In this document: piece after piece, positions 1 to 64,000 of the stretch | Numbering within the stretch: the stretch's first letter is position 1 | Layout: the number at the start of each line of letters is the position of its first letter | Assembly: GCA_000165345.1 (NCBI GenBank) | Contig: CM000432.1 | Span: 32,001 to 96,000 of the forward strand | Direction of reading: 5' to 3' | Length of the DNA: 64,000 nucleotides | Notes under the pieces: generated by a model | What the model was told of the DNA's origin: nothing | Seen by the model: the letters and a program-made list of their open reading frames with translations, nothing else | The model's database searches: none | Position numbers and translations under genes: made by a program

Positions 1-928
1 TAGTAATTGCAATATTAACAAAGGACAATTAGGTAACCCAATAATAAGTAATGCTAGTTCATTAAATAACAATAGAACGAATACTATTACTTATTCTTCG
101 ATAGTTGGATCCAATTTAAACAAAAATAATTTAGTGAAAGGGGTTAGCCAAAATTCTAATGTCCAAAATAACGAAAATTCAGTAATTTGTACAAATAATT
201 CAGTTGTGAATAAACCTAATATTCAAGATATTAATGCTTTTAAGTTAACAAAAATTATTGGTAAATTAGATGAATTAAATTCAGATACAGCCGAAATGAA
301 AAACTCTGGAAACTTACCACCAATTATTACATCAAATCAATCTCCAACTTCTACTTCATCATCTTCATCTTCAGTCTCATCTCCTTCAGCAATATCAACA
401 TCTTGTCAAAATTCTTCAAACATGTTAAAGAAATACACAGCAAGATATGAGATCCAAATACCACCAGATAACCAATTTCAAATTGCAAGAAGAATTATTG
501 GAACAAGAGGAATTAATATGAAAAGAATTTTCAAGTTAACTCAATCAAAACTTAGATTAAGAGGTAAAGGTTCTGGCTATTTAGAAGGTTATAACAAACA
601 AGAGGCAGATGAACCATTGCATTTGTGTATTTCCTCTACAAATTCTGAACAATACATTAATGCAAGAAAGCTAGTAGAGCGATTATTATTAAAGATTTAC
701 CAGGAGTATGATGACTTCTTATTATCAAATAATGATGATCATAAAACTCTTAATTTACAATTAAAATTCAAAGAAACAATGAGAACTAAGCAATTGCCAA
801 CAAACCAACCCAATGGAAATAACAGTAATAATAATCATAATAATAATATTAATAACAATAATACGATTTTATCTGGAGTTGAATCTAATACAAACGACGA
901 TGATTTGTTGAATGAATTTAATTTTTGA
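1..928 (+). CDS. STAR/GSG-family KH-domain RNA-binding protein, 5'-partial; the frame is open back to the first base of the window, and the track's M at 134 is a GTG codon
   Basis: The frame from position 2 to 928 has no stop. A KH/GSG core (IIGTRGINMKRI...LRLRGKGSGY...EPLHLCIS) resembles Quaking/Sam68/SF1-type KH domains. The C-terminus is an N-rich low-complexity tail. The stop is TGA at 926-928. Confidence 0.6.
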   Translation, partial: SNCNINKGQLGNPIISNASSLNNNRTNTITYSSIVGSNLNKNNLVKGVSQNSNVQNNENSVICTNNSVVNKPNIQDINAFKLTKIIGKLDELNSDTAEMKNSGNLPPIITSNQSPTSTSSSSSSVSSPSAISTSCQNSSNMLKKYTARYEIQIPPDNQFQIARRIIGTRGINMKRIFKLTQSKLRLRGKGSGYLEGYNKQEADEPLHLCISSTNSEQYINARKLVERLLLKIYQEYDDFLLSNNDDHKTLNLQLKFKETMRTKQLPTNQPNGNNSNNNHNNNINNNNTILSGVESNTNDDDLLNEFNF

Positions 929-1246
929 TTCAATGTTATTAAGATCCAAAAGAAATATTAAATGATGAGTAGTGGAGAAGCAATAAATGAAAAAATTAAA
1001 GGTTGGTTTATTAAAATAAAAACAAAACAAGGGTTATAATTTATAAAAGTAAACATTACGAACCTCACTCCTTTTATATCAATTCAATTTACCTAAGCTT
1101 TTAGCTGCATTAAATCGACGTGTTTTGATCTACAAAACATCTATCAACAAACAAAAAGAACTTATCTTCTCAAAGCAAAATTGGATATAAAGATTGTTTT
1201 ATTACTTGGGAATTAATAAACTGGAATAATATAAAAATTAATTAAT

Positions 1247-4200
1247 TTAATTTTGGAATAAAAATTTAAGATCATCAGAATTAAGTTTATTTAGAGCATT
1301 ATTAGATGCTCCAACGGTACCGTCAAAAACAAGTTGTTTCTTTTCTTGTAGTTGAAACATTCTTTCTTCAATCGTATCCTTTGTAATAAACCTTAATGCA
1401 GTAACTTTTTTCTTCTGACCGATTCGATGAGCTCTTTGGAATGCTTGTAATTCAACTGCAGGATTCCACCAAGGATCAAGTAGAAAAACGTAATTAGCAA
1501 CCTGTAAGTTAAGACCTTCACCGCCAGCTTTGAGGCTGATTAAGATTATTTTAAGGTCCGGGAATTTATTAAATGAATACAATATGCTATTTCTTTGAAG
1601 AATTGACATTGAGCCAGCAAGCATTACGCATCCAATATTTGCCTTTTTTAAGCGATAGGAAACCAAGTCAAGCATATTTGTGAATTGAGAAAATACGATT
1701 CCCTTTGATTCAGGATCTTCTTGCATCATTTTATTAACTTCTTCTAATAGTGTATCAATTTTTGTAGAGCTTTCGAACCCTTGAGTTTTAATTTGTCGAG
1801 TAATAAATTTATTTCTAACACAAGAAAGAATGTCTTCATTTTCTTGCTTTGGTTCTTGTTTAAGATTTTCTTTGCTAACATCTATACCTAATTGTTTAGC
1901 CATTTCCATTCTTTCAAGCTCTCTTTCAATTTGCTCTTGCATTTGTTCAGACTCCATATTGTCATTTGTATCATTTTCTTCGTCATTCATTTCATCATAT
2001 CCGGATTTAATCTTTTTATTTTTCTTATTTAAATTCGAAACTTTATTAAAATCAATTGTAAGAGGTACATAGCAAACAGGGCATCCAAGAACTCCTCTCA
2101 TTGTTTGTTCACCTTCTGTATCAAAATCAGTAATTATTTCGTCTTCCTGGGGAGCTTGTTCAATGTATTCTTTGATACATTTAATATGGAATCCATGTTT
2201 GCATTTACTTGTAACTCTTTGATCAATTGTAACATTATCCATGCAAATATAACATAAGTCTTCATTACTGTCAGCTCTGCTTTTTGACGGTATAACTTTT
2301 TTTGAGTCAAAATTTGTTTTTTCTTCTTCTGCATCGTTTAAACATTCAACATCCTTTTCTTCATCATTATCTTCTTCTTTGTATTCTTTTTTATATTCTA
2401 GATCTTTTTTGTGGTTGAATTTTCCATAAACAATTAGATATGGATGATCTACAGCTTGTCTAAGACGACTAATCAAATCAAAGACGTGAGCATAATTGTG
2501 CAAAACTGTTCCTTGATTAACATAAGTATCAAACTGAACTTTAGATCTTTGATATAAAGAAGTATAGAAATCTTTTTCTGGGGCAGAAAGCTCATTATTT
2601 ATAACTTTAATTTCTAATGGTGGAAGCCTAACGTCTTCTTGTCGTTGAACTTTTGTTCTTCTTAGTAAAACTTTATCTAATACCTCCTTTTTAAGCCTTC
2701 TTAAGGCTTCAGAGCCTTCTCCAGAGAAACCATATCTTTTGATTGGATTAATAATTAATTTGTTAAAATATGAATAATGACATGATCTTGCATGACCACA
2801 AAACGAACAATATTTTAAATGTGTAACATAGTTTAATTGCCTACAATCGCAATCTACCTTATTGCAAAAGTTATAAGCATAGGGATGAAATCCAATAAAT
2901 CTAACAAGAGAGTAGAGTTCGCCAACCCTATTTTGAAGAGGGGTACCTGTAAGACACCATTTTGTTCCTCTAGACTTTAAAGCAAAAATTGCCTTTGCAG
3001 TAGAAGTTGTTCTTGCCTTAATTCTGTGCGCTTCATCCAAAATAATGCGATTCCAGCTTCTTCCAAAAATCGCTGAATATTCTCTTAACTTTTGGATAAT
3101 TTCATCCTCTTCATTATCATCTTCTTCATCATCAATTTCATCAATTTCTTCTACTACTTTATATTCATCGTCATCATCATCATCATTCTGCTTTTTTTTT
3201 TGGTTCTTAGCATTTTTTCTACGTTTTATATTCAAGTCTTGGGAGTCATCAGATTCGTCATATTCGGAATATTCATCAATTGATTCTTCTTCGGCATTAT
3301 AATCGTCCTCGAATTCATCTTCGTACTTCTTCTTTTTTCTACTATTCTTAGAATTATTACTCTTCGTATTTGCTTTTTTATTGCTATTATGAGTAGACTT
3401 TGAAGTTTTTTTAGTATTTTGATTCAAATGATTCCCTTCATTAGAATTATTGTCAGGGTTATCAAGTCCCAATATATTTGACAGTTTATCCACGAGTTCA
3501 GCCTTTCGAAGAGATTTACAGTTATCATATAATTCAACCAAGGAATCCAATATTTGTCCATCAATATTGAATCTAGTAGATAAATACTCCTTGCTATTTT
3601 CAATACTTGAAAGGAATTCCTTTATAGATTTTACTGTCTCTGATTTTAAAGGCAGTTTAATTCCTCCCCATTCCAATAAAGAAAGTAAATTTTCTTCAGG
3701 TTCATCCTTTACAATTTCAGTCTTTTGAATTTTTTCTTCAGTATCGTTTTCCTTTAACGAATTACTAGAGTCTTCCTTTTTAACTAATTGTTGACTTTTT
3801 CTTCTGGAAGTAAACCAAGGCAAGGCTGAAGACAATGATTCATCGTCAAGTAAGTCTGCTTTAGCAAGTATTTCTCTATAAACATTGCTAATTGTTGGTA
3901 AACTACGAGCAATATCTTCCAACTGTTTTGCCTTATCAACACCTTCCTCTAATCCAATCTTTAAAGTTCTCATAGCTTTTTTTAAACCTTCATTTTTTCT
4001 TTCAGTAAGTGCTTGTTTAGCTGTTCTCATGGAGTTTGGACCACAAAAGTATCTAAGGTGAATCTTCAAAGTCCTTTTTAAGAATGATCTATCACAGTAA
4101 GGACATTTAGATTTGAATGCTGATGCAATCTTTCTATATTCAGCTTCCAATGTAGGGTAGGTGGTAATTACTACGTCAGCATCATCAATGTCAACTCCAC

Positions 4201-5083
4201 CATAATCTTGTTTAGTACCTTTATTTCCTTGGTTCTTATTTCTTTTTGAACCATGGTAAATGTGTACTTTTAATGAACCAGGTTTTGTAAATCTTTCAAT
4301 TTCCTGTTTCCATTGTAGCACTGCTGCGACAGGAGCAATTACCAAATTTTTTCCAATAACTTCTCCTTTTTCTGCTTTATTTGTAACAGGTGGAATATCA
4401 TGTTCTAGAATTAATGATATTGTCTGAATGGTCTTTCCCATACCCATTTCATCAGCTAAAATACCTCCTCTTGCAGTTGATTTTTCCTGATTACAAAGCC
4501 ATGCTAAACCTTCTTTTTGAAATTGTAATAATTCATATGTAAGTTTTATGGGGGTAGGTTTTACTTCTACAATTGAACGGCTAATTAGGTCATCTGAGTT
4601 TTCAATGGTGAATTCATTAGGATTTGTTATGATTTCTTTTGTGCACAAATCAAGAAATTCGTCCCTTATTCCAATAGGTAAACAACTCCAACCATAGGTA
4701 ACTTCTGAAATTCTCCTCTCAATTTCATCTAAGTTAAATTCATGGCCTTGAATTGCTTTTTTAAGATACTTTTGCGAGCAAGGATTAATGTGGTTCCATC
4801 TATTTATTATCCCATACATTCCTCTTCTATCATATTCAGGCACACCTAGTCTATAAGTACCTTTTGTTATTGTTTTTCCACATACTGCACATCTAGATAT
4901 ATTACTCGGAGTCAAAACAGCAACAAATAATTTTTGTTCTATAATACTCTTCTGATCTTCATCCAATTCATCTATTTTTAAATTTGGTACCCATTCTTTA
5001 ACTTTTGGCTCCCAGTATGCATTATTTAAAAGTACAATAGGTTTTCTGCTACTAAGCATTTCTCCCAAGTCAGGATCTGCCAT
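1247..5083 (-). CDS. SNF2-family ATPase/helicase with a C3HC4 RING finger (RAD5/RAD16 class), an N-terminal PARP-type zinc finger, and an internal C2H2 finger
   Basis: ATG confirmed at 5083..5081. SNF2_N motif LADEMGMGKTIQTISLI. Helicase-C block GEGLNLQVANYVFLLDPWWNPAVELQAFQRAHRIGQKK. RING CYICMDN...CKHGFHIKC...GCPVC. Near the N-terminus, CAVCGKTITKGTYRLGV...WNHINPC fits the zf-PARP pattern (C-x2-C ... KG-x-R-G ... W-x-H-x2-C). C2H2 finger CPYCDRSFLKRTLKIHLRYF. An acidic K/D/E-rich low-complexity insert interrupts the ATPase region. Confidence 0.8.
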   Translation of the reverse strand: MADPDLGEMLSSRKPIVLLNNAYWEPKVKEWVPNLKIDELDEDQKSIIEQKLFVAVLTPSNISRCAVCGKTITKGTYRLGVPEYDRRGMYGIINRWNHINPCSQKYLKKAIQGHEFNLDEIERRISEVTYGWSCLPIGIRDEFLDLCTKEIITNPNEFTIENSDDLISRSIVEVKPTPIKLTYELLQFQKEGLAWLCNQEKSTARGGILADEMGMGKTIQTISLILEHDIPPVTNKAEKGEVIGKNLVIAPVAAVLQWKQEIERFTKPGSLKVHIYHGSKRNKNQGNKGTKQDYGGVDIDDADVVITTYPTLEAEYRKIASAFKSKCPYCDRSFLKRTLKIHLRYFCGPNSMRTAKQALTERKNEGLKKAMRTLKIGLEEGVDKAKQLEDIARSLPTISNVYREILAKADLLDDESLSSALPWFTSRRKSQQLVKKEDSSNSLKENDTEEKIQKTEIVKDEPEENLLSLLEWGGIKLPLKSETVKSIKEFLSSIENSKEYLSTRFNIDGQILDSLVELYDNCKSLRKAELVDKLSNILGLDNPDNNSNEGNHLNQNTKKTSKSTHNSNKKANTKSNNSKNSRKKKKYEDEFEDDYNAEEESIDEYSEYDESDDSQDLNIKRRKNAKNQKKKQNDDDDDDEYKVVEEIDEIDDEEDDNEEDEIIQKLREYSAIFGRSWNRIILDEAHRIKARTTSTAKAIFALKSRGTKWCLTGTPLQNRVGELYSLVRFIGFHPYAYNFCNKVDCDCRQLNYVTHLKYCSFCGHARSCHYSYFNKLIINPIKRYGFSGEGSEALRRLKKEVLDKVLLRRTKVQRQEDVRLPPLEIKVINNELSAPEKDFYTSLYQRSKVQFDTYVNQGTVLHNYAHVFDLISRLRQAVDHPYLIVYGKFNHKKDLEYKKEYKEEDNDEEKDVECLNDAEEEKTNFDSKKVIPSKSRADSNEDLCYICMDNVTIDQRVTSKCKHGFHIKCIKEYIEQAPQEDEIITDFDTEGEQTMRGVLGCPVCYVPLTIDFNKVSNLNKKNKKIKSGYDEMNDEENDTNDNMESEQMQEQIERELERMEMAKQLGIDVSKENLKQEPKQENEDILSCVRNKFITRQIKTQGFESSTKIDTLLEEVNKMMQEDPESKGIVFSQFTNMLDLVSYRLKKANIGCVMLAGSMSILQRNSILYSFNKFPDLKIILISLKAGGEGLNLQVANYVFLLDPWWNPAVELQAFQRAHRIGQKKKVTALRFITKDTIEERMFQLQEKKQLVFDGTVGASNNALNKLNSDDLKFLFQN

Positions 5084-5555
5084 TTTTTTTGTAAATTAGT
5101 AAATAATTGTCTTATTTCAATTTTCATTAATTTATCTATTTATCGATAATTATATCTGATTTTTCCCTCTTAATGCTTGCGACAATTACAAATATTTTTT
5201 TATACCGGTGTTTTAATATTAAACCGGTAATACACGTAATATATTTGAAACGTATTTTTATTATTTAAATTAAACAAAAATAAGATATATAATAAATATA
5301 CTTGTGTTTATTACATTTTGTATAATGTTTGTTTTAAGTATATTAATAGATTAAAAACTTACTATCTTAAGAATTTCCGAAATAGTTTTGTCACGCAATA
5401 ATATTAATTTGATTAGAATGATTAATAATACAAAAGAAAATGTTTAATATATTTTTAAAAAATAAAATAGTAATTTTAACTAATTTAATTCAATGGTTTA
5501 ATACAGAAATTTAGATATTATTTAGAATGTAATATAATATATATGCACGTATTTC

Positions 5556-6959
5556 TTAAAATATCATTCCTTGGTATGGAGTAAATGAGATAGAAGTGCT
5601 GCTTCCCAATTTAGAATCGCTTCCAGATAGTGTTTCAATCTTACTACTAGAACTAGAGCTTTTTAGGCTTCCAACTTGAAGACCTCTAATTCTTCTACCA
5701 CCTTCACCGGCGCTCAATAGTCCCAAACCAATGGTTTTCCCATCAACAGTGTATTCTTCCTCTTCCTCTCCGAATTTCATTCTATTCATCTCTTTTTTAA
5801 TTTTAGTTTGTTTGAATTTTTCTTTAATTTTTCGAATTCTTTTTCCACCTCTCCTAGATTTTGGAAAATCTTTTGGAATAGGAAGTGGCTTTTTCATAGG
5901 TTTTTGAGGAGGTTCCTGAGCTTTTTCTAAAATATTAAGTATATAGTTTCGATAGTTAACTCCATGATCTGGACTTTTATCTGTACTAGAGAAGTCAATT
6001 CTTGCACATAATCCACATTTTAAAGATACAAGTCTGATTGCCTTCTTCTTATATTTATCTTGAATGTTTCTTACAATATCGCTTTGAGAAATAATGCTTT
6101 GAAGTAATTCTAACCTTACTGGACCAGTAGAAAAGTGACCATTTTTTTTATTGTTTTTTAAGCTTCCAAGTACCATAATGTTTTGTGATGGCATTTCCGC
6201 TAAATTTTTAAGTCCTCCTGAGACACATAAAAGATTAGCAGCAATTTCGGGGCCAATTAATGCAGACAGATTTGGAGTAATAGCCTCTATTTGAAATTGT
6301 AGAAATTCTAGTATTTTTGATTTACTTTCGTTGATTTGATTAACAAAATCAATACATTTTAAAATTGATTCTTTCTTTTCTAAAGTTGGAATGTTTCTTT
6401 TGCTAGTACTTGAAGAAATGGTAATTGTCATAATTGTAGAGTTTGGTAAAATATCATTAAGCTTCACATCTTCAAAGTTTTCATGAGTAATTATCCTTTT
6501 CACAACTTCTAAATAGTCTATCTTGTTTATTATTATACTTGCAAGCTCACCAAAGTGATCCTTATATAAAGCTTTAACACATTCATATTTTTCTGAAACT
6601 TTTGAATCAATTATTCCTACTATATCTATAATTTCTTGAAATGTACCATAAATTTCATTACCAAAATCTTTTAATTGGTAATTTGAATTCATAACATTAG
6701 TTGATGAATCGATCATTTTTCCAAATAATCGGTCATTTAAATTACCGATTTTACTAATAATTTCATCATCACTATATTTCCCATCTTCGGAAATCTGGCC
6801 TTTATTGTTAATATTGCTAGATGCTGAATAATCAAGATCTTCCAAATCTTTCAACAGTAATTCCTGCAATGAAGACTGATATGATTGAAGATAGACGAGA
6901 AGAAAAATACATAAATTAATCAATAATGTGGGATTAAGAACATGAAATTAACTTACCAT
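5556..6959 (-). CDS. PRP31: U4/U6 snRNP protein Prp31 (Nop domain). Two exons on the minus strand: exon 1 is 6957..6959 (ATG only) and exon 2 is 5556..6875, with an 81-nt intron at 6876..6956
   Basis: The long ORF carries a Nop domain (LSALIGPEIAANLLCVSGGLKNLAEMPSQNIMVLG) and a basic Prp31-type C-terminus. The ORF's own N-terminus (MINLCIFLLVYLQSY) reads like translated non-coding sequence. On the minus strand, ATG is followed directly by GTAAGT at 6956..6951. A pyrimidine tract and AG at 6877..6876 open exon 2 in frame. The spliced N-terminus M-SSLQELLLKDLEDLD matches human PRPF31 MSLADELLADLEEA. Confidence 0.72.
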
Positions 6960-7053
6960 TATTAATTTATTTTTATTCAAAATCAGTTCATTTTTAGAAA
7001 AAGAAACGAAGAAAAAATATAAAAAACAAAAAATATAAATTAAATATCAAGTG

Positions 7054-7061
7054 TTGGCGCC
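7054..7061. promoter_or_regulatory. E2F-like GC box TTGGCGCC, ~100 bp upstream of the Prp31 ATG
   Basis: A GC hexamer isolated in ~85% AT intergenic DNA. It belongs to a family of at least 16 such boxes, all intergenic. Confidence 0.4.
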
Positions 7062-7094
7062 TAATTTTAAATTATTGTCATGAAAATCTTTTTA

Positions 7095-7976
7095 TTAATT
7101 AGTAAGCTTTCGCCTTTTGGAGCGGAGAATCATATGGGAATTCCATGCTCTAATTAGCTTTATAGATGCATTTGTATTCGTAGCTGTTGACTGAATAACT
7201 AAATCTTGATCTACATTTTCGTAATGAATTGTTGCATCATTCTGAAGACTATTAGAACTGCAGATTTCTTTCTCAGCTACCTGCTCTGTAATTAAATCAA
7301 TGAATGAGTTTTTTACATCCGTCTCTGGTTCTAGGCTGTTGTTATCATTGCTGATTTTCAAGGAAGTACTATTTTTCGAGTTAAGTGGGATATCACTTTT
7401 CTCAACAATTGAACTGTAAGATACAACCTCTCCCAAATCCTCAACTTCTTCATCAAAGTATTGCATCTGTAACGGTTCTGAAGTTTTATTTATGAAGTTC
7501 GAATTTATTTTATTATTTTTATGACTATTTATAGAAATGGAGCTGCTTTGATTAGAGTGGCTTGACTTAACTGGTATAGTAGGAATAATATGATCGATAG
7601 TAACCTTAATATTAATTATCACTGAAAATATTCTACTCAAAATGGAAAATAAAAGGAAAACCAAAGTCAAGAAAAAGCCGTGTGATAATAATCTAGAAAT
7701 AGATGTTCCAGCATCCTTAAGATCCCATTTAATTCTGCGAACTATTTTTCTGAGGTCTTTGAGATTTTTATAGTAATTTTCAGCATTTTCTGTGGATTTA
7801 TTATTATAAAATGTTTCTTGCAAAGCAATATAAAAAAGTTTGAGTTCTTTTGTAATCCTAAAGATACTCTTAAAATAACCTAGCCTACCATGTTGATTCT
7901 TAAATTTATATATAACTCTTTCAAGTAACTTTAGCTCTTGAGATAAGGCTTTACAGTAGTAGTTAATTTTTTCCAT
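7095..7976 (-). CDS. Hypothetical protein with one predicted transmembrane segment (LLSHGFFLTLVFLLFSILSRIFSVIINI)
   Basis: Clean 293-codon ORF with ATG at 7976..7974 and TAA stop. It lies in a divergent arrangement with the 8092 gene, sharing a 115-bp promoter that contains GGCGCC. No recognisable domain. Confidence 0.45.
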   Translation of the reverse strand: MEKINYYCKALSQELKLLERVIYKFKNQHGRLGYFKSIFRITKELKLFYIALQETFYNNKSTENAENYYKNLKDLRKIVRRIKWDLKDAGTSISRLLSHGFFLTLVFLLFSILSRIFSVIINIKVTIDHIIPTIPVKSSHSNQSSSISINSHKNNKINSNFINKTSEPLQMQYFDEEVEDLGEVVSYSSIVEKSDIPLNSKNSTSLKISNDNNSLEPETDVKNSFIDLITEQVAEKEICSSNSLQNDATIHYENVDQDLVIQSTATNTNASIKLIRAWNSHMILRSKRRKLTN

Positions 7977-8022
7977 TACATTTCTTAAAATGTCATAAGT
8001 GAATTTTTAAATTGAAATTAAA

Positions 8023-8032
8023 GTGGCGCCGG
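8023..8032. promoter_or_regulatory. GTGGCGCCGG box in the 115-bp divergent promoter between the 7976(-) and 8092(+) genes
   Basis: Same motif family. Confidence 0.4.
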
Positions 8033-8091
8033 ACTAAATCTAAATAAAAATTATTAAACAAGATTGAGATTAGAATTCAATTACACTAAAT

Positions 8092-8415
8092 ATGAGCACA
8101 AATCAAAATATTGATATTGAAAAGTGGCAAAAAGAGTTTTTTTCAGTTGAAAAGTCTTCACTTCCTCAAGAAGACACTAGAATAAATTCTTCTATAAAGG
8201 ATGAAAGAAGTTTAATAGAACAAAAAATATCTGAAGAGATACAAACTTTAGAGCTTATGAATCCTGATGCATTTAATAGAATTCCTATGATATATGAAAA
8301 GAAGGATCCAAGTTATATTGAAGAAAATTGGAGAGAATATAGAGGGCATCTTACACAAGATTATTTAAAAAAGTCAAAACAAGCAAATAGAAAGTTAAAA
8401 AAACAAAATTTGTAA
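8092..8415 (+). CDS. Small (107 aa) charged hypothetical protein
   Basis: ATG at 8092. K/E-rich with a non-repetitive composition. It sits in a defined slot between flanking genes. No domain recognised. Confidence 0.4.
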   Translation: MSTNQNIDIEKWQKEFFSVEKSSLPQEDTRINSSIKDERSLIEQKISEEIQTLELMNPDAFNRIPMIYEKKDPSYIEENWREYRGHLTQDYLKKSKQANRKLKKQNL

Positions 8416-8499
8416 TTAAAATCCTGATTTACTTATTTCAGAGAAATCTGATTACGCTACCACTTCATTTAAATCTATTATATACATTATTATCTATTG

Positions 8500-11400
8500 C
8501 TAGTAAATATGATCATTTAAAGTCAGAATTTTTAATTTTAAAATACACGACATTTTTCTCAAACCTTTATTGTTGTCATTATTTGATGAGTTTGTTAGTG
8601 ATTTTACAATATCATCTTTGATATTTGTTCTGAAAACTGTTGGAAACTTGAATATTTGAGAAATTATTAAATTGCATAAAAACCTAACTAGAGCGTTTGG
8701 ATGATTTTCCAATATATTTGAAACCAAAATAGAATATACACGAAGGTTTTCTAATACAAAATCTAGTGAGTGTTTATTTTGATTTCTCTTTTCATAAATC
8801 ATTAACTTGTTCTCTCTTGTATAATGTAATATTCTCATTAATACTGATAATAATTGCAAATTGTGAATTTGCAATTCATGCATTGACTTATTCCATTTTT
8901 CACTTTCTTTTGAAGGCTGTTTACAAATTAAAAGTTTTTTAATTTCTTTAATATATTCTGATAAATCTAAAGTAGATTCATCCTTACTAGTTTTTTCTGT
9001 TAAATATTTAACTAACTTAGGATTTTCCAACTTTACAAGTTGATACTTTTCAAAATTTGTACATTCAATCAGACTTATCATTAATATAAGATTAATTGAA
9101 CTTGAAGATAAACTATCAACAATATTTTTAATGTTCAAATTACTCATACTAGAAATAATTGGAACTAGCAATAGAGGATAATCATATGATTCTCTTTCAA
9201 CATATGGGCTTAAAGGATAAATTCCAGAAAATGATTCTAATAAAATATTATGAACTTTTAATACCTTTTCTTGAATATCTGGATGATTCAGATTAATTTT
9301 ATTATAACAATTATCAGATAAGGGTATAACTTCAGGCCAAAGCTCCTCTATTGGATCAGATGAATTGTTTTGACTTAAATATATAGGTTTCGTCTCTTGT
9401 TTATTATCTGCTTTTAGAGTAGAGTTTTTAGCATTTTCAAAATTGATAGAATTGGATGTTTTAAGTTCAGTCAATTCAAATAGGTATTTTCCAATGTTAT
9501 TATTACAGATTGTCATAATTGAAATAATTTTGCAGGAAATATTTTGGTTTGAATTAAATTGAAATTCGTTTTCAAATTTATTATAATCAACCTTTTCACT
9601 TTTATCAAACAAATATTTAGTCTTTCCAATTGTTATAGAGAAATCATTAGAATTTGGATTTTTAAGTAAGTTTAAGTCACTACCAGTAATATAAAGTGCC
9701 GAAAATAAATCAGAATATACATTTTCAATATTACTTTCACTATTAGTAGTAATTGAATCATAATAATCATGTGAAACTTTATCAAACAGCTTCTTTATTT
9801 CATTATAATTGTTCTCAAGGTGACCAATATCATTAAATAAATAATACCTCAAAGTTTTATTATAGATTATTTTATTTTTTTCTTTATAATCTAGCAAATT
9901 ATTATTTTCATCATTTTCAACTTTATTCTCTTTTGATTTTATTAGAATTAATAAATTAATTACTAGCTTTTCAACTTCCAAATTAATTAACCTGTAAATT
10001 TTCTCAGAATTATATGAATCAATATTATAGTTTTCAATTTTATTATTTATCCAGTGAATAAAAATTCTCCCAAACTTTTCCAAGAATAATTGATTTTTTA
10101 AATTACTAGAAAGTATTTGAATTAATAATTCATTAATATAGACAAAAATTAACCAGCAATTTACAGAATTATTTAATTTTGATTCAATTTCTTCAAAAAC
10201 TTCATCATTCAATGACATGATTTTGTCATTTTGATTGCTTAATTCAAAAATATGTTTGAACAATTTATATGTTAAAATTCCAAAACCTTTAGATATTTCG
10301 TAAAACAGATTTTTGTTTTCAAAAATTAGCTCATAATCTGTAATATTAGAAATTGAATCAATTATAGTTCCTACCCAATGATTAAATTTAATGGAGAAAT
10401 GATCAATAAAACAGATATTATTCCACTTTTTAGAACTCAAGATATTAATAATATTTGATATTTTTTTATTGACTAATTCCCATTTATCTAAAGACATTGT
10501 TGAAGAAATTGAATCCAAAATTGAAACATTTATATTATTTTTGATGAAAATATTTACCATATTTGAAGGAATTTCCTCCTCCTTTATAATTGTATAAATA
10601 AGATTTTCTATAATTGAATTCGAATTTTGAATAAAAGATTTTCCATCATTTTCGTTAATATTTATATTGTTTGTATCCAAATAGTTATTCCAATGTTCTC
10701 TTGACTCTAAACTATTTGTTAATAGCAAAAAGGCACTTATCCCAGTTATATAATTCTTTTCAATTTCAGTTCTGTGTATATAATTACTCCAATGGAAATC
10801 AAGAGCTTGAAAGAATTGGTTTATAAATTGCTTGTAATCATTCAATATATATTTGAGTATCAAGAACAGGCAAAATTGAGGTAATTCTAAGTCTTCTAAA
10901 TTTCCACTTTTACTATATTTTTCGTTTTTTTCTATACTCTCAATATAAGTAAACATTCTTGAATTAAAGGAGTCAATACAAGAATCTTGAACTTCTTCTG
11001 AGTCCAATTTTTCAGATTTTATTTCCTTTTCAATATTATCTTTAGCTTCTGATGCTTGAAAATATTGATTGTTTTCATTAGAATCTGTTAGATAAAGTGT
11101 AATTAGAAGCTTTGAATTAATATGAATTCTTTCTAGATGGTTATTATTTAAAATATCAATTAGAATAAAATTATTCTTAATATTTTCAATAACTGCTTTG
11201 TTATTTGTTAAAATAAAGATTTCCAGAATATTAAAGGCAAATAAATCTAGTTGTTGATTTGAGTTAAGCTTTAACAATAATTTTGGAATAATAAATTGAT
11301 TTACAGCTGTATTTAATATTTGTTGACCATTTCTAAATTTAAGCTCAATATTAATAAATATAAAGAAAATGCTTAACAATAATTTATATGTTGTTTCTGA

Positions 11401-12924
11401 ACAAACAACAGTATTTTTGAGAAATTCATTAATTAAAAGAAAAACACTTGAAATGTATTTATTAATAATTTCAGGGCTTATGTCATATTTTACCATTCCT
11501 AAGATAGTTAATGATTCAACAAGAATTTCTTGGTCAGATTTTTTTAAGTGGATTGGCTTGTTTGATACCTTATTATTGATAATATTAGAATCTAAGTATT
11601 TTTCCAGTTCTTTTTCATCCTCAAAGTGTAAATCATCATAATTTATGATTATATTCTCTAGTAAGCCTTGAGTATCGATGTATTCAACAATTGCTTGAAT
11701 CAAAGAATCTTGTATAATATTTGAGCAAGTTATTACAGAAATATAGGCTTCCTTTAGATCCTTAGGAGATATTACTCCAGTACGAGGTAGTTGGCTTGAA
11801 GATGATTGGAATTGAAGTGGGAAATAAGAAAATAGTACTTCAGAAATCAAATTTGAAAGAATTCCATTTTCATTCCCAGAATATAAGTCATTACTAATTC
11901 CTTGACCATTTTCGTCATTTTCTTTAATATCTTTTGAGTTGTATATTAGTTCAATATTTTGTTTCTCTTCTTCGGAAAGTTTTGGAATTCGACCATTGTA
12001 AAGTTGATAAATATCATATTCTCGATTTATTTCATGTTTTTCGCATGAAGATAAATTATTATTAATACTTTGATTATCATATTGAGAAATAACTTCTTGA
12101 AAATTTTCAATCATGTTTTGAATTAATGGAAAAGCCTTAATAAGGACTCTTGGATCTTTTTCATTCTCAATATGTTGGATAACAATAGGAACAATTCCTG
12201 GTCCAAGTCTAATTAATTCACTATAGTATTCCTTTTTATTGAATATATAAAGGAAAAAATCAATAATCTTTATTCTAGAAGAGTATATTAATTGTCTAGT
12301 GGATACTCTGTAAAGTACTTGAGTAATCAAATAGAAAGAAATACTCATTTTATAAAGTTCATCGTCATTTTTAACATCCTCAATGCCAAAATGATTAATA
12401 AACTTATGATATGAGCAAATTTCTGAGTAACTTTTAAAGTATTTCCCTTCATTAATAACCTCTCCTGGACCAAGATCTTCTAATTTTGTATTATTACCAT
12501 TCTCCAACTTAATTATAGGATTAAAATAGTATTCATCCTTAATATTTTCGTCTTCTCGTATATCAATTTTTATCTTTTGAAGTAAAGTAAAATCTTGACA
12601 AGCAAAAATACACTTAATAATCCCAATAACACTATCCACACACGCCCAATCTGAAATATAGTTCAATACAAAGCAGCTGAGTAATTTAATATGTGTTAAA
12701 GTAAAATCTTCATTTGGAAGGTAATTCAATAATACTTGTTCGATTATCTCTATTCCTCTCTTTTTTTGGGATACTATTGGTGAAACAAGCTCAGCTTCCA
12801 AAGCAACAATGAGATCTTCAATAGTTTTTTGCTTATTAGTCAGAAGAGTTGATATTATTTTAACATCATTATTTTGAAGTTTGTCACTACTAATGCAGCT
12901 GGCAATAGTAATCTCAAAATCCAT
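8500..12924 (-). CDS. MMS19: MMS19-like HEAT-repeat protein of the cytosolic Fe-S cluster targeting complex. The true ATG is at 12924..12922; the track start at 12927 is TTG
   Basis: The N-terminal region (LIVALEAELVSPIVSQKKRGIEIIEQVLLNYL and, later, ENEKDPRVLIKAFPLIQNMI) aligns with human MMS19 (VVEALGSSLENPEPRTRARAIQLLSQVLL and GEKDPRNLLVAFRIVHDLI). The remaining ~1470 aa are helical-repeat sequence. Confidence 0.5.
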   Translation of the reverse strand: MDFEITIASCISSDKLQNNDVKIISTLLTNKQKTIEDLIVALEAELVSPIVSQKKRGIEIIEQVLLNYLPNEDFTLTHIKLLSCFVLNYISDWACVDSVIGIIKCIFACQDFTLLQKIKIDIREDENIKDEYYFNPIIKLENGNNTKLEDLGPGEVINEGKYFKSYSEICSYHKFINHFGIEDVKNDDELYKMSISFYLITQVLYRVSTRQLIYSSRIKIIDFFLYIFNKKEYYSELIRLGPGIVPIVIQHIENEKDPRVLIKAFPLIQNMIENFQEVISQYDNQSINNNLSSCEKHEINREYDIYQLYNGRIPKLSEEEKQNIELIYNSKDIKENDENGQGISNDLYSGNENGILSNLISEVLFSYFPLQFQSSSSQLPRTGVISPKDLKEAYISVITCSNIIQDSLIQAIVEYIDTQGLLENIIINYDDLHFEDEKELEKYLDSNIINNKVSNKPIHLKKSDQEILVESLTILGMVKYDISPEIINKYISSVFLLINEFLKNTVVCSETTYKLLLSIFFIFINIELKFRNGQQILNTAVNQFIIPKLLLKLNSNQQLDLFAFNILEIFILTNNKAVIENIKNNFILIDILNNNHLERIHINSKLLITLYLTDSNENNQYFQASEAKDNIEKEIKSEKLDSEEVQDSCIDSFNSRMFTYIESIEKNEKYSKSGNLEDLELPQFCLFLILKYILNDYKQFINQFFQALDFHWSNYIHRTEIEKNYITGISAFLLLTNSLESREHWNNYLDTNNININENDGKSFIQNSNSIIENLIYTIIKEEEIPSNMVNIFIKNNINVSILDSISSTMSLDKWELVNKKISNIINILSSKKWNNICFIDHFSIKFNHWVGTIIDSISNITDYELIFENKNLFYEISKGFGILTYKLFKHIFELSNQNDKIMSLNDEVFEEIESKLNNSVNCWLIFVYINELLIQILSSNLKNQLFLEKFGRIFIHWINNKIENYNIDSYNSEKIYRLINLEVEKLVINLLILIKSKENKVENDENNNLLDYKEKNKIIYNKTLRYYLFNDIGHLENNYNEIKKLFDKVSHDYYDSITTNSESNIENVYSDLFSALYITGSDLNLLKNPNSNDFSITIGKTKYLFDKSEKVDYNKFENEFQFNSNQNISCKIISIMTICNNNIGKYLFELTELKTSNSINFENAKNSTLKADNKQETKPIYLSQNNSSDPIEELWPEVIPLSDNCYNKINLNHPDIQEKVLKVHNILLESFSGIYPLSPYVERESYDYPLLLVPIISSMSNLNIKNIVDSLSSSSINLILMISLIECTNFEKYQLVKLENPKLVKYLTEKTSKDESTLDLSEYIKEIKKLLICKQPSKESEKWNKSMHELQIHNLQLLSVLMRILHYTRENKLMIYEKRNQNKHSLDFVLENLRVYSILVSNILENHPNALVRFLCNLIISQIFKFPTVFRTNIKDDIVKSLTNSSNNDNNKGLRKMSCILKLKILTLNDHIY

Positions 12925-13226
12925 CAAATTTAAATAAAATCTTGCAATAAATAAATAACTTGGAATATATAATAATAAACTTAATTATGATCAGAATATA
13001 TTTGATTATTCCTTAAGTCAAAAAGAATAAAAATATTACAATATTAATCAATTTTGCAAATATTTAAATTTGGAGCCAAAAATTATTTTAAATAATATAA
13101 TGTATAAATTTACTACAAGCGTATAAAGTGTGAGGGTATCGTAAATAATATTTTAAAAAAAATTAAATTTAATAAATATGTAATTAAAGCTAAGACTTTG
13201 TCTGAAACAGATGTAAATTCAAAGCC

Positions 13227-16200
13227 ATGACTGAAGATCAGATAAAAATGTCTTCAACAGATTCTCTGGACTCTTGTTCAATATCTAATTCATCAGATGA
13301 AAATTCTCTGTTTCTCGAAGAAAATTATACAAATATTATTACAATTTCAGATGATAATTTGGAAGATTCAGTTTCAGAAATTGAAGGGGAAATTAGCTCA
13401 AATCTTTCAAGTTTTGAAGAAAACTCTTTAGTTGACAGTTTTTCTTCAGACTCTAATGATCTTAATAAAGATGATGAAAATGAGAAATTAGAAACAAATT
13501 TTGATGATGTTTTTAAAAAATGTGATAATGATGTTTTTATTAATAATAAAGGATTTTCAACAAATTTAAGCCATAAGAATATTTTTAATTATAGTATTAA
13601 TGATTATTTAATATTAGAGCCTTATTTACATTATAGTGAAGAATTTGATAAAAAAGATGACATATTATCTAAGAAATACGACTTAATTAATGGTTTAAAG
13701 CAACAATTAATAGAAGATGAAGATAAATTTGCTGTGAATGGAAACAAAAGGATCTTTCAAGAAGAGCTTATCAAGTTAAACAATCATAATTTTGGTCATC
13801 CTTCATCTATTTGCCATGACAATAATGGACTAATTTTTGTGGGTACAATTAAAGGTTTCTGCTTAATTTTCTTAGAAACAAGCTCAAAGAAGTGTATAGT
13901 TATTGATCCTATTAATGGCTTTTTTTCAAAAATTACTTCAATTTGTATTTCAAAATCAGAAAGTAAAGATTTTGTTTTTTTGTCATTAGCTACTATTGAC
14001 GGAAACCTTTGTCTTTGGAGATTAAATATTGCTAATTTAAAAGAGTTTCTCATGAATGATTGTAATTCATCAAATCATTCAGGCAAAGAAGCTTTACAGG
14101 ATAATATTTTACTTTTTTCCGATTCAAGTAAATGTAATGAAAAAGCATCTCTAGGAGGTACTCAAATTTATCATATTAAAGGCTCAAGTGAAGAAGAGAA
14201 AGAATACTTAAATGATGGTACGATCAAGGATACAGTTAATATAGAGATTAGTAACCAAATTGAAAATGAAGAAGTAATTGAGAATGGAATAGTTTCTAAA
14301 ATGGCTATTTTGTTGAATAATTCTCCAAAACATATAAAGTATGGAATTTTGAATCACGAATTCATTGATATTAGAAGTCAAGAATCTGTTAATAGATTAG
14401 CTATTTTCATTAGTGATTTACAAGGGAATCTTTACGTAACTTTATTAGTTAAAGGGTCTCCAAAAACGAATAATGAAGATGAAACCAATAAAAATATTGA
14501 AAAGATGATAGATGAATGGATAATTCATGAAAAGATCTTCCTTTATAATTCAGAAGAGGATATTATTCATCAGTTTAGAAGTCTTCCTCCTCCACCATTA
14601 AGAAAGAATTTACCCCAAGAAAATACTCAGGTAAATTCAGGACAAACTAGTAAAAGAGAAATTCATCCAATGGATCATTACCAATTTTATTTGGTAGCTG
14701 GAAGAAAGGGATTTTCACTTATTAGTATGCTTCCTCATCCTGCTCTCTGTAATGTAGTGAATTTAGTGGATGATCTAAGAAAAATGAATTTCAAAATACC
14801 TGAGAATGAGATCAATGGAGTTTATTTAACTTGGCTCCGTCCTAGTATAATTTCAAAGAATGCAGAAAGTGTACAGATGCAAATTAGAATCTTAGCTTCA
14901 ATCTCAAGGTATTTGTGTATTTACGAAATAAAATCATTCGAAGAATTTGAGAATTCTGATGAAATTAAGGTCGAGTTAAAATTATCAGCAGTTTGGACAA
15001 TTTTTGACTCAATTCATGGAATATTTGCATTGAGTGAAAATATGATAGCTTTATTAATTGGATTTCGAGGAATTTATATATATCAAATAGTAGAAGATTA
15101 TGATGGATTTAATTCTACTACAAAACTATGTAAAAACACAAACAAACTGAATGTTATAACACAGGCATACATAGAAGAGGAATATCAGCAAAATCTAGAA
15201 CAAAAACAAATACTTGATAATTCGTCAAATAATGTTTTTGATAACTTAAAGAGTCCACAAGATGCATATTTAATTATTAAAAGTAAACCGATAGATTTAA
15301 ACAATCAGGTAAATGAGATGCTAGTTTGCATTCATAAATACAATGACAATAATAAGAAATTATTTGTTGTTTCTCAGACTGTGACAAATGATTTACAAGA
15401 ATCTATTGACTTATTCAGTCAATCTTTTATTCAGTGCAGGACTGGGAAAAGCGTTCGTGTATTACTTCTACTAAATGATAAGATTATTTCACTTTTGATG
15501 TTATTTAAATCGTGGATACCTTTTTTAGAAAATGAATTCAATACAAATATGGAACAAATTAAAAGCTTTATATATGATGATATTTCATGGTCCAGACTTT
15601 CTACATCCTTTATATCACTTTACGAGAAAAGATTACCAAGCCTTCAGACTTGGACAAATATTGATAAAATGATGATTTTAAATATATTAAAAAATATTTT
15701 CAATTCATTATTAGATAATGTAGCTGGTTTCCACTCTAAGATTGAAAGTAAATTATTTGAAGTCTATATAAAGCAAGTTATAAAGCTAATTATAGACTCA
15801 AGTATTAGGTTAAAGTTTTGGGAGTATTTGTTTGAAGAGTTAATACCAGTTATTCAATCTTTAAATTTCGTTCAATTATCTCTAATAGTCAAGGAAGAAC
15901 AGTCAGAAATGATTTCTCTGTTAGACTACTACCTAATTTCGATTGTGGATAGATTTATTGGAAAAGAAATAAGCTGGGAGCTGTTGGATGATGACTTTTT
16001 AAAGCTATTGATTAGCTGGTACAAAAATCGAATTCTAAAATTTGAAAAGCACAAAATTGAGAACAGCCTAGAAGATAATAAGGCCAAAATAGATGATAGT
16101 ATCAATGATATATTTAATCAAGTCCAATTTATTTTGATTAGAACCTTGAAAGTGGACTACTCAGCAACAAGTTCAAATGGAGGAATTGGAAATCCATGGT

Positions 16201-19200
16201 TAGTTTTTGTACCACTATTTAAAAAGTATGACGTTTGGACAAGTTATATATTACTATATCTATTTAGTAGAAAAGATCCAGTTGACCTATTTAAAAGAAT
16301 TATGGTTCAAATGTACGATTATTTCATTCAAGTACATACATTAAACCAACAAAATGAGGCTTTTAATCTGGAAAATAATTTATTACAAGTAATAGATATT
16401 GTTGAATTGCAAAAAAAACTTGAAGAAAACAAAACAATACAAAGCTATTACTACTTTATTTATTCTTTAATTTTTAGAGAAAGTTACCCTTTTAATGAGG
16501 ATGAAGTTAAAGATTTTGACCATTTACAAATAACTAATATTCCATTAATTTTAGATACTGATGTATTTATCAAAGCACTTCTTGAGGAGATTAATGTTGA
16601 AAAACTCAAAATAATTAAAAATAATTGTGAATTATTGATTTTCACTTCATTCAGATTCTATGTATATATATTAGTTGAACTAAAAAAGAAGAAGAACTCT
16701 CTAATACATTTGTCAGAAGAAACTGTTAATGAAGATAATGAAGAGGAGAAAGAGAGAAAAATGGTGAGATTTGAAAAGATTTATTTAATAATGGAAGATC
16801 AATTGGAGTTGTTTGTTTACAAAGTATTGAAAATTGATGAGGCTGATGATTCTAAAAAACTGAATCATTTAATTAATTCTGATTCCCCATTGAAAAAAAA
16901 TTTAGATCTAAAAACTGATATTTTAAAAAACATTATTTGGAAGAGTAGCAAACTTGGGTTATCTGTGAACTATTTATTAGGAAATTACTTGAACTGGGTA
17001 ATATTTAATATTAAAGATTGCAACATTAAGAAAGAGAGCAACTACAAGATATTAATCAATTGTTTCTTTAAAATAATAGAAAAACTAAAAGTTAATTTTG
17101 AAGAAACAGAACAAATTTCAAACTTAGTAAAGAGTATGGAATACAATCTAATAATGGCAATAATAAATAGCAACAGAAATAATGAGGGAATGAATTTTCT
17201 TAATATTCTTTTGAATTGTGTAGGAATTGATAATTATCATACTCAGGAAGATGAATTATTATTTTTTGATCATAATCAAGTTATTAAAGAGTACAATAAA
17301 CTTGAAATGAATCAAAAATTATCTAAAATATTGAAAAAATATTCACTATATAACTTATCATTGTATTTATCAATTCAAGTTTATGATTTGGAAAGTATAT
17401 TGGATATGTACTCAAAGAAGCACTTTATTAATAATAATATTTTGAGAGAATTATATATAATGGATGAAGAGAACAATAATATACTATTTTCACTAAATTA
17501 TATTCTAAGCACAATTGAAAAAGGGATAAATTTTAAGGTATTTGATTATGATCAGGCATTTATATTGATTATTAAATATACAGATTTACTGATTAAGATC
17601 GACTCACTAAATACAATAGACTTGATCATACATATTTTGAGTAGGTGTTTGGATGATGAATTTAATTCCATAAGTAAGAACCCTGTATCGTATTATGCCA
17701 AAATAATTCAAGATGATTTGGACCAAAAAATAAAGAAATTATTATTAGGATCATTGTTATATTACAATGGTACTAAAAATAGTTGTTTTCAGGAAGAAAT
17801 TCTTCTAAGTGATAATTCAATATATAAGAATAAACCAGAATTGAAAAGATGGAATGAGCTGGTTAATCAACTAATACCTCAGTATTTAGAGAGCTTTTTG
17901 AAAGAAAAGAGAACTAATGATTCATCAGTGTTAAATATTTTAGATTACTGGTATCAGAGTTCAGTAAGACATGATGAGTTACTCAATACTCCTTTTGAGA
18001 AATGTTACCACATATGTAGAGAATTAAACAATGAATTTGGAATGATTTATATAAATCAGATATTTTCTGTTAACCCAAATCTATACAACTCTAGTGTTTG
18101 TGAAACGTCAGATCAAATTTTCAAATTTTGCATTTTAAGATTTAAAAGTTATCTTTCAAAAATTAGGGGATTATTAGAGGGAAGATTTAGTAAGGAGACT
18201 TTTAGCTTAAATTCGAAAATGATAGCTAAAGATAAAACTATATTATATTCATTTGATCTTGAAGAGATGAATTCATTAAAGAGTAGAAAAGACTTTTATT
18301 TATTATGGGAGGAATTAATTGAATTTACCAACTTTATTTATTTATATTGCTTTACGAACAATAATTCCAATGTTAATCACTATCATTATGAAATCAAGAA
18401 TGGAAGATATATTGAGTTTTATAAAGATATTTTAGAGTGCTTACTAATAGAAATTGAAAGCATTTCCGAGAGATATAACAGGATATTAACAAAAATAGCA
18501 GAAGAATTTCAAGTTAAAAAGGGAGGTAAAATATCTCAAAATTTGGATTTAAAATTACTTGGGATTGATCTAATAGTTATTTTATACTATATACTGGCTT
18601 GCTTTATACTTGGAAATAATAACTACCAGTATTTATTAGAAAAGTATCTAATAAAGTTTGGTTTTCTTTCAGATTTTCTTTTTAATTCAAAGTTAAATAA
18701 GTTGTTTTCAAGTCCAATTAGCAGTTATTACATTTTTATTAAACCAATTTTGCAGTTAATAGTCAGCGAAGCAAAATCCAAAAGTAATGAAGAAACTAGC
18801 AGAGATCCAAACACAAACTTTCCATGTAAATTTTGGCGCCATTTAGCTCTGGAAATGATGAATTCAAAAATATTCATTGATAAATGCAATGATGAAGTTG
18901 GTCAGCTATTCCAAGGAGATTTACTACATATTTTTTATTCTCTTGTTAATACAATTAAAAAAGCTATAATTGTTCAATTTAATGACCAATCGAATAACTT
19001 TGTGAATTCACACGAGTCGAGATATTTAGAAAATAGAAATAAGATACATGAACAATATTTGAAGTATGGATTAAAGTCAAATTGTTTCTACTGTAAACAG
19101 TCTATTTCTAATTTTGAAGAGGAAGATCTTAAATCAAAAACACAAAACCCTCACTCTTATTCGTTTAATATTATTTCAAATGGGATCAATGAATTTTCGT

Positions 19201-19526
19201 TTAACGATAACAATTTTAATATATTAAACGACAGAAATAGTGAGGGTAGTATTATAATTGAGAGACCAATTCAACGGAAATTCAGTGTGAATGGCAATAG
19301 AGAAAATGAGAATTCCGATGAAGAAAGTGATCCTATGAATATTAATAAACTATATGTATTTCATTGCGGAAATGTTTTTCATAAGAAATGTCTCTATAAC
19401 AGTATTAATAATAAATTTGGTCTCCCGAATGATAAGAAAAATGAAATTTCGGGAAATTTATATACTGGAGATAGAGATTTAACAAATAATTGTTTACATC
19501 AATACAGAGTTTCCTTCAATTATTAA
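13227..19526 (+). CDS. Giant (2099 aa) protein with an N-terminal WD40-like propeller region, a long alpha-solenoid, and a C-terminal RING-H2-like motif; Vps8/CORVET-HOPS-like
   Basis: ATG at 13227. The N-terminal beta-propeller-like segment (FVGTIKGFCLIFLE...LATIDGNLCLWRLN) and the C-terminal ...LYVFHCGNVFHKKCL resemble the Vps8/Vps41 class architecture. The functional assignment is tentative. Confidence 0.5.
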   Translation: MTEDQIKMSSTDSLDSCSISNSSDENSLFLEENYTNIITISDDNLEDSVSEIEGEISSNLSSFEENSLVDSFSSDSNDLNKDDENEKLETNFDDVFKKCDNDVFINNKGFSTNLSHKNIFNYSINDYLILEPYLHYSEEFDKKDDILSKKYDLINGLKQQLIEDEDKFAVNGNKRIFQEELIKLNNHNFGHPSSICHDNNGLIFVGTIKGFCLIFLETSSKKCIVIDPINGFFSKITSICISKSESKDFVFLSLATIDGNLCLWRLNIANLKEFLMNDCNSSNHSGKEALQDNILLFSDSSKCNEKASLGGTQIYHIKGSSEEEKEYLNDGTIKDTVNIEISNQIENEEVIENGIVSKMAILLNNSPKHIKYGILNHEFIDIRSQESVNRLAIFISDLQGNLYVTLLVKGSPKTNNEDETNKNIEKMIDEWIIHEKIFLYNSEEDIIHQFRSLPPPPLRKNLPQENTQVNSGQTSKREIHPMDHYQFYLVAGRKGFSLISMLPHPALCNVVNLVDDLRKMNFKIPENEINGVYLTWLRPSIISKNAESVQMQIRILASISRYLCIYEIKSFEEFENSDEIKVELKLSAVWTIFDSIHGIFALSENMIALLIGFRGIYIYQIVEDYDGFNSTTKLCKNTNKLNVITQAYIEEEYQQNLEQKQILDNSSNNVFDNLKSPQDAYLIIKSKPIDLNNQVNEMLVCIHKYNDNNKKLFVVSQTVTNDLQESIDLFSQSFIQCRTGKSVRVLLLLNDKIISLLMLFKSWIPFLENEFNTNMEQIKSFIYDDISWSRLSTSFISLYEKRLPSLQTWTNIDKMMILNILKNIFNSLLDNVAGFHSKIESKLFEVYIKQVIKLIIDSSIRLKFWEYLFEELIPVIQSLNFVQLSLIVKEEQSEMISLLDYYLISIVDRFIGKEISWELLDDDFLKLLISWYKNRILKFEKHKIENSLEDNKAKIDDSINDIFNQVQFILIRTLKVDYSATSSNGGIGNPWLVFVPLFKKYDVWTSYILLYLFSRKDPVDLFKRIMVQMYDYFIQVHTLNQQNEAFNLENNLLQVIDIVELQKKLEENKTIQSYYYFIYSLIFRESYPFNEDEVKDFDHLQITNIPLILDTDVFIKALLEEINVEKLKIIKNNCELLIFTSFRFYVYILVELKKKKNSLIHLSEETVNEDNEEEKERKMVRFEKIYLIMEDQLELFVYKVLKIDEADDSKKLNHLINSDSPLKKNLDLKTDILKNIIWKSSKLGLSVNYLLGNYLNWVIFNIKDCNIKKESNYKILINCFFKIIEKLKVNFEETEQISNLVKSMEYNLIMAIINSNRNNEGMNFLNILLNCVGIDNYHTQEDELLFFDHNQVIKEYNKLEMNQKLSKILKKYSLYNLSLYLSIQVYDLESILDMYSKKHFINNNILRELYIMDEENNNILFSLNYILSTIEKGINFKVFDYDQAFILIIKYTDLLIKIDSLNTIDLIIHILSRCLDDEFNSISKNPVSYYAKIIQDDLDQKIKKLLLGSLLYYNGTKNSCFQEEILLSDNSIYKNKPELKRWNELVNQLIPQYLESFLKEKRTNDSSVLNILDYWYQSSVRHDELLNTPFEKCYHICRELNNEFGMIYINQIFSVNPNLYNSSVCETSDQIFKFCILRFKSYLSKIRGLLEGRFSKETFSLNSKMIAKDKTILYSFDLEEMNSLKSRKDFYLLWEELIEFTNFIYLYCFTNNNSNVNHYHYEIKNGRYIEFYKDILECLLIEIESISERYNRILTKIAEEFQVKKGGKISQNLDLKLLGIDLIVILYYILACFILGNNNYQYLLEKYLIKFGFLSDFLFNSKLNKLFSSPISSYYIFIKPILQLIVSEAKSKSNEETSRDPNTNFPCKFWRHLALEMMNSKIFIDKCNDEVGQLFQGDLLHIFYSLVNTIKKAIIVQFNDQSNNFVNSHESRYLENRNKIHEQYLKYGLKSNCFYCKQSISNFEEEDLKSKTQNPHSYSFNIISNGINEFSFNDNNFNILNDRNSEGSIIIERPIQRKFSVNGNRENENSDEESDPMNINKLYVFHCGNVFHKKCLYNSINNKFGLPNDKKNEISGNLYTGDRDLTNNCLHQYRVSFNY

Positions 19527-19726
19527 CTGTATCAAAAAAATTATGTATATTTCGACTATATATTTATTTAAAAAAAAAAAGTTAAGAACAATTATAAAAT
19601 ACTGAAATTAGTACTTTAAACTCTCAAATAATAAATTAATTCATATATATTTTTCTTTTATTTACTTTGCATTTTTTTTCTTTAATCCATTTTGCATGTA
19701 ATTAAGATATTTTAGATTCCCCCCTA

Positions 19727-19745
19727 GCGCGCCTTGGCGGCAAAT
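19727..19745. promoter_or_regulatory. GCGCGCC and TTGGCGGCAAA boxes upstream of the repeat-protein gene
   Basis: ccccctagcGCGCGCCTTGGCGGCAAAtgc. A GCATGTA lies nearby at 19694. Confidence 0.35.
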
Positions 19746-20197
19746 GCACCATTCTTTATTTTTTAGATATCGAAATTAAAAATTAATAATAAATGTGTCA
19801 CAATTGATAGGTATCGGGTACCTATATTAATTAATGGTTTTATTAACAAATAAAACTTTAAGAAAAAAATAAATTAAAAGTCGAGTGCATGTACGGAATT
19901 AAAAATTAATAGTCAGATCAATAAAAAAAAAGATTCTTAAAAAAATTAAATGATTTAAATGTGTGTAATAAATAGAGGAAAAGTGAATTAATTTGAATAC
20001 CGAATCATAATCAATACAAGCAGATTACATTACAGCCAAATAAAAGTTTGTGAGTCTATGATTTTTTTTTTTTGTCAGTTAAAGTTTTCTAAGTTATAAG
20101 GCTTTTTATTTATTATTTTTTTTTTTTTTATATTAATATTATTAGTAATTAAATAATGAAACGTAATATTTAAATTAAATAAGTTAATTAATAAATA

Positions 20198-23100
20198 ATG
20201 ACAATTTCTAGAAGCAGTTCATCATTAAATGAAGATGGAAAAATCAATCGAAGTAAGATTGTTCCATATATTACAAGAGAGATGAGTATTGCTCAGCTTC
20301 AAGATAAGAAATACCATAGTTTTGTGCAAAATACATTGGCAGATTATCAAGCAAGTGCATTTGATGCTCAGAAAATTGCATTGGAAAAAGATAAAGAGCT
20401 TAAAGAGTTGAGAGATACACAAAATTCAGTTAAGGTTTCGTTAAAGTATTATCAAGAGAAATGCCAGCAGTTAGAAAATGAGCTTAAAGCAACTTCAATG
20501 GGGCTATTATATGGGAGGAAGGAAAAAGAACAAGAGAGAGAAATTGCAAGATTGAGTACTGAAATAACAAGTTTTGAGAAAAAAAAAGAGGAGTTAGAAA
20601 CAAACTTGAGATATTATCAAGATAGAGAAATGTATTTACAGCACGAGTTGGAACTTAAAGAAAATGAATTAAATAAGCTATCTCAAGAATTTGCCACTTT
20701 AACAGAGACATATAATAGTACATATTCGGAATTAGAGAAATGTAAATTTGACTTAAGTACGGAACAGAATAATAATAAAACATTAGAAAATCAATTAAAA
20801 GTAAAGAATGACGAGATTACAAAATATAAAGGAAGTTTAACAACTAAAGAAGCGGAAATTAATAATTTGAAGAATGAAATACAAAAATTGAACTCAATGG
20901 TTGAAATCAATAAATCTGAAATAAATACTATTAGTGAGCAGCTTAAATTAAAACAGAAAGAGTGCTTAGATTATAGTAGTAAGATTCAACAAATAGAATT
21001 GGATATGAGAAAAAACTTGGATGAAAACGAAGTATTAATTAAGGATTTAAATTCACAGATAACTTTGACTAGAAATGACTTGACTCAAAAGGTTGAATTA
21101 ATTAATGAGTTAAACTCTCGAATTTCTACATTAGATTTAAAGCTACAAGAATCGTCAAGAGATATATTGGAAAAAGAAAAAACTATAGGAAAGCTTAAAG
21201 CTGAACAGCAGATTACTAGTTTAGAGGCTGATGGTCTTAAAACGAAGATTCAGATTATTGAACAAGAGAAAACCAATATTGAACAAGAAATTGAAACGAT
21301 ATTGGTAGAAAAGAAAAAAATAGATGAAGAACTTAAAGATACAATTAATAGGAAGAATTCCAAGTTAGATGAAGCTTTAACTTACAGAATTGAATCAGCT
21401 ATAACTGCTGAGAGAGAAATTAATCAACTTAAAGAAAAGAACCAAATAATTGAATTTGAGAAAAAAATGATGGAGGAAAAATTGGAAATTTCTAATAATA
21501 ATATAAAAATAAAAGATGATGAAATTCAACAACTTAAAACTACAATCCAAGATCTTAATCGACAAAATATTAAACTTGAGAATGAGCTTCATTCATTACA
21601 AGAAAGTAGCAGAAGAGAAAGTGTGGAGAATACATTTAGAAGTAGTAGAATTGGCTCAAATATTGTAAGTAGTAAAATCAATGCATCATCTGGGTCTACA
21701 GTTAATACCAGTGAAAATACAATTTCTAGTAATATAGCAACTAGTAATGCTGAAACTGTTGAAAAAGTAGTTAATGCTGATACTTTAGTTGACACATCTA
21801 TTCAAGATTCAGCTGTAAATGCTGCTTCTACAACAGTTAAAATGCCATCATCCAAATCAATTTCAAGTAAAAGTGCAATTTCCTCATTGCCAAAGCCAAA
21901 AGCTAAAAGTGCAGTTAAATCAGCTCCTGCTACTGAAGAGAATAACGGTGATCAAACAATATCTGAACCTGCATCTATATCTGAAGTTAAATCTAAAGCT
22001 GGAAGTAAATCAATGCCAGTTTCAAAATCCAAATCTGTAATTAAAGCTAAATCTCAGGTTGTTGCTAAATCCGATATGGATTCTGGACAAATTGTAAAGG
22101 AAGACAATGAGACCAAGGACAATGAGGATGAAGCGGCCAAGGTTAGAGCTCAGAAAGAAAAGGAGGAAGCAGAAGCAAAAGCTTTAAAAGAGAAGGAAGA
22201 AGCTGAGGCCAAAGCCAAGAAAGAAAAAGAAGAGGCTGAGGCTAAAGCTTTAAAGGAGAAAGAAGAAGCTGAGGCCAAAGCTAAGAAAGAAAAGGAGAAG
22301 GAAGAAGCTGAGGCCAAAGCTAAGAAAGAAAAAGAGGAAGCTGAGGCCAAGGCTAAGAAGGAAAAGGAAGAAGCTGAGGCCAAAGCTTTAAAAGAGAAAG
22401 AAGAAGCTGAGGCTAAAGCCAAGAAAGAAAAGGAGAAGGAAGAAGCTGAGGCCAAGGCAAAGAAAGAAAAAGAGGAGGCTGAGGCTAAAGCTAAAAAGGA
22501 GAAGGAGGAGGCTGAGGCAAAGGCCAAGAAGGAGAAGGAGGAAGCTGAAGCCAAAGCTAAGAAAGAGAAGGAGGAAGCTGAGGCCAAAGCTAAGAAAGAA
22601 AAAGAGGAAGCTGAGGCCAAGGCTAAGAAGGAGAAGGAGGAAGCTGAGGCCAAGGCTAAAAAGGAGAAGGAAGAGGCTGAGGCTAAAGCCAAGAAAGAAA
22701 AGGAGGAGGCTGAGGCTGAGGCTGAGGCAAAGGCAAAGAAAGAAAAGGAGGAGGCTGAGGCAAAGGCCAAGAAGGAGAAGGAAGAAGCTGAGGCCAAAGC
22801 TAAGAAAGAGAAGGAGGAAGCTGAGGCCAAAGCTAAGAAAGAAAAAGAGGAAGCTGAGGCCAAGGCTAAAAAGGAAAAAGAGGAGGCTGAGGCTAAAGCC
22901 AAGAAAGAAAAAGAAGAGGCTGAGGCTAAAGCTAAGAAGGAGAAGGAGGAAGCTGAGGCCAAGGCTAAAAAGGAGAAGGAAGAGGCTGATACAAAAGAGA
23001 AAGAGAAGACAGAAATCAAAGAAAATTCAAAAATAGATTCAGATAGTGAGGAAAACTCTGAATCTAAAGAAAAGAAGTCAACTGGACTACTTGCTAAGAC

Positions 23101-25699
23101 AATAGCAAAAGCTAAGGCAAAATCAAAGTCTAATTCTGTCTTATCAAAGCTTCCTTCTAAAGTTAATAAAGAAACAAGCAAAGCTGAGAATGATTTAGAA
23201 AATGAGATAGAAAAAGATGATGAATCAAATAAAAAAGAAACTAAAAAGGAGGAAGATTCAATAGCAAAGCTTAAAGCAAAAGTACCTGTTAAGCCAAGTC
23301 CTTTATTGAAATCAAAGAGTGAAAAAGAAAAGGAGAAAGAAGAAGATAAAGATGAGGAGAAGAAAGAAAAGGACAAAGAGAAAAAGGAAAAGTTAAAAGA
23401 AAAAGAAGAGGAAGGTAAGGAGAAAAGTAATGAAAAGGATAAAGGAGAAGATAAGGATGAAAAGGATAAATCAAAAAGTAAAATAAAAGACTCTCAGAAA
23501 GAGGAAAAATTAGAAGAAACGGAGAAAAATTCATTAAAGAAAGAGTCCAAAGATGATGAGAAGAAAGAAAAGGAGGATCCAATAGCGAAACTTAAGGCGA
23601 AAGTACCTGTTAAGCCAAGTCCTTTATTGAAATCAAAGAGTGAAAAAGAAAAGGAGAAAGAAGATAAAGATGAGGAGAAGAAAGAAAAGGAGGACAAAGA
23701 GAAAAAGGAAAAGTTAAAAGAAAAAGGAGAGGAAGGCAAGGAAAAGGAGGAAGGTAAAGAAAAGGAGAAAGAGAAAGAAAAGGATGAAAAGGATAAATCA
23801 AAAAGTAAAACAAAAGATTTTGAGAAAGAAAAATTAAAGGAAACTGAAAAGGGCGAAAAAGAAGCCGAAAAAGATTCATCAAAGAAAGAGTCCAAAGATG
23901 AGGAGAAGAAAGAAAAGGAGGATCCAATAGCAAAACTTAAGGCAAAGGTACCTGTTAAGCCAAGTCCTTTATTGAAATCAAAGAGTGAAAAAGAAAAGGA
24001 GAAAGAAGAAGATAAAGATGAGGAGAAGAAAGAAAAGGAGGACAAAGAGAAAAAAGAAAAGTTAAAAGAAAAAGAAGAGGAAGGTAAAGAAAAAGAGAAA
24101 GAAAAGGTCAAAGCTCAAAAGAAAAAAGATGAAAAGGAAGAAAAAGATAAGGACGAAAAAGAAGATGATAAAGAAAAGAGTAAAGAAAGTGAAAATCTTG
24201 AAAAAAAACCAACTATTTCAGAAAAAGTTATAAACCCTGAAGGTAAAATTGATGAGAAGGACTCAGAAAAAGAAACTTTAAATCATAGTAAAACTAAGGA
24301 AATTGCTAAAACAAAGGCTGCAGCTCAACTTAAGGCAGCTATATTAGCAAGAGCATCATCTAAAAAGAATATATCAGCTGATAATAGTGAAGATTCAAAG
24401 TTAAAGAAATCTGAATCTAAGAAAGATATTATCAAAGATGAAGCCAAAGATGAAAGTAAGACAAATAAAGATGGAAAGGATCTCAAAAAAACTTTGAAAG
24501 AAGGTGAGGGTTCAATTTCAAAGGTTAAAGGAAAAGGTAAGGTAAAGACTAAGGCAAAGGCAAAAGAAGCCCCACCTCCAGCTGAAGAATCAAGTTGGTT
24601 CAGTGGTTGGTTTGGAACTTCAGCACCGGAAGAACCTCCCAAAGAAGAGGAGAAAAAAGAAGAGAAAAAAGAGGATGAAACGCCGCCACCACCACCACCA
24701 GCTGAGGAGTCAAGTTGGTTCAGTGGTTGGTTTGGAACCTCAGCACCTGAAGAACCACCTAAGGAGGATCCAGCGAAAAAACCTCCTAAAAAGCATTTAG
24801 TTAAGAAATCATCTTCTGTGAAGAAAGATGATGGCGAAAAGAAAGAAGAAAAGGAGGAAAAGAAGGAGGTGAAGAAAGACGAAAAAGAGGAGAAGAAAGA
24901 TGAAAAAGAGGATAAGAAAGACGAAAAGAAGGAAGGAATAGAGGAGACAAAAGAGAAGAAAGAGGAGAAGAAGGAAGGTGACGAAAAGAAGGATGAAACA
25001 GATAATAAGGAGGTAAAGGAAATTGCTGAAAAGGAAAAAACAGGGGTAGACCCAGAGAAAAAAGCTGTCAAAGCAAAGACAAAATCTAAAGCAAAGGCTA
25101 AAGCTAAGGAAGAGCCACCTCCTGCACCACCAGCAGAAGAATCAAGTTGGTTCAGTGGTTGGTTTGGAGCTTCAGCACCGGAAGAACCTCCTAAAGAAGA
25201 GGAGAAAAAAGAAGAGAAAAAAGAGGATGCACCACCAGCTGAAGAGTCGAGCTGGTTCGGCGGTTGGTTTGGAGCCTCCACACCTGAAGAGCCACCTAAG
25301 GAAGATCCAGCAAAAAGACCTACTCCAAAAGTACATCCGGCAAAAAAATCATCCTCCGTGAAGAAGGATAATGATGAAAAGAAAGAAGAAAAGGAGGAAA
25401 AGAAGGAGGAGAAAAAAGAGGAAAAGAAGGAGGAGAAGAAAGAGGAAAAGGAGGAAAAGAAAGAGGACGATGAAAAAGAAAAAAAAGTAGTAAAAGCTAA
25501 AACAAAAACAAAAGCAAAAGCAAAAGCCAAGGCTAAGGAAGAGCCACCTCCTGCACCACCAGCAGAAGAGTCAAGCTGGTTCAGTGGCTGGTTTGGAGCT
25601 GCTGCACCCGCAGAGCCCGAGCCAGAACCAAATAAAGAAGAGCCAAAGGAGGAACAAAAAACTGAGGAACCTGCTGCAACATCCTGGTGGGGATGGTAA
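20198..25699 (+). CDS. Modular tandem-repeat protein (1833 aa): a coiled-coil N-terminus, then ~30 copies of KEKEEAEAKAKK, three copies of a ~110-aa K/E-rich module, five EESSWFSGWFG aromatic islands, and a terminal SWWGW
   Basis: Uninterrupted 5.5-kb ORF from ATG 20198. The first ~480 aa have heptad-like K/E/L/Q coiled-coil composition. The repeat arrays keep the reading frame and show variation mainly at synonymous positions. An E2F-like box lies downstream at 25831. Confidence 0.7.
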   Translation: MTISRSSSSLNEDGKINRSKIVPYITREMSIAQLQDKKYHSFVQNTLADYQASAFDAQKIALEKDKELKELRDTQNSVKVSLKYYQEKCQQLENELKATSMGLLYGRKEKEQEREIARLSTEITSFEKKKEELETNLRYYQDREMYLQHELELKENELNKLSQEFATLTETYNSTYSELEKCKFDLSTEQNNNKTLENQLKVKNDEITKYKGSLTTKEAEINNLKNEIQKLNSMVEINKSEINTISEQLKLKQKECLDYSSKIQQIELDMRKNLDENEVLIKDLNSQITLTRNDLTQKVELINELNSRISTLDLKLQESSRDILEKEKTIGKLKAEQQITSLEADGLKTKIQIIEQEKTNIEQEIETILVEKKKIDEELKDTINRKNSKLDEALTYRIESAITAEREINQLKEKNQIIEFEKKMMEEKLEISNNNIKIKDDEIQQLKTTIQDLNRQNIKLENELHSLQESSRRESVENTFRSSRIGSNIVSSKINASSGSTVNTSENTISSNIATSNAETVEKVVNADTLVDTSIQDSAVNAASTTVKMPSSKSISSKSAISSLPKPKAKSAVKSAPATEENNGDQTISEPASISEVKSKAGSKSMPVSKSKSVIKAKSQVVAKSDMDSGQIVKEDNETKDNEDEAAKVRAQKEKEEAEAKALKEKEEAEAKAKKEKEEAEAKALKEKEEAEAKAKKEKEKEEAEAKAKKEKEEAEAKAKKEKEEAEAKALKEKEEAEAKAKKEKEKEEAEAKAKKEKEEAEAKAKKEKEEAEAKAKKEKEEAEAKAKKEKEEAEAKAKKEKEEAEAKAKKEKEEAEAKAKKEKEEAEAKAKKEKEEAEAEAEAKAKKEKEEAEAKAKKEKEEAEAKAKKEKEEAEAKAKKEKEEAEAKAKKEKEEAEAKAKKEKEEAEAKAKKEKEEAEAKAKKEKEEADTKEKEKTEIKENSKIDSDSEENSESKEKKSTGLLAKTIAKAKAKSKSNSVLSKLPSKVNKETSKAENDLENEIEKDDESNKKETKKEEDSIAKLKAKVPVKPSPLLKSKSEKEKEKEEDKDEEKKEKDKEKKEKLKEKEEEGKEKSNEKDKGEDKDEKDKSKSKIKDSQKEEKLEETEKNSLKKESKDDEKKEKEDPIAKLKAKVPVKPSPLLKSKSEKEKEKEDKDEEKKEKEDKEKKEKLKEKGEEGKEKEEGKEKEKEKEKDEKDKSKSKTKDFEKEKLKETEKGEKEAEKDSSKKESKDEEKKEKEDPIAKLKAKVPVKPSPLLKSKSEKEKEKEEDKDEEKKEKEDKEKKEKLKEKEEEGKEKEKEKVKAQKKKDEKEEKDKDEKEDDKEKSKESENLEKKPTISEKVINPEGKIDEKDSEKETLNHSKTKEIAKTKAAAQLKAAILARASSKKNISADNSEDSKLKKSESKKDIIKDEAKDESKTNKDGKDLKKTLKEGEGSISKVKGKGKVKTKAKAKEAPPPAEESSWFSGWFGTSAPEEPPKEEEKKEEKKEDETPPPPPPAEESSWFSGWFGTSAPEEPPKEDPAKKPPKKHLVKKSSSVKKDDGEKKEEKEEKKEVKKDEKEEKKDEKEDKKDEKKEGIEETKEKKEEKKEGDEKKDETDNKEVKEIAEKEKTGVDPEKKAVKAKTKSKAKAKAKEEPPPAPPAEESSWFSGWFGASAPEEPPKEEEKKEEKKEDAPPAEESSWFGGWFGASTPEEPPKEDPAKRPTPKVHPAKKSSSVKKDNDEKKEEKEEKKEEKKEEKKEEKKEEKEEKKEDDEKEKKVVKAKTKTKAKAKAKAKEEPPPAPPAEESSWFSGWFGAAAPAEPEPEPNKEEPKEEQKTEEPAATSWWGW
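22150..22990 (+). repeat. Coding tandem array with a 36-nt period, about 30 copies of KEKEEAEAKAKK
   Basis: Units of the form gaa gaa gct gag gcc aaa gct aag aaa gaa aag gag recur with gag/gaa, gct/gcc/gca and aag/aaa wobble changes. Occasional KEKEKEE (+6 nt) and EAEAEAEA variants occur. Confidence 0.85.
23257..24110 (+). repeat. Three tandem ~330-nt coding repeats (DPIAKLKAKVPVKPSPLLKSKSEKEKEKEEDKDEEKKEK...GKEK)
   Basis: The copies start near 23257, 23577 and 23917. The DNA is nearly identical between copies, with small indels. Confidence 0.8.
24580..25699 (+). repeat. Five interspersed PPPAEESSWFSGWFG(T/A)SAPEEPPKE islands in two alternating flavours, plus a terminal TSWWGW
   Basis: The gaatcaagttggttcagtggttggtttgga-type segments lie at about 24586, 24706, 25140, 25243 and 25569. 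They form a higher-order A/B repeat. Confidence 0.8.
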
Positions 25700-25830
25700 A
25701 TTTAATGTATCATATAATAATAATATTAATTTAATTAGTATTTCTATTAGCGAAATAGTTACGTTTTCATATATTTGAATTATCTTAAAATATAATCTTA
25801 TTTTTACAAATGCACATACACAATTTTTAA

Positions 25831-25838
25831 GGCGGGAA
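25831..25838. promoter_or_regulatory. GGCGGGAA E2F-type box upstream of the UBE2K-like gene
   Basis: tttttaaGGCGGGAAttc. Confidence 0.4.
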
Positions 25839-26326
25839 TTCTCTCGTGTAGTATATAATTTTTTTTTCAAGGGGAAAATATAGGTAAAAACAATCGTTTT
25901 GAATTTAGAATATTCTAAAACAATTTCAGTATTAAGGGTAAAGAAAAATAAGATATACAGAAGGTTTTTATAATATTTTTAGTATTACAACAAAATTAAT
26001 ATTATAAAATATTGAAGGGATTAGCACGTATTGTGGAAACAAATTTGTAAATTAAAAAAAAACTCTAAATTCGTGCATAGAGGGGAGATTTTGAATAAAC
26101 AAAAAAAAAAATAATTATTATAAAAAAGATATAATATTCTGTAATCACCAAGTAAAAGGTCGTATATAATCATATTCATAATATTTATGATTTAATATAC
26201 CAAGAAAATATAATTCCACAAAATATTTATTAAGAATTTATTTTTAGATTAATTCAAATTATTAATATTATTTTCAACTAAATTAAACAAAAAAAAAAAA
26301 AAATAATTATCAATATTACAGGTAAA

Positions 26327-26979
26327 ATGGGAGATAACAAAAGAATGACTCTGGTAAGTTTAACAACTATGCTTATTGGCCTTAATTAATTTTTTATTAT
26401 AAATATTTAAAGGAACTCAGAGGCCTCCAAGTATTTACAGACGAGCTTGAAGAAGATAAGCAGGTTGGAATAAAGCTGATTGGTAATAGAAACGACAACT
26501 TTTTGGGTATTATTAGAGGGCCTATAGGAACACCATATGAAGGTGGTATATTCCAACTTGATATTATTGTACCAAAAGAATATCCATACGAGCCTCCAAA
26601 AGTTAAATTCATCACAAGAATTTGGCATCCGAATATTTCTAGTCAAACAGGAGCTATTTGCTTGGATATTTTAAAAGATGCCTGGAGCCCTGCTTTAACT
26701 CTTAGAACAGTAATGCTTTCTATACAAGCATTACTCTCTTCTCCTGAACCAAATGATCCTCAAGATGCATTGGTCGCATCTCTATACAAAAGTGATTACC
26801 AAGAATATATTGAAACGGCCAAAAGTTGGACACAAATGTATGCAAAGCCAACATCAAAGGAAGAAAGGATTAAGAGATTTCTTGATATGGGATTCAACCG
26901 TGAATCTATAATAACAGCACTAGAAAGAAATAATTGGGATGAAAATCTCGCTCTAAATGAGCTATTATTTGAAAACTAA
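26327..26979 (+). CDS. Ubiquitin-conjugating enzyme E2 with a C-terminal UBA domain (UBE2K/E2-25K-like). Two exons: 26327..26353 and 26413..26979
   Basis: UBC core HPNISSQTGAICLDILKDAWSPALTLRTV and the UBA-like tail EERIKRFLDMGFNRESIITALERNNWDENLALNELL match UBE2K closely. The ORF has no ATG of its own. ATGGGAGATAACAAAAGAATGACTCTG followed by GTAAGT at 26354 and TTTAAAG at 26406..26412 splices in frame, giving a 59-nt intron. Confidence 0.75.
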
Positions 26980-27193
26980 CTTTTTTAACGTATTTTACCT
27001 AACTTTACGTTAATATTCTTAATTACAATTCAGTGTTTTTAAATACCTAAATCAGCTATCAATTACTAAATTATTGCCCACCGAATGCCTTAATATAATT
27101 ACATCTTCCATATTAAATTTTATTTGTTTAGTTCTCTTTCTCATATTTTCCACCTCCCCACATTAAGCATGTATAGCCCATGCATCAATACAA

Positions 27194-27205
27194 GGCGCGC
27201 GCGCC
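27194..27205. promoter_or_regulatory. GGCGCGCGCGCC palindromic GC box upstream of the secreted-protein gene; CATGCAT (27179-27185) and GCATGTA elements are adjacent
   Basis: caaGGCGCGCGCGCCaaa, ~200 bp 5' of ATG 27410. Confidence 0.4.
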
Positions 27206-27409
27206 AAAGCAGTGTCTTGTGTGATTTTACATGTCAAATTATTGCAATGTTAGTGGTTAAATAAAAAAAATTTAAGAAATTAAAATAAAGTCAATACAAT
27301 CATTAATATTCTATTTACAGAGTAATAAAGGTTTTCTATGTTGGCATTTTTGAATTTGTAAATTTAAAACAAGGGGAAAAAGTGTTATCAGTTGGAGTAA
27401 AAGGTTTAC

Positions 27410-28363
27410 ATGAAGTCTTTCATTTTGATTTTACTTTTTTTAAATTTTTCTCTAATACTAAAGGTAAGATAAATTTAATCAATCATTTATTATATTTCTT
27501 ACAATTTTTCCAGGTTTTAGCAGAAAATCAGTCAAAAAAAGATGATTCTGAATTACTATATACTAAGGATAATGTACGTTTGAATAATATTTTAATGACC
27601 TCAATCAAAAAAGGCTTTAGATTAATTATATTATAACAGGCAGTTGCTTATATAGATATTCTAAATTTGTAAATGAATTTAAAAGAGTTAGTAGAAATAG
27701 TTTATTATGGCCAAAGTTAACAAAAAATGAAAGTAATGCAAAACTAAAACATCGATTTAATGAGAAATATGCAATGCTTAGTTCCTTTATGGCAATCAAA
27801 AAAATATTACAAATTCAATCAAAATACTCGGCAAACAATGATTATTTCGATACTGTTGTGCTTTTGAGGGTCAATATAGCACTAATGGAAATCACTCTTG
27901 AATCTAAGCTGAATGAAATACCTGAAGATGCTAGAAATAAAGTATTTGAACTGAAAAAGAGAATTATAACAAATAATTATGTATTGAATAAGTATTATCA
28001 AAATCAGTTCAATATTCTAAACCTTGAAAGAAAAAATTTATTCAAGGTTTTTTTACGCTATTTTATTTACCCTGCATATTTAGATCTTTACAGTTATGGA
28101 AATATTATATTATCGAGGTAAGTTGTGCTTAAATATACTCATTCAAGTTGAAATGAATAAATAATTAATAAAATCTGAATATCAATAGGCTTGACCAAAA
28201 ATTACAAAAAAAAGTTGCATATATTTATAAAGATGTTAGCTCATTAAAAAAGACGTTTTTAGGATTATTTGACACTGTAAGTTATTATATATATATATAT
28301 ATATATAATTTAAGTAACCTGATTATATTTTAAACCAAAATTTTCAAAATTTAGTGTAACTGA
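27410..28363 (+). CDS. Predicted multi-exon gene for a small secreted protein with a signal peptide (MKSFILILLFLNFSLILK). Provisional exons: 27410..27463, 27514..27573, 27621..28117, 28189..28276, 28355..28363
   Basis: Not in the ORF track as one unit. GTAAGA and TTTTCCAG bound a 50-nt intron (27464..27513). GTACGT to TTTAG (27574..27620) joins to a 166-codon open frame that ends exactly at GTAAGT (28118). A 71-nt intron leads to an 88-nt exon that ends at GTAAGT (28277), and this intron contains an (AT)n run. The terminal exon is uncertain. Junctions 2-4 are inferred only from frame consistency. Confidence 0.35.
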
Positions 28364-28471
28364 AAGAAACATAGTATAGCATTATTAAAGTAATTAATTA
28401 TAATTTATTTTTCAAGAGCAAAAAAATGAATAAAACGATAAAACAATAAATTAGTAAAAGTAATTGATTTA

Positions 28472-29785
28472 TTAACTATTATTTACCATATATATTTTAT
28501 TGTTAATTTGTTTAATAAAGAAGAACGTTGCTTTAGAAATGGATTCAAAAATAACATAAAGAGGTATCTTGTTTTGTACCGTAATATTCTTCCAAAGATT
28601 TCGGACAAGAGAAGAGTGAATTAGAGCAGTATCTTCAATACTTGAACCAAGCAATGCAATAGGAGCTATAAATTCATTGTGAACAAAGTTGATCATTTCA
28701 TCGATTTCTCTGGAAATTTCAATACTCTTTTTTCTATCAATATTTGATAGATCTCTAGTATTCCATATACCAAACCCTTTTTCATGATGCATTAAAATAT
28801 CAAAGTTCTCATCTTGATATCTGTAGCTAAAGGCAGTATGTACCGGACAACTCTTAATATTACTTCTAAATAAGTTTAAATTGGTGGATAATTTTTTGAA
28901 GCTTTTACGTTGAACCTTATTTAATAATAATAATCCAACCTGAGATGCCTTAATATCAATAAGCTTTAGTAATATTCTAATATATCCCTTTAGTTCAATA
29001 ACCATATTAATCATTGCTTCCTCAGATCTTTTATATTTAATTTCTGGAATATTTTGATTAAAATCATTAACAAATAATTTTTTAAATAACTTTTTATATT
29101 TTCTATCTGCAGTTTTAGATTTATTATTCAGCTTATTAATTGTATCTCCCAATTCTCCTTCATCAAACAATGATGAAACCCCCATCTTTTGTGAAATTTG
29201 TCGTAACTGACGTAGAGCTGAAGGAATCCTTTGAACATACTCTTTATGTATTTCATTATCCCAGTAGTACCAAATTGTATTGTGCATCTTTTCCATTGTA
29301 ATTTGCCAATCAAGGTCGTTTAACTTTGATAAGAAATTTTCATCTATAATTACGTTTGAGATTTCCTCACCTTTCTTTAATGGAGTCAAACTTTCAAATT
29401 TGTTATTTCGAGTTAAATTAGAATCAAATTCATGATCTAAAAGAGTTTCAAACATTTCTGTTAAGATTTTATTCTTCTCCATCTTTTCCTTCTCGACAAC
29501 CTTCTTAATATCTTCTTCTGTGATTTCACGAGTAATTTCAGTTTTATTATCGAGCTTTTCAGAATCAAAGGTCAAATTTGTATCTACCTGTAATCTTTTA
29601 ATCATATTTTCAACCTCTTCCATAATAATTTGACCTCTATTGTTTCCAATCACATCGTCTGATGTATTGTTGTAATTTTCAATTTCTTTGTATTCATCAA
29701 TGTTCTCGCTCAATGCTAAACCAAAGAAAATTACAAAAATAAAAACAGCCTGGAAAAAATAAACTTCCAGATAATTTAAATTCAT
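28472..29785 (-). CDS. Hypothetical secreted or type-II membrane protein with an N-terminal hydrophobic signal (YFFQAVFIFVIFFGLALS). The true ATG is at 29785..29783
   Basis: 437-codon ORF. The track start is TTG, and the first ATG is two codons in. N-glycosylation-type N-x-S/T sites occur. No domain recognised. Confidence 0.5.
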   Translation of the reverse strand: MNLNYLEVYFFQAVFIFVIFFGLALSENIDEYKEIENYNNTSDDVIGNNRGQIIMEEVENMIKRLQVDTNLTFDSEKLDNKTEITREITEEDIKKVVEKEKMEKNKILTEMFETLLDHEFDSNLTRNNKFESLTPLKKGEEISNVIIDENFLSKLNDLDWQITMEKMHNTIWYYWDNEIHKEYVQRIPSALRQLRQISQKMGVSSLFDEGELGDTINKLNNKSKTADRKYKKLFKKLFVNDFNQNIPEIKYKRSEEAMINMVIELKGYIRILLKLIDIKASQVGLLLLNKVQRKSFKKLSTNLNLFRSNIKSCPVHTAFSYRYQDENFDILMHHEKGFGIWNTRDLSNIDRKKSIEISREIDEMINFVHNEFIAPIALLGSSIEDTALIHSSLVRNLWKNITVQNKIPLYVIFESISKATFFFIKQINNKIYMVNNS

Positions 29786-30110
29786 ATTCAAATCTTTTGA
29801 TATCTAGTTTTATTACTTCGATTATATTGATGCCAATCGCTTATTTTTAGATCCTATTTACTGTTAAACAAATACTATGATAAATAAGTTTAATGTATTC
29901 GTTATATTGCAATAAGTTGCAAAGAAAGATATATATTACTCTTTCTTCGGTTAATGTTCTCTTAATTTATGTAGAATTTTCTCATATAATAAATCTTTTA
30001 ATTTCTTTTATTAAATTTTTTTTTTCCCCACGTAATTTTTTGTTATTTCAATTTTTGTGCGCCCAATTTAATAATTGTAGAAATATTTGAATGATATATA
30101 TAAATATGCA

Positions 30111-30143
<33 letters not shown>

Positions 30144-31498
30144 TAATATTAAATTTTATTACTAATTAAAATTATCTAATAGTTTTCTAATCAAAAAAAT
30201 CTTTAATTTTAATTTAAAAAAGTTAAATATAAAGGAAATTCATCATTTCTTCAATTAATTTGCTTTCACTAAATATTTGTTCAAAATTTTTTTTTACCGA
30301 AATAAATATAATTATAGACAATTAATTTTTTTTTCGTTTAACAAAAAATTTAGGATTTTGCTTGAATTATTTACAAATCACAGTTTATGTGAGTATTTGC
30401 AAATTTGGGAAAAAAATGTAGAATAGATAGTTGAAGGAGCCAACTTAGTCTATTTTAAATAAGAATAATCTATTATCAAGTCAAAAGTTAAAAAAGTATT
30501 GACAATAAAAATGATATCAATTCTATAACTATAAACAAAAAGCGTCGAATTTTTTACTAAAGTTTATTTAGTCTAGCAAATAAATCATTCGATATTTATA
30601 AAAAATATTACCTTAATTAAATAAGAAAGTTAAAATGCCTTAGCCATTTTTATTAATATTTCAAAACATCAAATTTATTGATCCGTGGAATATTTTCTGC
30701 AGATAGACTCGGCGTCTTGTCTACAAGAAGTGCATTTAACAGTCAAAGTATTAAGAGGGGTGTGTGTGTAATGCATATAAATTTTTGAAAATTTTTGAAA
30801 ATCGCGTTACGTAAAAAAAAATTAAATCTTTAAAGTCGGACGTATAATATACAAATTAACGTTTTTTTTGTATTTTTTTCTTTTTTTAACATTAAGTCTA
30901 TTGAATAAGTAAGTATTAAAAAAAATAATAATAGATTGTGGAAGGAGTCCACATTAATTACAATTATTATTATTTTTTTTTTAAATTGGAAATATTACTG
31001 TAATATACAAAAGAATTCAAAGCAAATTCATTTAATAATTAAAAAAAAAATATTGTACTAATTCTTCTGGATTTTATTCTGGAACTAATTTATATTATGT
31101 TTAATAAAAGGCATAGTTAAAGAAAATTGCTCTAATAATAAAAAGACATATATTACACATGTATACACGAAAACTCTTATAAAAAATATTATAAGTTAAT
31201 ATATATCTGTAAGAATATATATGAAAATATCAGTAATTTCTATAATTAAAGAGAATAATTTAAGTTAATTAATTTGAAAAAGCTTATTGTTTTGAAGAAA
31301 TAAAAACAGGAAAAGTTACAAGAATTCAAGGGATAAGGTAAGGGATATATTACAAAAAATATATATATACTAGAGAATAATAATTGTTTTATAAAAAGCA
31401 AGATATTTATGTAACTATTAAGGATAAAATTCCATAAATTACAAAATCAAGTATAAGTTTTGAAAAGATTTGAATTAATTTAAAATAATTGTGTGAAA

Positions 31499-32800
31499 AT
31501 GAGCAATGTTAATGTACAATTATCAAGAAAGCAACAACTATTAGAGAGAGGATGCAACGAAATGATAGAAGAAAAAACTAATTTGACTAATTTAAATCAC
31601 AATGTTACTTTGAGTTCTGGATTATCAACAACTGCAACATCTTCAACAAATTTGGAAACATCATCAAAAAAATATTCACTAGGAAAAACTTTGGGAACTG
31701 GATCATTTGGAATTGTTTGTGAGGTATTCGATATAGAATCAGGAAAAAGATTTGCTTTGAAAAAAGTTTTACAAGATCCAAGATATAAAAATAGAGAATT
31801 AGATATAATGAAGGTTTTGGATCATGTAAATATTATTAAATTAGTGGATTATTTTTATACAACAGGAGATGAAGAGCCAAAACCTCCTCAACCTCCTGAT
31901 GATCATAATAAATTAGGAGGAAAAAATAATGGAGTAAATAATCATCACAAAAGTGTAATTGTAAATCCATCTCAAAATAAGTATTTAAATGTCATTATGG
32001 AGTACGTTCCAGATACATTGCACAAAGTATTAAAGTCATTCATACGTTCTGGAAGATCTATACCAATGAATTTGATTAGCATTTATATCTATCAACTATT
32101 TAGAGCAGTTGGATTTATTCATTCATTAGGGATATGCCATAGAGATATCAAACCTCAGAATTTATTAGTTAATTCTAAAGATAACACATTAAAATTATGT
32201 GACTTTGGATCAGCTAAAAAATTGATTCCAAGTGAACCAAGCGTTGCATATATATGTAGTCGTTTTTATAGGGCTCCTGAATTAATGTTAGGAGCAACTG
32301 AGTATACTCCAAGCATTGATTTATGGAGTATTGGATGTGTTTTTGGTGAACTAATTCTGGGAAAACCATTATTTTCTGGTGAAACATCTATTGATCAGCT
32401 AGTGAGAATTATTCAGATTATGGGAACTCCAACAAAGGAACAAATGATTAGGATGAACCCACATTATACAGAAGTTAGATTTCCAACCTTGAAAGCAAAG
32501 GACTGGAGAAAGATACTTCCTGAAGGAACTCCTTCATTAGCAATTGATTTATTAGAGCAAATATTAAGATATGAGCCAGATTTGAGAATAAATCCATATG
32601 AGGCAATGGCTCATCCATTTTTTGATCATTTAAGGAATTCTTATGAATCAGAAGTAAAGAACAATAGTAATTTTCCACATGGAGTTAATCAGAACATACC
32701 ACAATTATTTAATTTCTCACCATATGAATTGTCAATCATTCCTGGGAATGTTTTAAACAGAATACTACCAAAAAATTTTTCTCCGAATTATAAACACTAA
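31499..32800 (+). CDS. GSK3: Glycogen synthase kinase-3 (GSK-3) family protein kinase with an S/T-rich N-terminal extension
   Basis: GTGSFGIVCEV glycine loop, ALKKVLQD, HRDIKPQNLL catalytic loop, LKLCDFGSAK, YICSRFYRAPEL and IDLWSIGCV match GSK-3 throughout. The first ATG is at 31499; the track's start is GTG. Confidence 0.85.
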   Translation: MSNVNVQLSRKQQLLERGCNEMIEEKTNLTNLNHNVTLSSGLSTTATSSTNLETSSKKYSLGKTLGTGSFGIVCEVFDIESGKRFALKKVLQDPRYKNRELDIMKVLDHVNIIKLVDYFYTTGDEEPKPPQPPDDHNKLGGKNNGVNNHHKSVIVNPSQNKYLNVIMEYVPDTLHKVLKSFIRSGRSIPMNLISIYIYQLFRAVGFIHSLGICHRDIKPQNLLVNSKDNTLKLCDFGSAKKLIPSEPSVAYICSRFYRAPELMLGATEYTPSIDLWSIGCVFGELILGKPLFSGETSIDQLVRIIQIMGTPTKEQMIRMNPHYTEVRFPTLKAKDWRKILPEGTPSLAIDLLEQILRYEPDLRINPYEAMAHPFFDHLRNSYESEVKNNSNFPHGVNQNIPQLFNFSPYELSIIPGNVLNRILPKNFSPNYKH

Positions 32801-33361
32801 ATTAATAAATTTTACCATTTTTTTTTTTAACAAGGCAAATCTTAATTAATTGTTTACATTAAAACTGTTGAGGTTTTATTAATTCTAAGATGAATTAAAT
32901 ATAAGAGTCTTAGTATTGAAAAAACTAATGAAAATAAGAGGATTTAGATTATCACTCGTAATGTCATTTAAAGTTTGACAAGTAAATTTACTTAAGAATT
33001 CATCTTGAATTTAATTTATACAGTGCGTAATTCACTCTTAATTGATATCCTTAAAGAAATAATGGTAGATAAGTTGTACAAAATAGAGTTATAATTAACT
33101 AATTATTTTATAGATTGTTTAAAATTTATATTGGAAATTAATTTTAGAAAAATATCTGTAATATTTATTCGCTTCGTTTCTAATTAAACGAATTCACTTT
33201 AAATAGATCTAGAAAAGGGCTACAAAGTTTTTAAAAAAAACGCTGTATATTAAAAATTAAATAATTCATTGAAAACTACACTATATATACATACAATTTT
33301 TTGATTCAAAATTAATTGAAGGTGATTTTATTAAATTAGAATAAATATAATGTACACAAAA

Positions 33362-33369
33362 TTCCCGCC
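33362..33369. promoter_or_regulatory. TTCCCGCC (GGCGGGAA in reverse orientation), ~250 bp upstream of Cks1
   Basis: aaaATTCCCGCCtgatgtgggg. Confidence 0.4.
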
Positions 33370-33618
33370 TGATGTGGGGCAGAACATGTAAGTTAGGTGT
33401 CAAAATTATTAATAAAAGGAATAGCATGCTGTAAGTAAACTTGATAGTGGATAATCAGAATTAAATAAAATTATTTTTAATTAATATAAAATATATTATT
33501 GTTCAAGTTTGAGCTTGAAATATTCTCAATACAATATTTTTGGGATTGCCAGGAATTCTCATTGAGAAATTACTAATTAAAATTAAATTAGGTTGATTAT
33601 TTAAAAAGAAAAATTAAG

Positions 33619-34109
33619 ATGAGAAGTCCTTATGCTGAAGAAGTAGAATATTCTGAGAAATTTAATATGGATACGCATGAGTACAGGTAAATATAGCAAT
33701 ATCATTTAATTATTGAAAACAGTGATTAATTAAAATGATCTCAGATTTGTGAAGTTAACAAGGCCATTATATAAGAAACTTCAACAATACAGGTAAGTAA
33801 TTTTTATCATTTAATATATTTTAATGAAAATTACAAATGTTTTAGAGCAACAAGAGGGAATGGACCATTGATTTCAGAGGAAGAATGGCGACATGTATTA
33901 GGTAAGTTATTTACTTATTTAACCATTTGAATAATTTAAAAAATTTTTCTAAAAATCTTCAGGACTACAAATGAGCAGAGGATGGGTACACTTTTTGGAT
34001 TGGAAAAAGGAACCTTGGGTTTTATGTTTCAGAAGACCACAGGGAACAAATCCTCAAACAGGAAAAGTAGACAAATCTATGGAAAACATAAATCAAATGA
34101 ACAAATAAG
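33619..34109 (+). CDS. CKS1: Cyclin-dependent kinase regulatory subunit Cks1/Suc1. Four exons: 33619..33686, 33745..33792, 33846..33901, 33963..34109
   Basis: The spliced product MRSPYAEEVEYSEKFNMDTHEYRFVKLTRPLYKKL...ISEEEWRHVLGLQMSRGWVHFLDWKKEPWVLCFRRP aligns with the Cks core (YSDKY.DE.EYRHV.LP...SE.EWR.LGVQQS.GWVHY...EP.HILLFRRP). All three introns (58, 53 and 61 nt) have GTAA(A/G)T donors and (T)nAG acceptors. The intron phases (2, 2, 1) are consistent. Confidence 0.7.
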
Positions 34110-34353
34110 TATTTTCAATTATTTATAATTAATATCTAAAATTTAGAGCGACGTTTTGGGTGGTCTGAAATTCCCAATAAATTCGAATTAGAATTATAAT
34201 TAAAAAATATAATTAATTTAAAATCTATAATTAACTTTATAAATAGCTGAGGTTTTTAATTTACGTCATCTTACACCTTTCCTTTTCCCCTCATCTTTTT
34301 TTTTCACTTTGAATTCTTTTAGAAATGTTCATCATAGAGTGTCATCTGGGTAA

Positions 34354-34374
34354 CCCGCCCATAGTGGGCGCCAA
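34354..34374. promoter_or_regulatory. CCCGCCC plus TGGGCGCCAA boxes upstream of the proteasome alpha-4 gene
   Basis: taaCCCGCCCatagTGGGCGCCAAtttg. Confidence 0.4.
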
Positions 34375-34691
34375 TTTGCACATATTTAAGGGGGAAGTTG
34401 GGTATCTTTTTAATATATAAAATTTATTAAATAATAAAATTAGCCAAATTATATTATTTGATATTAAGGCAATTTAAAAAGAATTAAAGAATTGTTCAGG
34501 AAATAAAATATTTAGGAGGGGAGAAATTTAGCTGATCAAGTGTTTTTGAATTCAGATAAATATATAAATTGATTATTTATATATTTGTAATATAAATAGC
34601 AGAATAGCTATATTATCAATTAATTGTAGGACAAAGAAAACAGTAGTAACCGAGGAGATAATTCAATTTTGGTAGAGACTTATTAGTAGAA

Positions 34692-35477
34692 ATGTCACGA
34701 AGATACGATTCTAGAACAACAACATTTTCTCCTGAAGGTCGATTATATCAAGTAGAATATGCATTGGAAGCAATTAATAATGCAGCTCCAACAGTTGGGA
34801 TACTTTGTAAAGAAGGAGTAATTCTGGGAGCAGATAAGGCAATAGTATCAAAATTACTTGATCAAGGAAAGTCACTGGAGAAAATTTATACAATAGATCG
34901 TCATATTATAGCTGCTGTAGCTGGTTTGACAGCTGATGCAAATATTTTGATTGCCCAAGCACGTATAGACTCTCAAAGATATCAATATACATATGGCGAG
35001 GAACAGCCAGTAGAACAATTAGTTACTCAAATATGCGATAGAAAACAAAGTTATACACAATTTGGTGGATTGAGACCATTTGGTGTATCATTTTTATTTG
35101 CTGGATATGATAAGAATTATGGATACCAGTTATATCAGTCTGATCCATCTGGTAATTTCTCGGGATGGAAGGCTACTGCGATTGGTCAAAATAACCAAAC
35201 TGCTACATCTTTATTGAAACAAGAATGGAACGAGGACTTAACATTAGAACAAGGTCTTCACTTAGTTGCAAAAGTTTTAACCAAGACTATGGATACAACT
35301 TCTCCTACAGCAGATAAATTTGAGTTTTCTATTTTGACTCACAATAATGAATCTAATAAGTGCAGCCAGAAAATTTTGTCTGAAAAAGAAATTGGGGAAT
35401 TGTTGGAAAAAGTCCAAAAAGAAATTGCTTCTGAAAATAATGCTAAGAATAACTCTGAAACTAATAACCAGAGTTAA
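34692..35477 (+). CDS. PSMA4: 20S proteasome alpha subunit type 4 (PSMA4/Pre9)
   Basis: The N-terminus [28 protein letters not shown] is nearly identical to human PSMA4 [48 protein letters not shown] and [18 protein letters not shown] are also conserved. Confidence 0.85.
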   Translation: [261 protein letters not shown]

Positions 35478-36065
35478 GTGAATATATATTTATAGATATT
35501 TGTTATTACTCAAATTATTATTCATAATACAATTTCCTAATGTCTTCTGACATTGTATTAGAGAATTTTCCATAGATGTTTCAAATATCTTTATTATTAA
35601 CATTAGATAGGAGTAAATATATTAGTTTTCAATTCAAATTGGTAGTTTTATCTTTATTAGTTGTTTTCTATTCTGTTTGTTTGATGTACGTATTAATTCT
35701 AAAACTTTGTCAAGTATAGTCTAGTTAATATTAAGTTAATAATTCAAAGTATAAGATACACACGTAATCAATTTTCTTTCAAAAAAAGGTCCAGTTGATA
35801 TCGAGAATTCTTATCCTATATATCAGCTCTAAATATAAATATCATTAAAAGTTAAATATTAAAATACTTTATTTAATCAACTTTGTAATCATTTAGTCAT
35901 TGTTTACTATTCATCCTAAAATTCACGGTAACAAACAGCTAAATCATATTGTTTTTATCCTGTCATTTAATATTTAATACATTTGGTAAATTAATTCAGT
36001 TAAATCGAATTAAACAATATAATGTGGAGCCATAAATAAAGACTAAACATGAATATCAGGAATTT

Positions 36066-36078
36066 ATGGCGCCAAAAA
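36066..36078. promoter_or_regulatory. ATGGCGCCAAAAA box upstream of Sec31
   Basis: A TTTGGCGCCAAA-type palindromic E2F site. Confidence 0.4.
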
Positions 36079-36297
36079 GTAATAGTGGGTTCTTTGATTT
36101 TATGTATTACGGTAGGTATAAATATAAGAAAAAATAATCAAATTAAGCGAGAGGAGAGATAAGATTTGCTGGTAAAAAGATTGCAAATCTGAATAATTCA
36201 GGATTAATAATAAAGCAGGCCATAGGTCGAAGTAGGTTTGGAAGGAGTTATACAAAGTAATCCAAGTGAAGGGTATAGAAATTGCACTTTAAAAAGA

Positions 36298-36321
36298 AAT
36301 AATAATAATAATAATAATAAT
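36298..36321. repeat. (AAT)8 microsatellite immediately 5' of the Sec31 start
   Basis: aataataataataataataataat. The track's TTG start at 36321 lies inside it. The real ATG is at 36336. Confidence 0.8.
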
Positions 36322-36335
36322 TGAAATTTATTTCA

Positions 36336-39300
36336 ATGTTACTTAAAGAAATAGCGTCATCGGCAAAAATTAGTTGGTGTCCAATATCAACTAAGAATAA
36401 GCTGAGTTTGTTAGCTTTAGGAGGTTGTGGGCTAAATCCCTGTTTAAGTGTGGGATTAATTGATATTACCAATAATGGTAAAGATATTCAAAATATAGGA
36501 ACATCTTCTTTGAACTCAAGGTGCACATCAATAGCTTGGGGAAGTTTTAATCCAGAAGAGAATGCTTTGGGTCTTATTTGTACTGGAATGGAAGATGGTA
36601 ACATGAGTTTATTTAAGCCAATATTATCGACTTATGATTCAAATAGAAAAGATGGAGAAATCATGCTTGAAAGAATATGTGAAACAAACATTTATCCTTC
36701 TGCGGTAAGTTGTTTGGAATTCAATAAAACTGACCATCAGTTACTTGCATCTGGAGGAAATGATGGAAAAGTTTATGTTTTAGATTTGAGTGATGGTATA
36801 ACTGGAAATTTGAACTATTATGAGCCAGGAAAGGAAAATAAGCATGGAGATTCTGATGTGACTGCTTTGAAATGGAATCCAAAAGTCCCTCATATTATGT
36901 CATCTTCTTCAAGCAATGGTACTACAGCAATCTGGGATTTAAAGATGAAAAAAAGTGCTATTTCATTTAGAGATCCTGCTCAAAGATCTAGACCTTCGAC
37001 TTTAGCATGGGTTCCAAATCAACCAACACAAATAGTTGTGGGATATGATGATGATAGAAATCCCTCGCTCCAGTTATGGGATTTAAGAAATGTTTCATAT
37101 CCATTTAAAGAAGCTGTCTCTGCTCATCAAAAAGGAGTAATGTCTATAGAGTTTTCTCCAATTGATCCTAATTTATTGCTTTCTTCTGGAAAGGATGGAA
37201 AAACAATATGTTGGACATTATTAAATAACCAGCAGCCAGAAATATTTACAGAAATTCATTCTCAGCAATGGAGTGTTCAAAACCAATGGTCTCCAAATAT
37301 TCCTGGAATATTCGCTACAGCATCTCACAATGACAAGGTTAGTATCTATTCTTTATCATCACATTCCAGTACAACAACTTATATTCCATCTTGGTATCAT
37401 AAACCATGCGGAGTGAATTTCACATTTTCTGGTAAATTAGTTTCATTTTCGAGTAAATCTACTGGTGGAGTACCCCAATTTAACTTATATAGAGTACCTA
37501 CAAATCCTGAAATAACTGCTCATGCTGATATGTTTGATCAGTTACTCAACCAAGGAGACTTCATTGGCTATTGTCAGAAAAAATGTCAGGAATCAGAAAG
37601 TTCCAATGAAAAGCTTGCTTGGAGTCTGGTTGAAAATATGTTTTCTGAAGATTCTGTTGAAAGACGTCTATATATTGCTTCACTTTTGGGATTCGATTTC
37701 AATAATGCAAGTACAACAGCAAACCAGTTTTTAGGGAGAAAGTGTGGAGTAATATCACAGCAAGAAGAACTTCAAAAAGAACTTTCTGCTATTAATCAAC
37801 AAAACAATATCAGCTTAATCCAAGATCCTGCCTCTACTTCATTTACTGGAATGAGCTATCAAAATAGTCCAACTAATATGAATGGTAATAATATTTCTGG
37901 TTTTCAAACTTTATCGGGACAGATGGTATCCAATCAATCTTTGGACCCAGAAAAATTCTTCCAACAATTAGGAGAGAGTGAATCTCCCAATAATAATAAA
38001 GATAAAGAAACTGAATTTAATCAAAAAGATGACGAGCCTTATACATCTGGACAAGATTACTCTAGTGGAACAAGATTTTGTTGCGAAGGCGCTGACAATG
38101 AAATGATTGAAAATCCATTCGCCAGTATTCCTCAGGGTCAAGAAAACCAAACAAGCCATGATTTGTTTAATTCAAGTGGCTTCCCTGGAAGTAGTATGAA
38201 GTGTAATCACGGAGTTTATATACAACAAGGTACTGAGCTTTCTCATTCTAATCTAAGTGTTGGTAAGCTGCACAACTTAAGACAAAATGAATGGACAAAA
38301 CAAGAGGAGGATGTTATTAATGAACTACTTGTAACAGGAAATATTGATTCTGCAATTGATGTTTGTGTGCAAAGAGGATTTTTCGCTGAAGCTTTACTTT
38401 TGGCGGTAAAATTCGGAGGTATTTACCTTGACTATGTACAAAAACAATATTTGAAAAAACACGAATGTCAATATACCCAAAAGGTTTTAGGTCATGTGAT
38501 TATGGATGATCTTGAAGATTTTGTTAAGAGCAGTAACTTGGACCGTTGGAATGAAACTTTAGCAATTATTTCAATCTATACCCAACCTAATGGAATAAGA
38601 CTTGGAGATTATTCTTACCAGTCAAAGTATACAATGGAGAACCTCTCTGAATTGTTAGCTAAGAGATTGCAGGAAGAAAAGTTTGATGTTCGATCTGCAT
38701 TAATTTGCTATCTGTGTGCTCGAAACTTTAGAAATTCTATTGAAATTTGGGGTAACATGGCATCTTGCCAAAGCTCACAAATCATTGGACTTCAAGACTT
38801 TGTCGAAAAAGTAGCAATTCTTCAGGCAGCAACAAGATTTAATGGTAACGACGAGAATATTACAAAACAGGTTGTCCAATATGCTGAAATCCTTGCTAAT
38901 TCTGGAAGGATTGTAGCAGCAATGAAATTCCTTTCCTCCTTAGCTTCTAATGACTACTCCATTAACTCATCAACTTTAAGAGATAGGATATACAATGCAG
39001 CTCCAGAGCTCATGAGTTCTTTGGGATTTAACAAACCAAATTTCCCTTTCACCATTATCGATGTTGCTCCATTTGTGAATGCTAATGCAAATATTTACCA
39101 GCATCAACAACATCCAAACCAACAGCAACATGGTATGTTTGGAGTTAACAACTCGTTCCAATCAAATTTGAATATTGGCATGAATTCCTATCCAATGATG
39201 AATAATGGTAACAACAATACCGGTATGGGTATGGTGGGACAAATGATGCAACCTCCTCCTCTTTCATCTCATGGGGTGCCACCTTCAGGACCTTCTTCAA

Positions 39301-40415
39301 TCCACTCGAACCAGATGCATCCTTCTCCTCCCCCTCCTCCTCCCTCATCCATCCATTCTACAATAAATAATGGAATGCCAGGCGGTATTCAAACTCAATG
39401 TCAGGCATTTAGGCCAGGAATTCCATCTAGCTCGGGACTCCCTCCTCCTCCTCCTCCACCCTCTACTACTTCCTCTATTCCTCAAATGATGAGGCCATCT
39501 TCATCCTTACCATCAACTGGTAATGGGATGATGTCAAATCAGCTACCTCCGCCTCCTTCACAAAATATGGCTGCTCTAACTCGTCCAAGTTCTCCAAATG
39601 TAGCATATTCTCAGAACAATGTCGCACTTGGAGTTGGATCAGGATTGTCTTCCACAAACCAAGGTGTAAAACAATTCTTACCTCAGTCGGCTCAGCCTCC
39701 ACCAGTAAATCCTCCTAATTCTTTTATGAACAGCTTAAACAAGAACAATTTTGGTACTAACAATGTCCCTCCTGCTCCTATACCTACATCTATTCCAGCA
39801 CCTTCTCAAATCCCATCTTCAGTTCCTCCTGTGGCTCCTCCTCCAATGCCAAATTCAAATAATAGCAGTATTATTGGAGGAGGAATGCAAGGAGTCTTGA
39901 ATCAAGGAATCAGTCAAGTCGCTCCTCCATCAAACAGATCATCAATTACTACTGCCCCTCATAGTGGAGCTACACCACCAATACCAGGAATGCCAGTACC
40001 ATGGCCACTACCAACAGCAACACAACAATTGAATTCAACAACATCAACAACAGCAAACGCAAATAAACAGATTCAGGAAGCATCTAAAAAGAATAATTCC
40101 CAGATAGTGGGAAAACCTTTATCTGGTCAACTATTGGATATGGTAACAAATGTGGTGAATTCTAATTTGAATAGCATTTTTGCAAATGACCCAAGAAAGA
40201 AGATGGATGCTCAGAAAAGATTTGATGAGCTTTTTGAAAATCTAAGAGTTGGAAATATTTCAGAAACTGTTTCATCCAAAGTTGTTAATCTTTGCCAAGC
40301 CTTGCAAACAGGGGATTACTTGACTGCAAATAAAATCCATATTGATTTGAGTTCAACAGAGTGGGAGAATAATAAAAACTGGCTGATGGCTTTTAAGAGA
40401 ATTATTCCCAAATAA
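36336..40415 (+). CDS. SEC31: COPII coat subunit Sec31 (WD40 propeller, alpha-solenoid, proline-rich region)
   Basis: The N-terminus MLLKEIASSAKISWCPISTKNKLSLLALGG matches the Sec31 start (MKLKEI.RTA..AWSP.....LLA.GT). WD40 repeats follow. A ~350-aa proline-rich segment (PPPPPPSSIHS, LPPPPPPPST) lies near the C-terminus. A conserved C-terminal domain follows. Confidence 0.8.
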   Translation: MLLKEIASSAKISWCPISTKNKLSLLALGGCGLNPCLSVGLIDITNNGKDIQNIGTSSLNSRCTSIAWGSFNPEENALGLICTGMEDGNMSLFKPILSTYDSNRKDGEIMLERICETNIYPSAVSCLEFNKTDHQLLASGGNDGKVYVLDLSDGITGNLNYYEPGKENKHGDSDVTALKWNPKVPHIMSSSSSNGTTAIWDLKMKKSAISFRDPAQRSRPSTLAWVPNQPTQIVVGYDDDRNPSLQLWDLRNVSYPFKEAVSAHQKGVMSIEFSPIDPNLLLSSGKDGKTICWTLLNNQQPEIFTEIHSQQWSVQNQWSPNIPGIFATASHNDKVSIYSLSSHSSTTTYIPSWYHKPCGVNFTFSGKLVSFSSKSTGGVPQFNLYRVPTNPEITAHADMFDQLLNQGDFIGYCQKKCQESESSNEKLAWSLVENMFSEDSVERRLYIASLLGFDFNNASTTANQFLGRKCGVISQQEELQKELSAINQQNNISLIQDPASTSFTGMSYQNSPTNMNGNNISGFQTLSGQMVSNQSLDPEKFFQQLGESESPNNNKDKETEFNQKDDEPYTSGQDYSSGTRFCCEGADNEMIENPFASIPQGQENQTSHDLFNSSGFPGSSMKCNHGVYIQQGTELSHSNLSVGKLHNLRQNEWTKQEEDVINELLVTGNIDSAIDVCVQRGFFAEALLLAVKFGGIYLDYVQKQYLKKHECQYTQKVLGHVIMDDLEDFVKSSNLDRWNETLAIISIYTQPNGIRLGDYSYQSKYTMENLSELLAKRLQEEKFDVRSALICYLCARNFRNSIEIWGNMASCQSSQIIGLQDFVEKVAILQAATRFNGNDENITKQVVQYAEILANSGRIVAAMKFLSSLASNDYSINSSTLRDRIYNAAPELMSSLGFNKPNFPFTIIDVAPFVNANANIYQHQQHPNQQQHGMFGVNNSFQSNLNIGMNSYPMMNNGNNNTGMGMVGQMMQPPPLSSHGVPPSGPSSIHSNQMHPSPPPPPPSSIHSTINNGMPGGIQTQCQAFRPGIPSSSGLPPPPPPPSTTSSIPQMMRPSSSLPSTGNGMMSNQLPPPPSQNMAALTRPSSPNVAYSQNNVALGVGSGLSSTNQGVKQFLPQSAQPPPVNPPNSFMNSLNKNNFGTNNVPPAPIPTSIPAPSQIPSSVPPVAPPPMPNSNNSSIIGGGMQGVLNQGISQVAPPSNRSSITTAPHSGATPPIPGMPVPWPLPTATQQLNSTTSTTANANKQIQEASKKNNSQIVGKPLSGQLLDMVTNVVNSNLNSIFANDPRKKMDAQKRFDELFENLRVGNISETVSSKVVNLCQALQTGDYLTANKIHIDLSSTEWENNKNWLMAFKRIIPK

Positions 40416-40891
40416 TTACGTAATCTTATTATATTTAATTACAAGTTTATCAGTATTGAAACATTATTTATCTATATATGGATATAATAAGACTGCAATA
40501 CGCTTTAGTAACTTTACTAGTAATCAAGGTCATTTAAAGTACTGTTCCACTAGAAAATTACGATATTAAGTTGAAATTTGTCTTGTTTTTGCTTTCTTTC
40601 TTTTACAATTTATATTTATATTTATTTTTATTCAAAGGAATTTAGTAATACTTTTGATCAGCTTGTCTAAAGTTGGTGAACGTTTCCGATTTTGTGAACT
40701 GAATATGAAGATTGAAAATGGAGAACATATGATTAGTTTATATTAATTTTAAAATTCATTTAATCATTATGTAGTTTTAATCGTTTAATTCTCACTAGAA
40801 TTGAGTGGAACAGTGGTATAAGGGGAAAAAAAATAATAGGCATAAAAAAAGAAACGAAGTTTATTCTATAGAAAAAAAAAAATGTAGTAAT

Positions 40892-41749
40892 TTAAATGAT
40901 TTTACTATTCTTTTGAAATTTACTGATATGATTCTTCCAAGATTGTTGTTTCTGTTTTGCTTGAGTTTCAAATATTTCATTTTTTTGTTGTTTTTTAATA
41001 ACCGAAATTTTTTTCTTCTTTTCAAGTTTAGTCTTTTCTGTGTCGTAAGACTTAATTAAAAGATTTTCAGGTATTTTATATCCAGCAGGAGTGGTAATAA
41101 TTGATGTGGAATCCAACGAATCGATAGTTTTATCGTGATTTAAATTGTTTCTAGAACTTTTACTAATCATTCTGACCCTATCATATGTAACATTTTCTTC
41201 TTGATTATAATCCAAGTATTTAATATTATATCCATTTTTAGTTAAACCAACAATTACAGAATTGTACCAATTACCATCTTCTTCAAATAAAACTTGAACC
41301 TTTTCTCCTACAGATAATCCCTTAAATTGTGGTAAAAGCTTTAAATCCTGAAATTGCAAACTAATTGTTTCTGGAATTTGACCAAATATCGAAATTAAAT
41401 AATAATCATTTATAGTGTTAGAAGCTGATTTTGGGTCTTTTGATTTAATTCTCCCAAATCTTTTGTTTCCTTTATAAAAAACTTCAACAATTTTTCCAAT
41501 ATTTACATCTTCAGGATTTTCATCACTGTTTTTCCTTTTATTATCAATAAGTTCCTCCACTAGTTGTATAACTTGTATTAAATCATCTCTAACTTCTTTA
41601 AGAATATCATAATTTGGGTCATCAGTCGTTAGTTTTAGAAGTTGTTCATCTATCTTTCTTAGTTGTTCCTGATTATCTTCAAATCTTTTTAACAATTCCT
41701 CATATGTTTCTTGAAAAATCTCCATTAATTTACTATTGACACGTGTCAT
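40892..41749 (-). CDS. Tudor-domain protein (SMN/SPF30-like)
   Basis: The Tudor-like core is GEKVQVLFEEDGNWYNSVIVGLTKNGYNIKYLDYNQEENVTYDRVR. The N-terminus is coiled-coil and the tail is K/Q-rich. ATG at 41749..41747. The first codons (ATG ACA CGT GTC AA) lie within a TGACACGTGTCA palindrome. Confidence 0.55.
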   Translation of the reverse strand: MTRVNSKLMEIFQETYEELLKRFEDNQEQLRKIDEQLLKLTTDDPNYDILKEVRDDLIQVIQLVEELIDNKRKNSDENPEDVNIGKIVEVFYKGNKRFGRIKSKDPKSASNTINDYYLISIFGQIPETISLQFQDLKLLPQFKGLSVGEKVQVLFEEDGNWYNSVIVGLTKNGYNIKYLDYNQEENVTYDRVRMISKSSRNNLNHDKTIDSLDSTSIITTPAGYKIPENLLIKSYDTEKTKLEKKKKISVIKKQQKNEIFETQAKQKQQSWKNHISKFQKNSKII

Positions 41750-41923
41750 CCCGCCACATGATTAATTATATGTAGTGGGAAAATTTTAATAAAAATAATG
41801 AAAAATTATCGCAAATATTAAAGATTCAAATATATCTTTTGGTTGATATACAATATTAGAAACCAAGTTTGAAATCGACTTTAACAAATTTTTTTTTGTT
41901 TTAATTAATTTAGGAAGTGAAAA

Positions 41924-43710
41924 TGGATGTAGAGCTCAATGACTTATTTAAGGAGCTAGAAAGAGTACAAAAACGTGAGATAAATAAGAACAAAATAAAT
42001 GAGAGAACATGTATTGAAATTTTATATAAGCTAATAAAGAAGAAAGGTCTAAATTTAATTACTAGCTTAGATGGGGAAACTTTTTACACACATAAATATT
42101 TGCTCAATAATATCCAAAATTTATTGGAGTCTAAGGGAAGAATTTCAATACATGATATTTCAAAAACAATGAAAATTTCAATAGAAGTAATATTAAAGCT
42201 AGTAAAAGATATGGAAAAAGATAATAACTACATTTTTTACAAGAGTGATATAATGACAAGAAAATATGTTGATGATATTTTTTATGATTTAAATCAAGAG
42301 TTACAAGATTTGCATATAGTGGGTTTAATGAAAATTTCAGAAAAAACGGATCTTTCTATTGAATTTATTAAAGAAGAAATTAAGAAAAGAGTGAATAATG
42401 GAGAGTCTGAGATTAAAGGTAATATAGTTTTTGAAACTAATAATAATCCATTGATAATTTCTAATACATATTATAAAATTATTGAATATATGATTAAAGG
42501 TGCATTATTAGTAGCTAAAAAGCCACTATATTTTGATGAAATTATAGATATAAAAATTCAAGATATCTCAATAATAATACAATCAACAAAAAATCTTATA
42601 GAAAAGAACTGGATTAAAGGCTTTATTTACGAAAATAAAATGTATATTCCCGACATTTTTATTAAAGAAGAAATATTATTTTTAATAAATTATTTTAAAA
42701 ATAATGGTTTTTTAGAAATTGAAAAAATTAAAGGTATTTTGAGATATTCTAATTCAAATTTGGAAATTAAAAATCAAAGAATTATTGAATGGTCAAAATT
42801 ACATTTAAGTGATAATATTATAATAATTGATGATTTATTTATTATTAATACTAATAAGGTAGAAATTATAAGGGATAATATTTTACACTCGTGTTTTGAG
42901 CTGAATCCTGGATACATTTACATTAATCACCTTCTTCCATACATTTTAACGAGTGAAATTAACAAAAATTACCATTTTGATATAATAAAACTAATTTATA
43001 AACTAAATAATCACCCAGCTGAAATACAAAGCAATGATTGGCTTTTCGTAACTTATGATGGACCTGAGTCATTATATATAACAAACCTTGACCGTTCTTA
43101 CTTTAAAATTCAATTTGAATTCGAAAGTAATGATATTAAAAATGACTTTGAAGAATTACAAGATATTTCAATCAAAAAATTTCAATTTAATTCAAGAAAA
43201 CATATTTTTAATAATAATTTTAACGCACTTTTATTTATCACAAACTTTAACTTAATTATTAATTCAAGAATAATTTGTAAATTCCAAGATTTTGTTTTTA
43301 GTAAACTAGAAAATACTATAAACAGTATGATTCTCCCTTATTTTCAACTTCTCCCAATCCCAAGTTCTGAGTTTAAGCCTATTAAGTCAAATGAAAAACA
43401 AAAAAACAAACAAATTCATAATTTCATTAATGAATTAGTTTCCAAAAATAATATAAAGGAACTTTTCCTTTCTGAGTTCAAGCAAGATTGGAATGAAATT
43501 ATTAATGATAACCCAAATAATATAGAAATTTTCTCATCAATAAGTTCTTCAAACAATATTCAAGCTAATGAAGATGATTTTCAAGATTTATTATGGCATC
43601 TAATTATTTACTCAATCGCACCATTTATTGTATATATCTATAATAGACGAATGAAATTTGTCTATGATCCCTCCAATGTTTCAAGAACCTTCCATATTGA
43701 AAAAGATTAA
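41924..43710 (+). CDS. UFL1: E3 UFM1-protein ligase 1 (UFL1) homolog
   Basis: The N-terminus (DLFKELERVQKREINKNKINERTCIEILYKLIKKKGLNLITSLDGETFYTHKYL...GRISIHDISKTM) aligns with human UFL1 ([41 protein letters not shown]...GGRVNIVDLQQVI). The first ATG is at 41924; the track's start is GTG. Confidence 0.7.
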
Positions 43711-43995
43711 TAACTAGGGCAATAGGATATATTTTAATTTATATTTTTTCCGGGGTTTAAAGCTTTCAACCTGCATTTTTTTTATTTGTTAATTTTGGCG
43801 CGTAAATCCTATTTTTACACAAACTTTTTTTTGAATTAATCTTAACCAGAAAAATTTACTAAATACATTAATAAATCATAAAGTAGTGAAATAAATTGAG
43901 CATTTAAGATTAATTAACTTAATTGATTAAATTCATTAATATCTATAATGTTTCTTAATTTCTAATTATTAATATTGGAATATTATGTTGCTCAA

Positions 43996-46197
43996 ATGAA
44001 CAGGTAAGTATTAAATATCTTTCTTATCCAATAAATACATTACACATTATTTATATATTATAAATAACACTAATAATACCCATAATTAGTTGTGTGTTAG
44101 TGTATTATTGCTTATTTGTGAATCTTTCTAACCAACCATTATAGGGTTTTTCAATCATTACGTAGAAGAGTTTCAAGCTCAGAAGCTAGTAATACTCAAA
44201 ATTCCACTGATTGTAGTACTGACAATTGTAATAATTCTCAAGGTACAAAGAATAAGTCAGATTCGAAAAATACAAAAAATATCAGTAAATCATCAAATTC
44301 TTGTAATACTTCCTCAAAGCCAAGCAGTGATTCAAATAGTGTAAATGATGATCCAAGCTTATCCAAAAATAATGAAATTCAAAGTACAATATCTTCTGGT
44401 ACTGATCCTCCTTCAAACAATGATAACTCTTCGTCAAATTTAAATACATTTCTAAATGTTGATTTAAGTAACAATATAAAACCAAAAGAAATTTTAAATG
44501 ATAAATACAATAATTCATTTCAAAGTATTCAGATTAATAAGTCAGATTCAATTAATGGTGATATCAACATTTCTTTTCCTCCAATAGAATTTATTAAAAA
44601 TGAAAAATTTGCCTTCCTTCAAGCTTATTCTTTAGATTATGAAGATGGAACAAATAGGTCTTCTGATGAAGATTATAATGATAAAAAGGAGTCTAATCAC
44701 GAAATCTCTAACAAAAATAATGATCTAAACAATTATCATTCTCCTGAAGAATCCAATTTTTTAAGCAATACTAATCTTTTATTACCAATTGGAATTGTTG
44801 AAACAAATCATGGAATTTCACTTACTGATGATCCATTCTCTGCACTTGCTCTATTGCAAAATATGAAATCTCCTAATGAAATTCTATTACTTATTAAGAA
44901 AAAACTTATTGCATGTTGTATTACATTCAACTTTACTAACAACACTTATTCAAATCTTAAAGAGAAGAAAAGAGAAACCTTATTAGAGCTTGTTGAATAT
45001 ATTAACAATAATGACCATATTTTTCAAGAAGAAATTATCCCAGATGTACTCTTAATGATCACAAGTAATATATTTAGGCCATTTAATCAATGCCATGCTA
45101 ATCTTAATACAGGAAATTCTTTCTTACAATCTAACAATGCTTCTGGTAATTCAAGCATTCAGTCATCTAATTCTAATAATAATGGCTCATCATTAAACGG
45201 TTCTGTTGGTAATTCATTATCAGATTCAAAAGATGACGAACAACTTTTAGAACCTAGTTGGCCACATTTGCTTGTTATTTATGAGTTCTTTCTTAGATTT
45301 GTTATTAGTCCCCAATTCAGTACAAAAGTTGCAAAAAAATATATTGATAATACTTTCATACTTAAACTTATTGATTTATTTCAAAGTTTTGATCCTAGAG
45401 AAAGGGATTATCTTAAAACTATTCTACATCGAATCTATGGTAAAATTATGCCAAGAAGAAGTTGTATTAGAAAAGCTATGAAACATATCTTTTTGAGAGT
45501 TATTATTGACGGCGAACCTTATAATGGGATTGCTGAATTACTTGAAATTTTTGTCTCAATTGTCAATGGCTTTACAATTCCTCTTAAAGAAGAACATAAA
45601 ATATTTCTTGAAACTGCACTAATACCCTTACATAAAGCAAAATATATTTCTTCTTTCCACCAACAATTGATATATTGCTTAATACAATACATTGAAAAAG
45701 ATACAAAATTGTCTGTACCAATTATTGAAGGTGTTCTAAAGTATTGGCCAATTACTAACTCATCCAAACAAATTTTATTTTTAAATGAACTTGAAGAACT
45801 TTTTGAAATTACTCCTACAAATTACATTGAACCAATTCTAATTCCAATTTTTGAAAGACTTGCAAGTTGTATTCAAAGTCCACATTTTCATGTTGCTGAA
45901 AGAGTTTTATATCTTTGGAACAATGATATAATTGTTAATCTTATTAATGAATATAAATATGAAATATATCCTGTATTGATTAAGGCACTATCATGCAATG
46001 GAAAAAAACTACATTGGAATCCCACTGTACATGGGTTATCTTTTGTTGTTAATAAAGTTTTATCAGATACTGATCCTGAATTATTTTCACAAATTATTGA
46101 GCAATATAATGACGATAGTGCTAATATTGAAATTCAAAAAAAAGAAAGAGAAGAATACTGGAAGTATATTATTGAGCTTGCAGAAAGTATGGATTAA
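43996..46197 (+). CDS. PP2A regulatory subunit B56 (B'). Main exon 44166..46197, with a proposed 8-nt 5' exon at 43996..44003 (ATGAACAG)
   Basis: The core (ETLLELVEYI, WPHLLVIYEFFLRF, RERDYLKTILHRIYGK, HKIFLETALIPLHKAK, KYWPITNS, SPHFHVAERVLYLWNN) is collinear with human B56. The frame stays open for about 240 codons upstream of the core as an S/N-rich extension. This extension has no in-frame ATG before codon 44863, so a spliced 5' exon is needed. ATGAACAG followed by GTAAGT at 44004 is the only upstream candidate. The first frame-compatible AG is at 44164..44165. The placement of this 5' exon and intron is low-confidence. Confidence 0.75.
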
Positions 46198-46450
46198 ACT
46201 AAGAAATTATTACTTTAAAAATAGCTACTAGTGAAATTATTTTACTAATTTTGAATATGTATAGAATATTCGCTTTTTGAGTAATTTTAAAACTAAAATC
46301 AGTTTTTTTTTGTAAACTGGAAGAAAAAAAATCCAATTATTTTAATTCATTATCTCTGAGATTTCACTATTAATAAATTCCAATGCATTACTTCCACCAG
46401 ATAACCAGTTACTTCCATAAATACCATGGAAACCTAAAGAAATTATTAAA

Positions 46451-47895
46451 TTATATAAAATGAGTTATTTTTTGTTGATTAAGAAAATTAATAAACTCAC
46501 CAGTAAATATTTTCAATTTGACATTTACTTTTAATTTTAATAAAATTTCATACATTAACCTTCCCTCATCATAAAGTATATCACTTTTCATTAACACAAT
46601 ACTTGTTTTTGGGAATTTCCTGAGAATATTTGCAGGAGCTAATAAAGGTTGTGATCTCCAATCAAAATAGTTTTCTATATACTTAGATTGATATTGTTTT
46701 TCAAACCATAATAATGAATTCAAATTTAAAAATCCAAATCTAAAGTTTTTTAATTTAGAATTTGTGATACACTTTTGGCATAGTGCAGGATATATTAATC
46801 CCAAGAATTTAACATGATCAACCCATTTACAATAATTATGATATTTTTTTGTTAAACTATTGTTACGTCTCTTATTTTGATCTTTAATACTCAAACAGGA
46901 TGCAATTGAAGATGTTGCTAAATTACCTCCAGCTGAATCTCCTAAAATAACAAGCTTATTTGGATCTAATCCAAATTTTTCTGCATTACAATGTATCCAT
47001 GAAATAGATGCAATAACATCTTCCAATGGTATTGGATACCTCCATTTTGGTGACTTTCTATATTCAATATAAGCAATAACACTTGGTTTATTTAATTTTC
47101 CTAATTCAATTGCATGCCTTTGTAATGTTCTTTCATATGTATCAAAATCGCCAAATACAAATCCTCCACCATGAACAAATATTACAATTCCTGGAGATTC
47201 TGTTTTGCTATCTATATTATGAGTAGAAATATTATCATTTTCATAAATAATCTTGACTTTTGACTCATTAAAATATAAGTCTGAACAGAATTTTTTTGTA
47301 GAGCATTTTATTGGTCTAGTAAGATTTTGTTTTAATTTATAATTCCTCTCTAATAATTCTTTACTAACTATAAAGTTGACAACAAGATCATCCTTATTTA
47401 TTTGTCTATCCATATCCATTGAAATACCATCAGTTAGTTCGCCAAATTCATCAAATTCAATCCAGTGCCTATTTCCCATAATATTTTCAATCTCTAAAGA
47501 TTCATATTCATCTAAAACGTTCCATTCTTTATTTTCACCATGACCAATATTGTGTTCAACAATAATACCCAAATCATTTTTACTTGAAAAACCAAAGATC
47601 AAATTTTTGTAAATAGAACAATCACCTTTTCTAAACTTTTCTATTTCTTCATAATTATCGAGTGAAACTACATTTCTAAATAATGTATATATATAAATCG
47701 CTCTTCCAACAATATTCTCTGTTAATGTTAGATTATCTTCATTGAATAAATTATATATTATTATTCTAAAAAATTATTATAAATATCTCTTCATTACTTG
47801 TTTAGTTACACCAATTCAATGACTTACCCTATTAATAATACTATAATTACAGTATATTTTCTTTTTAAAATTCTTGTTATATTCATTTGACTCAT
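46451..47895 (-). CDS. Alpha/beta-hydrolase fold-3 esterase/lipase (arylacetamide deacetylase-like). Two exons on the minus strand: exon 1 is 47828..47895 and exon 2 is 46451..47765
   Basis: HGGG oxyanion motif (IFVHGGGFVFGD) and GDSAGG nucleophile elbow. Exon 1 encodes a signal anchor (MSQMNITRILKRKYTVIIVLLIG). On the minus strand it ends at GTAAGT (47827..47822). A 62-nt intron ends at TTTTTTAG (47767..47766), in frame with the long ORF. AADAC-family enzymes are type-II membrane proteins, which fits. Confidence 0.7.
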
Positions 47896-48207
47896 TTTCC
47901 TAAACTATTAAAATCAACAAAATATTACTAAAAAATTTATAAAAAAAATGTTTTCTATTTATCTTTCATTTCAGTACACAAAAAAAATATTACAGTTTTT
48001 AATTGACACGTGTCATGTGGGGAAGTCTTTTGCATGTATACAATCTAACCGGTATTACGTGTCAAGTGGTCGAAAATTATTAAAAAAAATTAGTATTAAA
48101 AATAAACTTATACAAATTTAAAGTAATTTTTGTACAAATATTAGAGAAATTATGAATCGTTTAAAATAGTTAAATTATAGCGATAAACATTTTCTTCGGT
48201 TAATGGT

Positions 48208-49236
48208 TCAATGATGATAATAACCGTTATAATAATTGATATTATTGCTATTAAATTGATTAATATTGTATTGGGTATGTTGATTAGGAGAAAGATTATA
48301 AGATTTTTGAAATTCTTGATCTATATTATAATTATTGATGTGTCTGTTTATTGATTGCTTATTTATTATATTTTGCTGATTATTTTGTGATCTATTGAAA
48401 TGTTTTGGATATATTTGTGTTGATTGAGTAGTTGAAGTAGGAATTTGCATACTCTGAGGATATATTCCTCCGCTGTAGTAATTTAATATTGGTTTTTTAT
48501 TTTGCCCCAATGATTCATTTTCATATGATATATTTTTTAATTGGCTCTTGCTAGCATATAATAATCTTTTTAGTCTAAAATCCTTACTGGAAACAGATTT
48601 AATATCTTGAACTTGAACTGTTCTTCTCTTAGCTCTTCTAGTAAAATTCCAAGAAAAGCTTGTCAAATCTCTAACAAAAAGTTCGCAAGCAATTGCCAAT
48701 AGTGCAGGAACTTCACTTCCAATCATATGATTTACGGCTCCAGAGCACTTGATTATTTTCTTGATTTTTGTATGAGGAAGACATCGGCTCAAAGTTTTCA
48801 ATTCATCTTTACTAAAAACGGGTATATTTGATTGATTTTCATGTGAAATATATTCTTTTGAAATAATATTAATGTCTTCTCTTGAATATATACTTGAGTT
48901 ACTCACTAAAGAGGATGATGAAATAACGGAATTAGAACTTGATGATGTAGATCTAGATGATGGAGCCATATATGATGCAGAATTTAAGGTAAATGAAGAA
49001 AGTGATGTTTGATTAAGTTGATGTGAGCCAACAAATTCTGAAATTGCAGTATCACTACCAGATTTATATGAATCGTTTATATAATTATCACTCAAATCTA
49101 CCTGGCTTATTGTTTCCATTCCATTATACTGAGGTTCACTTTGAGTAGTTAGCATGCTATCAACATTATAGTCAGCTATTTCCTTATTATTTTGTATTAA
49201 GTAGTCCATTATTCCTTGATTATTTGGAAAGCTCAT
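48208..49236 (-). CDS. Histone-fold protein of the NF-YC/HAP5, Dpb3 or NC2-alpha class, with a long S/N/Q-rich tail
   Basis: LPHTKIKKIIKCSGAVNHMIGSEVPALLAIACELFVRDLTSFSWNFTRRAKRRTVQVQDIKSV parallels NF-YC [43 protein letters not shown]...KRRTLQRNDIAMAI. The first ATG is at 49236..49234; the track's start is TTG. Confidence 0.55.
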   Translation of the reverse strand: MSFPNNQGIMDYLIQNNKEIADYNVDSMLTTQSEPQYNGMETISQVDLSDNYINDSYKSGSDTAISEFVGSHQLNQTSLSSFTLNSASYMAPSSRSTSSSSNSVISSSSLVSNSSIYSREDINIISKEYISHENQSNIPVFSKDELKTLSRCLPHTKIKKIIKCSGAVNHMIGSEVPALLAIACELFVRDLTSFSWNFTRRAKRRTVQVQDIKSVSSKDFRLKRLLYASKSQLKNISYENESLGQNKKPILNYYSGGIYPQSMQIPTSTTQSTQIYPKHFNRSQNNQQNIINKQSINRHINNYNIDQEFQKSYNLSPNQHTQYNINQFNSNNINYYNGYYHH

Positions 49237-49627
49237 AAAAAATAGTGTTGCATATACATAAATCAATGAATTCGAGTTTTGAAACTTTCACAGATATAAT
49301 AATATTACTTTGCACTTGTTCGAATTGATATGTTAGTTAATTTATTTGCAACTTAGCAACTTTTAAAATTTTATCTTTCCAAAATCAGAATTAGATATAA
49401 ATTTTTTGCAAAATACTAAATTATATTTTCAGAAATCAATTTCTATAAATATTTACTCAAAGAAATAGAAATTATCCAACTTTTCCACTACAAAGATCTT
49501 ATAGCTCACTTTTTCACCTAGGCCGACATAAATTTAATAATGATCAGTTTTAGCGCCAATGAAATTTCTTTTTCCATTGAAATTCTTAAATATTAAAGCA
49601 AGCAGTTAAATAGTCAAAAAAGCCCCA

Positions 49628-49637
49628 TGGCGGGAAT
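49628..49637. promoter_or_regulatory. TGGCGGGAAT E2F-type box upstream of the histone-fold gene
   Basis: ccccaTGGCGGGAATtttt. Confidence 0.4.
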
Positions 49638-49698
49638 TTTTAAAATATTAAAATAAGAAAAATGCAAAACAAAAGTTATAGAATGTTCTAAAAAAAAC

Positions 49699-50487
49699 CT
49701 AGCAGCAGGACCTTTTTTTACTTCCTTTAGAGTTAAGATCAATCCTGATTGGGTCAACACGTACTCCTTGAGTACCTAAAGGAAGAGTTGCTTTATTTAA
49801 ATCATGTTGATTTGCTGTGAGTTGTCTTTCACTTCTTAATGTATAAATTTCAGATAGAATACGGTGAAATGCTTCGTCAACATTTGACGAATTTAGGGCA
49901 GAAGCCTCCATGCATGCCATACCTTCTCTTTCTGAAAAAGCACATGCTTCTTCTTGAGTTACTGTTCTAAGATTCCTAAGATCTGATTTATTACCAACAA
50001 GTAAAACAACAATGTTGGGATCAGCATGATCTCTCAGTTCTTTGAGCCATCTTTCAACATTCTCAAAAGATGATCTTTTTGAAATATCATAGACTAGTAG
50101 TGCTCCTACTGCTCCTCTATAGTATGCAGATGTAATTGCTCTATATCTTTCTTGCCCAGCCGTATCCCATATCTGAGCCTTGATGACTTTCCCTTCAGTA
50201 ATTATGCTTTTTGTAGCGAACTCCACTCCAATTGTGGATTTTGACTCTAAATTGAATTCATCTCGGGTAAATCTATTAAGATAACACAAATATTAAAATT
50301 TTTTAATCACTATTTCATTAACTCACCTTGAAAGTAAATTAGATTTCCCTACTCCGGAATCGCCAATTAGAACAACTTTTTTAAAAAAAAAAAGAGTAAT
50401 AAGATATTAGTAGTTTCCAGATAAAATTCTTGATAATAAAAACTTACTTTTGTACAGATAATCATAATGCTCATCTTTTGAACTCAT
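49699..50487 (-). CDS. RAB11: Rab11 small GTPase. Three exons on the minus strand: 50448..50487, 50327..50375 and 49699..50272
   Basis: The ORF holds [29 protein letters not shown] and a C-terminal CC but lacks the P-loop. Upstream on the minus strand, ATGAGTTCAAAAGATGAGCATTATGATTATCTGTACAAAA is followed by GTAAGT, giving a 72-nt intron. Next comes TTGTTCTAATTGGCGATTCCGGAGTAGGGAAATCTAATTTACTTTCAAG followed by GTGAGT, giving a 54-nt intron. The exons splice in frame to [48 protein letters not shown], which matches the Rab11 N-terminus. Confidence 0.8.
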
Positions 50488-50842
50488 TTTTATATATAAA
50501 AATTTTTAATAAATCGCCCTTCGGCCTTGCTAATTTCAATATCAAATATAGAAACTTTCAGAATATCAATTTAAACAAATTTTTTTGCAATTCTATTAAT
50601 TCCCTAGTATTATCTGAACTCTTTATTGAAACTTGAGTTAATAAATTCTTCTTTTATCAAGCCTGCCGAGTCTCGAATGATATAATACCAATCCAAGCGA
50701 GACCTCGACTGGACTAAATAGTGACAAATTCTATAAGAAGCAATTACAAATAAAGAATTCTTCACTTTACTTTTATTCACAACTTAATCCTTTTTCGACT
50801 TTTGTCCTCACAAAAATATTACAAAGCTATGAGGGGAATTAC

Positions 50843-50853
50843 TTTGGGCGCCG
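50843..50853. promoter_or_regulatory. TTTGGGCGCCG box ~360 bp upstream of the Rab11 ATG; a GCATGCA lies at 50878
   Basis: acTTTGGGCGCCGaaaaa. Confidence 0.4.
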
Positions 50854-51058
50854 AAAAAGCTTATGTCTAATTTATAGCATGCAGAATTAGAAACATTTAT
50901 AACTTAAGAAAAAGTAATCGAGGAGAAGATAGAAAGCGAAGTTAAGGAAGTATGTAGCAATATATAATACAATTTATAAATTTGTCGATAATTGGCATAC
51001 TATATGTAATACTATTAGTAATCAATCGGAAAATATTAAAAGAAATAATAAAGTTGAA

Positions 51059-51517
51059 CTATTTCACATTCCTCAAATCAATTTTCTTTGCTATTCTACG
51101 TTTGCAACTTCTTTCATTCCTTGCAAATATTTCACAAAAGTCTGTGTAATTTATCTCAATATTTCTGAGAGATTCTAAATCATTTGAAGCCTCTGAATCT
51201 GACTCTACTTTGGAGTCATGTTCACTGCCTTGTAAATTAGAAGAGCCTGTTTGGATTTCAAGCCAAGAGTTTTGAATTTTTTTAAAATCCTTGTTATTAC
51301 CGTATTTTCCCCAAAACAACATCGAATTTATTTCTTCTTCACACAAATTGAGTCCTAAAGCCTCACTAAGTTTCTCCAATTCACTAAAGGAAATAGTCTT
51401 ATTCTTATCACCTCCTGAAATTAATACCCAAATTTGATCCTTTACTTCTTGTTCTTGCAATGCAAGCTCAACTAAATGGGTTGGAAATTGTATCTCCTTT
51501 TCTTCGTGTTCCTGCAT
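51059..51517 (-). CDS. Hypothetical acidic protein, possibly with a degenerate EF-hand (GGDKNKTISFSELEKL)
   Basis: 152-codon ORF with ATG at 51517..51515. A GGGCGCCAAAA box lies about 140 bp upstream. No confident domain. Confidence 0.4.
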   Translation of the reverse strand: MQEHEEKEIQFPTHLVELALQEQEVKDQIWVLISGGDKNKTISFSELEKLSEALGLNLCEEEINSMLFWGKYGNNKDFKKIQNSWLEIQTGSSNLQGSEHDSKVESDSEASNDLESLRNIEINYTDFCEIFARNERSCKRRIAKKIDLRNVK

Positions 51518-51656
51518 ATTCTTCTGAATTAAGAAGCCTATCTCATAAGTTAGTTAATATAAACCATTCAAATCACTTTTTCTAAATAATTAACTTTAAC
51601 AATAATAATTAAGCATAATAAATGACTTGTCCTTTGAAAATAATTCTTCTAAAAAA

Positions 51657-51668
51657 TGGGCGCCAAAA
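51657..51668. promoter_or_regulatory. TGGGCGCCAAAA box ~140 bp upstream of the 51517 ATG
   Basis: aaaaaaTGGGCGCCAAAAtgttgtggcg. Confidence 0.4.
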
Positions 51669-51691
51669 TGTTGTGGCGATGGATTTTAATG

Positions 51692-53515
51692 TTAATTATT
51701 GCATATCCAAGAAACAAACTGTTTAACGATTTCTTCTTGAGATGAGGGCTCGAGATTTCGAACAAGTTCTAGGAACTGTAGTCTGTTAGTGAAATTCTCA
51801 TAATAATCGGAAGGAAGTGGGAATTTTGGTAATTCACCACTATTCATTGTAATAATTTCATGTTTCGTATCAAATAATTCTACCATATAAAGCTTTTCTG
51901 GTTTAACCATATTAAAGCTGGATGAAAAACTTATTGGGAATCTCCAGCTTTCTGTTAACAAATTATTTTCGTAAGATAATATATAGGATGTCTTTCTATT
52001 TATACAGTGTATGTTGTATGGTCCAATTGAAATATCATTTGAGTTCCTAAGTAGAGGCGAAAACTGAGAGTGAAGAAAAATACTAACTTTTTCACAATTA
52101 ACTAAAGTTGCAAACATACAATCAACATGTATAAATATTTCCTGGCAATTTTCGATGTGGATGTTTGAAATTAAATCTAAGCAGTAAATATTACATTGAT
52201 TACAGTCTCGGATGAATAAGTATTCAACTGGCCTTGTAAAATATAAGTTTAGATTACTTGAGTTTGAAATTATTATATTTCGTGCTTCTTCAGAATTTAC
52301 TATCTCCTCTCTCTCTGAAATAATTTCAAAAATATCACCTTTTACATCGTTTATGGAATTCGCTAACTCACTCTGGTCAAAATAAATTGAATGGATTATT
52401 TTGTTTGAAAGATAGTATGAAATTCTTTCAGAAGCACCATTTCCATGAGTATTGTTCACCAAATAGTAATCATCTAAAACATTGTGATTGATTATTGTTG
52501 AACCAGAATTAAGTAAAATACATAATTGGATTTCTCCTGAATTATCCGTAACAACATGGTAATTGAATGCATTTATTGTGAATTCTGAAAGTGCTATGCT
52601 ATTTCCTTTCATTTTCTTCTCATCCTGACCATTTTCATCTTTGGAACTAAAATATTTCTCCAATTTTTTTGTATTTAAGTCAAAATTCTTATTTTCATCT
52701 TCATCTTGTTCCATATCATTGCTATAAATAAATACTTTGTCAAAAAACATCTCAAATGGAACTGGTACATTCATTGAGTTATAATCAGAGTTGCTTTTTT
52801 CGTTTGCCAATAATGATAGAATCCTTATCAATGTGGCTGAGTTCCTCTGGAAAAACTTTGCAATTGTTATATAGCTCTCCTTGGAATATAGGCTTGAAGA
52901 CAGTTCAGTGTTACTCGTAGATTGATTTGAAAAAATAAATTGAGTTAAAATGAACAGAGATACCATTTCAAAGCATATACTTAAATTTTCAGCCATTCTG
53001 TATTCTTTAAATTTTCCTCCTTGATGCTTTTCGTAAATCTCAGGGTAGCTTTCCCCATCAATCCACTTATAAATTGGGTCTCTTTTTTCTCTATTTATTT
53101 TATCAATTACTCTCATAGAATGCTCAAATCCTCTCAAAAGCACTGTACTTGATAGATTCATCCAGTAAAAATTCAGACTATCCGAAGTAAAAAGATATAA
53201 TTTTTCTATTTCAGATTGTCCCAATAATTTTTTTTTCAATGTCCAAAAAGCAATACTTAAATTACTTGCTTTTTTTAATAGTGCATTTGAACTATCTAAT
53301 CTAAAAAGGCATTTATTGCCAAGTATATGTTCTTGGCCAAAAATGAAGTCTCTCCATTGAAAGTAACTTAGAAACTTTGACAATCCAATAAACTCCCTCA
53401 GTAAAGATATATAAAGAAATAATATTTCTTCATCCCAAATTTTTGCTTCAGTAAACTCCAACCCCACATATAATTGAGACACTATCTCGAAATTCGGGAG
53501 TAATATAAAGTTCAT
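51692..53515 (-). CDS. TBCC/CARP-domain (beta-helix) protein, tubulin-cofactor-C-like
   Basis: The C-terminal repeated beta-helix signature CNQCNIYCLDLISNIHIENCQEIFIHVDCMFATLVNCEKVSIFLHSQF fits the TBCC/RP2/CAP C-terminal fold. The first ATG (MNFILLP) is at 53515..53513; the track's start is GTG. Confidence 0.5.
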   Translation of the reverse strand: MNFILLPNFEIVSQLYVGLEFTEAKIWDEEILFLYISLLREFIGLSKFLSYFQWRDFIFGQEHILGNKCLFRLDSSNALLKKASNLSIAFWTLKKKLLGQSEIEKLYLFTSDSLNFYWMNLSSTVLLRGFEHSMRVIDKINREKRDPIYKWIDGESYPEIYEKHQGGKFKEYRMAENLSICFEMVSLFILTQFIFSNQSTSNTELSSSLYSKESYITIAKFFQRNSATLIRILSLLANEKSNSDYNSMNVPVPFEMFFDKVFIYSNDMEQDEDENKNFDLNTKKLEKYFSSKDENGQDEKKMKGNSIALSEFTINAFNYHVVTDNSGEIQLCILLNSGSTIINHNVLDDYYLVNNTHGNGASERISYYLSNKIIHSIYFDQSELANSINDVKGDIFEIISEREEIVNSEEARNIIISNSSNLNLYFTRPVEYLFIRDCNQCNIYCLDLISNIHIENCQEIFIHVDCMFATLVNCEKVSIFLHSQFSPLLRNSNDISIGPYNIHCINRKTSYILSYENNLLTESWRFPISFSSSFNMVKPEKLYMVELFDTKHEIITMNSGELPKFPLPSDYYENFTNRLQFLELVRNLEPSSQEEIVKQFVSWICNN

Positions 53516-53917
53516 CGATGCAAGGCTTTCCCACCCTATCACACTTAATGTATTCTAGCTCTAATTTGCAGGATCTCCTGCAAATAATTTATTTGGAATC
53601 TTTTTTCCGCTTAGCTGCTAATAAATTATTATTCCTAAAGTTAATATTTTTTTTTAGCGTTCATAGTTACTATTGACCCTCCTTTAACTAAAATAAGCCC
53701 GCCAACACCCGGTTAATATGTTTGAATAATTTCAGATCGCACCTAAAGGAATATTCATATTTGCTAATAAACGAACAAGAAATAAATTAGAAACAAAATT
53801 CAAGTATAAAAAACTTATGAATAAATTTGGAAACTTTTAATTCATTTCTTTTTTGAATTTCATTTTTCAAACGTAGAAAAAATCTGAAAGTTTAATTAAT
53901 TATATTACTCTTATAAA

Positions 53918-54763
53918 ATGGAGTCTTCACTAACTAGAATTCTAATAGCTTTGGCATTCCCATTTACACAGGAATTCTGGAAAGTTCATGGTGTTAGTTT
54001 CACCTTATCAAGTACCTTCATTGTACTACTCTGGTACTATTTAGTAAACAAACATAATACAGATCAAAATAAAATGAGATGTGTTTTCCAGTATATATCA
54101 TCTGCCATTATATCTTTCATATGTTGGCCTGTTGTAATTGATCTCTGGTTTAAATATTTCCAATTTGAAATGGATATGTTAAAATGGCTTCAATATGATT
54201 CCTATGGATATTATAAATTCATGTTAAATTTATTCTTATCTTCACTTTTATTTGACCTTATTTTTGGAGTCTTGTATTTCAGAAAGCAAATGTTCATTTT
54301 AAATGGTTGGATTCACCATACTGCTTATATCATCTTAACCTTATATATTATGCGTTGGAAGTCTTATAATATATTGCTTGTTGCTCTACCTGAGGAAATT
54401 CCAACTTATTTTATATCTATTTACGTAATTTTTCCACATAACAACAGGAAATTCTCCCAAAAGATGTTCTTTATAACGTTCTTCATTTTCAGAATTTCGT
54501 ATCATATAATAGGCTATTCATTGTTATTCCTTCGTGCTAGTAATAGAGAAGCTACCCAACTTTGGATACCTACATCACTTACTATTTTTGCACATTGTTA
54601 TTGGTATCTTCTCTGGCTTAGAAAGCATTGGAGATCTCTATTCCATTCCGAAGAAATTCCATATTCTAAAGAAAATATAAGCACTGCTAAGAGCAACCCC
54701 GATAAAGAATACAATTGTATTGACTACTTTGATCACTACAGTAATATTGAACGAGAAATTTGA
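53918..54763 (+). CDS. Multi-pass (~6 TM) membrane protein, possibly a TLC/TRAM-LAG1-CLN8-like domain
   Basis: ATG at 53918. Hydrophobic helices run throughout. WIHHTAY (HH) motif. W/Y-rich. Confidence 0.45.
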   Translation: MESSLTRILIALAFPFTQEFWKVHGVSFTLSSTFIVLLWYYLVNKHNTDQNKMRCVFQYISSAIISFICWPVVIDLWFKYFQFEMDMLKWLQYDSYGYYKFMLNLFLSSLLFDLIFGVLYFRKQMFILNGWIHHTAYIILTLYIMRWKSYNILLVALPEEIPTYFISIYVIFPHNNRKFSQKMFFITFFIFRISYHIIGYSLLFLRASNREATQLWIPTSLTIFAHCYWYLLWLRKHWRSLFHSEEIPYSKENISTAKSNPDKEYNCIDYFDHYSNIEREI

Positions 54764-55108
54764 ACAAGTATTTATGTAACTTTTTTATTATCACATTGTT
54801 ATTATTTTTATTGATTTTTTTCAGAATTAACTAAGATTGGTATATTCATGATTATAACATAAAATTGAATTGTTTTATATTGGCTATTTCCCTTATTTAT
54901 AAAATACATATATTACAAATGGATTTTTTTTTCGTTTAGTTTTTCAAATGCATTATTGCTTTTCAATAAGTCATATTAATTAATTATCTTTTTTCATTAA
55001 ATGTTATCCGATTCTCAAACCTAAATCAATAATTAAATATTTCTTCTATTCATATTTATTTATATATTTTTTCTTTTCTTAATATTAAGTTACCAGCCCA
55101 GATTAAAA

Positions 55109-55116
55109 GGCGGGAA
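55109..55116. promoter_or_regulatory. GGCGGGAA box upstream of the TPR-protein gene
   Basis: ttaaaaGGCGGGAActat. Confidence 0.4.
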
Positions 55117-55282
55117 CTATGTGAGTCTCATAAAAATTTGGAATGTTTTTCTAGAGTGAGGTTACCTAACTTAGTGGAAAAAAAAAATTAAAAAAAAGAA
55201 AGGAAATACAAAATAAAAAAATTCAGTTAATAAATGAGCCATTTTTTTCAAAGAAGCAATCTTGTTGAATGAATGGGAGAAT

Positions 55283-57964
55283 ATGTCAAGCATGGATGAA
55301 TTGAGTGTGCAAGACTACATAGAAATTTGCAAGGAAGCTGGTAATTATAAGCAGGCAATATTTTGGTGTGATTTAGCATCAGCTCAAGAATCTGAAGACA
55401 CAGGAAACGACATTCATGTTGAAAATGGTTCAATAGCTGATATGATTGATCTTAATGGTGAGAATACAGAAATTCCCCAAGTAAGAGGAGCAAAGTCTGT
55501 TGAGTATTTATTAGAAATGGCAGCTCTATATATGTTAGATGGAAAAGAAGTTTGTGTGGAATCTGTATTGAAAAGAATTAATCCAGATGATTTGGAGAGA
55601 GTTGAACAAAGTACAAATGATGAGAATATTTCAGGTTTTTCTGAAAACAAGACAAAACAATATTCTACTGAACTTTCTGAAGGTTTCAACCAAATTAAAT
55701 TAATGGATAATATAGAAGAAGATGTTATTACGGAAAATGAAGCTAACTCTTTACTTTCTAAGAAGCTCTTTTTGGAAGCACAATACTTATACTCGGTACA
55801 TAGATATGAAGAATGTCTATCTCTAATAGAATCGAGTATTGATCTTTCTAATTTTGATACATTTGTTTCTTCCTCGATACATACTATGGCAGCAGATTCA
55901 TTCTCCTCAATTGGAAATATTGAATATGCAACTATGCTATATGAAACAGCTTTATATGAATCTCACCATGCAGTGGAAGCCTTAGATTATTTACTAGAGC
56001 TTCCATATTGTTCTGACTCGACCAAACAGACTTTATTAACAAATATAATAGGGTCTCCGATAGGAGAAGTTGATAAAGCTTGGATAAGGAATTACCTTCA
56101 TCCTTTCCAAAATGTAGAAAAGAATAGCTCAGAAAATGGAGCTTCTATATTTAGATCAGCATCTCCATCAATTTCACCAAATAGAAGAAAGGAAAAACGG
56201 CTCCTTCCAACATCACCAATAAATGTAGCATCTAGAATTTCAGTGGATAACCCTGATAAGATTGCATTTAGAAATAATTATATTGAGACATCAGAGAACA
56301 AAATGATTCAAGATGACTTGATGATTCTAGATAATATTGCAAGAGGAGCAAAAGGTGAAGTTGGACTTAGATTAGCTGCTATTTATATGTATAGATTTAT
56401 TTGCCAAAGTAATTTGGTTTGTGGTTATATTCTTGGCTGTAATATCTGGGTACAGCTTTTCAGAAAGGAAGAAGAAAGCAATGAGAAATACTATTATAAT
56501 TTTGGAGATCCGCTCCCAGCAGTTTTTAATGATAGCTATAAATCTTTCAAATATTCAACAGCAGCATTTTGTGAATTTATTAATATGTTTAGTTTATGTA
56601 TTGTTTGTAAATTATACACAGAGATTAGTATTTGTCAGGCATCAACTCCTAATGATTTAAATGACTATATTACTTTACTGGAATGCTTTATTGTAATATT
56701 GGACCATTACGGAGGAAATTTGGAAACTATTAAAAAAACTTCAAAAGATGGGAGTTTAACATTCTCCACTAAACTTTTCAATTCAAAACTTTTTGGAAAG
56801 AACTCGGATGATATTTGTTGTGGGATAAACTTTAACGGCAATAATCTTGGAAATGATTTGAACTATGGAAATGATAATAATGCAACAACATCTGCAAGCT
56901 CTTGGTATAAGAAACTTTTCCCTAATAATATTTTAGTTAGTAGTTTCTTCTTTGTAAAAGCTTGTTTCTTGTTTGTATCTGCAATTGGTAGAGTTCACTC
57001 CCGTTCAGAAAACTCAATACAAACAGTTAGAAGCTTATTAAGAACATCAATGTATTTTCTAAAAAGAAGTATAAATTTCAATTACATTATGTTGCCTTCC
57101 TACTACTTATGGGGGAATATTTACTCTATTCTTGGACAATGGGATGATGCTGTAGTAATTTTCAGAAGAATTATCAGACTATTTCCATCAACCAATTTAT
57201 CAATAACATCAGCTACTTCTCTATTGCTTCAAAGAGTTCAGATTGAGAAAGATCTCCGAATCACAGATTTGCTAAATCAATGTATTGGATGGGCGTCTAA
57301 AGGGCTTCAAATTAATAAAGACACTCCTTCTATTCACAATTCTTTGGGAATTTGTGCCTATTATGAAAAGAAGTATGACATTGCTATTGGTTACTTCCAG
57401 AAAGCATTCAATTGCTTGTCAAGCCAAAATCAAGATGGGACAGAAAATATTCCCATAAATAATTCATTTTCCACATCCATATTTAATAAAACTTTATTTA
57501 AAAACCCGGGAAACCCAAACTTCAACTCATCTCTCTTTTCATTTAATCCTCTACCATTTATTATTTCCGTTAATCTCGCTCTTTCATATTTAATGGGAGG
57601 ACATTATCAGAATGCAATCGATAGCTTATCTGTATTATTTACCTCAAAGAAGTATTTTCATCGTGCCCTCTTTGACCCTACATTCCTTCAATACATTTAT
57701 ATGATTCTTGGAATTTCCTATCATTTGCTCGATAATACTAAGGAAGCATGTAACTACTACGAGCTTTTTCTTTCTCTTCCAACTGAAGATGAAATACTTG
57801 ATGAACTAGAGGAATATCCAAACACAGAAACCATGAATTCTATTAAAATTCCGGGAAATGACGCAATTCAAATGATCATTTCTGGAGACCAGAACAAGTA
57901 TCTTTCAAAAGTGTTCATTAAGAGCATTTCTGAGCTTTACAACTCCTTGATGCAAAATATCTAA
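55283..57964 (+). CDS. TPR-repeat protein; the C-terminal half is canonical TPRs, and it may be an APC/C subunit
   Basis: TPR signatures (W-LG-Y-A-F-P patterns, e.g. SYYLWGNIYSILGQWDDAVVIFRRIIRLFP, HNSLGICAYYEKKYDIAIGYFQKAF, VNLALSYLMGGHYQNAIDSL). The first in-frame ATG is at 55283, after a TGA at 55235; the track's start is TTG. Confidence 0.55.
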   Translation: MSSMDELSVQDYIEICKEAGNYKQAIFWCDLASAQESEDTGNDIHVENGSIADMIDLNGENTEIPQVRGAKSVEYLLEMAALYMLDGKEVCVESVLKRINPDDLERVEQSTNDENISGFSENKTKQYSTELSEGFNQIKLMDNIEEDVITENEANSLLSKKLFLEAQYLYSVHRYEECLSLIESSIDLSNFDTFVSSSIHTMAADSFSSIGNIEYATMLYETALYESHHAVEALDYLLELPYCSDSTKQTLLTNIIGSPIGEVDKAWIRNYLHPFQNVEKNSSENGASIFRSASPSISPNRRKEKRLLPTSPINVASRISVDNPDKIAFRNNYIETSENKMIQDDLMILDNIARGAKGEVGLRLAAIYMYRFICQSNLVCGYILGCNIWVQLFRKEEESNEKYYYNFGDPLPAVFNDSYKSFKYSTAAFCEFINMFSLCIVCKLYTEISICQASTPNDLNDYITLLECFIVILDHYGGNLETIKKTSKDGSLTFSTKLFNSKLFGKNSDDICCGINFNGNNLGNDLNYGNDNNATTSASSWYKKLFPNNILVSSFFFVKACFLFVSAIGRVHSRSENSIQTVRSLLRTSMYFLKRSINFNYIMLPSYYLWGNIYSILGQWDDAVVIFRRIIRLFPSTNLSITSATSLLLQRVQIEKDLRITDLLNQCIGWASKGLQINKDTPSIHNSLGICAYYEKKYDIAIGYFQKAFNCLSSQNQDGTENIPINNSFSTSIFNKTLFKNPGNPNFNSSLFSFNPLPFIISVNLALSYLMGGHYQNAIDSLSVLFTSKKYFHRALFDPTFLQYIYMILGISYHLLDNTKEACNYYELFLSLPTEDEILDELEEYPNTETMNSIKIPGNDAIQMIISGDQNKYLSKVFIKSISELYNSLMQNI

Positions 57965-58142
57965 TGAACAGATTGAACAAAAAAGTTATTTTGTTCTTAA
58001 ACATATCTAATATTGACCTTACTGCTATTAACTTGTTTTTAATATACTAATATCGTTCAAAATCAATATCTATATAAAAATCAATTTTATTTTTCTTTGC
58101 CTTCTGCCTAATTGTTTATTTGCCAATTTAACTAATTGGGCT

Positions 58143-58169
58143 TGGCGCCATACGTGTTCTGCATGCAAT
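58143..58169. promoter_or_regulatory. TTGGCGCCA box followed by TGCATGCA, upstream of the SET8-like gene
   Basis: gcTTGGCGCCAtacgtgttcTGCATGCAat. Confidence 0.4.
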
Positions 58170-58499
58170 ATTTTTATTAATAGGAAATTAACTTGGAATG
58201 GTTATAAGGAGAAATTATTGCAAATCTTTTAATTATTAAGTTTATTTTAAATATATAACAAAATTGATTTTCAGCTAATAACAAGAGTCACTATAATATA
58301 AAGAAGAATTAAAAATAAATAATAAATAGCCATTTGAGGGGGAAAGTGGGGGGTTGGTGGAGCAGAAAACACTAATAAATTAGAAGAGAATTTAGAGAAT
58401 TGAAACTAGATAAAAGCTAATTCAGATGATAGTCTAGTATATCATTAATGGAATCTGTGTGAAACGTAAAAAGTAACTAAGGGATCAGATGAGGCAATT

Positions 58500-60170
58500 A
58501 TGAAGGAAAATAGATTACAAGAAATCATTGAAAAGAAAAAAATTTTCAAGATGAAATGTACAACATCCTTGGACAACGAGGATAAGTCTCAAGTTAAGAT
58601 TTTAAATTCAAGGAATAAGTACTGGAAATATGAGCAGGATGACTTTCATGAGGAAGGATGGGATGAGGAACTTGGAATCCCAATAGTAATTAGAAGTGAG
58701 GTAGAAAATCTTATGCAAGGAAGAGCATTATATATAAGAAATGCGAGTCATTATGGGCAAAGAAGATTGGATTCAACACTTAGTAAATCAATCATTATGA
58801 AAAAGGGAGAAGTTGATATTGACTCATTCGACTTTAAAGTAAGCCTAGTAACAAGAACTCATAACTTTGAAAATATTAAAAATGAAAATTCTAAAATAAA
58901 TTTAAGTAAAGAATTATTGAATTTAAACACTAAAGACCTTCCTAAACACTCAGATGAGTCCCTTGCTGCTTTAACTGACGAGGTTTTACAAGAGGAATCC
59001 ATTTGCACAGCTTTATATCCTTCAGAGTATTCTGGAAAATGGGAAGTTGAATATTTTCAGGTATTTCATTTCATTACATTAAAGAAATCTCTGAATTGTT
59101 TACTCAATCTATCAAAATCTGAAAAATTATTTGTTTCCTACTTTTCAGACGTTAAAATTTCTCAATACTGTCCGACTATTTTCTGGAATATTGTTCGTAT
59201 ATTTCATGGAGAAATAGATCTTGGGATTATTGAGATCTTCTCTTCAATACCTCCAGCTCTATTAAAAAGGAGAAGAAACACTTTTGAGACTAAATTTAAT
59301 TTAAATCAAAATTTAAGATCGTCTTTAACTAAGAAATCAAACAAAAATCACCAAAAACTTAAAGAAAATAAAGACATCTTCTATGAACTGAGTCAAAAAC
59401 TTATTCAGGACTTGTATAGTAAAATTCCATACTTTGAGAGAAATGGAATCGAATATTTTACAGACTCCAAATTTTTAGATCTTAAACACAAAAACAAAGA
59501 ATTTTCAAATAATTCTGAACTTGAAATCAATTTTACACCAAACAATGAAATTGAGCAGTCTAATATTGAAAACCAAATAACTAGAAGATCTAGCAAAAGA
59601 GTCTCTTTTGGTGCTAATAGCGAAATATCAATCATTGAAGCAACAATAGATATGAACTACAAAGTTATTCACCTCCCAATATATAATTATTCAGAAAAAT
59701 GGAAGAAGATTATCTACAAATATTGTATCTTAAATGAAATTCACTCATGCACTTTGATTAAAAAAGATGCATTTAAAGGAAGATGTGTAATCGCCGGATC
59801 TCTTATTAGAAAAGATGACTTTGTTCTTGAATATAAAGGAAATCTAATAACTCAGCTTAACGAGGCCAAAGAGCTGGAAGAGAAGTATGCTCTTAGTAAT
59901 AGGGGGTGTTATATGTATTACTTCAAAGCTAACGATAAGAATTATTGTATTGATGCTACCGAAGAATGTTTAGAATTTGGACCAGGGAGACTAATTAATC
60001 ATTCTAGAAAAAATCCTAACATTATCACAAAAGTACTAATGATAGAAAATACTCCAAGATTGTTTTTCGTCTCAAAAAGGGATATTATATGCGGCGAAGA
60101 GCTGCTTTTCGATTATGGCGATAACAATCCCATCTCTACTCTACACAATCCCTGGCTTGTAAATTCATAA
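58500..60170 (+). CDS. SET-domain lysine methyltransferase, SET8/PR-Set7-like, with a ~400-aa N-terminal extension
   Basis: The C-terminal GRCVIAGSLIRKDDFVLEYKGNLITQLNEAKELEEKYALSNRGCYMYYFKANDKNYCIDATEE...GRLINHSRKNPNIITKV...ICGEELLFDYGD parallels human SETD8 GKGRGVIATKQFSRGDFVVEYHGDLI...CYMYYFQYLSKTYCVDAT...GRLINHS...AGEELLYDYGD. Confidence 0.7.
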   Translation: MKENRLQEIIEKKKIFKMKCTTSLDNEDKSQVKILNSRNKYWKYEQDDFHEEGWDEELGIPIVIRSEVENLMQGRALYIRNASHYGQRRLDSTLSKSIIMKKGEVDIDSFDFKVSLVTRTHNFENIKNENSKINLSKELLNLNTKDLPKHSDESLAALTDEVLQEESICTALYPSEYSGKWEVEYFQVFHFITLKKSLNCLLNLSKSEKLFVSYFSDVKISQYCPTIFWNIVRIFHGEIDLGIIEIFSSIPPALLKRRRNTFETKFNLNQNLRSSLTKKSNKNHQKLKENKDIFYELSQKLIQDLYSKIPYFERNGIEYFTDSKFLDLKHKNKEFSNNSELEINFTPNNEIEQSNIENQITRRSSKRVSFGANSEISIIEATIDMNYKVIHLPIYNYSEKWKKIIYKYCILNEIHSCTLIKKDAFKGRCVIAGSLIRKDDFVLEYKGNLITQLNEAKELEEKYALSNRGCYMYYFKANDKNYCIDATEECLEFGPGRLINHSRKNPNIITKVLMIENTPRLFFVSKRDIICGEELLFDYGDNNPISTLHNPWLVNS

Positions 60171-60445
60171 TGTCACATTCTTTCTGTAAAGAGGATCTTT
60201 AACAAGTCTTAGACAGAGATAGGAAAAAAAACATCTCAAATAAACATTCATCATTTAACTTTTGACAACTTGCCATTAAATTCAGAAGAAAAACATCTCA
60301 TTTTTAAATCATCTACAATAGAAAAAGAGAAATTTTATACCTGTAAAATCCCTCTTCTCTAATATACTAGGAAAAATTAAATTTAAATTAATCAGGTATT
60401 TGTTTCTCACAATATTTGCTAAATTTCAAAAAATAATTAATTTAA

Positions 60446-60456
60446 TGGCGGGAAAT
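60446..60456. promoter_or_regulatory. TGGCGGGAAAT canonical E2F-type site upstream of the MFS transporter gene
   Basis: tttaaTGGCGGGAAATttccc. Confidence 0.4.
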
Positions 60457-60999
60457 TTCCCAAAAGGTTTTAAATTATAAATATATATTTTTTGGTTCTT
60501 TAAGAACCGAATTTGGAAATTGGAAATACCAGGAATTTTTTTTAAACTTAGTAAAATCATATCTTGAAAATTAGATTTGGTAACCTTTGAATCCCATCTT
60601 CCCTTGCTTAATAGTATTTAGAAAATTATTGCTACTTTTAGACTCCAGAGCTTTATTGCGCCAAAGACACATAGGAATTAAAGTCAAGAAAGGAATCATC
60701 CATATCTAAAAGTCTCTGTTTATTCTTACTATAAATCAATGGAAATAACTGCAAATTCTTCAGATTCAGAACATAAAAGTGATCATTTGAATATTTAATA
60801 TATTAATTGTTAATATTTATTTCAAGTTTTTAAATATTTTATTACTATTTGGGCGAATTTATATATATGCGGAACTTATTTGTTTAGGAAGAAAAAATTA
60901 GAAAAAGATAAATAGCTAATAAATATGATGATTCAACTGAGCAGAAAATTGTTTTAATTTTAAAAAAACAAAGAATTAGCAGTCACTTGATCGAGTAAA

Positions 61000-62733
61000 A
61001 TGGTCAATTCAATTATCAAAATAGCATCCCTTTTGGGTGGCTTATCTTTAAATATTGCACTTGGAATGGTATACTCTATGAGTAATTCATCCATTTATGT
61101 TGCATCTTATATGAGATGGGTAGCAAAACAAGAATTAAAGCCAGTAACTTTAGCAGATGTTTCTTGGGTATATACTTTAAATGTTTTTTTTCTCGGCTTG
61201 ATTCTCCCCATTGGAGGTTATATTAATAAAAGGATTGGTGTACGAAAGTCTTTATACTTGGCATCTACCTTATTTTCAGCCTCAACATTTGTATCTTATT
61301 GGTTTGTTTCATCATATTATTGGTTTCTTATAATTTTTGGTTGTATACTTGGAATTGCCGATGGTATTGCCTTTAATATTCCCCAATATTGTGCCTATAA
61401 ACATTTTCCAAATAATATTGGACTTGCTTCAAGTGTAGTAATTTCTGGATTGGCTTTGAGCCCAATACTATTTTCACCATTACAAACATGGATTGTGAAT
61501 CCTAATAACAAAATGCCAGAATTAAAAGTAGGAAATGAATTATATTTCTCTGATGAAGAAATTTTAATGAGGGTTCCTAAAATGTTCATAGCCATGGGGT
61601 TATTTATTACATTATTATGTGTATTTTCTATAATGACATTGCATGAACCAAAAGAAGAAACAGATACTCATATATTGCCTTTGAACTTAAATAATAAAAC
61701 TTCAAGGCTTGATGACTCAATCTCAGAATCTGAAAAAGATGCTTTGGTTTTAATTCCAAATACAGAATCCAAATCTTTGGTTGAATTTTATTTAAATTTT
61801 GAACAGGGGATGAAATATGATAACTTGACTTGTAATAATGCTAACTCTGAATCAGTTTCGACTGCTATTACTCCAATAGAAAAACTTGGATCTTTTGATT
61901 TTAATATTGATAACATTAAATTAGAACTAGAGCTAGAGTTGGATAAAGATGAAGGAAATAATGAAGAAAATAATGAAGAAAATAAAAAAAGTGATAAAAA
62001 TGAATATAAGGAAAAAGTGAATGAGAATATAGAAAAAACAAAATATGAAGGTAATGTAGACTTAAAGTTTAAAAGTGATAATCTTACTTCAAATAGAAAT
62101 GCAGAATTAGATATGATATCTCGACTTTTAAAAGAAAAACAGTTTTGGTTAATATTTTGGCTGCTTTTCTTATTTTCACAATATGTCCACTTTATTGCCT
62201 CATGGTGGAAGAATATTGGAATAATTTACATAAATATTTCTGATGAAATGCTTGCAACAATAGGTACATTTATTACATCAGGAAACAATGTTTTTGGACG
62301 ATGTTTCTTTGGATCTTGGATAGATAAATTTGGAGGGAGAATTTGTTTTATATCAATTTCTCTATCTTGTCTTTTTTCAGTTTTAATATTCCAACTTTCA
62401 TTAATGTTAAATTCGCAAATATTTTATTTGATTTGTATTGGATTCATATTCTTCAATATGGGAGCGGGATTCGTCTTATTTCCTCCAATTGTAGCCATTC
62501 ACTTTGGAGTTGAGTATTATGCCTTAATATATGGATTAATATATATTGGAAGGTCTTTGGGAGTATTCTTTAATTCTTTTTTGACTTGGTTATTAATCGG
62601 ATCGTTAGATATTCAATATATATGTTTGATTATTGGAGCATTCACTTTTTCATTTTTCTTACTATCTACCAGATTTTATAATCATACTAAATTTTCAGAT
62701 CATACTTTACATAAGAAACTATTTCTTAAATAA
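61000..62733 (+). CDS. Major-facilitator-superfamily-type transporter: 12 predicted TM helices with a large acidic central loop
   Basis: ATG at 61000. Two bundles of six hydrophobic helices flank a K/E/N-rich loop of about 150 aa. The composition resembles nodulin-like/OFA-type MFS transporters. Confidence 0.6.
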   Translation: MVNSIIKIASLLGGLSLNIALGMVYSMSNSSIYVASYMRWVAKQELKPVTLADVSWVYTLNVFFLGLILPIGGYINKRIGVRKSLYLASTLFSASTFVSYWFVSSYYWFLIIFGCILGIADGIAFNIPQYCAYKHFPNNIGLASSVVISGLALSPILFSPLQTWIVNPNNKMPELKVGNELYFSDEEILMRVPKMFIAMGLFITLLCVFSIMTLHEPKEETDTHILPLNLNNKTSRLDDSISESEKDALVLIPNTESKSLVEFYLNFEQGMKYDNLTCNNANSESVSTAITPIEKLGSFDFNIDNIKLELELELDKDEGNNEENNEENKKSDKNEYKEKVNENIEKTKYEGNVDLKFKSDNLTSNRNAELDMISRLLKEKQFWLIFWLLFLFSQYVHFIASWWKNIGIIYINISDEMLATIGTFITSGNNVFGRCFFGSWIDKFGGRICFISISLSCLFSVLIFQLSLMLNSQIFYLICIGFIFFNMGAGFVLFPPIVAIHFGVEYYALIYGLIYIGRSLGVFFNSFLTWLLIGSLDIQYICLIIGAFTFSFFLLSTRFYNHTKFSDHTLHKKLFLK

Positions 62734-63112
62734 AACATTAATAATTACATAAATTAATATTTTTTATTTACAATGGAGACTTGAAAAGGTTTGGAAGTTG
62801 ATTTTTTCAAGAAGATTTGATGTCTAATTTTGATTGAAATTACTTGTATTAGTATTTTGCCTTGATTTATCTTAATTTCATTATTTAAATTATTCATTGA
62901 TTGTTTATAATGCATTTGATATTAATGAATCATTTACCAATTTTGAAATAGTATTATTTGAATTTGAATTAGTGGGAGGTTTGGTCTAATTCAATAGTCT
63001 TTCTATTCTATTCTGTTTTTCTATAACCTCATTTTTTTTTATAATTACTGACCACTCGGCTTCTTTGAATCAATATTTAACTCCTTTTTATCCCATTACA
63101 AATATACGTGTG

Positions 63113-63122
63113 TGGCGCCAAA
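63113..63122. promoter_or_regulatory. TGGCGCCAAA box ~65 bp upstream of the CDP-alcohol phosphotransferase ATG
   Basis: acgtgtgTGGCGCCAAAtttg. Confidence 0.4.
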
Positions 63123-63183
63123 TTTGAAAAAAAAAAATGAATTAAATTAATAAGAGAATAAAGTAATTAGTGTGCCTATAAAA

Positions 63184-64000
63184 ATGAAGGAAACAGGGGT
63201 TGAGTCAAAGAATGTTTCTGGAAAACATGAAGAGTATAAATATGTTCAACCAATGACATCACCTTTATACAATAATGTGATCTCTCCTGTATGCGATAAA
63301 ATTGTGGGATTTCTTCCAAAATACCTTTCACCAAACTTACTGACAATTATTGGGTTAATTTCTATTTCAACTTCGTTTATTATGTTAATTTCTATAGGGG
63401 AGAATTCAAAAAAGCTATATTTTGTTTCTGCAGCATTATGGTTTTTATATGGCATTATTGATAATTTAGATGGAAAACAAGCAAGAAGATTAGGAGTTTC
63501 ATCCAATAGTGGGGAGTTCATTGATCATGCAATAGACTCAGTAGTTACTTCATTTGTAGGCCTTGCATTCCAATATATGCATAACAGATATCTTGAATTA
63601 GATTTACTTGTAGTATTGTCATATCAGTTACCCTTTTATTTTGCATGTTGGTTTCACTTCAAATATGGAAAATTAATAATTGGCAATTCCGTTTCAAAAA
63701 CTCCATATTTCACAGTGGATGAGCTTAATCTAGTTTTTGTACCACTTTTTATCTTATTCGAATACCTTTTCCCTGGGCTTTGGAATTTAGATATACCTCT
63801 TTATGGTGGTTATATAATAAAGAGTTGGGGGATTCCTTTTAATTATTGTTGTTTTATTTATTCAATATTCACACTTTTAAGCTGCTTACATTACTGCTTA
63901 TCAAAGTCCTTAACAAATGCTCATTTATTATTCATTCCTCTAACTATACATGTAACTTCCAAGGAATTGGCAAAATTAAGCATGTATAATACGATTCTCC
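63184..64000 (+). CDS. CDP-alcohol phosphatidyltransferase (choline/ethanolamine phosphotransferase class), 3'-partial; it runs off the window end
   Basis: ATG at 63184. The frame is open to position 64000. The catalytic motif DNLDGKQARRLGVSSNSGEFIDHAIDS fits D-G-x2-AR-x8-G-x3-D-x3-D. Multiple TM helices. The track omits it because the window contains no stop codon for it. Confidence 0.7.
   Translation, partial: MKETGVESKNVSGKHEEYKYVQPMTSPLYNNVISPVCDKIVGFLPKYLSPNLLTIIGLISISTSFIMLISIGENSKKLYFVSAALWFLYGIIDNLDGKQARRLGVSSNSGEFIDHAIDSVVTSFVGLAFQYMHNRYLELDLLVVLSYQLPFYFACWFHFKYGKLIIGNSVSKTPYFTVDELNLVFVPLFILFEYLFPGLWNLDIPLYGGYIIKSWGIPFNYCCFIYSIFTLLSCLHYCLSKSLTNAHLLFIPLTIHVTSKELAKLSMYNTIL

What the first reader, a model, noticed from the sequence alone, without database searches (positions are those of the whole stretch)
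1247..5083. SNF2-RING DNA-repair helicase that also carries a PARP-type (nick-sensing) zinc finger and a C2H2 finger
RAD5/RAD16/HLTF-class SNF2-RING proteins normally pair the ATPase with HIRAN or RING modules only. Here residues ~60-100 (CAVCGKTITKGTYRLGVPEYDRRGMYGIINRWNHINPC) fit the zf-PARP consensus that recognises DNA strand breaks in PARP1 and DNA ligase III. This suggests direct nick recognition by a translocase. A C2H2 finger and a long acidic D/E/K insert interrupt the ATPase lobes.
Basis: partly seen in the sequence, partly recalled or inferred. Interest (0 to 1): 0.5.

Follow-up and report, generated by a model that had tools for sequence, protein, structure and literature searches.

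The report
Rad16 repair motor with PARP-type finger
This is the already annotated Cryptosporidium parvum Rad16 DNA-repair motor (cgd4_140); its N-terminal PARP-like zinc finger is real, but it is the normal build of this protein family in many protists and green algae, not a new fusion.

Summary
The ORF at 1247-5083 (-) is real and encodes 1278 aa. It is identical to C. parvum Iowa II EAK87701.1, "Swi2/Snf2 ATPase, Rad16 ortholog" (cgd4_140).

The N-terminal finger is a genuine but divergent PARP-type zinc finger.
- Against it: Pfam zf-PARP scores 23.6-27.9 bits, below the gathering score of 39.3.
- For it: orthologues pass that score at the same position.
- For it: C65, C68, H98 and C102 are invariant in 37 family members.
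- For it: the family profile hits PARP1 Zn1/Zn2 (E 3e-35) and DNA ligase III (E 9e-14).
- For it: an AlphaFold model (pLDDT 86) retrieves only PARP1 and Lig3 fingers.

Cryptosporidium oddities are an H-x3-C spacing and Ile in place of the R18/R122 DNA-grip arginine.

The claim of novelty fails. The same zf-PARP + SNF2 + RING build occurs in other apicomplexans, chromerids, dinoflagellates, perkinsids, oomycetes, green algae and kinetoplastids. Public annotation already records it.

The "C2H2" finger is a C2HC finger found in every RAD16 homologue examined outside the fungal fragments, including Arabidopsis. The "acidic insert" lies inside ATPase lobe 1 and is composite: C2HC finger, conserved helices, a probable degenerate SAP domain, and low-complexity runs.

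Nick sensing is plausible but untested. Interest is low.

The parts
1247..5083 (-). Whole gene: C. parvum RAD16/rhp16 orthologue (cgd4_140), 1278 aa plus stop codon
   Evidence: ORF. It is identical to EAK87701.1 'Swi2/Snf2 ATPase, Rad16 ortholog'. The cgd4_140 = RAD16 assignment is in PMC2408969.
4928..5026 (-). N-terminal extension (residues ~20-52): beta-hairpin plus two short helices with conserved W24-x-P26...W31, directly preceding the finger
   Evidence: AF2 pLDDT 96-97. W/P conservation is seen in family alignment A1. Function unknown.
4634..4927 (-). PARP-type zinc finger domain (residues ~53-150). Zinc ligands are C65, C68, H98 and C102 (core 4778-4891). R78, Y90 and W96 are retained. 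I62 stands at the R18/R122 position.
   Evidence: Pfam PF00645 gives 23.6/27.9 bits, below the gathering score. The ligands are invariant. The family profile matches PARP1 and Lig3 fingers at E 3e-35 and 9e-14. Foldseek's top 28 hits are all PARP1/Lig3 fingers.
4544..4633 (-). Flexible linker (residues ~151-180) between the finger and the ATPase
   Evidence: pLDDT ~58. Conservation within the genus is low.
4109..4543 (-). SNF2 ATPase lobe 1, first part (residues 181-325): Q-motif LLQFQ and motif I DEMGMGKT at 211
   Evidence: Pfam SNF2-rel_dom stretch 188-321. Motif positions.
4043..4105 (-).
   Evidence: Present in all but one of the listed homologues, including Arabidopsis RAD16. Predicted beta-beta-alpha fold, pLDDT 86-94. 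Pfam zf-C2HC_2 and zf-C2H2 are far below threshold. Absent from the four fungal RAD16 fragments in which the interval could be read.
3809..4042 (-). Conserved helical segment of the insert (residues 348-425) with motifs KAMRTLKI and PTISNVYREIL
   Evidence: 72-98% identical across Cryptosporidium species. The motifs are shared with Micromonas, Chloropicon, Vitrella, Symbiodinium and Plasmodium.
3470..3565 (-). Probable degenerate SAP motif (residues ~507-538, IDGQILDSLVELYDNCKSLRKAELVDKLSNIL), within a conserved helical block at ~462-545
   Evidence: MAFFT aligns it with bona fide SAP domains of other alveolate orthologues. hhalign gives probability 51%, P 1.5e-4. There is no Pfam SAP hit and no significant fold hit.
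3098..3448 (-). Acidic/basic low-complexity run (residues ~546-662), the 'D/E/K insert'
   Evidence: 17-32% identity among the more distant Cryptosporidium species. Alignment.
2369..3097 (-). SNF2 lobe 1, second part (residues 663-905): motif II LDEAH at 682 and motif III TGTP at 712
   Evidence: Second SNF2-rel_dom stretch. Motifs. Aligns to Rad5 452-518 with no equivalent insert in Rad5.
2777..2866 (-). Cys/His cluster after motif III (residues 740-769, CNKVDCDC...CSFCGHARSCH), a probable further zinc site
   Evidence: The pattern is found in 86 of 96 homologues. It is also in the yeast-type Rad16 segment used as the query.
2078..2254 (-). RING-H2 finger embedded in the ATPase (residues 944-1002: C-x2-C-x13-C-x-H-x2-H-x2-C-x29-C-x2-C)
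   Evidence: Pfam RING models at 943-1004, with zf-C3HC4 at 22.5 bits against a cut-off of 21. Sequence read.
1250..1798 (-). SNF2 lobe 2 / Helicase_C (residues 1096-1278) with motif VI QRAHRIGQ at 1216
   Evidence: Helicase_C 79.7 bits at 1109-1222. Aligns to Rad5 775-951. Motif position.

Best explanation
The gene is the Cryptosporidium parvum orthologue of RAD16/rhp16 (cgd4_140). RAD16 is the SNF2-family DNA translocase with an embedded RING E3 ligase that drives global-genome nucleotide excision repair in yeast.

Shown here:
- Its N-terminus carries one genuine PARP-type (CCHC) zinc finger, tethered by a flexible linker of about 30 residues to ATPase lobe 1.
- This build is the standard one for RAD16 orthologues in alveolates, oomycetes, chlorophyte algae and kinetoplastids, so it is old and inherited.
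- The finger is kept under purifying selection within the genus.

Inferred:
- The finger acts as a sequence-independent binder of DNA structure: strand breaks, nicks, gaps or other discontinuities.
- It would work together with the lobe-1 insert (C2HC finger and a degenerate SAP motif) to dock or anchor the motor on DNA.
- ATP-driven translocation could then generate torsion, and the RING could ubiquitylate local targets.

The Cryptosporidium copy is a derived version. It has an H-x3-C spacing and Ile at the R18/R122 grip position, so its affinity or specificity may differ from the PARP1 fingers.

My confidence by step: identity and architecture about 0.97; DNA-structure-binding role about 0.55; nick-specific sensing about 0.3.
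For: Identity:
- Exact match to EAK87701.1, 'Rad16 ortholog'.
- All named top homologues are rhp16/RAD16.
- The best solved relative is Rad5, E 3.5e-55.
- Motifs I, II, III and VI are intact.

Finger:
- Pfam E 9e-5 and 4e-6.
- Orthologues exceed the gathering score at the same position.
- CCHC ligands are invariant.
- The family profile hits PARP1 Zn1/Zn2 at E 3e-35 and Lig3 at E 9e-14, across the whole domain.
- The AF2 model has pLDDT 86, and Foldseek's top 28 hits are all PARP1/Lig3 fingers.

DNA-contact features retained:
- R78 corresponds to R34/R138.
- Y90 sits in the base-stacking loop.
- W96 is kept (residue roles from PMC8150716).

Selection: the finger is 56% identical between C. parvum and C. 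andersoni, against 17-22% in the low-complexity parts and 51% in the RING.

Breadth of the architecture.

Yeast Rad16 is a DNA translocase and RING E3 acting with Rad7 (PMC3116912).
Against: - No experiment on any zf-PARP RAD16 was found. The literature searches returned only domain listings.
- The Pfam score is below the gathering threshold for this protein.
- Ile62 replaces the arginine (R18 in Zn1, R122 in Zn2) that the review PMC8150716 calls key to DNA binding. The family consensus is Arg in 22 of 37 sequences.
- The H-x3-C spacing is non-canonical.
- PARP1 needs two fingers to read a nick co-operatively; this protein has one.
- The AF2 model leans on an alignment of homologues with canonical fingers.
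Confidence: 0.6

Rival explanations
1. The finger has the PARP-type fold but no longer senses breaks in Cryptosporidium. It would serve as a generic DNA or nucleosome anchor, or as an intramolecular or protein-protein contact that regulates the ATPase or E3. PARP1 Zn1 also makes interdomain contacts.
For: - Ile62 stands at the R18/R122 grip position, and H-x3-C spacing is found in all Cryptosporidium species.
- The Pfam score is the lowest of the family members tested.
- There is only a single finger.
- A conserved N-terminal extension packs next to the finger in the model.
- PMC8150716 notes that Zn1 D45 works in interdomain communication rather than DNA binding.
Against: - R78, Y90, W96 and a basic residue at position 64 are retained, and 64 is K/R in 30 of 37 family members.
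- The 'S-x-I-S-R-C' variant recurs in an unrelated group of homologues (for example P0037 and P0044). That argues for a tolerated alternative rather than decay.
- The finger is conserved as well as the RING within the genus.
Confidence: 0.3
2. The match is a chance Cys/His pattern in an AT-rich, low-complexity protist protein, and there is no PARP-type finger.
For: The Pfam score is below the gathering threshold (23.6 vs 39.3 bits). The H-to-C spacing is off by one.
Against: - Invariant ligands across 37 diverse homologues.
- Family profile E 3e-35 to PARP1 fingers.
- Fold search returns only PARP1/Lig3 fingers.
- Orthologues pass the threshold.
- Purifying selection within the genus.
Confidence: 0.02
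3. The zf-PARP/SNF2-RING fusion is a lineage-specific innovation of alveolates or apicomplexans.
For: The closest homologues are alveolate. Arabidopsis and Capsella RAD16 lack the finger.
Against: The same N-terminal finger is found in Micromonas and Chloropicon (green algae), in Saprolegnia, Aphanomyces and Phytophthora (oomycetes), and in Trypanosoma, Phytomonas and Perkinsela (kinetoplastids).
Confidence: 0.03

Closest known systems
[quoted passage not shown]
   Same: Same order of modules: N-terminal PARP-type finger, SNF2 lobe 1 with a C2HC finger and a variable insert, Cys/His cluster, embedded RING, Helicase_C. The zinc ligands align column for column.
   Different: - Cryptosporidium has H-x3-C instead of H-x2-C, and Ile instead of Arg three residues before the first Cys.
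- Its SAP domain is degenerate.
- The UBA seen by Pfam in Vitrella, and by eye as UBA-like stretches in two unnamed homologues and Plasmodium, is not evident.
Saccharomyces cerevisiae Rad16 (Rad7-Rad16 GG-NER complex)
   Same: SNF2 translocase with a RING E3 embedded in the ATPase (PMC3116912). The Cys/His cluster after motif III is also present in the yeast-type segment.
   Different: - Fungal RAD16 fragments have only a 47-residue interval where the C2HC finger and insert sit.
- From memory, not tested here, yeast Rad16 has no PARP-type finger. The last search returned only fragments, so fungal N-termini could not be checked.
- Partners (Rad7, Abf1, Elc1/Cul3) are unknown for Cryptosporidium.
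PARP1 zinc fingers Zn1/Zn2 and the DNA ligase III-alpha zinc finger (Pfam PF00645)
   Same: - CCHC ligands, with a C2-to-H spacer of 29 (PARP1 has 28 and 30).
- Predicted fold with target TM 0.7-0.82.
- The Arg equivalent to R34/R138, a hydrophobic or aromatic residue in the base-stacking loop, and the Trp before the His are all present.
   Different: - H-x3-C spacing.
- Ile at the R18/R122 position.
- A single copy.
- An extra N-terminal hairpin.
- Fused to a translocase/E3 rather than to a PARP catalytic domain or a ligase.
Rad5 / HLTF (SNF2-RING with an N-terminal HIRAN domain)
   Same: Same SNF2 subfamily grouping and an embedded RING. The best solved relative is Rad5 (6L8N, E 3.5e-55). 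The logic is analogous: an N-terminal module that reads a DNA end or discontinuity sits ahead of the motor.
   Different: There is no HIRAN hit. Rad5 has no insert at the lobe-1 site. The N-terminal module has a different fold.

Membership tests
zf-PARP (Pfam PF00645) | Pfam HMM score at or above the gathering threshold (39.3 bits) | tested here: not met
   The whole protein scores 23.6 bits and the N-terminal 187 aa score 27.9 bits. Orthologues at the same position do pass: Micromonas 50.2 and Symbiodinium 43.3 bits.
zf-PARP (Pfam PF00645) | Four zinc ligands Cys-Cys-His-Cys, with 28-30 residues between the second Cys and the His | tested here: met
   C65, C68, H98 and C102, with a spacer of 29. 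All four are invariant in 37 family sequences.
zf-PARP (Pfam PF00645) | H-x2-C spacing of the last two ligands | tested here: not met
   H-I-N-P-C gives H-x3-C. It is a one-residue insertion found in all the Cryptosporidium sequences and absent from 33 of 37 sequences in the family alignment.
zf-PARP (Pfam PF00645) | Sequence homology to experimentally solved PARP-type fingers | tested here: met
   The family profile hits PARP1 Zn1+Zn2 at E 3.3e-35 (per-domain 5e-17 and 8e-15) and Lig3 ZnF at E 9.1e-14. The single sequence alone gives only E 0.016.
zf-PARP (Pfam PF00645) | PARP-finger fold | tested here: met
   The AF2 model has pLDDT 86.4. The 28 best Foldseek PDB hits are all PARP1 Zn1/Zn2 or Lig3 ZnF, with probability 1.00 and target TM up to 0.82. 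This is a prediction, and zinc is not modelled.
zf-PARP (Pfam PF00645) | DNA-contact residues: grip Arg (R18/R122), second Arg (R34/R138), hydrophobic base-stacking loop | tested here: inconclusive
   I62 stands at the R18/R122 position, although R64 is adjacent. R78 is present (Arg in 33 of 37 family sequences). Y90 sits in the loop. Residue roles are from PMC8150716.
zf-PARP (Pfam PF00645) | Binds DNA nicks or breaks | not testable with these tools
   Needs biochemistry. No published assay on any RAD16-type finger was found.
RAD16/rhp16 subfamily of SNF2 ATPases | Intact SNF2 ATPase motifs and a Helicase_C lobe | tested here: met
   SNF2-rel_dom 191.5 bits and Helicase_C 79.7 bits. Motifs I (211), II (682), III (712) and VI (1216) are present.
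RAD16/rhp16 subfamily of SNF2 ATPases | RING finger embedded between the ATPase lobes | tested here: met
   A RING-H2 pattern at 944-1002. zf-C3HC4 scores 22.5 bits against a cut-off of 21, and other RING models lie just below their cut-offs.
RAD16/rhp16 subfamily of SNF2 ATPases | Orthology to named RAD16/rhp16 proteins | tested here: met
   Identical to 'Rad16 ortholog' EAK87701.1. The top named hits are rhp16/RAD16 from Plasmodium, Symbiodinium, oomycetes and Arabidopsis. It is listed as RAD16 in PMC2408969. No formal phylogeny was made.
RAD16/rhp16 subfamily of SNF2 ATPases | Family-specific Cys/His cluster after motif III | tested here: met
   The pattern at 740-769 is found in 86 of 96 homologues.
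RAD16/rhp16 subfamily of SNF2 ATPases | Works with Rad7 in global-genome NER | not testable with these tools
   The partner and the phenotype cannot be read from this window.
Classical C2H2 zinc finger (PF00096) | C-x2-4-C-x12-H-x3-5-H ligands and an HMM score above threshold | tested here: not met
   The ligands are C,C,H,C (C-x2-C-x11-H-x4-C). zf-C2H2 scores 15.1 bits against 25.2, and zf-C2HC_2 scores 17.0 against 27. The predicted fold is beta-beta-alpha, as in C2H2 fingers.
SAP domain (PF02037) | Helix-extended-helix motif recognised by the SAP profile | tested here: inconclusive
   There is no Pfam hit. A profile built from the SAP domains of other alveolate orthologues gives only fragments. 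MAFFT aligns residues 507-538 with those SAP domains. hhalign gives probability 51%, P 1.5e-4. Two helices are predicted with pLDDT ~87.
Rad5/HLTF (HIRAN-SNF2-RING) | N-terminal HIRAN domain | tested here: not met
   No HIRAN hit at E up to 10. The N-terminus is a PARP-type finger instead.

The most novel reading that the evidence does not exclude
The PARP-type finger may be the ancestral N-terminal module of RAD16, inherited by SAR lineages, green algae and kinetoplastids. In that reading it lets the global-genome NER translocase/E3 dock directly on strand discontinuities, such as NER incision intermediates or nearby breaks. This step would be invisible in yeast, the only organism where Rad16 has been studied, because fungi lost the finger and rely on other anchors such as Abf1.
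Probability: 0.25. Interest if true: 0.55.

Novelty: already known. Interest (0 to 1): 0.25.

Why it matters
The result is mainly an annotation refinement. The C. parvum, C. hominis and related Rad16 entries lack the PF00645 label because their finger scores below the Pfam threshold, yet the finger is there.

The wider point is modest but real. Outside fungi and land plants, the Rad16 repair motor normally carries a break-sensor-type finger, a C2HC finger and often SAP or UBA modules. The searches made here found no study that has asked what these modules do.

If the finger reads nicks or gaps, it would connect lesion incision to the torsion and ubiquitin steps of global-genome repair. It would also show that the yeast model is a reduced version of the ancestral machine.

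Tried and rejected
- **Single-sequence search of the N-terminus against PDB sequences.** It gave only E 0.016 to PARP1. That was not decisive, so I replaced it with a family profile.
- **Protein search with alignment A1, to census zf-PARP + SNF2 proteins by taxon.** It returned nothing, for reasons I do not understand.
- **AFDB50 fold library.** It was not available, so no organism-labelled structural census was possible.
- **Last protein search, with a yeast-type Rad16 segment recalled from memory.**
  - It was meant to show whether fungal RAD16 N-termini carry the finger.
  - It returned only fragments shorter than 430 aa.
  - It did confirm the recalled segment (100% identity to one fragment).
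  - Four fungal-type RAD16 fragments, two of them named (Coelomomyces, Coemansia), lack the C2HC insert.
  - The N-terminal question for fungi remains open.
- **Pfam scan of the insert for SAP.** No hit.
- **Foldseek with the insert model.** Nothing significant; the best hit had E 0.73.
- **Literature searches.** Searches for 'Rad16 + PARP-type zinc finger', 'PARP finger + SWI2' and 'Rad16 PARP zinc finger Plasmodium SNF2' found nothing.
- **tRNA scan of the window.** None found.
- **Readings rejected.** A chance Cys/His pattern, an alveolate-specific fusion, and a classical C2H2 finger.

Full report
**What is there**

The minus-strand ORF 1247..5083 is real and encodes 1278 aa. Its translation is identical to GenBank EAK87701.1, [quoted passage not shown]. 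The window (about 22-40% G+C in 2-kb windows, mostly 24-30%) is therefore C. parvum DNA. The gene is cgd4_140, listed as the RAD16 homologue in a 2008 survey of apicomplexan ubiquitin enzymes (PMC2408969). It has even been used as a qPCR target (XM_625623; PMC4214936).

Pfam finds the following:
- SNF2-rel_dom at 191.5 bits, split into two stretches.
- Helicase_C at 79.7 bits.
- A group of RING models at 943-1004.
- zf-PARP (PF00645) at residues 59-113, with E 9e-5 and 23.6 bits.

ATPase motifs I (DEMGMGKT, 211), II (LDEAH, 682), III (TGTP, 712) and VI (QRAHRIGQ, 1216) are intact. The closest solved relative is yeast Rad5 (6L8N, E 3.5e-55).

**Is the PARP-type finger real?**

The score is 23.6 bits for the whole protein and 27.9 bits for the N-terminal 187 aa (E 4e-6), against a gathering threshold of 39.3. 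Four independent lines nevertheless show it is a true but divergent member.

1. The orthologous N-terminal fingers of Micromonas (50.2 bits) and Symbiodinium (43.3 bits) pass the threshold at the same position relative to the ATPase.
2. In an alignment of 37 diverse N-termini, the only invariant columns in the finger are C65, C68, H98 and C102.
3. The profile of that alignment hits PARP1 Zn1 and Zn2 (whole-sequence E 3.3e-35; per domain 5e-17 and 8e-15). It also hits the DNA ligase III finger (E 9.1e-14). The match covers the whole domain, including the C-terminal G[FW]xxL helix region.
4. An AlphaFold2 model of residues 1-190 (mean pLDDT 86.4) retrieves only PARP1 Zn1/Zn2 and Lig3 ZnF chains as its 28 significant PDB matches. 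Probability is 1.00 and target-normalised TM reaches 0.82.

Caveats: the model leans on the homologue alignment, zinc is not modelled, and I could not inspect coordinates.

**How the Cryptosporidium finger differs**

- The ligand spacing is C-x2-C-x29-H-x3-C. PARP1 has spacers of 28 and 30 and then H-x2-C. The extra residue (P101) is found in all the Cryptosporidium sequences and is absent from 33 of 37 sequences in the family alignment.
- A structural review (PMC8150716) names R18 (Zn1) and R122 (Zn2) as the "phosphate backbone grip". It names F44, or a Leu/Ile pair, as the "base stacking loop".
- Mapping through the alignments, the R18/R122 position is Ile62 in C. parvum. The family has Arg there in 22 of 37 sequences, and an adjacent R64 is present.
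- The R34/R138 position is R78 (Arg in 33 of 37). The loop carries Y90, and the Trp before the His (W96) is kept.
- The "S-x-I-S-R-C" variant also occurs in an unrelated set of homologues (for example P0037 and P0044). It may therefore be a tolerated alternative rather than decay.
- Within the genus the finger is 56% identical between C. parvum and C. andersoni. That is comparable with the RING (51%) and far above the low-complexity segments (17-22%), so it is under purifying selection.

**Is the fusion unusual?**

No.
- Of the 120 best homologues, 89 carry PF00645 in their precomputed Pfam lists.
- A direct pattern search finds the CCHC finger N-terminal of motif I in 113 of the 127 fetched sequences. 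This includes Plasmodium falciparum-type proteins that Pfam misses.
- Named organisms are:
  - Apicomplexans: Cryptosporidium species, a gregarine, Eimeria, Plasmodium and Babesia.
  - Other alveolates: Vitrella, Chromera, Perkinsus, Symbiodinium and Amoebophrya.
  - Oomycetes: Saprolegnia, Aphanomyces and Phytophthora.
  - Green algae: Micromonas and Chloropicon.
  - Kinetoplastids: Trypanosoma, Phytomonas and Perkinsela.
- A 2025 survey of Toxoplasma SNF2 ATPases lists zf-PARP and RING among the domains drawn (PMC12215852). A T. cruzi RING-E3 survey lists zf-PARP with SNF2_N (PMC5976635).
- Arabidopsis and Capsella RAD16 lack the finger.
- I could not test fungal N-termini, because the last database search returned only fragments. 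From memory, yeast Rad16 has none.

The distribution across SAR, Chlorophyta and Euglenozoa points to an old, inherited module that some lineages lost. I found no paper that studies its function.

**The other features in the finding**

The "C2H2 finger" at 327-347 is C-x2-C-x11-H-x4-C, a C2HC finger.
- It is present in all but one of the listed homologues, including Arabidopsis RAD16.
- AlphaFold predicts a beta-beta-alpha fold for it with pLDDT 86-94.
- Pfam C2H2 and C2HC models are far below threshold.
- Four fungal-type RAD16 fragments have only 47 residues between the TTY block and DEAH, with no finger. Rad5 has no insert there either.

The "long acidic insert" is the variable region that follows this finger inside ATPase lobe 1.
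- The distance from motif I to motif II ranges from 193 residues in plants to 1092 in Chromera, and is 469 here.
- It is composite:
  - a strongly conserved helical stretch with KAMRTLKI and PTISNVYREIL motifs, shared with green algae and other alveolates;
  - a variable linker;
  - a conserved helical block at about 462-545;
  - the acidic/basic runs.
- Most alveolate orthologues have a clear SAP domain in this insert, and Vitrella also has a Pfam UBA hit. UBA-like stretches in two unnamed homologues and in Plasmodium were seen only by eye.
- In Cryptosporidium, residues 507-538 align with those SAP domains, and hhalign gives 51% probability with P 1.5e-4.
- Pfam and Foldseek give nothing there. 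A degenerate SAP is therefore probable, not shown.

The RING itself is RING-H2 type with a 29-residue loop before the last ligand pair.

**How it most likely works**

Established for yeast: Rad16 is a DNA translocase whose ATPase generates torsion, and a RING E3. It acts with Rad7 in global-genome NER, and both activities are needed for efficient repair (PMC3116912).

Shown here: the C. parvum protein has all the catalytic motifs of that enzyme, plus a PARP-type finger on a flexible tether (linker pLDDT about 58).

Inferred: the finger, and probably the C2HC and SAP-like modules, bind DNA without sequence preference. They would give the motor a fixed hold on DNA or target it to discontinuities. 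Rad5 and HLTF use an N-terminal HIRAN domain in an analogous way.

Whether the target is a nick, a gap, an end or simply duplex DNA is not known. One finger rather than two, together with the Ile62 substitution, argues for caution.

**Verdict**

The interpretation as an unusual or lineage-specific fusion is not supported. This is the ordinary, already annotated Rad16 orthologue with the architecture typical of the family outside fungi and land plants. It is of low interest as a discovery and of modest interest as an unstudied, testable feature of protist NER.

Noticed in passing
window 20198-25699 (+), repeats at 22147-22989 and 23250-24195: An 1833-aa ORF with several distinct parts. It has an N-terminal coiled coil and about 25 tandem copies of a 33-bp unit (EAEAKAKKEKE). 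It also has 321/345-bp repeats, and 'EESSWFSGWFG' motifs recur near the C-terminus. The ORF explains the G+C and purine-skew spike at 22-26 kb.
   Followed up: partly
window 2777-2866 (-), protein residues 740-769: A Cys/His cluster (CNKVDCDC...CSFCGHARSCH) sits just after ATPase motif III. It is conserved in 86 of 96 RAD16 homologues and is also present in yeast-type Rad16. It is a probable extra zinc site that Pfam does not annotate.
   Followed up: partly
window 4928-5026 (-), protein residues ~20-52: A small hairpin-plus-helices extension (W24-x-P26...W31) lies directly ahead of the PARP-type finger. It is predicted at pLDDT 96-97 and is conserved in the family. PARP1 and Lig3 fingers have no counterpart.
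   Followed up: no
window 3470-3565 (-), protein residues 507-538; homologues P0011, P0013, P0017, P0030: The lobe-1 insert of alveolate RAD16 orthologues often holds a SAP domain. Vitrella also has a Pfam UBA hit, and UBA-like stretches are visible by eye in P0013, P0017 and Plasmodium. Cryptosporidium keeps only a degenerate SAP-like motif (hhalign 51%).
   Followed up: partly
fungal RAD16 fragments P0132, P0134, P0139, P0143: Fungal-type RAD16 fragments (two are named: Coelomomyces and Coemansia) have a 47-residue TTY-to-DEAH interval with no C2HC finger. Plants and protists carry the finger, so among the RAD16 sequences seen here the C2HC finger is found only outside fungi.
   Followed up: partly
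window 134-928 (+), 5556-6923 (-), 7095-7976 (-): The neighbouring ORFs are intron-free and closely packed, as expected for Cryptosporidium. I did not analyse them. No tRNA genes were found in the whole window.
   Followed up: no
tools: the search for homologous proteins with the N-terminal alignment A1 scored no hit, although its own members are in the database. With a 242-aa query it returned only fragments shorter than 430 aa. The AFDB50 fold library was unavailable.
   Followed up: no

What the first reader, a model, noticed from the sequence alone, without database searches (positions are those of the whole stretch)
6876..6959. Prp31 gene has a start-codon-only first exon (ATG|GTAAGT) followed by an 81-nt intron
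The long ORF for Prp31 begins with a nonsensical hydrophobic peptide (MINLCIFLLVYLQSY). On the minus strand an ATG at 6959..6957 is immediately followed by GTAAGT. A pyrimidine tract and AG at 6877..6876 re-enter the ORF in frame, giving M-SSLQELLLKDLEDLD. This matches the conserved Prp31 N-terminus (human MSLADELLADLEE). A 3-nt coding exon is easily missed by gene finders. A spliceosomal protein carrying such an intron is a possible autoregulatory set-up.
Basis: partly seen in the sequence, partly recalled or inferred. Interest (0 to 1): 0.5.

Follow-up and report, generated by a model that had tools for sequence, protein, structure and literature searches.

The report
Known start-codon intron in Cryptosporidium Prp31
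The Cryptosporidium parvum gene for the splicing protein Prp31 does have a first coding exon that is only ATG, followed by an ordinary 81-base intron. Current GenBank gene models already contain it, and nothing points to self-regulation.

Summary
On the minus strand, ATG (6959..6957) is followed by GTAAGT. An 81-nt intron (6956..6876) ends in CAG, and splicing gives M-SSLQELLLKDLEDLD... (440 aa).

The window is C. parvum. This exact 440-aa protein is already deposited (QOY41903.1, WKS77206.1, KAL5368903.1), and equivalent models exist for six other Cryptosporidium species.

I found ATG|GTA(A/G)GT at the same position in all eight Cryptosporidium species examined. Intron lengths are 70-84 nt, and four of the eight are not multiples of three. 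The acceptor AG is invariant, and a coding-type substitution pattern begins right after it. Theileria equi has the same start-codon intron (38 nt), and Babesia ovis has a 36-nt candidate. A chytrid lacks it.

The claim that such an exon is easily missed holds: at least five deposited models miss or alter it.

The autoregulation idea has no support. The intron interior diverges about as fast as the neighbouring intergenic DNA. No RNA structure is shared between species, and the donor is the consensus hexamer. Start-codon introns are a described class.

Verdict: real, ordinary and already annotated. No transcript data could be reached.

The parts
6957..6959 (-). Start codon ATG, the whole coding part of exon 1. 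Context is aaattaata ATG g.
   Evidence: It is the only in-frame ATG between the upstream in-frame stop at 7049..7047 and the donor. It is conserved in 8 Cryptosporidium species.
6951..6956 (-). 5' splice site GTAAGT
   Evidence: It is GTAAGT in 6 of 8 Cryptosporidium species and GTAGGT in C. canis and C. felis. The UBC-gene intron in the same window has the same hexamer.
6876..6956 (-). Phase-0 spliceosomal intron, 81 nt, 26% G+C. It carries an in-frame TAA at 6948..6950.
   Evidence: The gene span in annotated C. parvum genomes is 1404 nt, which equals 441 codons plus 81 nt. Orthologous introns are 79, 75, 84, 70, 79, 78 and 74 nt.
6887..6907 (-). Pyrimidine-rich tract ahead of the acceptor (tttttcttctcgtctatcttc)
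   Evidence: Read. Pyrimidines make up 75% of the 32 nt before the terminal CAG. The branch point is not assignable; several YTRAY matches exist.
6876..6877 (-). 3' splice site AG (atatcAG|TCT)
   Evidence: The AG is invariant in the 8-species alignment, and the coding pattern starts immediately after it.
5556..6875 (-). Exon 2: codons 2-440 of Prp31 plus the stop codon. It holds a Nop domain and a Prp31_C domain.
   Evidence: One search gives the ORF. One search gives Pfam Nop at 8.2e-53 and Prp31_C at 2.4e-26. One search matches human and yeast Prp31 chains at 2e-53 and 8.6e-34.
6864..6866 (-). Second in-frame CAG, 12 nt downstream of the acceptor. It is a possible minor alternative acceptor and would delete SSLQ.
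   Evidence: This CAG is CAA in C. meleagridis, C. canis, C. felis, C. bovis and C. ryanae, and AGT in C. serpentis. It is the codon for Gln5, not a conserved splice site.

Best explanation
This is a constitutive, canonical GT-AG spliceosomal intron in phase 0 between codons 1 and 2 of the Cryptosporidium parvum PRP31 gene, a so-called start-codon intron. Exon 1 is the short 5' leader plus ATG. Splicing removes 81 nt (6956..6876) and joins ATG to TCT, giving the 440-aa U4/U6 snRNP protein Prp31 with the conserved N-terminus MSSLQELLLKDLEDLD.

Without splicing, the ATG opens only M-V-S-stop, so full-length protein needs the splice.

The intron position is old. It is shared by all Cryptosporidium species examined and by the piroplasm Theileria equi, and a matching 36-nt candidate is present in Babesia ovis.

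Its survival in an intron-poor genome is most simply explained by the known 5' bias of retained introns. A specific regulatory role is not needed to explain it.

Shown here: the sequence signals, the conservation, and identity to deposited models. Inferred: actual removal in mRNA, and the reason for retention.
For: - Sequence signals are at the stated coordinates.
- The spliced 440-aa product is exactly GenBank QOY41903.1, WKS77206.1 and KAL5368903.1 of C. parvum. The same architecture is annotated in C. hominis, C. tyzzeri, C. meleagridis, C. ubiquitum, C. canis, C. bovis and C. serpentis.
- The window matches annotated C. parvum chromosomes with 5 mismatches in 16,959 nt, and the 1404-nt gene span is identical.
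- ATG|GTA(A/G)GT and the acceptor AG are conserved in 8 species. Intron lengths are 81, 79, 75, 84, 70, 79, 78 and 74 nt, and four are not multiples of 3.
- Right after the acceptor, codon positions 1+2 are more conserved than position 3. An example is 0.88 against 0.38 versus C. felis.
- The downstream Met55 is absent in C. ubiquitum and C. canis.
- N-termini align across Cryptosporidium, Theileria, Babesia and a chytrid.
- T. equi has ATG|GTAAGA...TTTAG|GGC with a 38-nt intron. B. ovis has a candidate ATG|GTATGG...ATATAG|GCT of 36 nt.
- Size and G+C are typical of C. parvum introns, which average 84-99 nt and 22% G+C (PMC4637869).
- Start-codon introns are a described class (PMC1626468).
Against: No transcript evidence could be reached with these tools. 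A scan of JGI metagenome contigs for the spliced junction found nothing, which is uninformative.

The deposited models could share one annotation lineage and so are not fully independent. The raw-DNA conservation in species whose own annotation missed the exon (C. felis, C. ryanae) is independent of that.

A second in-frame CAG 12 nt downstream could be used in part of the C. parvum transcripts.
Confidence: 0.93

Rival explanations
1. The intron is an autoregulatory device. Prp31 or tri-snRNP levels would control removal of the intron in its own pre-mRNA. The unspliced RNA, which reads MVS-stop, would be the off state.
For: The intron position is kept in all 8 Cryptosporidium species and in Theileria, although the genus has lost most introns. 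The unspliced RNA cannot make full-length protein. The C. parvum intron folds into a hairpin that includes the 5' splice site, with z = -2.2.
Against: - The intron interior is no more conserved than the upstream intergenic DNA. Identity is 0.62 against 0.62 versus C. ubiquitum and 0.49 against 0.54 versus C. canis.
- The hairpin is not shared. Z-scores in the other seven species run from -2.6 to +1.6, and five are positive.
- The leader plus intron region is unremarkable, z = -1.15.
- The donor is the consensus GTAAGT, not a weak, regulatable site.
- Simple dependence of Prp31 synthesis on splicing is positive feedback, which any intron-bearing spliceosomal gene has. It is not homeostatic control (inference).
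- The other intron in this window, in an unrelated UBC gene, is also 5'-proximal with the same donor.
Confidence: 0.05
2. There is no splice. Translation starts at the first in-frame ATG inside the long ORF (codon 55, 6716..6714) and gives a 386-aa protein, as in C. hominis models PPS93133.1 and PPA65047.1.
For: Such models are deposited. The Nop domain starts after residue 88, so the truncated protein would keep both Pfam domains.
Against: The 53 codons upstream of Met55 are conserved as protein in all species. They carry the Prp31 N-terminal motif also found in Theileria, Babesia and a chytrid. Met55 is not conserved: C. ubiquitum has Ile there, and the C. canis sequence at that point has no Met. 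The ATG|GTAAGT...AG frame is conserved.
Confidence: 0.02
3. The same donor is used, but the acceptor is the CAG at 6866..6864. That makes a 93-nt intron, also in frame, and gives M-ELLLKDLEDLD (436 aa). It could be the main product or a minor isoform.
For: The site is in frame and has a good ttgCAG|G context 12 nt after the first acceptor.
Against: The site is CAA in five of the eight species and AGT in C. serpentis, while the upstream AG is invariant. The four skipped codons (S/T-S-L-Q) are conserved as protein, with synonymous changes such as TCA/TCG, TTG/TTA and CAG/CAA. The 436-aa sequence is not in the 15-billion-protein collection.
Confidence: 0.03

Closest known systems
Annotated C. parvum PRP31 gene model (GenBank QOY41903.1, WKS77206.1, KAL5368903.1) and its annotated orthologues in C. 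hominis, C. tyzzeri, C. meleagridis, C. ubiquitum, C. canis, C. bovis and C. serpentis
   Same: The 440-aa product is identical, and the gene span of 1404 nt equals the CDS plus an 81-nt intron.
   Different: Nothing differs: it is the same feature. Older or automatic models differ by missing the ATG exon. These are EAK87734.1, PPS93133.1, and the C. felis and C. ryanae models.
Start-codon introns: phase-0 introns between codons 1 and 2 (Nielsen & Wernersson 2006, PMC1626468)
   Same: The intron is in phase 0 directly after ATG, in a conserved protein without a signal peptide, and its position is conserved between distant species.
   Different: That class is enriched in short, lysine-rich proteins, notably ribosomal proteins. 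Prp31 is a 440-aa snRNP protein. The paper covered vertebrates, arthropods, fungi and plants, not Apicomplexa.
Intron-based autoregulation of yeast ribosomal protein genes. RPS9 is covered by PMC3315480, which I saw by title and abstract only. RPL30 binding its own pre-mRNA near the 5' splice site is from my own knowledge.
   Same: A very short first coding exon is followed by a 5'-proximal intron in a gene whose product takes part in RNA processing.
   Different: Those cases depend on a conserved RNA structure or on non-consensus signals in the transcript. Here no conserved structure or sequence was found in the intron, and the donor is consensus.

Membership tests
U2-type GT-AG spliceosomal intron | GT at the 5' end within a donor consensus, and AG at the 3' end | tested here: met
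   GTAAGT is at 6956..6951 and the intron ends in cAG, with the AG at 6877..6876. Both are conserved in 8 species.
U2-type GT-AG spliceosomal intron | Pyrimidine tract and branch-point sequence upstream of the acceptor | tested here: inconclusive
   Pyrimidines make up 75% of the last 32 nt before the CAG. Several YTRAY matches lie 40-72 nt from the 3' splice site, and none can be singled out in this AT-rich sequence.
U2-type GT-AG spliceosomal intron | The segment is non-coding: length not constrained to multiples of 3, in-frame stops, and near-neutral divergence | tested here: met
   Lengths are 81, 79, 75, 84, 70, 79, 78 and 74 nt. There is an in-frame TAA at 6950..6948. Interior identity is about equal to intergenic identity.
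U2-type GT-AG spliceosomal intron | The segment is removed from the mature mRNA | not testable with these tools
   No RNA-seq or cDNA data could be reached. The junction scan of metagenome contigs was empty. Published re-annotations of C. parvum used RNA-seq (PMC4637869; bioRxiv 10.1101/2021.01.29.428682), but I could not see evidence for this particular gene.
Start-codon intron (PMC1626468) | Phase-0 intron exactly between codon 1 (ATG) and codon 2 | tested here: met
   ATG|GTAAGT...CAG|TCT.
Start-codon intron (PMC1626468) | The protein has no signal peptide | tested here: met
   The spliced N-terminus MSSLQELLLKDLEDLD is acidic rather than hydrophobic. This was judged by inspection; no predictor was run.
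Prp31 (U4/U6 snRNP protein) | Nop domain followed by a Prp31 C-terminal domain, and best similarity to Prp31 rather than Nop56/58 | tested here: met
   Pfam gives Nop at 8.2e-53 and Prp31_C at 2.4e-26. PDB human Prp31 scores 2e-53 and yeast Prp31 8.6e-34, against Nop58 at 4e-17.
Splicing-autoregulated gene | A conserved RNA element or structure in the regulated intron or leader | tested here: not met
   The intron interior shows no conservation above the intergenic level. Fold z-scores are inconsistent across the 8 species.
Splicing-autoregulated gene | Splicing efficiency responds to the level of the gene's own product | not testable with these tools
   This needs an experiment.

The most novel reading that the evidence does not exclude
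The PRP31 start-codon intron is an ancient intron of the apicomplexan ancestor. It would have been kept through massive intron loss because it couples Prp31 output to spliceosome capacity, or gives intron-dependent expression. It might act together with the conserved upstream AAAAATGA/uATG element in the very short leader.
Probability: 0.08. Interest if true: 0.4.

Novelty: already known. Interest (0 to 1): 0.08.

Why it matters
It matters mainly as annotation quality control. A 3-nt coding exon is a recurrent failure for gene callers in intron-poor parasites. Here it led several deposited models to truncate, misread or wrongly extend the N-terminus of an essential splicing factor. These are C. 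parvum Iowa II, two C. hominis assemblies, C. felis, C. ryanae and probably Babesia ovis.

The shared position of the intron in Cryptosporidium and Theileria, with a matching candidate in Babesia, is a small data point for the view that 5'-most introns are the ones that survive genome reduction. It opens no new biological question.

Tried and rejected
- Direct transcript evidence. An exact-match scan of JGI metagenome contigs for the spliced junction found nothing. The exact 440-aa protein occurs only on three NCBI chromosome-scale contigs, not on any contiguous cDNA-like contig.
- Literature on start-codon-only exons in Cryptosporidium. Four full-text searches gave the re-annotation papers but no statement on this gene or on ATG-only exons. 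The supplement of PMC4637869 does not mention Prp31.
- Conserved RNA structure in the intron or leader. A hairpin over the 5' splice site in C. parvum (z = -2.2) persists only in its close relative C. meleagridis, where it is not significant (z = -0.47). I rejected it.
- A PDB sequence search with the first 54 residues, meant to verify the human N-terminus, gave no hit at E <= 10. The full-length alignment to human Prp31 starts at residue 90.
- Rfam and tRNA scans of the whole window found nothing.
- A de novo scan for other ORF-bridging introns in the window gave only spurious candidates. The UBC intron was found by noticing a missing N-terminus.
- A chytrid Prp31 gene, checked for a wider age of the intron, has no intron after the ATG.

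Full report
**What is at the coordinates**

On the minus strand the sequence reads ...aaattaata ATG GTAAGT taatttcatg...tcttcaatcatatcAG TCT TCA TTG CAG GAA TTA CTG....
- The ATG is at 6959..6957 and GTAAGT at 6956..6951.
- The mechanical ORF (5556..6923) begins at a TTG and reads MINLCIFLLVYLQSYQSSLQ....
- The ATG at 6959 is the only in-frame ATG between the upstream in-frame stop (7049..7047) and the donor.
- Unspliced, it reads M-V-S-stop (TAA 6950..6948).
- The next in-frame ATG is codon 55.
- The 9-mer ATGGTAAGT occurs once in the window, against 0.46 expected. The motif alone is therefore not significant; its placement and conservation are.

**Identity of the gene and the organism**

The exon-2 product has a Nop domain (8.2e-53) and a Prp31_C domain (2.4e-26). 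It matches human and yeast Prp31 chains in tri-snRNP structures (2e-53 and 8.6e-34).

Homologues are Cryptosporidium Prp31 proteins at 98% identity and below. The window differs from annotated C. parvum chromosomes by 5 bases in 16,959, and the 1404-nt gene span is identical. The window is therefore C. parvum.

**The model is already known**

The spliced 440-aa protein is, residue for residue, GenBank QOY41903.1, WKS77206.1 and KAL5368903.1 (C. parvum). The same cluster holds 440-aa models from C. hominis and C. tyzzeri.

In the annotated genomes the gene span minus the CDS is 81 nt in C. parvum. In the other annotated species it is:

| Species | Span minus CDS |
|---|---|
| C. meleagridis | 79 nt |
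| C. ubiquitum | 75 nt |
| C. canis | 84 nt |
| C. bovis | 70 nt |
| C. serpentis | 79 nt |

Published re-annotations of C. parvum and C. hominis used RNA-seq and roughly trebled the intron count (PMC4637869; bioRxiv 10.1101/2021.01.29.428682). I could not see the evidence for this particular gene.

**Independent support from raw DNA**

In all eight Cryptosporidium species examined, the DNA shows ATG|GTAAGT (GTAGGT in C. canis and C. felis). An AG follows 70-84 nt later, and codons for [S/T/A/N]-[S/T]-L-[Q/S]-[E/D]-L-[L/F]-L-x-D-L start right after it.
- Four of the eight intron lengths are not multiples of three, so the segment cannot be coding.
- After the acceptor, codon positions 1+2 are more conserved than position 3.
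- Before the acceptor, identity equals that of the intergenic DNA.
- C. felis and C. ryanae are informative because their own annotations miss or alter the exon, yet the signals are present in their DNA.
- Met55 is not conserved, which argues against the 386-aa downstream-start models.
- The second in-frame CAG (6866..6864) is CAA in five species and AGT in C. serpentis. It is the Gln5 codon, not a conserved acceptor. Minor use in C. parvum cannot be excluded.

**Age of the intron**

- Theileria equi Prp31 starts ATG|GTAAGA...TTTAG|GGC ACT TTG (M|GTLADAFLEDLEDLE) with a 38-nt intron.
- In Babesia ovis the annotated model has a long 5' extension that overlaps a gene on the other strand. The DNA, however, contains ATG|GTATGG...ATATAG|GCT TCC ATA GTG GAC TCG TTT TTG, a 36-nt intron giving M|ASIVDSFLDDLEDLE.
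- A chytrid (Rhizophlyctis rosea) has no intron there.
- N-termini from all these species align with Met1 in register.

The position is thus shared by Cryptosporidium and at least one piroplasm (Theileria equi), with a matching candidate in Babesia ovis. This suggests an intron of the apicomplexan ancestor (inference). Parallel gain is not excluded.

**Is it special or regulatory?**

- The intron is typical of C. parvum in size and composition. It is 81 nt and 26% G+C, against means of 84-99 nt and 22%.
- Its donor is the same consensus hexamer as in the other intron I could identify in the window. That is a 59-nt intron after codon 9 of a UBC+UBA gene (26354..26412). My hand-spliced product for it equals QOY41909.1.
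- The Prp31 intron interior is not conserved beyond the intergenic level.
- Fold z-scores across the eight species are -2.2, -0.5, +1.6, +0.5, +0.1, +0.8, +0.9 and -2.6, with different structures.
- The leader plus intron region has z = -1.15.
- Phase-0 introns directly after the start codon are a described, widespread class (PMC1626468). The 5' bias of surviving introns in intron-poor genomes is established knowledge and is discussed in that paper.
- Dependence of Prp31 synthesis on splicing would be positive feedback, not homeostatic feedback (inference).

I therefore find no support for the autoregulation idea, though only an experiment could exclude it.

**Verdict**

- The structural interpretation is confirmed and already in the databases.
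- The claim that the exon is easily missed is confirmed by several faulty deposited models.
- The autoregulation idea is unsupported.
- Novelty: already known. Interest: low.

Noticed in passing
window 6983..6995 (minus strand); also L001, L003, L004, L012: An AAAAATGA(A/G) motif lies about 32-40 nt upstream of the Prp31 ATG. It is conserved in C. parvum, C. meleagridis, C. ubiquitum, C. canis and C. felis. In C. parvum it contains an out-of-frame uATG (6991..6989) that opens an M-N-stop uORF. It could be a uORF in the leader or a promoter or initiator element. The transcription start is unknown. The 'partial' model WRK32125.1 translates this leader in frame.
   Followed up: partly
window 7056..7061: A palindromic GGCGCC lies about 100 nt upstream of the Prp31 ATG, in the 135-nt gap after the RMP1-like gene. 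C. felis has TTTGGCGCC in the equivalent gap. It resembles the E2F-type motif reported upstream of many Cryptosporidium genes; that comparison is from my memory and was not checked.
   Followed up: no
window 26327..26979 (+), intron 26354..26412: A UBC+UBA ubiquitin-conjugating enzyme gene has a 27-nt first coding exon and a 59-nt GTAAGT...AAAG intron. The hand-spliced 197-aa product equals QOY41909.1. The 2004 Iowa II annotation has a 197-aa model for this gene (EAK87733.1) but missed the ATG-only exon of Prp31.
   Followed up: yes
L010 (Babesia ovis BLIY01000017.1) 1501..2757: The deposited B. ovis Prp31 model (518 aa) has an N-terminal extension encoded across a region that overlaps a gene on the opposite strand. 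A start-codon exon at 2719..2721 plus a 36-nt intron (2722..2757) would restore the conserved N-terminus. This is a probable mis-annotation.
   Followed up: partly
L012 (C. felis) about 1175..1255; L011 (C. ryanae) 1453..1529: The deposited C. felis Prp31 model (354 aa) starts at an internal Met. The C. ryanae model uses a different ATG and a 53-nt intron, dropping NSLQELLLKD. Both genomes carry the conserved ATG|GTA(A/G)GT start-codon intron.
   Followed up: yes
window 6864..6866 (minus strand): An in-frame CAG 12 nt downstream of the acceptor could serve as a minor alternative 3' splice site in C. parvum and C. ubiquitum only.
   Followed up: partly
window 8092..8415 (+): A 107-aa ORF with no Pfam hit lies between the MMS19 and RMP1-like genes. 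It is called as a gene of 106-113 aa at the syntenic position in every Cryptosporidium locus that reaches that position. It is a conserved protein of unknown function.
   Followed up: no

What the first reader, a model, noticed from the sequence alone, without database searches (positions are those of the whole stretch)
20198..25699. 5.5-kb gene for a modular tandem-repeat protein: coiled coil, ~30 KEKEEAEAKAKK units, three ~110-aa modules, five SWFSGWFG islands and a terminal SWWGW
This is the most unusual locus in the window. One uninterrupted ORF contains three distinct repeat systems at nested scales.
- The 36-nt array (22150-22990) varies almost only at synonymous positions: gag/gaa, gct/gcc/gca and aag/aaa. 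That pattern argues that selection maintains the peptide periodicity, in frame, rather than a recent slippage expansion.
- The C-terminal aromatic islands (EESSWFSGWFG[T/A]SAPEEPPKE) are the only W/F clusters in an otherwise purely K/E/A/P sequence. They alternate in an A/B higher-order repeat, and the protein ends in TSWWGW.
- GW/WG/FG dipeptides embedded in charged, disordered regions are the defining feature of Argonaute-hook/GW182-type motifs and of nucleoporin FG repeats. Either would be unexpected here, and the motif may instead be a membrane-inserting or cytoskeleton-binding module.
No signal peptide is present, so it is probably cytosolic or cytoskeletal.
Basis: seen in the sequence. 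Interest (0 to 1): 0.7.

Follow-up and report, generated by a model that had tools for sequence, protein, structure and literature searches.

The report
Cryptosporidium rod protein with tryptophan hooks
This is a real, intact gene (cgd4_200 of Cryptosporidium parvum) for a 209-kDa protein found only in this parasite genus; it appears to be a long stiff rod carrying six conserved tryptophan/phenylalanine "hooks" at its far end, probably to capture a partner such as a vesicle coat, although its function has never been tested.

Summary
The ORF 20198-25699 (+) is intact and encodes 1833 aa. Its DNA is identical in two chromosome-scale C. parvum assemblies. By gene order it is cgd4_200.

- The array unit is 33 nt / 11 aa (KEEAEAKAKKE), not 36 nt.
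- There are 24-25 units, not about 30.
- The three modules (107/115-aa spacing), the five EESSWF[S/G]GWFG islands in an A/B ~180-aa super-repeat, and the terminal SWWGW are all present.

Selection on the peptide is clear. Eighteen distinct nucleotide units encode only two peptide units, and variable nucleotide columns by codon position are 1/1/11.

Anatomy:
- A 482-aa heptad coiled coil, the only part traceable across the genus.
- A ~305-residue, hydrophobic-free E/K/A helix, probably a single alpha-helix spacer of ~45 nm.
- Charged modules.
- Disordered, proline-flanked, acidic (net -5) aromatic islands displayed between K/E helices.

An exhaustive profile search found relatives only in Cryptosporidium. 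Pfam and PDB sequence searches gave nothing.

The GW182, FG-nucleoporin and published SAS-4 readings fail their defining tests. My best reading is a tether-like scaffold with multivalent acidic-aromatic linear motifs. That function is inferred, not shown. Interest is moderate.

The parts
20198..25699 (+). Complete CDS of cgd4_200: 1833 aa, 208.8 kDa, pI 5.75, single exon
   Evidence: ORF list. Identical in L005 and L006. Lies between the primer sites of cgd4_190 (19257) and cgd4_210 (26682). Mass and pI.
20198..21643 (+). N-terminal conserved coiled coil (aa 1-482), ending in SSRRESVENTFRS. This is the only part traceable across the genus.
   Evidence: 61-62% identity to C. bovis and C. ryanae. 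C. andersoni matches at E = 8e-41. Heptad (3.5-residue) Fourier power is 2.32, against a maximum of 1.51 in 1000 shuffles. Only 3 substitutions relative to C. hominis.
21644..22153 (+). Divergent S/T/K-rich linker (aa 483-652) containing a PKPKAKS-type basic motif (21887-21922)
   Evidence: Alignment A1 loses conservation after aa 482. PKPKAKS-like strings recur in C. bovis and C. ryanae. Composition.
22154..22990 (+). Array of 24 full units plus one partial of the 33-nt / 11-aa repeat KEEAEAKAKKE. Predicted to be a single alpha-helix (ER/K-type) spacer.
   Evidence: TRF gives period 33 and 24.8 copies. Unit table; synonymous-only variation. Residues are 68-75% charged, with no hydrophobic residues and no Pro/Gly. 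No heptad signal. AF2 predicts one continuous helix over aa 642-946 (nt 22121-23035) with mean pLDDT 77.
23222..24154 (+). Three ~107-115-aa K/E/D-rich modules. Each begins with D[SP]IAKLKAKVPVKPSPLLKSKS (23255-23320, 23576-23641, 23921-23986).
   Evidence: Repeat family D3. TRF periods 321 and 345. Motif coordinates.
24521..24565 (+). Basic (K-x)n patch KVKGKGKVKTKAKAK preceding island 1. Equivalent patches lie at 25070-25108 and 25493-25537.
   Evidence: conserved in C. hominis and C. meleagridis.
24572..24649 (+). Aromatic island 1 (A-type): PPPAEESSWFSGWFGTSAPEEPPKEE
   Evidence: AF2 shows it disordered, pLDDT < 50.
24692..24769 (+). Aromatic island 2 (B-type): PPPAEESSWFSGWFGTSAPEEPPKED
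24839..25039 (+). K/E-rich helical spacer 1 (aa 1548-1614)
   Evidence: AF2 helix H114-180 of the segment, pLDDT 70-80. Site of indels between species.
25124..25201 (+). Aromatic island 3 (A-type): APPAEESSWFSGWFGASAPEEPPKEE
25229..25306 (+). Aromatic island 4 (B-type): APPAEESSWFGGWFGASTPEEPPKED
25373..25516 (+). K/E-rich helical spacer 2 (aa 1726-1773)
   Evidence: AF2 helix H292-339 of the segment. Indels between species.
25553..25630 (+). Aromatic island 5: APPAEESSWFSGWFGAAAPAEPEPEP
   Evidence: Island 5 through the C-terminus is 56/57 identical in three species.
25682..25696 (+). C-terminal SWWGW, ending at the free carboxylate
   Evidence: Identical in C. hominis and C. meleagridis.

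Best explanation
cgd4_200 encodes a Cryptosporidium-restricted protein with no signal peptide and no membrane-spanning segment. I read it as a rod-shaped scaffold that works like a tether or capture arm.

Shown here:
- The N-terminal 482 aa form a heptad coiled coil. It is the most conserved part and the only part recognisable in distant Cryptosporidium species.
- The 11-aa array, and probably the other K/E blocks, have the composition of a single alpha-helix (ER/K type): about 70% charged residues, no hydrophobic seam, and an AF2 prediction of one continuous 305-residue helix. If straight, that helix would span about 45 nm.
- Selection preserves the peptide of the array. Copy number (24 units against 28 in C. 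hominis) and even the unit itself (8 aa in C. ryanae) drift between species.
- The C-terminal 390 aa alternate K/E helices with disordered, proline-flanked segments. These segments display five copies of AEESSWF[S/G]GWFG plus a terminal SWWGW-COOH. Each 26-aa island carries net charge -5.

Inferred:
- The coiled coil dimerises the protein and anchors it somewhere.
- The charged helices act as stiff spacers.
- The six acidic-aromatic islands per chain (twelve per dimer) act as multivalent short linear motifs that dock into hydrophobic pockets of a folded partner domain.
- The most likely partner is a component of a vesicle coat or of the trafficking machinery. The precedents are the Trp-based motifs of the Dsl1 lasso and of ArfGAP1/Gcs1, which bind delta-COP, and the terminal S-W-[F/L] vesicle-capture motif of golgin-84, TMF and GMAP-210.
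- The partner, and the organelle at either end of the rod, are unknown.
For: - The ORF is intact and identical in two chromosome-scale assemblies.
- Coiled coil: heptad power 2.32 against a shuffle maximum of 1.51; 61-62% identity to C. bovis and C. ryanae, and E = 8e-41 to C. andersoni.
- Single alpha-helix: composition and i/i+4 E-K pair score, no heptad signal, and one AF2 helix over aa 642-946 with mean pLDDT 77.
- Selection on the array peptide: 18 nucleotide variants encode 2 peptide variants; 950 synonymous against 54 non-synonymous codon differences.
- The array sits at the same position in other species but differs in sequence or period.
- The islands are disordered and lie between helices, carry net charge -5, and differ between copies mainly at synonymous sites.
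- The islands are invariant in C. hominis and retained in C. meleagridis, while the K/E blocks take the indels.
- Precedents from the literature: the terminal M-S-W-L/F capture motif with an essential Trp in three golgins (PMC5267433); Trp-based motifs surrounded by negative charge in a disordered loop that bind the delta-COP mu-homology domain, held exposed about 20 nm above the membrane (PMC7145657; PMC4868844).
Against: - No experiment or localisation was found for this protein. The only literature mention is a BLAST table.
- The resemblance to golgin and delta-COP motifs covers only 3-5 residues and is easily matched by chance.
- No known membrane-anchoring module (transmembrane segment, GRIP, GRAB) was detected.
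- In golgins the capture motif sits at the extreme N-terminus in a single copy. Here the motifs are C-terminal or internal and in several copies.
- Conservation of the islands could be checked only in the close trio C. parvum, C. hominis and C. meleagridis. In C. bovis, C. ryanae and C. andersoni the contigs end inside the charged array, so their C-termini were not seen.
- The AF2 runs used a single sequence, and a monomer prediction cannot tell a single alpha-helix from a coiled coil.
Confidence: 0.4

Rival explanations
1. It is a structural cytoskeletal, pellicle or centrosome-associated scaffold. The coiled coil and charged helices would build a filament or matrix. The aromatic islands would act as 'stickers' for self-association or condensation, or would bind a cytoskeletal partner such as tubulin or the subpellicular network.
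For: - A long coiled coil with no signal peptide or transmembrane segment.
- Aromatic clusters separated by charged spacers resemble the sticker-and-spacer layout of scaffold proteins.
- Alternating (K-x)n basic patches lie before the islands; these could bind the acidic tails of tubulin (my inference).
- cgd4_200 was listed as a BLAST hit of a centrosomal protein (PMC4348508).
Against: - No homology to any cytoskeletal family. The profile search found only Cryptosporidium proteins, and Pfam and PDB gave nothing.
- The array has no hydrophobic seam through which it could polymerise.
- The acidic flanks and proline-bounded, disordered presentation of the islands are typical of docking motifs.
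Confidence: 0.25
2. The islands are membrane-inserting elements, like ALPS or MARCKS motifs. A basic patch would attract acidic lipid, and the W/F cluster would insert into the bilayer interface. The protein would then tether membranes directly.
For: - The core S-S-W-F-S-G-W-F-G-T-S has bulky aromatics among Ser/Gly/Thr, as in ALPS motifs. If helical, the four aromatics fall within a ~140 degree arc (my calculation from the sequence).
- (K-x)n patches precede islands 1, 3 and 5.
- The islands are disordered in solution according to the AF2 model, as ALPS motifs are before they bind membrane (my knowledge).
Against: - Only 15 helix-competent residues lie between the flanking prolines, whereas ALPS motifs are 20-40 aa.
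- The hydrophobic moment is only 0.27-0.46.
- Each island carries net charge -5, which should repel anionic membranes.
- B-type islands have no basic patch in front of them.
Confidence: 0.12
3. It is a fast-evolving low-complexity repeat protein, for example an immunodominant K/E-rich antigen, whose aromatic islands have no specific binding role and are alike only because they duplicated recently.
For: - Copy number and unit sequence of the charged arrays differ between species.
- The family is restricted to one genus.
- Islands 1 and 3 are 94% identical at the nucleotide level.
Against: - Other island pairs are only 71-78% identical in DNA yet keep the core intact, with mostly synonymous changes.
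- The array shows strong purifying selection on its peptide.
- Island 5 through the tail is 56/57 identical across three species, while the neighbouring K/E blocks take indels.
- The N-terminal domain is highly conserved.
Confidence: 0.1
4. It is an FG-nucleoporin-like protein whose GWFG/SWFG motifs bind transport receptors in the nuclear pore.
For: - FG-containing motifs separated by highly charged spacers, plus a coiled coil, superficially recall Nsp1/Nup62-type FxFG nucleoporins (my knowledge).
- There are 6 FG dipeptides.
Against: - Six FG dipeptides in 1833 aa is far below a typical FG domain.
- No Nsp1_C, Nup98 or other nucleoporin domain was found, and there were no PDB hits.
- The islands are spaced 35-144 aa apart, not about 10-20 aa.
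Confidence: 0.05
5. It carries GW182-type tryptophan hooks that bind Argonaute or the CCR4-NOT subunit CNOT9.
For: Trp residues flanked by Gly/Ser in a disordered region; 6 GW and 1 WG.
Against: - Cryptosporidium has no detectable Argonaute or Dicer (PMC9465071).
- No GW182 domains were found.
- Without a signal peptide, delivery to the host cell is unlikely.
Confidence: 0.03
6. It is the Cryptosporidium orthologue of the centriole protein SAS-4/CPAP, as tabulated by Suvorova et al. 2015.
For: Listed as the human SAS-4 BLAST hit at e-14 (PMC4348508 Table 1).
Against: - The family-defining C-terminal G-box (TCP10_C) is not detected by Pfam at E <= 1.
- A full-length phmmer search against all PDB chains at E <= 0.01 and the N-terminal profile at E <= 0.1 returned no hits at all; that CPAP G-box structures are among those chains is my knowledge, not something I checked.
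- The exhaustive profile search returned no SAS-4-like proteins from other eukaryotes.
- The BLAST score is most simply explained by coiled-coil and K/E composition.
Confidence: 0.03

Closest known systems
Golgin vesicle tethers golgin-84, TMF and GMAP-210
   Same: A long rod-like protein with a short terminal capture motif containing an essential Trp: M-S-W-L/F (PMC5267433) against S-W-F (five times) and S-W-W here. The capture end lies far from the presumed anchoring end.
   Different: No sequence homology. No transmembrane, GRAB or Rab-binding anchor was detected. Here the motifs are C-terminal or internal and in several copies, rather than a single copy at the N-terminal Met. Much of the rod is predicted single alpha-helix rather than coiled coil.
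delta-COP-binding di-Trp motifs (ELM LIG_deltaCOP1_diTrp_1) of the Dsl1 lasso and ArfGAP1/Gcs1
   Same: Trp-x(n)-Trp/Phe motifs surrounded by acidic residues in a disordered segment, displayed at a distance from a membrane. WFSGW, WFSGWF and the terminal WWGW fit the W-x(1-6)-[WF] pattern. That pattern, and the Gcs1 motif lying at the extreme C-terminus, are recalled from Suckling et al. 2015, which I could not read.
   Different: Unrelated proteins. The islands are longer (about 22 conserved residues), have paired WF dipeptides and proline-rich flanks. Binding is untested.
Single alpha-helix (SAH, ER/K) domains, e.g. in myosin VI and X, caldesmon, INCENP
   Same: About 70% E/K with dense i/i+4 opposite-charge pairs, no hydrophobic seam, and a prediction of one uninterrupted helix.
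   Different: It is built from a near-perfect 11-aa tandem repeat rich in Ala, about 300 residues long, with copy number and unit varying between species. Its monomeric state is untested.
GW182/TNRC6 Argonaute-hook proteins
   Same: GW/WG-type Trp residues in a disordered region.
   Different: Only 7 such dipeptides. No Argonaute in the organism. No shared domains.
FxFG nucleoporins (Nsp1/Nup62 type)
   Same: Aromatic-Gly motifs with charged spacers, plus a coiled coil.
   Different: Only 6 FG dipeptides, wide spacing, no nucleoporin domain.
SAS-4/CPAP (published BLAST assignment for cgd4_200)
   Same: A coiled coil with K/E-rich stretches.
   Different: No G-box/TCP10_C domain; the BLAST match is most simply a composition effect.

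Membership tests
Single alpha-helix (ER/K) domain | Very high E/K(R) content with dense i/i+4 opposite-charge pairs, and no Pro/Gly | tested here: met
   68-75% charged, no Pro/Gly, and the array (0.28-0.34) and module K/E blocks (0.37-0.39) give the highest pair scores in the protein across aa 653-931.
Single alpha-helix (ER/K) domain | No hydrophobic heptad seam, so not a coiled coil | tested here: met
   No hydrophobic residues in most windows. Fourier power at period 3.5 is 0.01, against 2.32 in the N-terminal coiled coil.
Single alpha-helix (ER/K) domain | Forms a stable monomeric helix in solution | not testable with these tools
   AF2 predicts one continuous helix over aa 642-946 with pLDDT 77. 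The monomeric state needs circular dichroism and ultracentrifugation.
Golgin-type vesicle tether | Long coiled-coil rod | tested here: met
   aa 1-482 show significant heptad periodicity and are conserved.
Golgin-type vesicle tether | Organelle anchor at one end (transmembrane, GRIP, GRAB or Rab-binding domain) | tested here: not met
   No transmembrane segment (maximum KD19 of 0.52). No GRIP or GRAB match in Pfam. An unrecognised anchor within the conserved N-terminus cannot be excluded.
Golgin-type vesicle tether | Terminal M-S-W-L/F capture motif with an essential Trp | tested here: inconclusive
   S-W-F occurs five times and S-W-W lies at the C-terminal end. However, the motifs are not at the N-terminal Met, and the match is only 3 residues.
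delta-COP di-Trp ligand (ELM LIG_deltaCOP1_diTrp_1) | Trp-based motif in a disordered region surrounded by negative charge | tested here: met
   WFSGWF and WWGW. Disordered in AF2. Net charge -5 per 26-aa island. Class description from PMC7145657.
delta-COP di-Trp ligand (ELM LIG_deltaCOP1_diTrp_1) | Binds the mu-homology domain of delta-COP | not testable with these tools
   Needs binding assays, or complex prediction with C. parvum delta-COP.
GW182/TNRC6 Argonaute hook | An Argonaute partner is present in the organism | tested here: not met
   Dicer and Argonaute are not detectable in Cryptosporidium (PMC9465071).
GW182/TNRC6 Argonaute hook | Many GW/WG repeats, plus the family's UBA, Q-rich and RRM domains | tested here: not met
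   6 GW and 1 WG. No Pfam domains.
FG nucleoporin | A dense array of FG repeats (tens, spaced about 10-20 aa apart) | tested here: not met
   6 FG dipeptides, in islands 35-144 aa apart.
FG nucleoporin | A nuclear-pore anchoring domain (Nsp1_C, Nup98 APD and the like) | tested here: not met
   No Pfam hit and no PDB hit.
SAS-4/CPAP | C-terminal G-box (TCP10_C) domain | tested here: not met
   No Pfam match at E <= 1 in any non-array segment. No PDB chain matched. AF2 shows no beta structure in the C-terminal 399 aa.
ALPS-type amphipathic lipid-packing sensor | A 20-40-aa helix with bulky hydrophobics, a Ser/Thr/Gly polar face and few charges | tested here: not met
   Only 15 residues lie between the prolines, the flanks are acidic (net -5), and the hydrophobic moment is 0.27-0.46. 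The core composition is ALPS-like, but the length and charge are not.

The most novel reading that the evidence does not exclude
cgd4_200 is a genus-specific 'inverted golgin'. A dimeric coiled coil would be anchored at one organelle. It would carry a ~45-nm single-alpha-helix ruler, whose length is tuned by repeat copy number, and a C-terminal brush of twelve acidic WF-x-x-WF hooks per dimer. These hooks would form a previously undescribed class of coat- or vesicle-capturing linear motif. In a parasite that has lost most recognisable golgins, the protein would direct traffic to one of its specialised secretory organelles.
Probability: 0.2. Interest if true: 0.6.

Novelty: new variant of a known kind. 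Interest (0 to 1): 0.42.

Why it matters
Cryptosporidium is a major cause of childhood diarrhoea. Its secretory and invasion machinery is built largely from lineage-specific proteins of unknown function.

This gene gives three testable handles. The first is a compact aromatic peptide motif that can be used directly as bait to find its partner. The second is a natural molecular ruler, a very long, repeat-encoded single alpha-helix whose copy number differs between species. The third is a conserved coiled-coil anchor.

If the hooks bind a coat or vesicle component, the protein would be a parasite-specific tether and a new linear-motif class.

There are also practical consequences. The published SAS-4 label for cgd4_200 should be dropped. 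The C. bovis, C. ryanae, C. andersoni and C. meleagridis gene models are truncated by repeat-induced assembly breaks or frameshifts. The array is a candidate length-polymorphic marker between C. parvum and C. hominis.

Tried and rejected
1. Full-length protein search. It was swamped by low-complexity K/E candidates and gave one irrelevant hit.
2. Search with the islands alone. It returned only three weak hits (E 5e-5 to 8e-3): two TPR-domain proteins and one unannotated protein, all from metagenomes. No Cryptosporidium hit appeared. The C. parvum, C. hominis and C. meleagridis versions of this protein are not in that collection at all.
3. Metagenome DNA pattern scans for EESSWFxGWFG (0 hits) and for two WFxxWF cores 80-110 nt apart (at least 120 hits). 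On translation, all inspected hits were out-of-frame or antisense readings of simple tandem repeats.
4. Attempts to reach the C-termini of distant orthologues:
   - The contigs of C. bovis, C. ryanae and C. andersoni all end inside the charged array.
5. Supplement hunts for localisation or expression of cgd4_200:
   - The hyperLOPIT paper is not held.
   - Two papers have no supplements held as text.
   - Three more papers have supplements that do not mention the gene.
   - The 2012 qPCR atlas omits cgd4_200.
6. Literature search for the motif strings WFSGWF, WFGGWF, SWFSGW and SWWGW: 0 papers.
7. Other linear-motif classes were checked by eye against consensus patterns recalled from memory, and rejected:
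   - LIR ([WFY]xx[LIV]), where Gly sits at a disallowed position.
   - The gamma-ear/GAE motif.
   - AP-2 alpha WxxF, DPW and FxDxF.
   - The clathrin W-box PWxxW.
   - Pex5 WxxxF/Y (from my knowledge, Cryptosporidium has no peroxisomes).
   - P[ST]AP and FFAT.
8. No fold search was run on the AF2 models. They are a single helix and disorder, so any match would be meaningless.


Full report
**Identity of the locus.** The window is Cryptosporidium parvum chromosome 4. The upstream ORF 13227-19526 is an exact match to cgd4_190 (EAK87695.1, Q5CQM0). Published qPCR primers place cgd4_190 at 19257 and cgd4_210 at 26682. The ORF between them, 20198-25699 (+), is therefore cgd4_200. It encodes 1833 aa (208.8 kDa, pI 5.75) in a single exon. 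Its DNA is identical in two chromosome-scale records, CP029783.1 and CP141121.1.

**Orthologues.**
- The C. hominis orthologue is 1871 aa.
- C. meleagridis (CM077710.1) has frameshifts in the module zone but keeps the whole C-terminus in another frame.
- Short-read (Logan) contigs of C. parvum and C. hominis end about 680 aa into the gene, at the start of the array.
- The reference contigs of C. bovis, C. ryanae and C. andersoni likewise end inside their own charged arrays, about 760-790 codons into the gene.
- The repeats therefore break assemblies, but where they are spanned the copy number is reproducible.

**Check of the observation.** The description is essentially right, with numerical corrections.
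- TRF gives a 33-nt period with 24.8 copies at 22147-22989.
- By hand there are 24 units of KEEAEAKAKKE: 21 of 11 aa, 2 of 13 aa and 1 of 15 aa. The unit is not 36 nt, and there are not about 30.
- The three large modules start at 23222, 23543 and 23888, spaced 107 and 115 aa. Each opens with D[SP]IAKLKAKVPVKPSPLLKSKS.
- Five islands with the core EESSWF[S/G]GWFG lie at nt 24590, 24710, 25142, 25247 and 25571.
- The protein ends in TSWWGW, and all 13 Trp are in the islands or the tail.
- Islands alternate as A-type (followed by PKEEEKKEEKKED) and B-type (followed by PKEDPAK.P..K.H..KKSSSVKKD) within a ~180-aa super-repeat.
- All strong tandem repeats of the 64-kb window lie in this gene.

**Selection.**
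- Among the 21 canonical array units, all 11 third-codon positions vary. Only one codon varies at positions 1 and 2 (Lys to Leu in three units).
- Eighteen distinct nucleotide units encode two peptide units.
- Pairwise codon differences are 950 synonymous against 54 non-synonymous, although only 17% of random single-base changes would be synonymous.
- The islands behave the same way. Nucleotide identity between copies falls to 71-78%, yet the 11-aa core has a single amino-acid change.
- Between C. parvum and C. hominis there are 61 substitutions plus indels. The indels concentrate in K/E blocks: C. hominis has 28 array units against 24. The islands are untouched, and the N-terminal 482 aa carry 3 substitutions.
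- C. meleagridis keeps five islands (variants SWFSSWFG and SWFGGWFG) and the tail. Island 5 through the C-terminus is 56/57 identical in all three species.
- These three species are close relatives, so conservation of the islands across the whole genus remains untested.

**Anatomy.**
1. aa 1-482 form a coiled coil. Hydrophobic periodicity at 3.5 residues has power 2.32, against a maximum of 1.51 in 1000 shuffles. Identity to C. bovis and C. ryanae is 61-62%. The domain ends in the invariant SSRRESVENTFRS.
2. aa 483-652 are a divergent S/T/K linker.
3. aa 653-931 are the array. It is 68-75% charged, has essentially no hydrophobic residue and no Pro or Gly, and has dense i/i+4 Glu-Lys pairs. It shows no heptad signal. 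AlphaFold2 predicts one uninterrupted helix over aa 642-946 with mean pLDDT 77. This is the signature of a single alpha-helix (ER/K) domain. At 0.15 nm per residue it would span about 45 nm.
4. In C. ryanae the array at the same position has an 8-aa unit (AKEEAEKK). In C. andersoni it is a K/E/T/I-rich repeat. The property (a charged helix) is conserved, while the sequence is not.
5. aa 1009-1319 hold the three modules, which are K/E/D-rich.
6. For aa 1435-1833, AlphaFold2 shows two K/E helices (aa 1548-1614 and 1726-1773, pLDDT 70-80). They separate disordered, proline-rich segments (pLDDT below 50) that carry the islands.
7. Each 26-aa island has net charge -5. Islands 1, 3 and 5 are preceded by alternating (K-x)n basic patches.
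8. There is no signal peptide and no transmembrane segment.

**Relatives.**
- Pfam gives nothing above threshold, only coiled-coil noise such as ATG16 and MAD.
- A phmmer search with the full protein and a profile search with the N-terminal alignment, both against all PDB chains, gave zero hits.
- An exhaustive HMMER profile search of 1.84 billion representative proteins with the N-terminal alignment found only Cryptosporidium proteins below E = 1e-10: the C. bovis cluster and C. andersoni cand_010220 at 8e-41. Five further hits (E 3e-9 to 6e-4) were weak, partial coiled-coil-type matches to metagenome proteins, only one of which carries a name.
- Gene order (MMS19, cgd4_190, this gene) is conserved in all species examined.
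- The family is therefore genus-restricted, as far as sequence methods can see.

**What it is not.**
- The only literature mention lists cgd4_200 as the BLAST hit (e-14) of human SAS-4/CPAP (PMC4348508). The defining G-box is absent, so the match is most simply a composition effect.
- An Argonaute hook is excluded within the parasite, because Cryptosporidium lacks Argonaute and Dicer (PMC9465071).
- An FG nucleoporin is unlikely, with 6 FG dipeptides in 1833 aa and no pore-anchoring domain.
- An ALPS-like membrane-inserting helix is disfavoured. Only 15 residues lie between the prolines, the hydrophobic moment is 0.27-0.46, and the flanks are strongly acidic.

**Most likely mechanism (inferred).** The protein looks like a rod with a conserved anchoring or dimerising coiled coil at one end, charged-helix spacers in the middle, and a multivalent display of acidic-aromatic short linear motifs at the other end. 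Acidic, disordered, Trp/Phe-based motifs are the standard way that accessory and tethering proteins dock onto coat domains. Two precedents are close in form.
- Trp-based motifs surrounded by negative charge, in the Dsl1 lasso and in ArfGAP1/Gcs1, bind the delta-COP mu-homology domain. The Dsl1 lasso is held exposed about 20 nm above the membrane (ELM class LIG_deltaCOP1_diTrp_1, PMC7145657; PMC4868844).
- The terminal M-S-W-L/F motif of golgin-84, TMF and GMAP-210 has an essential Trp and captures vesicles at the end of the rod farthest from its anchor (PMC5267433).

WFSGWF and the C-terminal WWGW fit the first pattern, and S-W-F/S-W-W echoes the second. These are resemblances of 3-5 residues, so they are leads and not tests. 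I put 0.4 on the tether/capture-arm reading. About 0.25 goes to a structural cytoskeletal or matrix scaffold, and the rest is spread over the other rivals.

**Novelty and interest.** The gene is annotated but uncharacterised. The motif strings appear in no paper in the library. The combination of a coiled coil, a ~300-residue repeat-encoded single alpha-helix and a brush of WF-x-x-WF islands has no described family. I class it as a new variant of a known kind: long rod-like scaffolds that carry linear motifs. Interest is moderate at 0.42. The anatomy is striking, selection is clear and it is directly testable, but no functional or localisation evidence exists yet, and the motif's conservation beyond the C. 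parvum clade could not be checked.

Noticed in passing
window 13227-19526 (+): The upstream neighbour cgd4_190 (2099 aa, annotated as a 'large low complexity protein') has sub-threshold Pfam hits to the C-terminal RING fingers of Vps8 and Vps41 (E about 7e-4 to 9e-4). It may be a divergent CORVET/HOPS-type tether subunit. Its adjacency to cgd4_200 is conserved in C. bovis, C. ryanae and C. andersoni.
   Followed up: partly
window 36321-40415 (+): This ORF looks like Sec31: an N-terminal WD40 propeller, a Sec16/Sec31 TPR_Sec16 hit above threshold, and a weak, sub-threshold C-terminal SRA1 hit. Its P/S/N-rich region, which has PPPPPPP runs and a VPWPLP segment, coincides with the GC bump to 0.40 at 38-40 kb.
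   Followed up: partly
window 26327-26979 (+): The downstream gene cgd4_210 is a ubiquitin-conjugating E2; the orthologous C. meleagridis gene model carries a weak Pfam UBA hit in its C-terminal part. It contains a 59-nt intron at about 26354-26412, and the spliced product is 197 aa.
   Followed up: partly
window 22150-23376 (-) and 24325-25530 (-): Long antisense ORFs (408 and 401 aa, S/F/L-rich) lie opposite the repeats. They are mirror-image artefacts of stop-free purine-rich repeats, not genes.
   Followed up: yes
L011 (C. bovis), L012 (C. ryanae), L013 (C. andersoni): gene starts at 10001 and runs to the contig end: The reference gene models of the orthologues are truncated because the contigs end inside the charged array. 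The C. bovis model is named 'myosin heavy chain, partial'. The C. andersoni model cand_010220 has a 3' end that does not match the open frame, which continues to the contig end.
   Followed up: partly
L004 (C. meleagridis CM077710.1) 16908-22590: The orthologue is split by frameshifts in the ~110-aa module zone. The called product (1134 aa) therefore lacks the island-bearing C-terminus, which is intact in another frame. These are probably homopolymer errors in A-rich repeats rather than a pseudogene.
   Followed up: partly
window 21887-21922, 23255-23320, 23576-23641, 23921-23986: Two further recurrent short motifs were seen. A PKPKAKS-type basic motif in the linker is also present in C. bovis and C. 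ryanae. D[SP]IAKLKAKVPVKPSPLLKSKS opens each of the three modules. Both may be additional docking or phosphorylation (S-P) sites.
   Followed up: no
window 20198-25699 (database behaviour): The C. parvum, C. hominis and C. meleagridis products of this gene are absent from the 15-billion-protein collection by exact look-up, although gene calls for them exist on the NCBI contigs. Homology searches therefore returned only distant Cryptosporidium species.
   Followed up: partly

What the first reader, a model, noticed from the sequence alone, without database searches (positions are those of the whole stretch)
41737..41750. Identical 14-nt sequence TTGACACGTGTCAT, containing the palindrome TGACACGTGTCA, at two unlinked loci
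The same 14-mer occurs at 41737-41750 and at 48004-48017.
- At 41737 it overlaps the ATG of the Tudor gene on the minus strand and lies about 170 bp from the divergent UFL1 start.
- At 48004 it sits in the promoter of the esterase gene.
- Both copies abut CATGTGG(C/G)GG: the revcomp of 41750-41760 is CATGTGGCGGG, and 48015-48024 is CATGTGGGGA.
- A third ACGTGTCA lies at 48057-48064.
- A chance 14-mer match within 64 kb of AT-rich DNA has a probability of about 1e-4 or less, and the core is GC-rich.
TGACACGTGTCA is a perfect 12-bp palindrome around an ACGT/CACGTG core. That is the expected shape for a dimeric bHLH- or bZIP-like factor site, or an ApiAP2 site, and it may mark a co-regulated gene set.
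Basis: seen in the sequence. Interest (0 to 1): 0.6.

Follow-up and report, generated by a model that had tools for sequence, protein, structure and literature searches.

The report
Conserved ACGTGTCA promoter element in Cryptosporidium
The repeated 14-mer is real, and its core, ACGTGT(C/T)A, has been kept in the same promoter positions across up to nine Cryptosporidium species, so it is most likely a binding site for an unidentified transcription factor that published motif lists for this parasite do not name as a family.

Summary
The window is Cryptosporidium parvum Iowa II chromosome 4, positions 32,001-96,000.

Corrected for look-elsewhere, the exact repeat alone is only modestly unlikely (P about 0.03). 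The core is much stronger evidence:
- ACGTGTCA gives 5 strand matches against 0.22 expected.
- ACGTGT gives 11 against 2.9 expected, and 8 of 9 sites lie outside ORFs.

Cross-species footprinting is decisive. Upstream of the esterase gene, two ACGTGT sites 48-53 bp apart are kept in all nine intestinal-clade species examined, inside otherwise unalignable DNA. Site B, ATTACGTGTYAAGTGG, is invariant apart from a 4-nt insertion in one species. The Tudor/UFL1 copy is kept only in the parvum-to-ubiquitum clade.

The conserved unit is the asymmetric ACGTGT(C/T)A. The 12-bp palindrome and the E-box CACGTG are not conserved as such.

The element matches no published C. parvum ApiAP2 binding motif and none of the 25 catalogued upstream motifs. 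A FIRE hit, TACGTG, was folded into the 'G-box-like' family in a 2013 supplement.

Best reading: a conserved transcription-factor site whose factor is unknown. bZIP-like or CG-1-like factors are analogies only. Co-regulation of the flanking genes is untested.

The parts
41735..41749 (.). Copy 1 of the 15-mer ATTGACACGTGTCAT. The palindrome TGACACGTGTCA is at 41737-41748, in the 197-bp Tudor (cgd4_270) / UFL1 divergent intergenic region.
41741..41748 (+). Conserved core ACGTGTCA at locus 1. It is kept in C. parvum, meleagridis, chipmunk genotype I and ubiquitum, and has degenerated to CATGTCA / CATGTAA in C. canis and the SRR31860986 species.
41750..41757 (-). E2F-like box GTGGCGGG abutting copy 1. 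It matches the GGCGGG core of published Motif 4 and is conserved in four species.
41774..41782 (+). AGTGGGAAA box, conserved with copy 1 in the parvum-to-ubiquitum clade.
41723..41725 (-). Conserved start codon of the Tudor gene (Met9 of the 285-aa ORF; N-terminus MEIFQETYEEL). The upstream ATG at 41747-41749 inside the motif is not a conserved start.
   Evidence: annotated lengths of 272-277 aa in the other MEIFQ-start species
48002..48016 (.). Copy 2 of the 15-mer (site A), with the palindrome at 48004-48015. It lies 108-121 bp upstream of the esterase (presumed cgd4_300) ATG and downstream of the stop of the HAP5-like NF-YC gene cgd4_310.
48008..48015 (+). Site A core ACGTGTCA. The hexamer ACGTGT is invariant in all nine intestinal-clade species.
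48015..48022 (+). G-box-like ATGTGGGG (published Motif 2, DTGTGGGG), overlapping the end of site A. It is conserved in five species and degenerate in four.
48031..48036 (+). TGCATG (AP2_1-like) box inside the conserved module.
48048..48053 (.). ACCGGT box next to site B. It is kept in parvum, meleagridis and felis (bovis has GCCGGT) and in C. andersoni, which lacks the ACGTGT sites.
48054..48069 (+). Site B, ATTACGTGTCAAGTGG. The consensus ATTACGTGT(C/T)AAGTGG is invariant across nine species, except for a 4-nt insertion in SRR31860986. It sits 48-53 bp from site A in every species.
58152..58157 (+). ACGTGT between an E2F site and TGCATGCA (TTGGCGCCATACGTGTTCTGCATGCAAT), 350 bp upstream of SET8 (cgd4_370). 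ACGTG is kept in C. ubiquitum (ACGTGG) and lost in C. ryanae.

Best explanation
ACGTGT(C/T)A is a cis-regulatory DNA element, most likely the binding site of a sequence-specific transcription factor. It sits in compact Cryptosporidium promoters next to known E2F-like, G-box-like and TGCAT boxes.

In the esterase promoter, two copies in direct orientation about five helical turns apart (48-53 bp) form a module conserved across the intestinal Cryptosporidium clade. One copy sits in the Tudor/UFL1 bidirectional promoter.

Shown here:
- The core is enriched in the window.
- It is biased to non-coding DNA.
- The core and the A-to-B spacing are under purifying selection.
- No coding or RNA-structure signal is present.

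Inferred: that a protein binds it and that it controls transcription. The factor is unknown. The invariant ACGT core, tolerating CAC/TAC/AAC on one side and requiring GTGT(C/T)A on the other, resembles bZIP ACGT-core sites (the plant ABRE, ACGTGT[C]) or the CAMTA CG-1 motif MCGTGT. It does not resemble a bHLH E-box or any measured C. parvum AP2 motif. The perfect 12-bp palindrome and the 15-nt identity between the two loci come from a shared core plus lineage-specific flanking bases.
For: 1. Enrichment: ACGTGTCA 5 matches against 0.22 expected; ACGTGT 11 against 2.92; 8 of 9 ACGTGT sites lie outside long ORFs, binomial P = 1.6e-4.
2. Footprinting at the esterase promoter, nine species ranging from GC 26% to 54% at the locus:
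   - 21 of the 31 invariant alignment columns fall in the two sites.
   - In an alignment-free test, the only parvum 8-mers shared by at least 5 of 6 distant species are ACGTGTCA, TATTACGT, ATTACGTG and TTACGTGT.
   - Site A to site B spacing is 48-53 bp in all nine.
3. The locus 1 core is conserved in four species together with the adjacent E2F-like box.
4. In about 230 kb of syntenic sequence from other species, ACGTGTYA occurs almost only at these orthologous positions.
5. The blocks carry 1- and 4-nt indels and show no codon periodicity. There is no Rfam hit, no tRNA, and no consensus RNA fold (-2.47 kcal/mol, 0 covarying pairs).
6. Precedent: FIRE found CACGTA/TACGTG over-represented in co-expression clusters 39, 42, 45 and 83 of Oberstaller 2013 Table S3.
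7. ACGTGT is the classical ABRE bound by bZIPs and part of the CAMTA motif MCGTGT (PMC3621073). C. parvum is listed with one non-CCAAT bZIP (PMC3734150 Table 2).
Against: - No binding, expression or transcription-start data were available, so transcription-factor binding is inferred from conservation only.
- Genome-wide frequency and positional bias could not be measured. Only 64 kb of C. parvum plus about 230 kb from other species were seen.
- Plain ACGTGT hexamers elsewhere are poorly conserved: 35760 and 63106 are lost in the nearest species examined, and 58152 is only partly kept. The functional motif must therefore be longer than the hexamer, and the number of true sites in this window is small (three).
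- Copy 1 lies only 12-23 nt from the real Tudor ATG, so it may be transcribed and act at the RNA or core-promoter level.
- The esterase block could formally belong to the 3' region of the upstream NF-YC gene.
- C. andersoni lacks both sites.
Confidence: 0.7

Rival explanations
1. Chance coincidence: two unrelated AT-rich intergenic regions happen to share a 14-15-mer, and the palindrome has no function.
For: Repeated 14-mers are common in this window (264 observed, 194 expected). The look-elsewhere P is only about 0.03. GC-containing 12-bp palindromes are not rare. The left half of the palindrome at locus 1 is not conserved, so the full 15-nt identity is partly lineage-specific.
Against: Enrichment of the core 8-mer and hexamer, bias to non-coding DNA, and invariance of the core at orthologous positions in up to nine species within otherwise unalignable DNA cannot be explained by chance.
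Confidence: 0.04
2. An E-box (CACGTG) bound by a dimeric bHLH factor.
For: CACGTG is present in both palindromes, occurs nowhere else in 64 kb, and is kept at site A in 7 of 9 species.
Against: The most conserved site, B, is TACGTG in all nine species. Site A is AACGTG in bovis and ryanae, and locus 1 is TACGTG in meleagridis. The constraint is therefore on ACGTGT, not CANNTG. bHLH is not among the transcription-factor families listed for C. parvum or the apicomplexans in the papers read. That absence comes from the literature and was not tested here.
Confidence: 0.04
3. An ApiAP2 binding site, either for one of the AP2 domains that gave no motif on protein-binding microarrays or as a composite with the adjacent G-box.
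For: AP2 proteins are the main transcription-factor family in the phylum. Several C. parvum AP2 domains (in cgd3_1980, cgd3_2970, cgd6_1140, cgd6_5320) have no known motif. An asymmetric 8-bp core suits a monomeric domain. The 2013 study grouped TACGTG with G-box-like motifs, and AxGTGG follows the core at both esterase sites.
Against: None of the measured motifs (TGCAT, CACACA/GTGTGT, G.GGGG, GGTGCACC, GCGTGCA, AAAA) resembles ACGTGTCA. ACGT-core motifs appear nowhere in the ApiAP2 review text.
Confidence: 0.15
4. An RNA-level or core-promoter element: a signal in the 5'UTR of the Tudor and esterase mRNAs, in the 3'UTR of the NF-YC mRNA, or at the transcription start, rather than an upstream transcription-factor site.
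For: Copy 1 is 12-23 nt from the conserved Tudor ATG. The esterase block is 140-200 nt downstream of the NF-YC stop on the same strand. In both loci the core has the same orientation relative to the downstream minus-strand gene, reading T(G/A)ACACGT.
Against: There is no conserved RNA structure or covariation and no Rfam family. The distance to the ATG varies widely (about 12 against about 110 and 160 nt). The element is embedded among known DNA motifs (E2F, G-box, TGCAT). Other ACGTGT sites occur in either orientation.
Confidence: 0.07

Closest known systems
Catalogued C. parvum upstream motifs (Oberstaller et al. 2013, PMC3734150): E2F-like, G-box-like, AP2_1 (TGCATGCA), and the FIRE hit CACGTA/TACGTG listed under 'Motif 2'
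   Same: Short conserved elements in compact promoters. The new element sits directly beside E2F-like (GGCGGG), G-box-like (ATGTGGGG) and TGCATG boxes. TACGTG, found by FIRE in clusters 39, 42, 45 and 83, is contained in site B (TTACGTGT).
   Different: None of the 25 consensus motifs, and none of the six families in the 2025 review (PMC12246861), contains an ACGT core. TACGTG was merged into the G-box family and never described as a separate element. No trans-factor has been proposed.
Plant ABRE / G-box ACGT-core elements bound by bZIP dimers (ACGTGT[C], CACGTG, TACGTG hybrids)
   Same: Invariant ACGT core. The preferred flank GTGTC is identical to the ABRE ACGTGTC. G-box (CACGTG) and A/G-hybrid (TACGTG) versions coexist, and a palindromic version occurs at some sites.
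   Different: The organism is different. No Cryptosporidium bZIP has been shown to bind it. One half-site is much more constrained than the other, which is unusual for a homodimer.
CAMTA CG-1 domain motif MCGTGT / MCGCGB
   Same: Every conserved site matches MCGTGT exactly (ACGTGT), and the motif is asymmetric, as expected for CG-1.
   Different: Whether any Cryptosporidium species has a CG-1 domain protein was not tested. The conserved positions extend beyond the hexamer, to (C/T)A.
bHLH E-box CACGTG
   Same: The two C. parvum palindromes contain a perfect E-box.
   Different: The E-box is not the conserved unit: TACGTG and AACGTG occur at conserved sites. bHLH is not among the transcription-factor families listed for C. 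parvum in the papers read.

Membership tests
Known C. parvum ApiAP2 binding motifs (TGCAT, CACACA, G-box G[T/C]GGGG, GGTGCACC, GCGTGCA) | The sequence matches a motif measured on a protein-binding microarray | tested here: not met
   ACGTGTCA and TGACACGTGTCA match none of the motifs listed in PMC4117751 or PMC12246861 Table 4. Only the flanking ATGTGGGG matches the G-box.
bHLH E-box | CANNTG (here CACGTG) is the unit under constraint | tested here: not met
   Site B is TACGTG in 9 of 9 species. Site A is AACGTG in bovis and ryanae. Locus 1 is TACGTG in meleagridis.
bHLH E-box | A bHLH protein is encoded by the organism | not testable with these tools
   No access to the Cryptosporidium proteome. 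bHLH is not among the families in the transcription-factor tables read.
bZIP ACGT-core element (G-box / ABRE type) | Invariant ACGT core with specificity set by the flanking bases | tested here: met
   ACGT, and the hexamer ACGTGT, is invariant at site A and site B in nine species and at locus 1 in four. The flank GTGT(C/T)A is conserved.
bZIP ACGT-core element (G-box / ABRE type) | Dyad symmetry of the two half-sites (dimer binding) | tested here: inconclusive
   Site A is a perfect palindrome in parvum, chipmunk genotype I, canis and SRR31860986. Site B and locus 1 in other species are asymmetric.
bZIP ACGT-core element (G-box / ABRE type) | A bZIP protein of the organism binds the site | not testable with these tools
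   PMC3734150 Table 2 lists one non-CCAAT bZIP in C. parvum. No binding data exist.
CAMTA / CG-1 motif | The sequence matches MCGTGT or MCGCGB | tested here: met
   All conserved sites read ACGTGT. Motif definition from PMC3621073.
CAMTA / CG-1 motif | A CG-1 domain protein is encoded by the organism | not tested
   A literature search returned no paper linking CG-1 or CAMTA to Cryptosporidium. No proteome search was possible.
Dispersed repeat / duplicated segment | Similarity extends beyond the motif into the flanks | tested here: not met
   Identity stops after 15 nt. The flanks differ: ttactATTGAC...CATcccgcc against ttttaATTGAC...CATgtgggg.
Structured non-coding RNA | Rfam match, or a conserved fold with covariation | tested here: not met
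   No Rfam hit at E<=1 across 41500-48400. RNAalifold gives -2.47 kcal/mol with 0 compensatory pairs. No tRNA.
Functional promoter cis-element (phylogenetic footprint) | Conserved at orthologous positions in divergent species while the surrounding non-coding DNA is not | tested here: met
   Nine-species alignment and alignment-free k-mer sharing. Spacing is conserved at 48-53 bp.
Functional promoter cis-element (phylogenetic footprint) | Genome-wide enrichment and positional bias relative to ATG or transcription start; co-expression of target genes | not testable with these tools
   Only 64 kb of C. parvum was available. Within it the core is enriched and 8 of 9 sites are non-coding. The stored part of the expression-cluster table does not include cgd4_270, cgd4_280 or cgd4_300.

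The most novel reading that the evidence does not exclude
ACGTGT(C/T)A is the recognition site of a non-AP2, non-E2F transcription factor, for example the single non-CCAAT bZIP of Cryptosporidium or an unrecognised DNA-binding domain. That factor would control a small regulon, perhaps 5% of promoters, that arose or was retained in the intestinal clade and is absent from the gastric species. Paired sites five helical turns apart would act cooperatively. Previous motif surveys would have missed this regulatory axis because they merged TACGTG into the G-box family.
Probability: 0.3. Interest if true: 0.55.

Novelty: new member of a known kind. Interest (0 to 1): 0.42.

Why it matters
Gene regulation in Cryptosporidium is currently explained almost entirely by E2F/DP and ApiAP2 factors. 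The authors of the motif surveys note that many upstream motifs have no known binder. A deeply conserved ACGT-core element with fixed spacing, lying outside both systems, would:
- point to an additional transcription factor;
- give a concrete 16-bp probe (ATTACGTGTYAAGTGG) for pull-down or DAP-seq;
- give a compact, well-defined promoter (cgd4_300, about 180 bp) for reporter dissection in this genetically difficult parasite.

The work also corrects the likely start codon of cgd4_270.

Tried and rejected
- Literature string searches for CACGTG, ACGTGTCA and TGACACGT together with apicomplexan names returned only primer hits.
- ACGT-type strings are absent from the main text of these papers:
  - Oberstaller 2013 and 2014;
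  - Mullapudi 2007;
  - the 2019 ApiAP2 review;
  - the 2025 ATAC-seq/polycistron preprint;
  - the AP2-F paper and the 2024 macrogamont paper.
- The NAR 2014 supplements are not held.
- Co-expression could not be checked. The stored part of Table S2 stops at cluster 129 and lacks cgd4_270, cgd4_280 and cgd4_300. Clusters 39 and 42, which carry TACGTG, contain mostly hypothetical proteins with no common theme.
- The RNA hypothesis failed on Rfam, ARAGORN and RNAalifold.
- Plain ACGTGT hexamers next to E2F sites were followed into C. ubiquitum and C. ryanae: 58152 is partly conserved and 63106 is not. The 35760 site is not conserved in C. meleagridis. The hexamer alone is therefore not a reliable predictor.
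- A search for CG-1/CAMTA, bZIP or bHLH in Cryptosporidium literature found nothing specific.
- A genome-wide count was impossible.

Full report
**Origin of the window.** The Tudor-domain protein encoded at 40892-41749 (minus strand) is found exactly in NCBI assembly GCA_015245375.1, contig CP044419.1. The SET-domain gene at 58500-60170 is CpSET8, cgd4_370, reported at CM000432:90,500-92,170 (PMC9487757). The window is therefore Cryptosporidium parvum Iowa II chromosome 4, positions 32,001-96,000.

Genes around the finding:

| Window coordinates | Strand | Gene |
|---|---|---|
| 36321-40415 | + | WD40/Sec16-domain protein |
| 40892-41749 | - | Tudor protein, cgd4_270 |
| 41923-43710 | + | UFL1 |
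| 44854-46197 | + | PP2A B56 subunit |
| 46342-47895 (NCBI model) | - | alpha/beta-hydrolase esterase, presumably cgd4_300 |
| 48208-49236 | - | HAP5-like NF-YC histone-fold protein, cgd4_310 |

**Checking the observation.** TTGACACGTGTCAT occurs exactly twice, at 41736-41749 and 48003-48016. The identity is 15 nt, ATTGACACGTGTCAT, and the flanks then diverge, so this is not a duplicated segment.

**Is it more than chance?**
- Repeated 14-mers are common in this AT-rich DNA: 264 observed against 194 expected once the repetitive ORF at 20198-25699 is masked.
- This repeat is the least probable of them. Still, 3% of 300 Markov-1 simulations produce one equally improbable.
- GC-containing 12-bp palindromes are also not unusual: 4 observed against 1.56 expected.
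- The core is what stands out:
  - ACGTGTCA gives 5 strand matches against 0.22 expected.
  - ACGTGT gives 11 against 2.92 expected.
  - CACGTG occurs only in the two palindromes.
  - 8 of 9 distinct ACGTGT sites lie outside long ORFs, which make up 74% of the window (P = 1.6e-4).

**Cross-species footprinting.** Using UFL1, B56 and SET8 orthologues, I fetched syntenic loci from ten other Cryptosporidium species or genotypes:
- C. meleagridis, chipmunk genotype I, C. ubiquitum, C. felis and C. canis;
- an unidentified species from run SRR31860986;
- C. bovis, C. ryanae and C. andersoni.

*Esterase promoter.* Both ACGTGT sites are present in all nine intestinal-clade species, even though locus GC content ranges from 26% to 54% and the rest of the intergenic DNA cannot be aligned.
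- In the nine-species alignment, 21 of the 31 invariant columns fall in the two sites. Site B reads ATTACGTGT(C/T)AAGTGG everywhere, with one 4-nt insertion in SRR31860986.
- An alignment-free test agrees. The only parvum 8-mers shared with at least 5 of 6 distant species are ACGTGTCA, TATTACGT, ATTACGTG and TTACGTGT.
- The distance from site A to site B is 48-53 bp in every species.
- C. andersoni, from the gastric clade, lacks both sites but keeps GTGGGGA-TGCATGC-ATACCGGTA in the same intergenic region.

*Tudor/UFL1 promoter.* ACGTGTCA and the adjacent CCCGCCAC and AGTGGGAAA boxes are kept from C. parvum to C. ubiquitum. The site is CATGTCA in C. canis and CATGTAA in SRR31860986. C. bovis and C. 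ryanae lack UFL1 altogether.

**What is actually conserved.** The 12-bp palindrome is not.
- At locus 1 the left half varies: GGTACGTGTCA, GGCACGTGTCA, TGCACGTGTCA.
- Site B is never symmetric (TTAC|GTGTCA).
- Site A is AAACGTGTTT in bovis and ryanae.

The constrained unit is the asymmetric ACGTGT(C/T)A, preceded by C, T or A. This argues against a bHLH E-box, because CANNTG is not maintained. It shows that the perfect palindrome and the 15-nt identity in C. parvum combine a shared functional core with lineage-specific flanking bases.

[quoted passage not shown] They lie in opposite orientations relative to the conserved core, so they are neighbours rather than one composite motif.

**Start codon of the Tudor gene.** The ATG inside copy 1 is not a conserved start.
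- Chipmunk genotype I has an in-frame TAA between it and the next Met.
- C. ubiquitum, C. canis and SRR31860986 have no ATG at that position.
- Six species share the N-terminus MEIFQE(T/S)...; the other MEIFQ-start species are annotated at 272-277 aa.

The real start is Met9 at 41723-41725, so the palindrome lies 12-23 nt upstream of it.

**Alternatives tested.**
- RNA: no Rfam family at E<=1, no tRNA, and no consensus fold or covariation in the nine-species block.
- Coding: 1- and 4-nt indels and full-codon invariance inside short islands do not fit coding sequence.
- The hexamer alone is weak evidence. The 35760 and 63106 sites are not conserved in the nearest species examined. The 58152 site (TTGGCGCC-AT-ACGTGT-TC-TGCATGCA, upstream of SET8) keeps ACGTG in C. 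ubiquitum but is lost in C. ryanae.
- In about 230 kb of syntenic sequence from other species, ACGTGTYA occurs almost only at the orthologous promoter positions. The element therefore looks rare and specific, found in roughly 2 of about 37 promoters seen.

**Comparison with what is known.**
- None of the 25 over-represented upstream motifs of Oberstaller et al. 2013 has an ACGT core.
- The same is true of the six families in the 2025 review and of the binding motifs measured for C. parvum AP2 domains.
- Several other papers contain no such string.
- One precedent exists. In Table S3 of the 2013 paper, FIRE reports CACGTA/TACGTG (Z = 6, robustness 6/10) in clusters 39, 42, 45 and 83, filed under the G-box-like 'Motif 2'. 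Site B contains TACGTG.
- Outside the phylum, ACGTGT is the classical plant ABRE bound by bZIPs and part of the CAMTA CG-1 motif MCGTGT (PMC3621073).
- C. parvum is listed with one non-CCAAT bZIP.

The links to plant bZIP and CG-1 factors are analogies, not tests. I could not search the proteome for bZIP, CG-1 or HLH domains.

**Most likely mechanism.** The element is a transcription-factor binding site in compact promoters, working in modules with E2F, G-box and TGCAT sites. The paired, phase-conserved arrangement at the esterase promoter suggests cooperative binding. Conservation, enrichment and the absence of RNA or coding signals are shown. Binding, effect on transcription, and the identity of the factor are inferred. 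Whether the flanking genes are co-regulated could not be tested, because the expression-cluster table is truncated in the held copy.

**Verdict.**
- It is a new member of a known kind, a promoter cis-element in a genome where several are catalogued.
- It is of moderate interest to specialists in apicomplexan gene regulation.

Noticed in passing
window 41723-41749 (minus strand): The annotated 285-aa start of the Tudor gene cgd4_270 is probably wrong. The conserved start is Met9 (MEIFQETYEEL), giving 277 aa. The upstream ATG is disrupted or absent in chipmunk genotype I, C. ubiquitum, C. canis and SRR31860986.
   Followed up: yes
L010 8676-10001 and L011 8674-10001 (C. bovis, C. ryanae): No UFL1 (E3 UFM1 ligase) gene is called between Tudor and B56 in C. 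bovis and C. ryanae, and the gap is only about 480 bp. It is present in the other eight species, including C. andersoni. This suggests lineage-specific loss.
   Followed up: no
window 5203-5237 and 48048-48062: ACCGGTA is over-represented (5 matches against 0.63 expected). It sits next to an ACGT-core element in two promoters: ATACCGGT...AACCGGTAATACACGTAAT upstream of the SNF2/RING helicase gene, and AACCGGTATTACGTGT at the esterase gene. The two loci share the 10-mer TATTACGTGT. C. andersoni keeps ATACCGGTA in the esterase upstream region although it lacks ACGTGT.
   Followed up: partly
window 27194-27205: A G+C-only 12-bp palindrome, GGCGCGCGCGCC, lies in an intergenic region. CCTCCCCACA, CATGCATC and CATGT boxes lie within about 40 bp upstream of it. 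It is probably an extended E2F-type site in a dense motif cluster.
   Followed up: no
window 20198-25699: A long ORF (1833 aa) contains GC-rich tandem-like repeats, for example GCCTTGGCCTCAGC six times within 22340-22952. It shows strong GC and AT skew and has long antisense ORFs. It accounts for most of the improbable repeated 14-mers in the window.
   Followed up: no
L009 (Logan SRR31860986 contig, 16,265 bp): A syntenic contig from an unidentified Cryptosporidium species: UFL1 is 62% and B56 91% identical to C. parvum, and GC is 46%. It carries the full TGACACGTGTCA palindrome at the esterase promoter.
   Followed up: partly
L008 (C. canis) and L007 (C. felis): The C. canis locus has 54% GC, against 28% in C. 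parvum. The ACGTGT sites and their spacing survive this compositional shift.
   Followed up: partly
window 58143-58170: A tight cluster of three motifs upstream of SET8 (cgd4_370): TTGGCGCC (E2F), ACGTGT and TGCATGCA (AP2_1), all within 28 bp. The block TTGGCGCCATACGTG...CATGCAATATTTTTATTAATA is conserved in C. ubiquitum.
   Followed up: partly
PMC3734150 Additional file 1, Table S3: The published 'Motif 2 / G-box-like' family pools quite different FIRE motifs (CACGTA/TACGTG, GCACAC, ACACAT) with TGTGGGG. An ACGT-core motif may therefore have been hidden by the family merging.
   Followed up: partly
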